DNA of 17,622 nucleotides. Source: an uncultured bacterium (GTDB lineage Bacteria > Hydrogenedentota > Hydrogenedentia > Hydrogenedentales > JAEUWI01). A program made the translations under genes and the position numbers. Within the stretch, counting starts at the first letter, position 1, and each line of letters begins with the position of its first letter. The notes under the pieces are model-generated. The model was given only the letters and a program-made list of their open reading frames with translations, did no database searches and had not been told where the DNA came from. The DNA is taken from assembly GCA_963977445.1 (NCBI GenBank), contig CAXBPH010000140.1, positions 1 through 17,622 of the forward strand. The letters run 5' to 3'. Shown in pieces: positions 1-17,622 of the stretch.

Positions 1-17
1 TCGTTACCGAGGGCGAC

Positions 18-1577
18 ATGCCCAGCGACGTTACGCCCCGGAACGAGGTGAAGGACAAGACCCTTGACCTGTTTAAACTGTCGTCGGAACCGATTGGGGA
101 TGATACCACTACCACGCTCCACGAAGGGCGACCCCAATCCGTCACCGAACTGGTCGAACTCTTCAACCTTGCCCGCCGCCTCAGCCGTGCCACGAGCCGC
201 GCAGATTTGTCCGCCCAGGTGCTTGCCCATCTGGCCGAAGCCGATGGACTGCCCCATGCGGCCATCGCACTGGTCGCCAATCAGGATTCACGGGTATATT
301 GGGCCCCTGACCTTGCGGAGTCCGACCCCGCTTTCAGCACGGTCCTGGCACAGGTCACGGAGAAAAAAAAGGGCCTTATTCTTTGGGTGCAGCATGGGGA
401 AGGTGGCGAAAAGCGGCGCGATGCCATCATGGCCGCCCCCCTGGTCGCAGGCGGCACCTGTTACGGTGCCCTCATCAGCCGACCTCCCCATGGGCATCTT
501 GCTTTTGGCGAAGGCAATCTGAATCGCCTCCTCTCGGTGGCCCAGATGGTCGCGCCCTACTACAAGACCGTCGCCCACGTCGCCCGCCTCGAAAATACCG
601 TGGCCCAGCTCGACGACCGGGCCGGTGAACGCGGCCCCCTCGTCGGGAAGAGCCGGGCGCTCCGCAGCGTCCGCACCCTGATTCGCGATATCGCTCCCAC
701 CGAGCTCAATATTCTCCTCACCGGAGAAACGGGTACGGGCAAAGAAATTGCCGCCAAAATGATTCATGAGGGCTCCCCGCGCGCCAAGGGACCCTACATC
801 GCTATCAATTGCGCCGCCCTTCCCGACCAACTTTTCGAAAGCGAAATGTTTGGCCACGAAAAAGGGGCCTTCACCAATGCCGACAAAAAACGCAAAGGCC
901 GCTTTGCCCTTGCCGATGGAGGCACCCTCTTCCTCGACGAAATCGGCGAGCTCTCCCTCGAAAACCAGGCCCGCCTCCTCCGTGTCCTCGAATCCGGCCA
1001 ATTTAATCCCGTCGGCTCCGAAGTCGAATCCCACGTCGACGTCCGCGTCGTCGCCGCCACCAACCGCGACCTCAAGCGCGCCATCAAAGACGGCCGCTTC
1101 CGCCGCGACCTCTACCACCGCCTCTGCAGCGTCGAAATCGCCCTGCCCGCCCTCCGCCAACGGCCCAGCGACATCCCTCTCCTCGCCCAACACTTCGCCC
1201 ACGAACTCACCAGCGCCAAAAACGGCGACCAACCCAGCCTCACCGACGATGCCCTCGCCTACCTCCAGGCCCTCCCCTGGACCGGCAACGTCCGCGAACT
1301 CCGCAACGCCATCGAGCGTGCCACCGCCCTCGCCAAAGCCCCCCAAATCACCCCCCGCGACTTCACCTTCCTCAACGGCCTCCTCGACAGCAATCCCGAC
1401 AGCGACCTAGACGACCCCAACGGCGACACCCACCAAACCCTCGCCGAAGTCGAACGCAACCACATCACCCACGTCCTCGAGCAATGCAACTACAACGTGA
1501 GCAAAGCCGCGAAGATTCTCGGCGTTCACCGGAACACGCTGCACAACAAGATCGCGGCGTATGGTATTGGCGGGTAG
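18..1577 (+). CDS. Sigma54-dependent transcriptional activator (bEBP): GAF-like sensor, AAA+ domain, Fis-type HTH
   Basis: Walker A GETGTGKE, INCAAL, ESEMFGHEKGAFTNA, Walker B LFLDEIGEL, VAATNRDL, FRRDLYHRL, WTGNVRELRN and C-terminal NVSKAAKILGVHRNTLHNKI. The N-terminal part has GAF-like IMAAPLVAGGTCYGAL. The frame is open to the window edge, so the true start may lie upstream. Confidence 0.95.
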   Translation: MPSDVTPRNEVKDKTLDLFKLSSEPIGDDTTTTLHEGRPQSVTELVELFNLARRLSRATSRADLSAQVLAHLAEADGLPHAAIALVANQDSRVYWAPDLAESDPAFSTVLAQVTEKKKGLILWVQHGEGGEKRRDAIMAAPLVAGGTCYGALISRPPHGHLAFGEGNLNRLLSVAQMVAPYYKTVAHVARLENTVAQLDDRAGERGPLVGKSRALRSVRTLIRDIAPTELNILLTGETGTGKEIAAKMIHEGSPRAKGPYIAINCAALPDQLFESEMFGHEKGAFTNADKKRKGRFALADGGTLFLDEIGELSLENQARLLRVLESGQFNPVGSEVESHVDVRVVAATNRDLKRAIKDGRFRRDLYHRLCSVEIALPALRQRPSDIPLLAQHFAHELTSAKNGDQPSLTDDALAYLQALPWTGNVRELRNAIERATALAKAPQITPRDFTFLNGLLDSNPDSDLDDPNGDTHQTLAEVERNHITHVLEQCNYNVSKAAKILGVHRNTLHNKIAAYGIGG

Positions 1578-1790
1578 GGATTGCACTGGGTTTGTGCAGT
1601 ATAGGTGCATGAATTAAGGGTATTCGTTACATCACGAAGCCCCCGAGGATTCCTTAGAAGATTGCTTAAGGCGCTCTCTGTGACCGTCAATTCCCTTAAA
1701 AATTCTCCATTCAGAATTCACCATTCCCAATTCGCCCCGCCGGATTACGCTGCACAACAAGATTGCGACCTATGGGATTGGCGGGTAGGG
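1529..1790 (+). repeat. Imperfect 51-bp direct repeat of the activator gene's 3' end (1529-1579 and 1740-1790)
   Basis: ccggaacacgctgcacaacaagatcgcggcgtatggtattggcgggtaggg vs ccggattacgctgcacaacaagattgcgacctatgggattggcgggtaggg; 45/51 identical, and both include the TAG stop. Confidence 0.9.
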
Positions 1791-1913
1791 GGTTCTGAAA
1801 GCAATCAGGCATCCCAATTTAGATTTTCTATACTGAACTAATCGACGTTGATACTTCGTGTCAGCCGAGATCTCACTAATCCCCTTCCTGTGTGGCGTAC
1901 GGAGAGTCATGAC

Positions 1914-1954
1914 TGCCCACAAATTGTGCACAGGAGTTGCGCAATTTGCGGGCA
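1914..1954. promoter_or_regulatory. Inverted repeat; candidate upstream activator sequence (enhancer) for a sigma54 bEBP
   Basis: TGCCCACAAATTGTGCA-caggagt-TGCGCAATTTGCGGGCA; arms match 15/17. It lies about 120-160 bp upstream of the -24/-12 element. Confidence 0.65.
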
Positions 1955-2073
1955 CCGGCTTCTCAAGAACAGTAGCGTAAAATTCGGCATGTATCAATCA
2001 AAACGAGATTATTTAACTAAGTTTACTTCCCACAGGCTTTACTGGAGGACGTCAAAACGAGGTGTTCGATACG

Positions 2074-2089
2074 TGGCACGTTGCTTGCT
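2074..2089 (+). promoter_or_regulatory. Sigma54 (RpoN) -24/-12 promoter
   Basis: TGGCACG-TTGC-TTGCT matches the consensus TGGCACG-N4-TTGC(A/T) exactly. It is 75 bp upstream of the next CDS and next to a bEBP gene. Confidence 0.85.
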
Positions 2090-2163
2090 TTGTATAACAC
2101 CAGGGCGAACGACAAGATGCGCCTTGTTGGTGAGGTAGTCACTTGAAAGGATTAAGCTAGATC

Positions 2164-4053
2164 ATGATACCTATGCCCATGAAACGAGTTATACATCTAG
2201 GGATTGGGGCGATTTTATTTTCCGGGTGTGCCGGAAAGACCCATCTGGATAAAGTTGCAACTAGTATAGCGAAATACGGTTCGATGACCGTGTCGGCCCC
2301 AATTCTCCTAGACGTGGAGCAGGCCGATACCTTCAGTTTCGACCTCGATAAGTCTGCCACGTTCTATTTTGACGCCCCCCGCGTGGAAGGCGCGGTGCGG
2401 CTATTTACACAGCGCTCGGTTGATATTCAAGTCGCCACGAAGATCCAACTGGAAGAGCTTGCCAGGGCCATAGCAACATTGAATTCCGCACCAACACCGG
2501 CTGCGGCGGACGCAGCAAAGAGTCAAATTACCAAAATAGCGACAACGCTGGGCGCACTGAACCAATTTGCCCCGGGCGGCGCAGGTGCGGCGGGGATCAT
2601 GGCGGACCCTGCTTTGCAGGCCGGCATGAGTTTTCTCATGGATTCCTTGGAGATGCAAGGAGAATCCGCCCAAGCGACCAAGGAAGCCGAAGGGGCCCCG
2701 CCCGAAACGCTGGAAGAAGCAACCGGCGGTGAGCAGGGGGAATTCTTGAGCGTGCTTCCCTTCTCATCTCGACCGGCTCAGGGGGTTCTGAATAGCGAGA
2801 AGTTCACCGACCCCTTGGAACGTTTTTCCGGTCAAGTCTCCATATCGCCGAGACAAGCCCTGAATCTGGCCGCAAATGACAAAATGACGCAGGATCTCTT
2901 GAAGATTCTTGCGAAACCGGAAGGGTTTGGGAACAACAAGAAAGTCTACTTCTGCATCATGACAGTGGCCTGTCAGCCAGGATACGTAACGCGCACAGGT
3001 TATGCCGGCGACGTGTTGGTCTCCATGGAGTATGGGCGTTCCATCGTCTCGGATGATTTGCAGGAGCTCTTCAAGGACTTATCCGGCCTCACCGTTCTTG
3101 CGGAAGGTATGGGGAAGTCAGGTCAAGCTGCCGAGGAGCTGAAACGTCTGGTGGACCGGTATAAGGCCCGTCTTGAAAAACTACCGGAAACAATCTCCGG
3201 AATGGACGGTGTTGAACCAAAGCAGGAGGCATCATACGATATTTTTTTATCGGAGCAATCGGCTCTCATCCAAGAGCTTGAACGTGAGTCAAGCGATAAA
3301 AGAGTCGAAGAAATAGCTAAGTTAGGTCTAAATTCGATTCCAGAACCGCCATCTTCGGACTTCGAGTCAATGGCGCGCCAGGCCTATGACCGTTCTATGT
3401 TCGAAGATCTTAGGTCCAATGATTCTATACCCACGGGCCAAAAGATCAATGAGGCAGCGATGCGAGTGCGTTCGAATCTGTATGCATCCTTCGGAGAATC
3501 CGTTTCCGCGCTACTCAAATCGTTGCGAGGGATGCTGGCTTCACCGACGGGCGGAGGGCTTGTTGCTAGTCAGACATGGCGGCAGAGAAACGTATCCTCT
3601 CATTCCAGCAATGTCCCGTCAATGTACGAATCAGACAAGAAAGAAGACGATTCGAACAGGAGCACTGCGAAAAAATTCTCCTACGAAGACTCATTCTCGC
3701 GTCCACTCGTCACGGGGGTTTACCCGATGGTAGATGGTCAAGTGCTGGACCTTCGTTCTAGCCTACGAGAGCAGATGGCGATGGCTTCCGCGTTGGCGTT
3801 GGCGGGATTCGGAGTTCAGTCGGAGTCCTTTCTAGACAAAGTCGAGCGAATCGAGCAGGATGCCCTCCGTCGGCAGTTCTTACAGTGCGAATGGCTACAA
3901 CTTCGGATTCCGCGTCGAGCCGCGGTTTGCGGCCTTGGACAACCCGGCATCTTCTCGCGCGCGCCCGGGGTATCGCTTGGAATCCATCCAATTTCCCGCG
4001 ATGGTCCTGATATTCGCGGACAAGCAGGCCCTCGCACCCGAAATCGGTGGTGA
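2164..4053 (+). CDS. Hypothetical lipoprotein, N-terminal part of a probably frameshifted ~920-aa gene
   Basis: Signal peptide MKRVIHLGIGAILFSG-C with a lipobox-like Cys (start at 2164, 2173 or 2179). The long ORF has helical/coiled segments. The last ~60 aa, after EQDA, look out-of-frame and overlap the next ORF by 194 bp. Confidence 0.7.
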   Translation: MIPMPMKRVIHLGIGAILFSGCAGKTHLDKVATSIAKYGSMTVSAPILLDVEQADTFSFDLDKSATFYFDAPRVEGAVRLFTQRSVDIQVATKIQLEELARAIATLNSAPTPAAADAAKSQITKIATTLGALNQFAPGGAGAAGIMADPALQAGMSFLMDSLEMQGESAQATKEAEGAPPETLEEATGGEQGEFLSVLPFSSRPAQGVLNSEKFTDPLERFSGQVSISPRQALNLAANDKMTQDLLKILAKPEGFGNNKKVYFCIMTVACQPGYVTRTGYAGDVLVSMEYGRSIVSDDLQELFKDLSGLTVLAEGMGKSGQAAEELKRLVDRYKARLEKLPETISGMDGVEPKQEASYDIFLSEQSALIQELERESSDKRVEEIAKLGLNSIPEPPSSDFESMARQAYDRSMFEDLRSNDSIPTGQKINEAAMRVRSNLYASFGESVSALLKSLRGMLASPTGGGLVASQTWRQRNVSSHSSNVPSMYESDKKEDDSNRSTAKKFSYEDSFSRPLVTGVYPMVDGQVLDLRSSLREQMAMASALALAGFGVQSESFLDKVERIEQDALRRQFLQCEWLQLRIPRRAAVCGLGQPGIFSRAPGVSLGIHPISRDGPDIRGQAGPRTRNRW

Positions 4054-4933
4054 TGGCGGCGAATATGACCACATTGTGTTCCATGCCGAACAGCGGTGGA
4101 CACCTATTGTCGATTATGGTAGCGCCAATCCATTTTCAGTTCGGGGTGTGCTCGACAAGAGGGCAAAAAATTTGTTCGTGAAGCCATACAAGTCCGAGCA
4201 TGCCATGCTAAAACGCGCCCAGTATCTCGATGATCTCAAATTCGCACTGGAAGACCCAGATTCCCCTCAAGCAGACGAGTATGCGGATTACATGATCGAT
4301 GGTGAAGAAGATGATGGCAGGAGGTTTGGCGAACTTGTCCATAGCACGCTATACCGCCGTCGGGCGGCCCTGGCGGCGACGGGGCTGGGTAGCAGCATTT
4401 TCGTGAAGCTTCCGTCCTATCCAAGTCCGAAGCGCAATGAATTTGAAGTGACAACGAAGGAAGCAGATTTTCGTGGCTGGAAGAATGCGGTCAGCGTATT
4501 TCCGATTCAGGGGAAGGGTTTTACGGAAAAGAATATCCTGGGAGCCGTGGTTGGCGGCCGAGATGCCAGTGTCAGAGTCTTAGGTGTTGGCGCGGCGGCC
4601 ATCGTGGTGGACAAGTGGGGAACCGACACGCAGACTGCGTCGCCAGTGCAGGTCCAGCTAATTACAAGCAAGGGTGTGGAATACCTGGGAACCGCAGCAT
4701 TTGATAGTGAGTTTAAGACTGAAAAGCCAGATGTGCCCCCCCGTGTAAATCTAGAACGAGACCTTTCTGGGCGTGTCACTGGAATTAGCACCCAAGGGAA
4801 GTGGAGTGATGCCACAACCCTGTTGGAAGCCTTGGACGGAGTCTTGAAGGCGGACAGGGCATATGACTCCTCGGGGCTCAACATGACGATATCCGGTGGG
4901 AAGCTCGACATATCGAGTGATCAGAATCCCTAA
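3860..4933 (+). CDS. Hypothetical protein, likely C-terminal continuation of the lipoprotein; contains an IPT/TIG-like beta-rich segment
   Basis: The frame is open from 3836 (after TAG at 3833-3835) and has no convincing RBS. The segment FPIQGKGFTEKNILGAVVGG...VQVQLITSKG resembles Ig-like IPT/TIG folds. Confidence 0.65.
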   Translation: MPSVGSSYSANGYNFGFRVEPRFAALDNPASSRARPGYRLESIQFPAMVLIFADKQALAPEIGGDGGEYDHIVFHAEQRWTPIVDYGSANPFSVRGVLDKRAKNLFVKPYKSEHAMLKRAQYLDDLKFALEDPDSPQADEYADYMIDGEEDDGRRFGELVHSTLYRRRAALAATGLGSSIFVKLPSYPSPKRNEFEVTTKEADFRGWKNAVSVFPIQGKGFTEKNILGAVVGGRDASVRVLGVGAAAIVVDKWGTDTQTASPVQVQLITSKGVEYLGTAAFDSEFKTEKPDVPPRVNLERDLSGRVTGISTQGKWSDATTLLEALDGVLKADRAYDSSGLNMTISGGKLDISSDQNP

Positions 4934-5090
4934 ACTCACAATCTGGAGTGATTAACTAATATTCGGATTTTCAAGCTTCATCGGACAGTGAGAAGAGAGC
5001 AAATGTCGAGCTGATGGAAGCACGACAGCTTGGCGAGAACGCCTGCCAATATCATTGAACTAAGTGACGGAATCGATAGGAGGAGAACAA

Positions 5091-5879
5091 ATGGCCGGTT
5101 CGATGGTCTATCGCACTAGGGCGGGAAGTGCAACAGGAGCAAATACGGTGTTGCTCATGTCGGCAATGGAGAAGATTCAATCTAGGCTTGATAACAACAG
5201 TTTTAATTGGGTCGCTGGACTTCACGGTCGTCCGGATTGGTACTGCTGGCATCATCAACGGAATCCACGCTTTCCAGACACACGGGCTCAACTGTTCCTT
5301 CCCTGGCACCGTGCCTACCTTCATCAGTTGGAACTGACACTGCAAGACAGCGAGGAGAACGCCGCCCTTACTTATTGGGACTGGACCAGAGACGATGAAA
5401 TACCTGAATCACACTCGCGACAAAATGTGGATTCAAAACCCAATCCACTCTACCGCTACCGCATGAGGCTGGCTGCCACTGCAATGCAGTCCGCAGTCAA
5501 CCGATACACGGTGCGGCGCTCTGGCATGGATAACTTCGTACGATTGCCCACTCGCGACGAAGTCGTCAGGCTACTAGAGGAGCAGGACTGGAGTCGGTTT
5601 TCCGATGCGCTTCAAGGATTACACGATGATGTGCATGTATGGGTTGGTGGCGACATGGGCAACCCGGCGTTTGCCGGATTCGATCCGGTATTCTACGCCC
5701 ATCACTGTATGATAGATCGCGTGTGGTTCCTGTGGCAGCAACGACATGGAAACGGAAACATACCGCCGTCTCTTCTGGACATGAAGATGGAACCATTTGC
5801 TCTAACCGTAAGAGATGTGATGGATGTGCAATCGTTGGGTTACGAATATGCAGCAACAGCAACGCCCCTCCCAGTCTAA
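5091..5879 (+). CDS. Tyrosinase family (type-3 binuclear copper) protein
   Basis: CuA site LHG...YCWHH...LFLPWHRAYL, YWDW, and CuB site LHDDVHVWVGGDM...AGFDPVFYAHHCMIDRVWFLWQ, with a C-terminal LGYEY motif. RBS AGGAGGAG precedes ATG 5091. Confidence 0.93.
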   Translation: MAGSMVYRTRAGSATGANTVLLMSAMEKIQSRLDNNSFNWVAGLHGRPDWYCWHHQRNPRFPDTRAQLFLPWHRAYLHQLELTLQDSEENAALTYWDWTRDDEIPESHSRQNVDSKPNPLYRYRMRLAATAMQSAVNRYTVRRSGMDNFVRLPTRDEVVRLLEEQDWSRFSDALQGLHDDVHVWVGGDMGNPAFAGFDPVFYAHHCMIDRVWFLWQQRHGNGNIPPSLLDMKMEPFALTVRDVMDVQSLGYEYAATATPLPV

Positions 5880-5890
5880 GGATCGCTACG

Positions 5891-6361
5891 ATGATTATAG
5901 AGAAACATGTTTTAGGCCCTATTCCACTACCCGGCAATGAGAACTTCGATGTCGCAGAACTTGAATTCTACGGCATCAATCATTTTCGTCCCAGCTATTC
6001 TACCCGGGTATTTCTTAACGACAAGAAGGTCAGTAAGGCAGTTTGCGATACCGATAGAGCAAGCTACGCGGGCGGTTTTTCCATCTTTGGGCATGCGACA
6101 TGTGCCGGTGATGTCGGACATTGTTGTGTGCCGTCCACGCAACGTCGCTTCGATACGCGGCCCTCGCATCCCTTGACCAAGGCTTTCAAGCGCATCGATA
6201 TAACGCAGGCCTTGATGCGAGTTATCGATGAAGGATCGGAGGAGCTCATAGTAACTGTTCTTGCTTCTTGCGAAGATGAGGAGTTTGAAGGCAAGAACTT
6301 GCTTGATTTACAGGGAGTGCAGTTGGTTACGCATGACTACTGTACGAGCGCGAGCTACTGA
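5891..6361 (+). CDS. Tyrosinase-associated protein resembling the tyrosinase/hemocyanin C-terminal beta-sandwich domain; His/Cys-rich
   Basis: ATG follows the tyrosinase stop after an 11-bp gap, with AAGGA upstream. Motifs SYSTRVFLN...YAGGFSIFGHATCAGDVGHCC. The ORF-track start at 5639 overlaps the tyrosinase and is unlikely. Confidence 0.7.
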   Translation: MIIEKHVLGPIPLPGNENFDVAELEFYGINHFRPSYSTRVFLNDKKVSKAVCDTDRASYAGGFSIFGHATCAGDVGHCCVPSTQRRFDTRPSHPLTKAFKRIDITQALMRVIDEGSEELIVTVLASCEDEEFEGKNLLDLQGVQLVTHDYCTSASY

Positions 6362-6420
6362 CAAAGTTCTACAAGGTTCTTGTTGCCCATTGAATTCAGC
6401 GACTACTTGAGGATGACAAC

Positions 6421-6903
6421 TTGACCGGTAACAACGAAGAACTATCGGGTCTCCGGAAAACGTGGAAATACAAGAGCGATTCTGAATCAGGCGCAATGGT
6501 CGAGGAAACTTCAATCGATAATGCTGACACAAAGAAATATAGCGTGTTGAGTAGCGGCCTTCTAGGTTTGCTTCCGACACTGGGAATTATCCTGATGCCA
6601 AAGTGTCCGGCATGTTTCGCAGGTTTGTTTGGTGTACTCGGCATTCTAGGGCTTTCCCTGTCGGACCTCTACACGACATTTGTGACGGTTCTCGTAACCG
6701 GTCTCATTATCACGGTTTTGTTTGCCTCGGTCGCTGGGGGCAGGGCTCAGGGGCTTCCGGTGTTCATGGGGCTCATTTTTTCTGTCGCCCTCATAATTGT
6801 CGGGCGGTTCGTGCTTTTCGAAGATGCACCAGTATACGCAGGCATGTTCATATTGTCTGGCGTAGGAACATGGAAAATGTGGTGCCGCGCGAAGAGATTT
6901 TGA
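6421..6903 (+). CDS. MerC-like small membrane protein with a CxxC motif
   Basis: About four hydrophobic helices and a PKCPAC motif in the first one. The start is uncertain (TTG 6421 or ATG 6496). Confidence 0.65.
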   Translation: MTGNNEELSGLRKTWKYKSDSESGAMVEETSIDNADTKKYSVLSSGLLGLLPTLGIILMPKCPACFAGLFGVLGILGLSLSDLYTTFVTVLVTGLIITVLFASVAGGRAQGLPVFMGLIFSVALIIVGRFVLFEDAPVYAGMFILSGVGTWKMWCRAKRF

Positions 6904-7002
6904 CAAATCAACAGGCGGATATCGAAGCTATTCAGCGGGAACTATGTGACGTAGTGGAGTCCTGTGAAGGGGTGGGGGTGCAGCCGAGTCGCAATAGCCA
7001 AC

Positions 7003-7854
7003 TCACTCATCGCCAGTCGCGCGGTCTGCAAGCTGTTCCAGCTCCCGCTTCTCCTTGATAGTCTGCTCTCTTGCTGACCGCTGGAAGTTCTCCAGCTTGA
7101 CTCGATTGAAGGCCTCGGGGTTGAGTTCACAATGATAGTAGTAATCTTGCATTCTCGCTTCCTTTTCGTTTTTCTCCTTTTCTCGGTCTGATTTTTCTTT
7201 GTACCCAAGCATCTTTCGAAGCTTCTCTACACCCACGTAGATCGAGTAGAGAGCACAGAGAGTTCCGAATAGAGGACTGGCAAGCCCAAATACGGCAATC
7301 GCCAATGGCACACCGGCGAGCCATGCTAGCGCGAGAAGCCAACCCACCCTCAAAGATCTGGACATTTCGGCTGTCTCCAGTTTCAGTTCTACGATGGTTG
7401 TAAATGGAATCCCATCGTAGATTTCAAGAAGTTGCCTCTGCGATATCGGTGGAATTGGCAAAGGAGGACTTTTGAAGCCCCGCCAGTGGAGCTTGAGGCC
7501 GTCATCTGTTGGGAGGCCCAAGAGGTAGGAACGAGCTGGGTCCCCATGTGCACGAACGGCGGTGTCTGTATCGTCAAAGGCCATGACATGAACTGGCACT
7601 GGATAGCGCTTCAACCAGTCTCGGCACTCATACTCCATAAAATCAACTATCTCAGCATCGCCTGGGAGGTCCACGAATGTCAGACTTAAGATTGCAAGTC
7701 CGTCGGTCGCACGCGCAGGTGTATATTCGATGAAGTAGGTATCCCGATTCTCTTTCAAGGACTGAAAGATGATCTTATTGTCAGCAGAAACTTCTGCTGA
7801 ATTGGTGGTTTCACCGGCTGGTTCTGGATTGGGGTCTGTGGGTTCCATATTCAC
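7003..7854 (-). CDS. Hypothetical membrane-anchored protein
   Basis: 283-aa ORF with a soluble N-terminal domain, a hydrophobic hairpin (VGWLLALAWLAGVPLAIAVFGLASPLFGTLCALYSIYVGV) and a charged helical tail. Start is GTG 7854 or ATG 7848. Confidence 0.75.
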   Translation of the reverse strand: MNMEPTDPNPEPAGETTNSAEVSADNKIIFQSLKENRDTYFIEYTPARATDGLAILSLTFVDLPGDAEIVDFMEYECRDWLKRYPVPVHVMAFDDTDTAVRAHGDPARSYLLGLPTDDGLKLHWRGFKSPPLPIPPISQRQLLEIYDGIPFTTIVELKLETAEMSRSLRVGWLLALAWLAGVPLAIAVFGLASPLFGTLCALYSIYVGVEKLRKMLGYKEKSDREKEKNEKEARMQDYYYHCELNPEAFNRVKLENFQRSAREQTIKEKRELEQLADRATGDE

Positions 7855-8013
7855 TCTCGCGAAGTTGGGTCGCTGTATTGGCTAGTATTCATACACCGCT
7901 AGCCGCATTTGTATTCAATACATAGCCCTATAGATTGGAAACCAGACCTTTTGAGTTGAGATGTACTCACCGTTGTTGGCCTATTCGGTGCACGTCTGTG
8001 GTGCCCTTTCCCA

Positions 8014-10668
8014 TCATTCCCTCGGCCGATTCAGCAAATGCTTCAGCCGATACAACATGTCGTGCGCCTCTCGTGGTGATAGGGCGTCGGGGTCGATGCC
8101 TTCGAGTTCTTTTTCTACTTTGCTGGGCTCGCCCATGGCGGTGGGGCCAAATAAATAGGTCTGCTCCGGGAGGCCCACGGCGGCGGTGTTGCCGGATTCG
8201 AGGCCTTCGAGGATTTCCCGGGCGCGGGCGAGGAGGCTGGGGGGGAGGCCGGCCAGTTTGGCCACCTGGATGCCGTAGCTGTGGTCGGCGCCGCCGTCGA
8301 TGATGCGGTAGAGGAAGATGACTTTGTCACCGAGTTCGCGGACGGCTACGTTGACGTTTTTCGCGTGTTCGAGCTTGTTGCCGAGGTCGGTGAGCTCGTG
8401 GTAGTGGGTGGCGAAGAGGGCCTTGGACTTGAGGCGGTCGTGGATGAATTCGGCGACGGACCAGGCGATGCTGATGCCGTCGAAGGTGCTCGTGCCGCGG
8501 CCAATTTCGTCGAGGACCAGCAGGCTGTTTTCGGTGGCGGAGTTGAGGATGTTGGCCGTCTCGATCATCTCGACCATGAAGGTACTCTCGCCCCGCACGA
8601 GGTTATCCGATGCGCCGACGCGGGTGAAGATGCGGTCCACCACGCCGATGTGGGCCCGCGACGCCGGCACGAAGCTGCCCATCTGGGCCATGAGGGTGAT
8701 GAGGGCCACCTGGCGGAGGTAGGTCGATTTACCGGCCATGTTGGGCCCCGTCACAATCTGCAACGACGCCCCGCCCCGTTCCAGGCGCGTGTCATTGGGC
8801 ACGAAGTCGCCCCGGTGCATGAGGTCTTCCACCACGGGGTGACGGCCATCCACAATATCGATGTCGCCCTCGGTGTTGACCTGGGGCTTGGTGTAGTTTT
8901 TCGTTACGGCCACTTCCGCCAAGGCCAGGATCACATCGAGAGAGGCCAGGGCGTCGGCCGTCTGCTGGATGCGGCGGTATTCCCCGGCCACCTGTTGGCG
9001 CAGCGCCACGAAGAGCTGGTGCTCCAGCGACTGCATTTTGTCCTGGGCCGTGAGGATTTCCTCCTCCCGCTCCTTCAGCCCCACCGTGATATAGCGCTCC
9101 GCATTCACCAGGGTCTGCTTGCGCTCAAAATCATCGGGAACGAGGTGGGCGTTGCCCTTGCTCACCTCCAGATAATAGCCAAAGACCTTGTTGTAGCCCA
9201 CCTTGAGATTGTTGATGCCCGTGCGCTGGCGCTCATCCGCCTGGAGGGTGGCAATCCAATCGCGACCCCCACGGACGAGGCCCAGGAGGCGATCCAAATC
9301 GGGGTCGTAGCCATCCTTAAAAATGTTGCCTTCGGTGATCGACAAGGGCGGCTCGTCGACGATGGCTGCTTCAATCCAACCGGACACATCGGTCAGCGGA
9401 TCGAGTTGCTGGCGCAATTGACCGAGCAGGTCGGCCTCGATGTTGGCCAGGGCTTCGAGAACGCGGGGCAGACGCAAGAGCGAATAGCCCAGGGATTTCA
9501 GATCGCGCCCATTGCCCGACTTGGCCGTGAGACGCCCCAGGAGGCGCTCCAGATCGGCCACGCCCTTGAGGGCCTCCCGCAGTTCCAGGCGGAGCTGGGT
9601 GTTTTCAAAGCATTCTTCCACCGCATTGAGTCGCGCCTGGATGGCCTCCACCGTGAGGAGGGGGTGGAGTATCCACTGGCGAAGTTTGCGGCCCCCCATG
9701 CTGGTGAGGGTCTTGTCGAGGACGCCCAACAAGGTGCCCCGCTTCGTCTTCTCCGCGAGGGAGGTGATGAGCTCCAGATTGCGCTGGGTGTTGCCATCTA
9801 AAATGACAAAACCCGAGGGATTATAGCGTCGGGGCATCTGGATATGGGGCACCCGATCACGCTGGGTTTCCTTCACATACGTGAGGATGGCCCCGGCACA
9901 GGCCGTCGCCGCCGGGGCATCATCCAGCCCGATGCCCTTGAGGCTGCTGAGCTGAAAGAGCTCCGAAATCTGCTCTCGACAATAGGTGGTTTCAAAATCT
10001 TCATCTTTTCGCAGGGTAAAAGAGATGGCGGGGAAATTAAAGCGCAGGCGCTCGAGAAGCGTCGGGTTTAGCGCACCCGGCACCAACACCTCCACCGGCG
10101 CCACACGGACCAATTCATCCGTCAGAATCCGCTCCAGCCCCACCGCCAACGCGCCCGATTCACCATGGACCTCCGCCACCAGGAATTCGCCCGTGGACAC
10201 ATCCATAAACGAAAGGCCGCCCACCGTGTGATTCGCCGTGATGGCGCCCAGGTAGTTGTTCGCCGATTCATCCAGCAGTTCCGGTTCCATGATGGTGCCC
10301 GGCGTCACCGTGCGGACGATTTCCCGCTTTACGATGCCCTTGACGTCCTTGGGGTTCTCCATCTGCTCGCAGATAGAGATGGTGCGGCCGAGCTTGATGG
10401 CCTTGGCGATGTAGGTGTCCACCGCGCGGACGGGAACGCCACACATGGGCACCCGGGCCACCTTATCGGCCCCATCCCGCGAGGTGAGCGAAAGGCCGAG
10501 CAATTCCGCCGCTTCCACCGCATCCTCAAAGAAGAGCTCATAAAAGTCGCCCATCCGAAAAAAGAGGAGAGAATCCGGTGCCAACGCCTTGGCCTCCATA
10601 AACTGGCGAACCATAGGCGTGACTTGTTTCGGGGTAACGTCGCTTAATTTTATCCACGTGTGAGCCAT
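8014..10668 (-). CDS. mutS: DNA mismatch repair protein MutS
   Basis: TPMVRQF, FFRMGDFYELFFEDA (Phe-X-Glu mismatch motif), TGPNMAGKSTYLRQ, IFTRVGASDNL..GESTFMVEM, DEIGRGTST, FATHYHEL, SYGIQVAKLAGLP, and a clamp-binding-like QTYLF. Confidence 0.99.
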   Translation of the reverse strand: MAHTWIKLSDVTPKQVTPMVRQFMEAKALAPDSLLFFRMGDFYELFFEDAVEAAELLGLSLTSRDGADKVARVPMCGVPVRAVDTYIAKAIKLGRTISICEQMENPKDVKGIVKREIVRTVTPGTIMEPELLDESANNYLGAITANHTVGGLSFMDVSTGEFLVAEVHGESGALAVGLERILTDELVRVAPVEVLVPGALNPTLLERLRFNFPAISFTLRKDEDFETTYCREQISELFQLSSLKGIGLDDAPAATACAGAILTYVKETQRDRVPHIQMPRRYNPSGFVILDGNTQRNLELITSLAEKTKRGTLLGVLDKTLTSMGGRKLRQWILHPLLTVEAIQARLNAVEECFENTQLRLELREALKGVADLERLLGRLTAKSGNGRDLKSLGYSLLRLPRVLEALANIEADLLGQLRQQLDPLTDVSGWIEAAIVDEPPLSITEGNIFKDGYDPDLDRLLGLVRGGRDWIATLQADERQRTGINNLKVGYNKVFGYYLEVSKGNAHLVPDDFERKQTLVNAERYITVGLKEREEEILTAQDKMQSLEHQLFVALRQQVAGEYRRIQQTADALASLDVILALAEVAVTKNYTKPQVNTEGDIDIVDGRHPVVEDLMHRGDFVPNDTRLERGGASLQIVTGPNMAGKSTYLRQVALITLMAQMGSFVPASRAHIGVVDRIFTRVGASDNLVRGESTFMVEMIETANILNSATENSLLVLDEIGRGTSTFDGISIAWSVAEFIHDRLKSKALFATHYHELTDLGNKLEHAKNVNVAVRELGDKVIFLYRIIDGGADHSYGIQVAKLAGLPPSLLARAREILEGLESGNTAAVGLPEQTYLFGPTAMGEPSKVEKELEGIDPDALSPREAHDMLYRLKHLLNRPRE

Positions 10669-10901
10669 AGCCGCCCATTATATCGCGCCCGAGGGCGCAT
10701 TGTGAATGTTGAATGCGCGAAGCGTCCGCCGCAGGTGGAAGTGGATGGATCGAGACAGCGGGAAAAGGTGGTGTTTCAGGGATGGCAGGCTTCCAGAAAT
10801 GACTTGGGCAATTGTGCCAATCGGGATGTCATTCCCGCGCACGGGGCTGTTGATCTACTGTGCGGAGTACGAATAAATCCTACCAACCAGTATTTAGCGC
10901 C

Positions 10902-11343
10902 CACAGCGTCATTCCCGCGCAGGCGGGAATCCAGTAGGTATGCACGGTTTCTGTGACCGCGTTACTGGATCCCCGCGTTCGCGAGGATGACGGACCTCCA
11001 AAATCGACTTGAACAGTTGTGCGAACTGCGATGAAGCGAAGTAACTGTCGGGGTGCCACGGACAAGCCCCCAGGGCTTGCCCGTGCAGAAACGGAACTGG
11101 GCTATGGCTTTGCCGCAGAGTTTACCCACACGAAACACAGCGTCCTTCCCGCGCACGCGGGAAACCAGCGGGTATCCTCGGTTCCTGTGTTCGCGTTGCT
11201 GGATCCCCGCGTTCGCGAGGATGACGGACTGCGGGAGACGACTCGGGCAATTACGCAATCCGTGAAGGCGCGAAATAACCGTCGGGGTGCCACGGACAAG
11301 CCCCCAGGGCTTGCCCGTGCAGAAACGTGATGGGCTATGGCTT
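10902..11343. repeat. Two tandem 234-bp-period composite REP-like units, each an inverted REP pair plus a second hairpin family
   Basis: Units start at 10902 and 11136. CGTCATTCCCGCGCAGGCGGGAATCCAGTA (10907-10936) is inverted to TACTGGATCCCCGCGTTCGCGAGGATGACG (10963-10992). A 47-bp block is identical at 11047-11093 and 11281-11327. A partial extra REP lies at 10828-10846. Confidence 0.92.
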
Positions 11344-11486
11344 GAGGCAGGAAATCGTAGCTGGGGGCCTCTCAAAAACGACACCCACACGAATGACCCA
11401 ACGCCACCAGAGGCACTCGCAAACCCGGTCCCTTGGCTCGTCCCGCCCACAAGCCATTGTCCGATCAATATGCAAAAGATAAAAAT

Positions 11487-11557
11487 TTGAATCGAAATAC
11501 CAAAATTGCGTATATAATTAAATTCGAAGTTGCAATACACCTATCATTTCATATTCT
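11487..11557 (+). promoter_or_regulatory. AT-rich region with candidate sigma70 promoter(s) for the WYL gene
   Basis: TTGAAT (11487) with TATATAAT (11511-11518); alternatively TTGCAA (11530)-N16-TATTCT (11552). Confidence 0.45.
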
Positions 11558-11586
11558 GCAATCTTCATCGCATAGAATCGGGGGAC

Positions 11587-12600
11587 ATGTTGGCTAAAAA
11601 GCGCAATCCAGACGCCACGGCGGCGATGAAGGCCCTGACTATTTATAGTCTGCTGATCTTCTCCGGCCGTCGTTACTCCCTCACTGAGCTCACCGAGTTG
11701 CTGTGCTGTTCCAAGCCGACCGTTACCCGGGCCATTCTGCAAATCGAAGTCACGCCCGGCCTCCACGTCAAAATTGATGTCGAAAAAGAGGGGCGGCAGC
11801 ACTATTACCGCGCTGTGCGCCCCGAAACCAAGCCCAACGTATCCCTCGAAGCCAAGGCCATTCAGGATCTCGCCCTCTGCCGCGATATGCTCACCCACCT
11901 GCTGCCGCCACAACTCCGGCAAGAAATCGGGGCCACCATCCACCAGACCACCGTCCTGCTCGACGACTTCGACGCACGGGAAGCGGCCCTCGCCCCCGTC
12001 ACCCTGGCCCTCGCCAAAGGTGCGGTGGATTACAGCGCCCATCAGGATATCCTCGCCACCGTCCTTGAAGGCCTGCGGCAACACCGCATCGTCGACGTGA
12101 CCTACACCGCACACCACCGCGCGGAGGGCAAGTCCATGGCCGTCGCCCCCCTCCAGTTGGTGACCCATCGCGACAGCCTCTACCTCAAGGCCCGCCGCGA
12201 GAAAGACCTGGGGCTGAAAAACGGATTCTACGACCCCACGCTGGCCATTCACCGCATCGAAACGGCCACCCTGTCCGACCGCGAGTTTACCCCGCCCAAG
12301 GCCAAGAAGAAAGACGCCTACAGCGTCTTCGGCTTCATGCCCGGGGAGCAATTCACGGTCGTCGTCGAGGCCGAAGCCCGCGTCGTGCCCTACCTGAAAG
12401 AACGCACCTGGAGCCACGATCAGGAATTTGAAGATTTAGAAGACGGCCGCGTGAAGCTGACCTTCTGCGCCACCAGTGAAGACGAAGTGGTGAGCTGGGT
12501 ACTGGGCTTCGCGGGGCAGATGGTGTTGGTGGAGCCGGTGGGGGTGAGGGAGAAGATCGGGAAGTGTGGGATGCTAACGGCAAATCAGCATCAAGAGTGA
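11587..12600 (+). CDS. WYL-domain transcriptional regulator (wHTH-WYL-WCX)
   Basis: N-terminal HTH YSLTELTELLCCSKPTVTRAI; WYL domain VDVTY...VAPLQLVTHRDSLYLKA...LAIHRIETATLSDREF; WCX domain DGRVKLTF...EVVSWVLGFAGQMVLVEP. ATG 11587 is preceded by GGGGA. Confidence 0.92.
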   Translation: MLAKKRNPDATAAMKALTIYSLLIFSGRRYSLTELTELLCCSKPTVTRAILQIEVTPGLHVKIDVEKEGRQHYYRAVRPETKPNVSLEAKAIQDLALCRDMLTHLLPPQLRQEIGATIHQTTVLLDDFDAREAALAPVTLALAKGAVDYSAHQDILATVLEGLRQHRIVDVTYTAHHRAEGKSMAVAPLQLVTHRDSLYLKARREKDLGLKNGFYDPTLAIHRIETATLSDREFTPPKAKKKDAYSVFGFMPGEQFTVVVEAEARVVPYLKERTWSHDQEFEDLEDGRVKLTFCATSEDEVVSWVLGFAGQMVLVEPVGVREKIGKCGMLTANQHQE

Positions 12601-12611
12601 ATGTAGACAAG

Positions 12612-12627
12612 ATGTTATATCTAACAT
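12612..12627. promoter_or_regulatory. Palindromic operator candidate between the WYL gene and the downstream cassette
   Basis: Perfect inverted repeat ATGTTA-TATC-TAACAT in a 44-bp AT-rich intergenic gap, next to a -35-like TAGACA (12604-12609). Confidence 0.45.
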
Positions 12628-12644
12628 TGTAGAGGACCAGCAAG

Positions 12645-13091
12645 ATGGAAATACCGCCCTCCGCCACAAATAAGGCAATAGAGTTACTACAAAATAATCC
12701 CAAAAAGGAACTTGCCAACATGGGTGCTGTTGTAAAAAGTAACCCAAAAGCTATCGGAATTCGAGAAAAGTGGGGCAGCATTGTGGCATACCTTACCTCT
12801 TCGGACGTGCCTCTGAGGAAGAGAGCGATAATACTCGGCGGGATATTATGGGTGATACTACCCGACCCAATTCTTGGACCAATAGATGATTTCGTGGTTT
12901 CTATGGCCTTACTTCCATGGCTTGATTCCGAGCTCAAACGGTTCGCGTCCGGCCATTATTCCAAAGCTCCCACATCTGCAACTGGGTCAACCGATGTAAG
13001 CCCCTCGGATTTGATTCCTTCCAACGCCACGACAGACAGACCCCAAGCGTACCCTTTCCTTATTAGCGACGAAGAATTGGAGCGTTACTAG
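12645..13091 (+). CDS. DUF1232/YkvA-like membrane protein
   Basis: VPLRKRAIILGGILWVILPDPILGPIDDFVV resembles the YkvA P-D-x-I-x-G-x-x-DD motif. GAGGA lies upstream, and there is a Ser/Thr-rich C-terminal tail. Confidence 0.75.
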   Translation: MEIPPSATNKAIELLQNNPKKELANMGAVVKSNPKAIGIREKWGSIVAYLTSSDVPLRKRAIILGGILWVILPDPILGPIDDFVVSMALLPWLDSELKRFASGHYSKAPTSATGSTDVSPSDLIPSNATTDRPQAYPFLISDEELERY

Positions 13092-13092
13092 A

Positions 13093-14823
13093 ATGAGTAT
13101 ACTATTGGATAAGCGCATTGAAATATCCTTCAGAAAAGCGGATTCTATTGCAGCAATCGGCTCCGACTGGGGCATAAATATTTCTGATAGAATCGCGATG
13201 CTCCGCAAAAGAATAGAAAGACCGGAATTCAAGTTAGCCATTGTCGGTCGATTCAAAACGGGTAAATCCACGCTCATCAATGCAATGTTGGGGGAGGAGA
13301 TATTACCATACGACGTTTTGCCCTGCAGTGCATGTGAGGTATACATCCGAAATGGGCCCTCTCAAGCGCTTCGAATTGAAGCCGCAGACGGCACTCTACA
13401 GAGTGCTCCCATCACCTCCTTGAATCAGCATGTCGCTGTCGGCGGTTCAGAACTTGCCAGGCGTGCGGAGCTTGAAGTCCCCAGCGAATTTCTGGAAAGG
13501 GGCATTTGTCTCATAGATACACCTGGTTTTGATGACGTGGACCAGACACGAAGTGAAGTCGTCTACAGCGTATTGCCTGACGCTGACGCAGTTATCATGG
13601 TATTCGACGCGACGGCGATAGGAAGCACGGAAGAACAGTTTCTTCGGGAGCGAGTGTTCAAGTCAACGCTCTCTCGATACATCTTCGTGCTCAACAAGAT
13701 CGATTTGATCGACGAATCTGATCGCGATGAAGTAGTTCAATACCTTCGCAGCTTACTTAGCCCACATGTACCCGTACCACTGATCGTTTGCCTGTCGGCT
13801 CAGACGCATTTGCAGGGAATCGGCTCACCTATACCTGCGGCGAAAAATGCTGATAGGTCCGAAGGTTTTTCCTACCGAGGCGTTGAGGGCCTTGTGTCGT
13901 TGATTAATACAGAAATTATGGGTAAGAGCGAAGAGATTATGGCTCGGGTGCTAGATTCCGAAATTCTTGGTATGAAGGAATCGCTCGCTGACCAGTTTGC
14001 CATGCTGAAAGACAGTATCGTTCGTAGCGACGAAGAGATCAGTCATAAAGTTACGCAAATTCAGGTCCAGTACAAGGAACTCGAAGGCGCTGCGGCTCGT
14101 GAGGAAGAACAGTCGCTCCACGAATTGGAAGACATACTTAATGGTTCTCAGCAGCGACTGATGGGATTTGTCTCAAAATACAAACTCGCACTCTATGACA
14201 ACATTATTAATGCTGATGCCGCGTCGCTTAGGAGGCCGGGTATGATGGAGCGTTGTATTGAAAAACAGTTCAAAGACTGGCTGGAAAATGAAGCTTCGCT
14301 GCTGGAGAACAAATTGACCGAAGTCTTTCACGAGTTTGACCGTCGAATGCATCCTCACCAGCTTAACTGCATTTCTCAATATGGGCAAGGCGATCTTGCG
14401 ATGGAGAAAGCCAATATTCAGGATGATGCCATCATGCCAGCACTCATGCTCGGTGGCTGGCTGGTTCTAGGGTGGACAAACTTCATTGTGCTTGCGGCTG
14501 CGTCCCATTTTGGCGGCGATTTCATAAAACAACAGCTTGCGCAACTCATAAATAACGAGGATGGACAAAAACATGAGTACGCACAACGTGTCACAGAGAG
14601 TCTACCCGCACTAGGCGACAAACTTTTCGAATCTATAGCGCAAAAAATCAGCGACGAATTCAAGCAACGTCTTGGAGCTCGAACACGGGAGCCCTTGGAG
14701 CAACTGGAAGCCCAAAAAAAACTTCTGAAGCATGCAAGAGTAGCCTCTGGCGAACGAAAGATTACACAGGAAGCCAAGTTAGAAAAACTGAACAAAGACA
14801 TCGAGCGTTTGGCAACCGTGTGA
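13093..14823 (+). CDS. Bacterial dynamin-like GTPase (DLP), copy 1
   Basis: G1 VGRFKTGKSTLINAMLG, G2 region LPCSA, G3 IDTPG, G4 FVLNKID, a long helical trunk, and a short hydrophobic paddle IMPALMLGGWLVLGWTNFIVLAAA. Confidence 0.92.
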   Translation: MSILLDKRIEISFRKADSIAAIGSDWGINISDRIAMLRKRIERPEFKLAIVGRFKTGKSTLINAMLGEEILPYDVLPCSACEVYIRNGPSQALRIEAADGTLQSAPITSLNQHVAVGGSELARRAELEVPSEFLERGICLIDTPGFDDVDQTRSEVVYSVLPDADAVIMVFDATAIGSTEEQFLRERVFKSTLSRYIFVLNKIDLIDESDRDEVVQYLRSLLSPHVPVPLIVCLSAQTHLQGIGSPIPAAKNADRSEGFSYRGVEGLVSLINTEIMGKSEEIMARVLDSEILGMKESLADQFAMLKDSIVRSDEEISHKVTQIQVQYKELEGAAAREEEQSLHELEDILNGSQQRLMGFVSKYKLALYDNIINADAASLRRPGMMERCIEKQFKDWLENEASLLENKLTEVFHEFDRRMHPHQLNCISQYGQGDLAMEKANIQDDAIMPALMLGGWLVLGWTNFIVLAAASHFGGDFIKQQLAQLINNEDGQKHEYAQRVTESLPALGDKLFESIAQKISDEFKQRLGARTREPLEQLEAQKKLLKHARVASGERKITQEAKLEKLNKDIERLATV

Positions 14824-14851
14824 TTGCGCAGACAAAACCGGGAGAAATTGA

Positions 14852-16768
14852 ATGCTATTGAAGTGCTATGCAGAAGGTGTACGTGTCATACAAGACGCCG
14901 TTGCCCAGCTAATCCCCATACTGGACGATCTTGGCTTGAGCACCGAGGCTCAGAGTGTAAGTGCCAGCTTCGATTCGATGTCCGCGAATGAATTCAATAT
15001 TGTGATAGTCGGGCAACTCAAACGCGGAAAATCGACGCTAGTAAACGCACTTCTGAGGAAACCAAACCTCATGCCGGAGGGCGTTATACCGACAAGTTCC
15101 GCGATTGTACGTATCAGGAATGGAAAAAAAGAAGAGGCCGTAGTGCGATACCTCGACGGAGAGTCCGAGACCATAACGCTCGACTCCTTGGAGCAGTTCT
15201 GCGTCGAGAAGTACAATAAGAAGAACAAGAAAGGTGTTGCCAGCATTGACGTGGAGCTGATGCATCCATGGCTGGCCGGGGGGGCCCGAGTGATTGACAC
15301 CCCAGGGAATGGTTCCGCTGAGGCCCACCACGACGCTCTTGTTATGGATGCGATCCGTCAGGCCCACGTGGCGGTCTTCGTCTTTACTGCGGACAAGCCT
15401 ATCAGCGGTGGCGAGAAACGGCTCTTGGAAGAGATTAAGAATGTCGGCCCCCAGAAAATCTTGTTTGTGCTCAATATGAAAGACCGATTGTCCTCAGAGG
15501 ACGAGGTCCAGAGGGTGATTGAGCACAATAAGGGGGTCATCGCGAAAATGTCCGTTTTTCACGAATCGGAATACCTTGAGTTTATAGGTGTATCATCCCG
15601 ATTGGCAAATAGGAATATCGAGAACGGTGACGAGCCGGAGTGTTCTTCTGGATTTTTTGTATTGGAAAAGCGAATAGAGTCTATTGTCAATAGAACTTCG
15701 ATGGCGCTCTATTCAGTAGAGCTAATGACAAATCGATTGCTCGCTAGTACCAACCAAGTGGTTCAAGTAGTTCAGAGCCAAGAACAGCTTGCAGCCAAAA
15801 CGACAGAGGAATTGGATCGCCGTCTGTTGGAACTCGACGCCAAGGAAAAAGAGCTCCATGTGGGGCATGTCCAAATGCAAGACGATCTCAAGAAGACATG
15901 GAAGACTATCAAAAAAGAGGTAAAGGAAAAATTCCTGGAAAAGGATAAAAATCTAAAAAACTCGGTAGGTAGTCTAGAGAGCGCGGACTTCAAAGTGTTT
16001 AAAAAGAAATTGAAAAGCGAAGCTGAGGAGGCACAAGAAGCTCTTCAAAATAAGATTCCAGAGGAGGTAGGAAGGATTGTCAGTAACAAAATCGGACCTG
16101 CTTTGGAGAAGATTTACAAGAACCTTCAAAAAGAGCAGGAAGAAATTGACGAGGAATTTCTCGACGACTTGTTCGGAGATCGATCGTTTGATACCTCTGC
16201 CTCGACGAGTCCAGATTTGGGGCCCTTATTGGGGACGTTTGTATCCGCAGCAACTGGTGTTGGTCTCGGTGCTTGGTGGGCGAGTATGTACTTTTTCGCG
16301 CCGGGATTGTTTGCTTGGGTATCTGGGGGTATTTCTACTGCACTTTTCGGGGGCTTGACCTTTTCTGTTCCGCTTATATTTACTGGACTTGGTGCCATTC
16401 TTGCCGTTCTCGCCGTTCCCGGATTTCTCATATGGGGATGGAAAAAAAAGAAGGCGAAGCTTATTGATGATTTTGCGTCCGAGTACAAAAAGATGTTAAT
16501 TGACCTCAAAGACAGATTTGAGCAGACCATATATAGGATCGAAGTAAACTCCGATAAGGCGTTGATGGAATTGGCCAAGAAGCAACTTGAACCACATCGC
16601 CAAGCCATAGTTCTTGCCAAGGAGAAGAAAGCTCAACTGCATACGGCGGGTGGTGCCGACTACGAAGCAATTCTTGCTACAATCGAATCGTTACGTTTTA
16701 CGCTGACCACACTTTCTGCTCGGACTAAGGCTGAGCTACCAGATAGAATAAGCATTCCGCCATTGTGA
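14852..16768 (+). CDS. Bacterial dynamin-like GTPase (DLP), copy 2, with a long membrane segment
   Basis: G1 VGQLKRGKSTLVNALL, G2 region IPTSS, G3 IDTPG, G4 variant FVLNMKD, a coiled-coil trunk, and a ~70-aa Gly-rich hydrophobic stretch ending in WKKKK. RBS GGAG at 14841. Confidence 0.92.
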   Translation: MLLKCYAEGVRVIQDAVAQLIPILDDLGLSTEAQSVSASFDSMSANEFNIVIVGQLKRGKSTLVNALLRKPNLMPEGVIPTSSAIVRIRNGKKEEAVVRYLDGESETITLDSLEQFCVEKYNKKNKKGVASIDVELMHPWLAGGARVIDTPGNGSAEAHHDALVMDAIRQAHVAVFVFTADKPISGGEKRLLEEIKNVGPQKILFVLNMKDRLSSEDEVQRVIEHNKGVIAKMSVFHESEYLEFIGVSSRLANRNIENGDEPECSSGFFVLEKRIESIVNRTSMALYSVELMTNRLLASTNQVVQVVQSQEQLAAKTTEELDRRLLELDAKEKELHVGHVQMQDDLKKTWKTIKKEVKEKFLEKDKNLKNSVGSLESADFKVFKKKLKSEAEEAQEALQNKIPEEVGRIVSNKIGPALEKIYKNLQKEQEEIDEEFLDDLFGDRSFDTSASTSPDLGPLLGTFVSAATGVGLGAWWASMYFFAPGLFAWVSGGISTALFGGLTFSVPLIFTGLGAILAVLAVPGFLIWGWKKKKAKLIDDFASEYKKMLIDLKDRFEQTIYRIEVNSDKALMELAKKQLEPHRQAIVLAKEKKAQLHTAGGADYEAILATIESLRFTLTTLSARTKAELPDRISIPPL

Positions 16769-17029
16769 AATAGCGCTCTGGAATCTGTTCCGGTTAACTC
16801 CGTCAAACATGTCGGAGCAAGAACCTTTTCTCGGCAAAAATGCAATCAATTGGAGGTACGTTCGACTCCGTGGCGACCATAACGATTGGCAATATAGCAA
16901 GAGATACCTTTATAGGAAAAAACATCTAACAACCTCATCAGCTGGCACTAATATTTCCGCTTTTAAGGCACACTTCCGATTATGGAAAGTACAGGCCTGT
17001 TCATGTGGATACTCATAGGGAGAAGACAA

Positions 17030-17422
17030 ATGTGGGGTCAGAAAGCAATGGGAAAAGTCTTAGGCATGTCCTGCAGCGACAAGAGCCTGGCCTTTTTTAT
17101 TAATACGTTTTCGGGCTTGGATCGATATGGAAAAATATTGGGGTTGAGCTGTGACAATGCGAATCGAACGATATCTGCAAGGGTACTGCTTAAGGGAGAG
17201 ACGGAGCCAATATCCGTATGCATCGAAGAGTATGAAATGATCTACGAAACCGATTCGGCGCAATTTCTTGTGAAGTCTGCGGGCGCGGATCGCCAATGGG
17301 TAGATGTGCTATTACAGGACGCTGCCGTCGGAAAGAGCTGGCCAGTCCCAGAGAACGCGGTAGGCTTTCTGGAGGGTTTTCTCGGTCAAGCTGGTAGCTT
17401 CACTCATCTCGACCCCATATGA
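17030..17422 (+). CDS. Hypothetical protein (~130 aa)
   Basis: RBS AGGGAG before ATG 17030; protein-like alpha/beta sequence (YGKILGLSCDNANRTISARVLLKGETEPISVCIEEYE). Confidence 0.7.
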   Translation: MWGQKAMGKVLGMSCSDKSLAFFINTFSGLDRYGKILGLSCDNANRTISARVLLKGETEPISVCIEEYEMIYETDSAQFLVKSAGADRQWVDVLLQDAAVGKSWPVPENAVGFLEGFLGQAGSFTHLDPI

Positions 17423-17541
17423 TTTGGGAGCATTTTACCTTTTGAAACGACGCCAAGGCATGATTCGCAGTGCATCAGGGTATGTCTGTTGCATTCACGC
17501 GATGAATTATCGAGCCGGAGAATCAGCGCATGCGAATCACG

Positions 17542-17622
17542 CTATATGAACACCAGTAGCTTCTCGCCGTCTACCTTGTTGCCATCATGGATTGGCACAG
17601 CCGGAAAGTACTCAGTTGGCGA
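17542..17622 (-). CDS. Possible 3' end of a gene entering from beyond the window
   Basis: Open frame ...SPTEYFPAVPIHDGNKVDGEKLLVFI* runs from the window edge to TAG at 17542-17544; too short to be sure. Confidence 0.3.
   Translation of the reverse strand, partial: SPTEYFPAVPIHDGNKVDGEKLLVFI

Follow-up and report, generated by a model that had tools for sequence, protein, structure and literature searches.

Four co-oriented genes lie on the plus strand of the window, that is, the whole stretch of 17,622 nucleotides analysed here. A WYL-WCX transcription regulator of 337 aa, counted from its ATG (11587..12600), is followed by an AT-rich gap (12601..12644), a small protein of 148 aa (12645..13091), and two bacterial dynamin-like GTPases, DLP1 of 576 aa (13093..14823) and DLP2 of 638 aa (14852..16768), with intergenic gaps of 44, 1, and 28 bp. 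These ORF coordinates bear out the gene order and spacing given in an initial annotation of the locus. The regulator ORF is open from a TTG at 11530 (11530-12600), and its likely start is the ATG at 11587, which lies behind GGGGGAC. The genes for the small protein, DLP1, and DLP2 have GGAG and GGGAGA ribosome-binding sites, that of the small gene being located in the 44-bp gap. The window contained no Rfam family and no tRNA. Downstream of the genes, orf146 is a member of an unnamed family of hypothetical proteins, and nothing ties it to the cassette.

Both GTPases contain a Pfam Dynamin_N domain (DLP1, 7.7e-25, residues 48-203; DLP2, 4.9e-21, residues 50-209) with an intact P-loop GxxxxGKS and DTPG motif. 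The G4 motif is NKID in DLP1 and NMKD in DLP2, the lysine being shifted by one residue in the latter. The dynamin residues G52, G57, K58, S59, D142, P144, and G145 were invariant across 34 relatives. The PDB sequence matches listed for DLP1 (34 in total) include Cj-DLP1 as the best (2.6e-17), BDLP (2.1e-15), and IniA (1.3e-11), and the four listed for DLP2 include BDLP (3.4e-16) and Cj-DLP2 (1.3e-11). The AF2 model of DLP1 (pLDDT 79) shows long helices at 263-575 and was matched by Foldseek to BDLP (7.9e-18) and IniA (2.1e-16), indicating a BDLP/IniA-type fold. Accordingly, the helical neck and trunk of DLP1 are supported by AF2 and Foldseek, and those of DLP2 only by full-length profile coverage. 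A short hydrophobic paddle is located at 447-471 of DLP1, and DLP2 has a long hydrophobic region, rich in glycine, at about 481-531. Taken together, the Dynamin_N matches, the almost end-to-end alignment of both proteins with the PADLOC LeoA and LeoBC profiles, and the agreement of the DLP1 model with BDLP and IniA confirm the annotation of DLP1 and DLP2 as full dynamin-like proteins and place them in the bacterial BDLP/mitofusin type. The majority of bacterial DLPs are paired in operons (PMC6104087). Both DLPs carry hydrophobic membrane elements of their own, so that they do not obviously require an additional anchor.

In the 148-aa protein, an N-terminal part of four helices precedes a hydrophobic hairpin of helices surrounding PDPILGPIDD (hydrophobic stretch at 59-85), and a disordered linker leads to the YPF tail at the C-terminus; the AF2 model of the protein (pLDDT 81) has helices at 5-51, 57-71, and 79-101. 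A HMMER search of 1.84 billion representative proteins gave a family of 20 cluster representatives at E<=1e-3. The 19 relatives and the pLDDT of the model indicate that the small ORF is a real gene. The word-indexed search with the small protein gave one match among 44 candidates, which was the window's own 123-aa form. In the alignment of the family (A2), P73 and D81 are invariant, and the C-terminal tail reads NP[F/L/I] in 13/19, NRF in 2/19, and YPF in the window protein, with no such motif in three.

The initial annotation had described this protein as YkvA/DUF1232-like. The protein itself had no Pfam match, even at E<=10. When the 19 relatives were scanned, one (P0130) passed the gathering cut-off of DUF1232 (PF06803; 40.1 bits against 23), and six others were below it, with E from 9e-4 to 0.36. 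A search with the window protein in turn recovers P0130 (E=7.2e-4 against 1.84e9 proteins). The Atlas structure model of the small protein matched a DUF1232 cluster with a TM of 0.61, and the Atlas feature scores for DUF1232, being below 0.9, serve as leads only. These results suggest that the protein is a distant DUF1232 relative by transitive relation only, so that the annotated resemblance survives in this form and not as a domain match of its own. A hydrophobic helix, a P-D-x-x-P-G-P-I-D-D loop, and a second helix are shared with DUF1232/YkvA, whereas the N-terminal helical part and the NP[F/L/I]-type C-terminal tail are additions in the window protein; the three family members nearest to canonical DUF1232 are without the tail. 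Against the PDB, Foldseek with the small-protein model gave nothing at E<=0.001, and the A2 profile gave nothing below E=0.44 among PDB sequences. A derivation of the small protein from a DLP paddle was also considered and was rejected, the hhalign probability for A2 against A1 being 0.2%.

A connection between the small protein and a dynamin was found within its own family. P0122, of 742 aa, is a natural fusion of the small domain (residues 27-114, E=5.6e-6 against 1.84e9 proteins), placed N-terminally, to a DLP1-like dynamin, whose Dynamin_N domain occupies 209-351 and precedes a bacterial DLP helical domain. The dynamin part is closer to DLP1 (81 bits, 5e-20) than to DLP2 (61 bits, 9e-14), in agreement with the gene order in the window. 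The fusion is known from a single representative, one of the 20 family members. Furthermore, the co-fold of DLP1 with the small protein scored 0.35 against 0.00 for the best of three controls, with runs sharing at least 34% of contacts and a partner pLDDT of at least 59. Of 157 solved complexes, 116 attain the pass mark, as do 2 of 215 mismatched pairs; scores of 0.60 or less among the passes include only 18 of the 157 solved complexes and both of the passing mismatches. The predicted contact thus falls in the weak band, in which by this calibration a pass is more often wrong unless the pair was a likely guess beforehand. The fusion and the weak pass with DLP1 speak for the annotated idea of a DUF1232-type adaptor of a DLP, in which the two proteins would bind each other. 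A literature search gave no paper joining dynamin-like proteins with DUF1232, and likewise none joining bacterial dynamin-like proteins with WYL; YkvA and dynamin together gave only an unrelated paper. What is new is the link of the small partner protein to a DLP; any role in phage defence is hypothetical.

The base composition divides the four genes. GC content at third codon positions (GC3) is 0.781 in the WYL gene and 0.792 in mutS, and 0.48-0.52 in the three genes from the small protein to DLP2; the drop from 0.78 to 0.48 falls exactly at the WYL stop codon. Since the WYL gene is host-like and the break coincides with its end, the regulator and its cargo have different histories. They were not inherited together, contrary to the initial annotation, which took all four genes as one cassette, and their adjacency may be incidental. 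On the other hand, composition, ribosome-binding sites, and the 1- and 28-bp gaps support that the small protein, DLP1, and DLP2 form one tight unit.

This three-gene cassette is rare and apparently acquired horizontally. Only three of the 107 matches of DLP1 were full-length, with 39-40% identity, and the word-indexed search with DLP2 gave nine matches among 7998 candidates, none of which except DLP2 itself covered more than 36%. A scan of genome contigs with the DLP1 alignment matched 183 pattern stretches and yielded 21 loci, all of them distant (G domain only, 23-42% identity); no gene of the small family was present among their 2455 ORFs (phmmer; A2 profile at E<=10). One weak WYL-like ORF was seen at these 21 loci (L016, 3.2e-6). 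Among plasmids, the 56 records matched by DLP1 all had less than 60% identity, and in none did the match extend over 80% or more of the protein. Nothing was found in plasmids for the small protein or for the cassette DNA; the two plasmid neighbourhoods inspected had no DUF1232-type neighbour. In phages, DLP1 had one match, in the G domain, and the small protein had none. PHROGs gave nothing for the small protein, WYL, or DLP2.

The regulator carries WYL and WCX domains (Pfam, 1.4e-8 and 1.9e-12 on the longer ORF; 1.3e-8 at residues 155-206 and 1.6e-12 at residues 256-324 on the ATG form) and matches PADLOC WYL profiles at 9.9e-21 and 7.4e-13. The annotated wHTH-WYL-WCX architecture is correct in its WYL and WCX parts. 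At the N-terminus, the sole Pfam match was MarR (E=0.15, residues 31-50), and the wHTH was not called; a wHTH is nevertheless suggested by the PADLOC profile PDLC01457, which spans residues 32-336 of the longer ORF. Among PDB sequences, the regulator had a single match, PafC (E=0.012), and none at E<=10 to the solved BrxR, CapW, and DriD chains. It resembles the wHTH-WYL-WCX regulators BrxR and CapW in possessing WYL and WCX domains. The BrxR gene is co-oriented with its cargo and directly upstream of it, and the WYL gene here stands in the same relation to a cargo that is a candidate for stress or defence functions; it differs in composition from that cargo.

The gap of 44 bp behind the WYL gene has a GC content of 0.364 and includes an inverted repeat with 6-bp arms, ATGTTA-N4-TAACAT (12612-12627), which may be a candidate operator. 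As RNA, the gap folds no better than shuffles (z=0.88). The scan listed no terminator-like site between the WYL gene and the small gene and no plus-strand promoter upstream of either, and as it performed no better than shuffles it is uninformative on transcription units. The functional link between the WYL protein and the cassette, including regulation by it, is only positional.

From these observations, we tentatively propose, at somewhat short of an even chance, that the small protein, DLP1, and DLP2 constitute the functional unit, an operon of three genes that was acquired horizontally, lies directly behind a resident regulator of the WYL-WCX type, and acts by membrane remodelling. DLP1 and DLP2 would pair heterotypically, as dynamins of the BDLP/Cj-DLP/IniA type, bind the membrane via the DLP1 paddle and the transmembrane-like region of DLP2, and use GTP for tethering, sealing, or reshaping of the cytoplasmic membrane. 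The small protein would act as a partner of DLP1 and be embedded in the membrane by its hydrophobic, DUF1232-like hairpin; its cytoplasmic helical head and NP[F/L/I]-type tail (YPF here) would recruit or position DLP1. LeoC/LeoBC and long Mgm1 have an N-terminal anchor in cis, for which the small protein may provide the equivalent in trans, and P0122 would represent the same anchor domain fused to a dynamin. The WYL protein probably gates transcription of the cassette, either via read-through or via the inverted repeat at 12612-12627, so that expression would respond to ssDNA arising from damage or phage replication. CapW-type WYL repressors are ssDNA sensors (PMC11662680). Most likely, the module would protect the membrane when phages attack or the envelope is damaged. 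The damage or phage induction and the defence role put forward by the initial annotation stay conditional in this proposal, and as a whole that interpretation is partly supported.

One competing explanation, which we consider unlikely, is a divergent Eleos (LeoA + LeoBC) anti-phage system, i.e., a named system with accessories, in which the small gene would encode an N-terminal anchor that has split off and the WYL protein would be a regulator like BrxR or CapW. As in Eleos ('Dynamins') and LeoABC of ETEC, two dynamin-like GTPase genes adjoin, and the best PADLOC profiles, aligned near full-length, are LeoA for DLP1 (2e-19; LeoBC, 4.8e-16) and LeoBC for DLP2 (5.4e-26, residues 42-579; LeoA, 2e-23). 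The two-gene dynamin system guards against jumbo phages, with both P-loops required, and adjoins defence genes in 60% of cases (10.1101/2022.05.11.491447); WYL regulators are found alongside diverse defence systems (PMC9122601). LeoC carries an N-terminal anchor ahead of its GTPase domain (PMC4159319), and the small domain in P0122 occupies the position of this LeoC/LeoBC anchor. However, the PADLOC scores are low (68-90 bits, from single-profile matches), each DLP matches both Leo profiles about equally, and the NCBIfam LeoA/HP0731 model (NF041922) gave 27.6 bits for DLP1, which fails the cut-off of 325, and no match for DLP2. No LeoA chain appeared among the PDB sequence matches listed for either DLP, and the Foldseek ranks listed were headed by BDLP, IniA, and Cj-DLP1/2 and contained no entry under the name LeoA. 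The locus also differs from Eleos in its added DUF1232-like and WYL genes and in its DLPs, neither of which has an N-terminal hydrophobic segment of its own by hydropathy; their alignments to the LeoBC profile begin at profile positions 64 and 69. The small protein itself matched none of the PADLOC Leo profiles. The company of defence genes, which the initial annotation had named as a point to check, was not found: PADLOC profiles gave no other recognisable defence gene in the window, the matches elsewhere in it being generic AAA+/HTH matches (a sigma-54 activator) and marginal P-loop matches (MutS). The suggestion that the locus lies outside the named systems holds in that the combination was not found in print, and it is tempered by the best, if weak, matches of the DLPs to LeoA and LeoBC.

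We give a similarly low probability to a dynamin module for envelope stress or membrane repair in general, comparable to B. subtilis DynA, iniBAC, or Cj-DLP1/2, that has no specific link to phages and for which the WYL gene is an unrelated resident neighbour. The nearest solved relatives are indeed Cj-DLP1/2, BDLP, and IniA, and the compositional break divides the WYL gene from the cassette. Mycobacterial iniBAC is laid out alike, with an accessory gene and then two DLPs under an adjacent, dedicated stress regulator (PMC5760070), and its IniA ranks near the top of the structural matches of DLP1. IniR is, however, a STAND-type ATPase and not a WYL protein, and IniB is highly variable in size and absent in M. 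smegmatis (PMC5760070). In the heterotypic pair Cj-DLP1/Cj-DLP2 of Campylobacter jejuni (PDB 5owv), Cj-DLP2 matches DLP1 and DLP2 alike, but the third gene is an HcpA-like beta-lactamase instead of a DUF1232-like gene and the identity in the Foldseek alignments is only about 15-19%. DynA, a two-headed, membrane-binding DLP that delays phage lysis (PMC8844932, PMC12998192), is a functional analogue of the DLP pair, yet both of its DLPs are fused in one chain, and the NCBIfam DynA model gave 69 bits against a cut-off of 1600; no small partner was met in the portions of the DynA literature consulted. An apparently recent import that is very rare would be unusual for housekeeping repair, and co-transcription with the WYL gene would fit the exact, co-oriented junction of 44 bp, in which no terminator was listed. 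A module driving membrane-vesicle release or other secretion-related remodelling, as proposed for LeoABC and IniA/IniC, is very improbable; the window gives no hint of a secretion cargo, and the idea is an analogy alone, drawn from the reduction of vesicle release by about 50% in leoA/leoB knock-outs (PMC4159319) and from vesicle secretion mediated by mycobacterial DLPs (PMC10240201).

Beyond the proposed operon behind a resident regulator, a bolder interpretation can be formulated, although we hold it to be a long shot, less probable than the Eleos and repair explanations. The small protein might represent an unrecognised class of bacterial dynamin adaptors, with a DUF1232-like membrane hairpin and a short linear NP[F/L/I] motif at the C-terminus docking the DLP. 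The three-gene module might then be an exchangeable cargo that a WYL ssDNA sensor sets off, serving anti-phage membrane remodelling in a system distinct from Eleos. Eukaryotic dynamin-superfamily proteins have membrane receptors and NPF-motif partners, and such an adaptor class, if true, would be their prokaryotic counterpart. Paired bacterial dynamins are common, and the literature searched on bacterial dynamins contained no dedicated small partner. A partner that is separate here and fused to a dynamin elsewhere provides a hypothesis of DLP recruitment that can be tested by mutation, and would give a branch of the uncharacterised DUF1232 superfamily its first functional context. The compositional break behind the WYL gene, furthermore, offers a clean case for asking whether WYL regulators are fixed 'sockets' for exchangeable cargo.

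Four genes lie in a row on the plus strand, and the gaps of 44, 1, and 28 bp given in the initial annotation were reproduced exactly: a WYL gene (ORF 11530-12600, likely ATG at 11587, preceded by GGGGGAC), the gene of a 148-aa small protein, P0001 (12645-13091), and those of two bacterial dynamin-like proteins (DLPs), DLP1 (13093-14823) and DLP2 (14852-16768). Pfam recovered the WYL (E = 1.4e-8) and WCX (1.9e-12) domains claimed for the first protein, as well as Dynamin_N in DLP1 (7.7e-25) and DLP2 (4.9e-21); the four-gene anatomy is real. The winged helix-turn-helix also claimed for the WYL protein received no Pfam call, the sole match of its N-terminus being MarR at E = 0.15. Coverage by a PADLOC WYL profile began at residue 32, counted in the longer ORF. 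No match was found to the solved BrxR, CapW, and DriD chains, and the only PDB match was PafC (E = 0.012).

The four genes had been taken as one cassette; this was contradicted by their composition. GC3 was 0.754 in the sigma-54 activator gene, 0.792 in mutS, and 0.781 in the WYL gene, whereas it was 0.477, 0.494, and 0.523 in the small-protein, DLP1, and DLP2 genes, respectively. The break was located at the WYL stop codon, and the GC content of the following 44-bp gap was 0.364. Therefore, the regulator looks resident and the cassette imported; alternatively, the cargo looks exchanged behind a fixed regulator. The WYL gene adjoins the cassette yet differs from it in compositional origin, and the core is an apparently horizontally acquired three-gene module consisting of a small DUF1232-like partner and a heterotypic DLP pair. 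No significant RNA fold was detected in the 44-bp gap. With no terminator-like site found between the WYL and small-protein genes and an inverted repeat with 6-bp arms in the gap (12612-12627), read-through or operator control of the cassette would be possible. A 146-aa ORF (16982-17422, plus strand), 213 bp 3' of DLP2, shares the composition of the cassette (GC3 0.531). With a feature score of 0.95 and a structure TM of about 0.7, it fell in the Atlas among clusters of unnamed hypothetical proteins, mostly of Pseudomonadota, and nothing in these comparisons points to its membership of the cassette.

A second lower-GC block was observed at 1605-7854 (GC3 0.42-0.59 vs 0.75-0.79 in the flanking activator and mutS genes), and thus foreign-looking DNA lies on both sides of mutS. 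The block encodes a tyrosinase-domain protein (5064-5879, Pfam 4.1e-36); its other ORFs matched nothing in Pfam, PADLOC, NCBIfam, or PHROGs. The sigma-54 promoter consensus is matched perfectly at 2074-2088 (TGGCAC-N5-TTGC, plus strand), about 75 bp ahead of a 629-aa ORF (2164-4053) that belongs to no known family. The site closely follows the gene for a sigma-54 enhancer-binding activator (3-1577), whose N-terminal 200 residues had no family match; this arrangement may represent a dedicated activator-operon pair. The 629-aa ORF overlaps a 357-aa ORF (3860-4933) by 194 bases in a different frame (3860-4053), and the latter may start further downstream or a frameshift may be present. Between mutS and the WYL gene, a 192-nt direct repeat occurs in two copies (10902-11093 and 11136-11327, 83% identical, 234 bp apart); the short stretch 10828-10846 was noted along with them. 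The repeats hold ATTCCC-N8-GGGAA-type palindromes, and a 192-aa minus-strand ORF over them (10962-11540) is probably spurious.

The P-loop and DTPG motifs were intact in both DLPs, and DLP1 has a canonical G4 motif (NKID). In DLP2, G4 (15473-15484, residues 208-211) reads NMKD, not N/TKxD, with the lysine displaced by one position; nucleotide binding by DLP2 may differ. The two proteins share 31% identity, confined to the G domain. The PDB sequences matched by DLP1 were Cj-DLP1 (2.6e-17), BDLP (2.1e-15), IniA (1.3e-11), and Cj-DLP2 (1.1e-10), and those matched by DLP2 were BDLP (3.4e-16), Cj-DLP2 (1.3e-11), and IniA (7.7e-6). An AF2 model of DLP1 built from 34 aligned relatives (pLDDT 79.1, pTM 0.62) showed long helices after the G domain and was of low confidence at residues 428-476, and its top Foldseek matches were BDLP (7.9e-18), IniA (2.1e-16), and Cj-DLP1/2. 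Hydropathy analysis indicated a short paddle in DLP1 (residues 447-471) and, in DLP2, a long hydrophobic stretch rich in glycine (about 481-531), with no N-terminal hydrophobic segment in either. DLP1 and DLP2 are BDLP/mitofusin-type bacterial DLPs.

Likeness to Eleos, the two-gene LeoA-LeoBC dynamin defence system, was seen with the PADLOC profiles for DLP1 (LeoA 2e-19, LeoBC 4.8e-16) and DLP2 (LeoBC 5.4e-26, LeoA 2e-23). DLP1 fell far below the NCBIfam cut-offs for LeoA/HP0731 (27.6 vs 325 bits), DynA (69 vs 1600), and CrfC (50 vs 1146); the likeness is therefore at the superfamily-profile level only. The DLP1 search gave 107 matches, three of them full length (P0006-P0008, 39-40% identity), and the DLP2 search none with coverage above 36%. 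In a scan of one genome per species, only distant DLPs were found, related at the G-domain level and none with small-family genes. The DLP subfamily is rare. Neither the small protein nor the cassette had a relative in the plasmid and phage collections. The sole matching phage record, MT836781.1 (an unannotated 8.8-kb 'Bacteriophage sp.' entry), encodes at 7896-8456 a segment that matches the G domain of DLP1 at 33.5% identity (E = 5e-23).

Bacterial DLP genes are reported to be paired in operons as a rule (PMC6104087), and iniBAC combines an accessory gene, two DLPs, and a dedicated regulator (PMC5760070). The two-gene system later named Eleos is described as guarding B. subtilis against jumbo phages, requiring both P-loops, lying beside defence systems 60% of the time, and occurring in about 1% of genomes (10.1101/2022.05.11.491447, 10.1101/2022.12.12.520048). 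DynA has been reported to delay phage lysis (PMC8844932), and CapW-type WYL repressors to sense ssDNA (PMC11662680). Our literature search found no mechanistic work on Eleos, nothing linking DLPs with DUF1232 or bacterial DLPs with WYL, and nothing related on YkvA and dynamin. No defence-island context was present within the window; a defence role is plausible.

The small protein had been called DUF1232-like, which holds as a distant, transitive relation through its relatives and not as Pfam membership. P0001 had no Pfam match even at E <= 10 and nothing in the PADLOC, NCBIfam, or PHROGs profiles. HMMER against 1.84 billion representatives gave a family of 20 proteins at E <= 1e-3, counting the window's own 123-aa form, eight of them at E <= 1e-10. 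Among 19 relatives scanned with Pfam, P0130 is a bona fide DUF1232 protein (40.1 bits, cut-off 23), six scored below the cut-off (E from 9e-4 to 0.36), and 12 had no DUF1232 match. Atlas feature scores were below 0.9 and its model matched a DUF1232 cluster at TM 0.61, both as leads only. The AF2 model (pLDDT 81) consisted of four short helices (residues 5-51), a helical hairpin (57-71 and 79-101), a disordered linker (102-141), and a short C-terminal helix, with the hydropathy maximum at 59-85 and no Foldseek match in the PDB. In A2, the 19-sequence family alignment, P73 and D81 were invariant within a P-D-x-x-P-G-P-I-D-D loop joining two hydrophobic helices. Downstream of the hairpin, NP[F/L/I] occurred in 13 of the 19 members as a single aligned block near the C-terminus; two carried NRF and the window protein YPF, and no such motif was present in the three members most like DUF1232. 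Because this short motif is conserved while the rest of the disordered tail has diverged, its sequence pattern suggests a docking peptide.

A diverged piece of a DLP was ruled out as the identity of the small protein (hhalign probability 0.2%). One of the 20 family matches, the 742-aa P0122, is a natural fusion, in which the small domain (residues 27-114, 38% identity, E = 5.6e-6) is followed by a linker keeping an NPI-type motif, Dynamin_N (209-351), and a bacterial DLP helical domain. Its dynamin part is nearer to DLP1 (81 bits) than to DLP2 (61 bits), in agreement with the gene order of the window, in which only 1 bp separates the small gene from DLP1. The co-folding proposed for the DUF1232-like protein, run with DLP1 (A1, the alignment of its relatives) and the small protein (A2), lent weak support at a score of 0.35 (best of three controls, 0.00); contact agreement between runs was at least 34% and partner pLDDT at least 59. 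In the calibration of the method, solved complexes reached the mark in 116 of 157 cases and mismatched pairs in 2 of 215, and passes at 0.60 or under comprised only 18 of the 157 complexes and both mismatches. LeoC is described as carrying an N-terminal membrane anchor before its GTPase domain, like long Mgm1 (Michie et al., PMC4159319); by analogy, the small protein may act in trans as an anchor of this kind. Taken together, one natural fusion, tight gene coupling, and a weak co-fold pass form the basis of the partner-dynamin link, and the locus is most valuable for this candidate dynamin adaptor and its conserved C-terminal motif.
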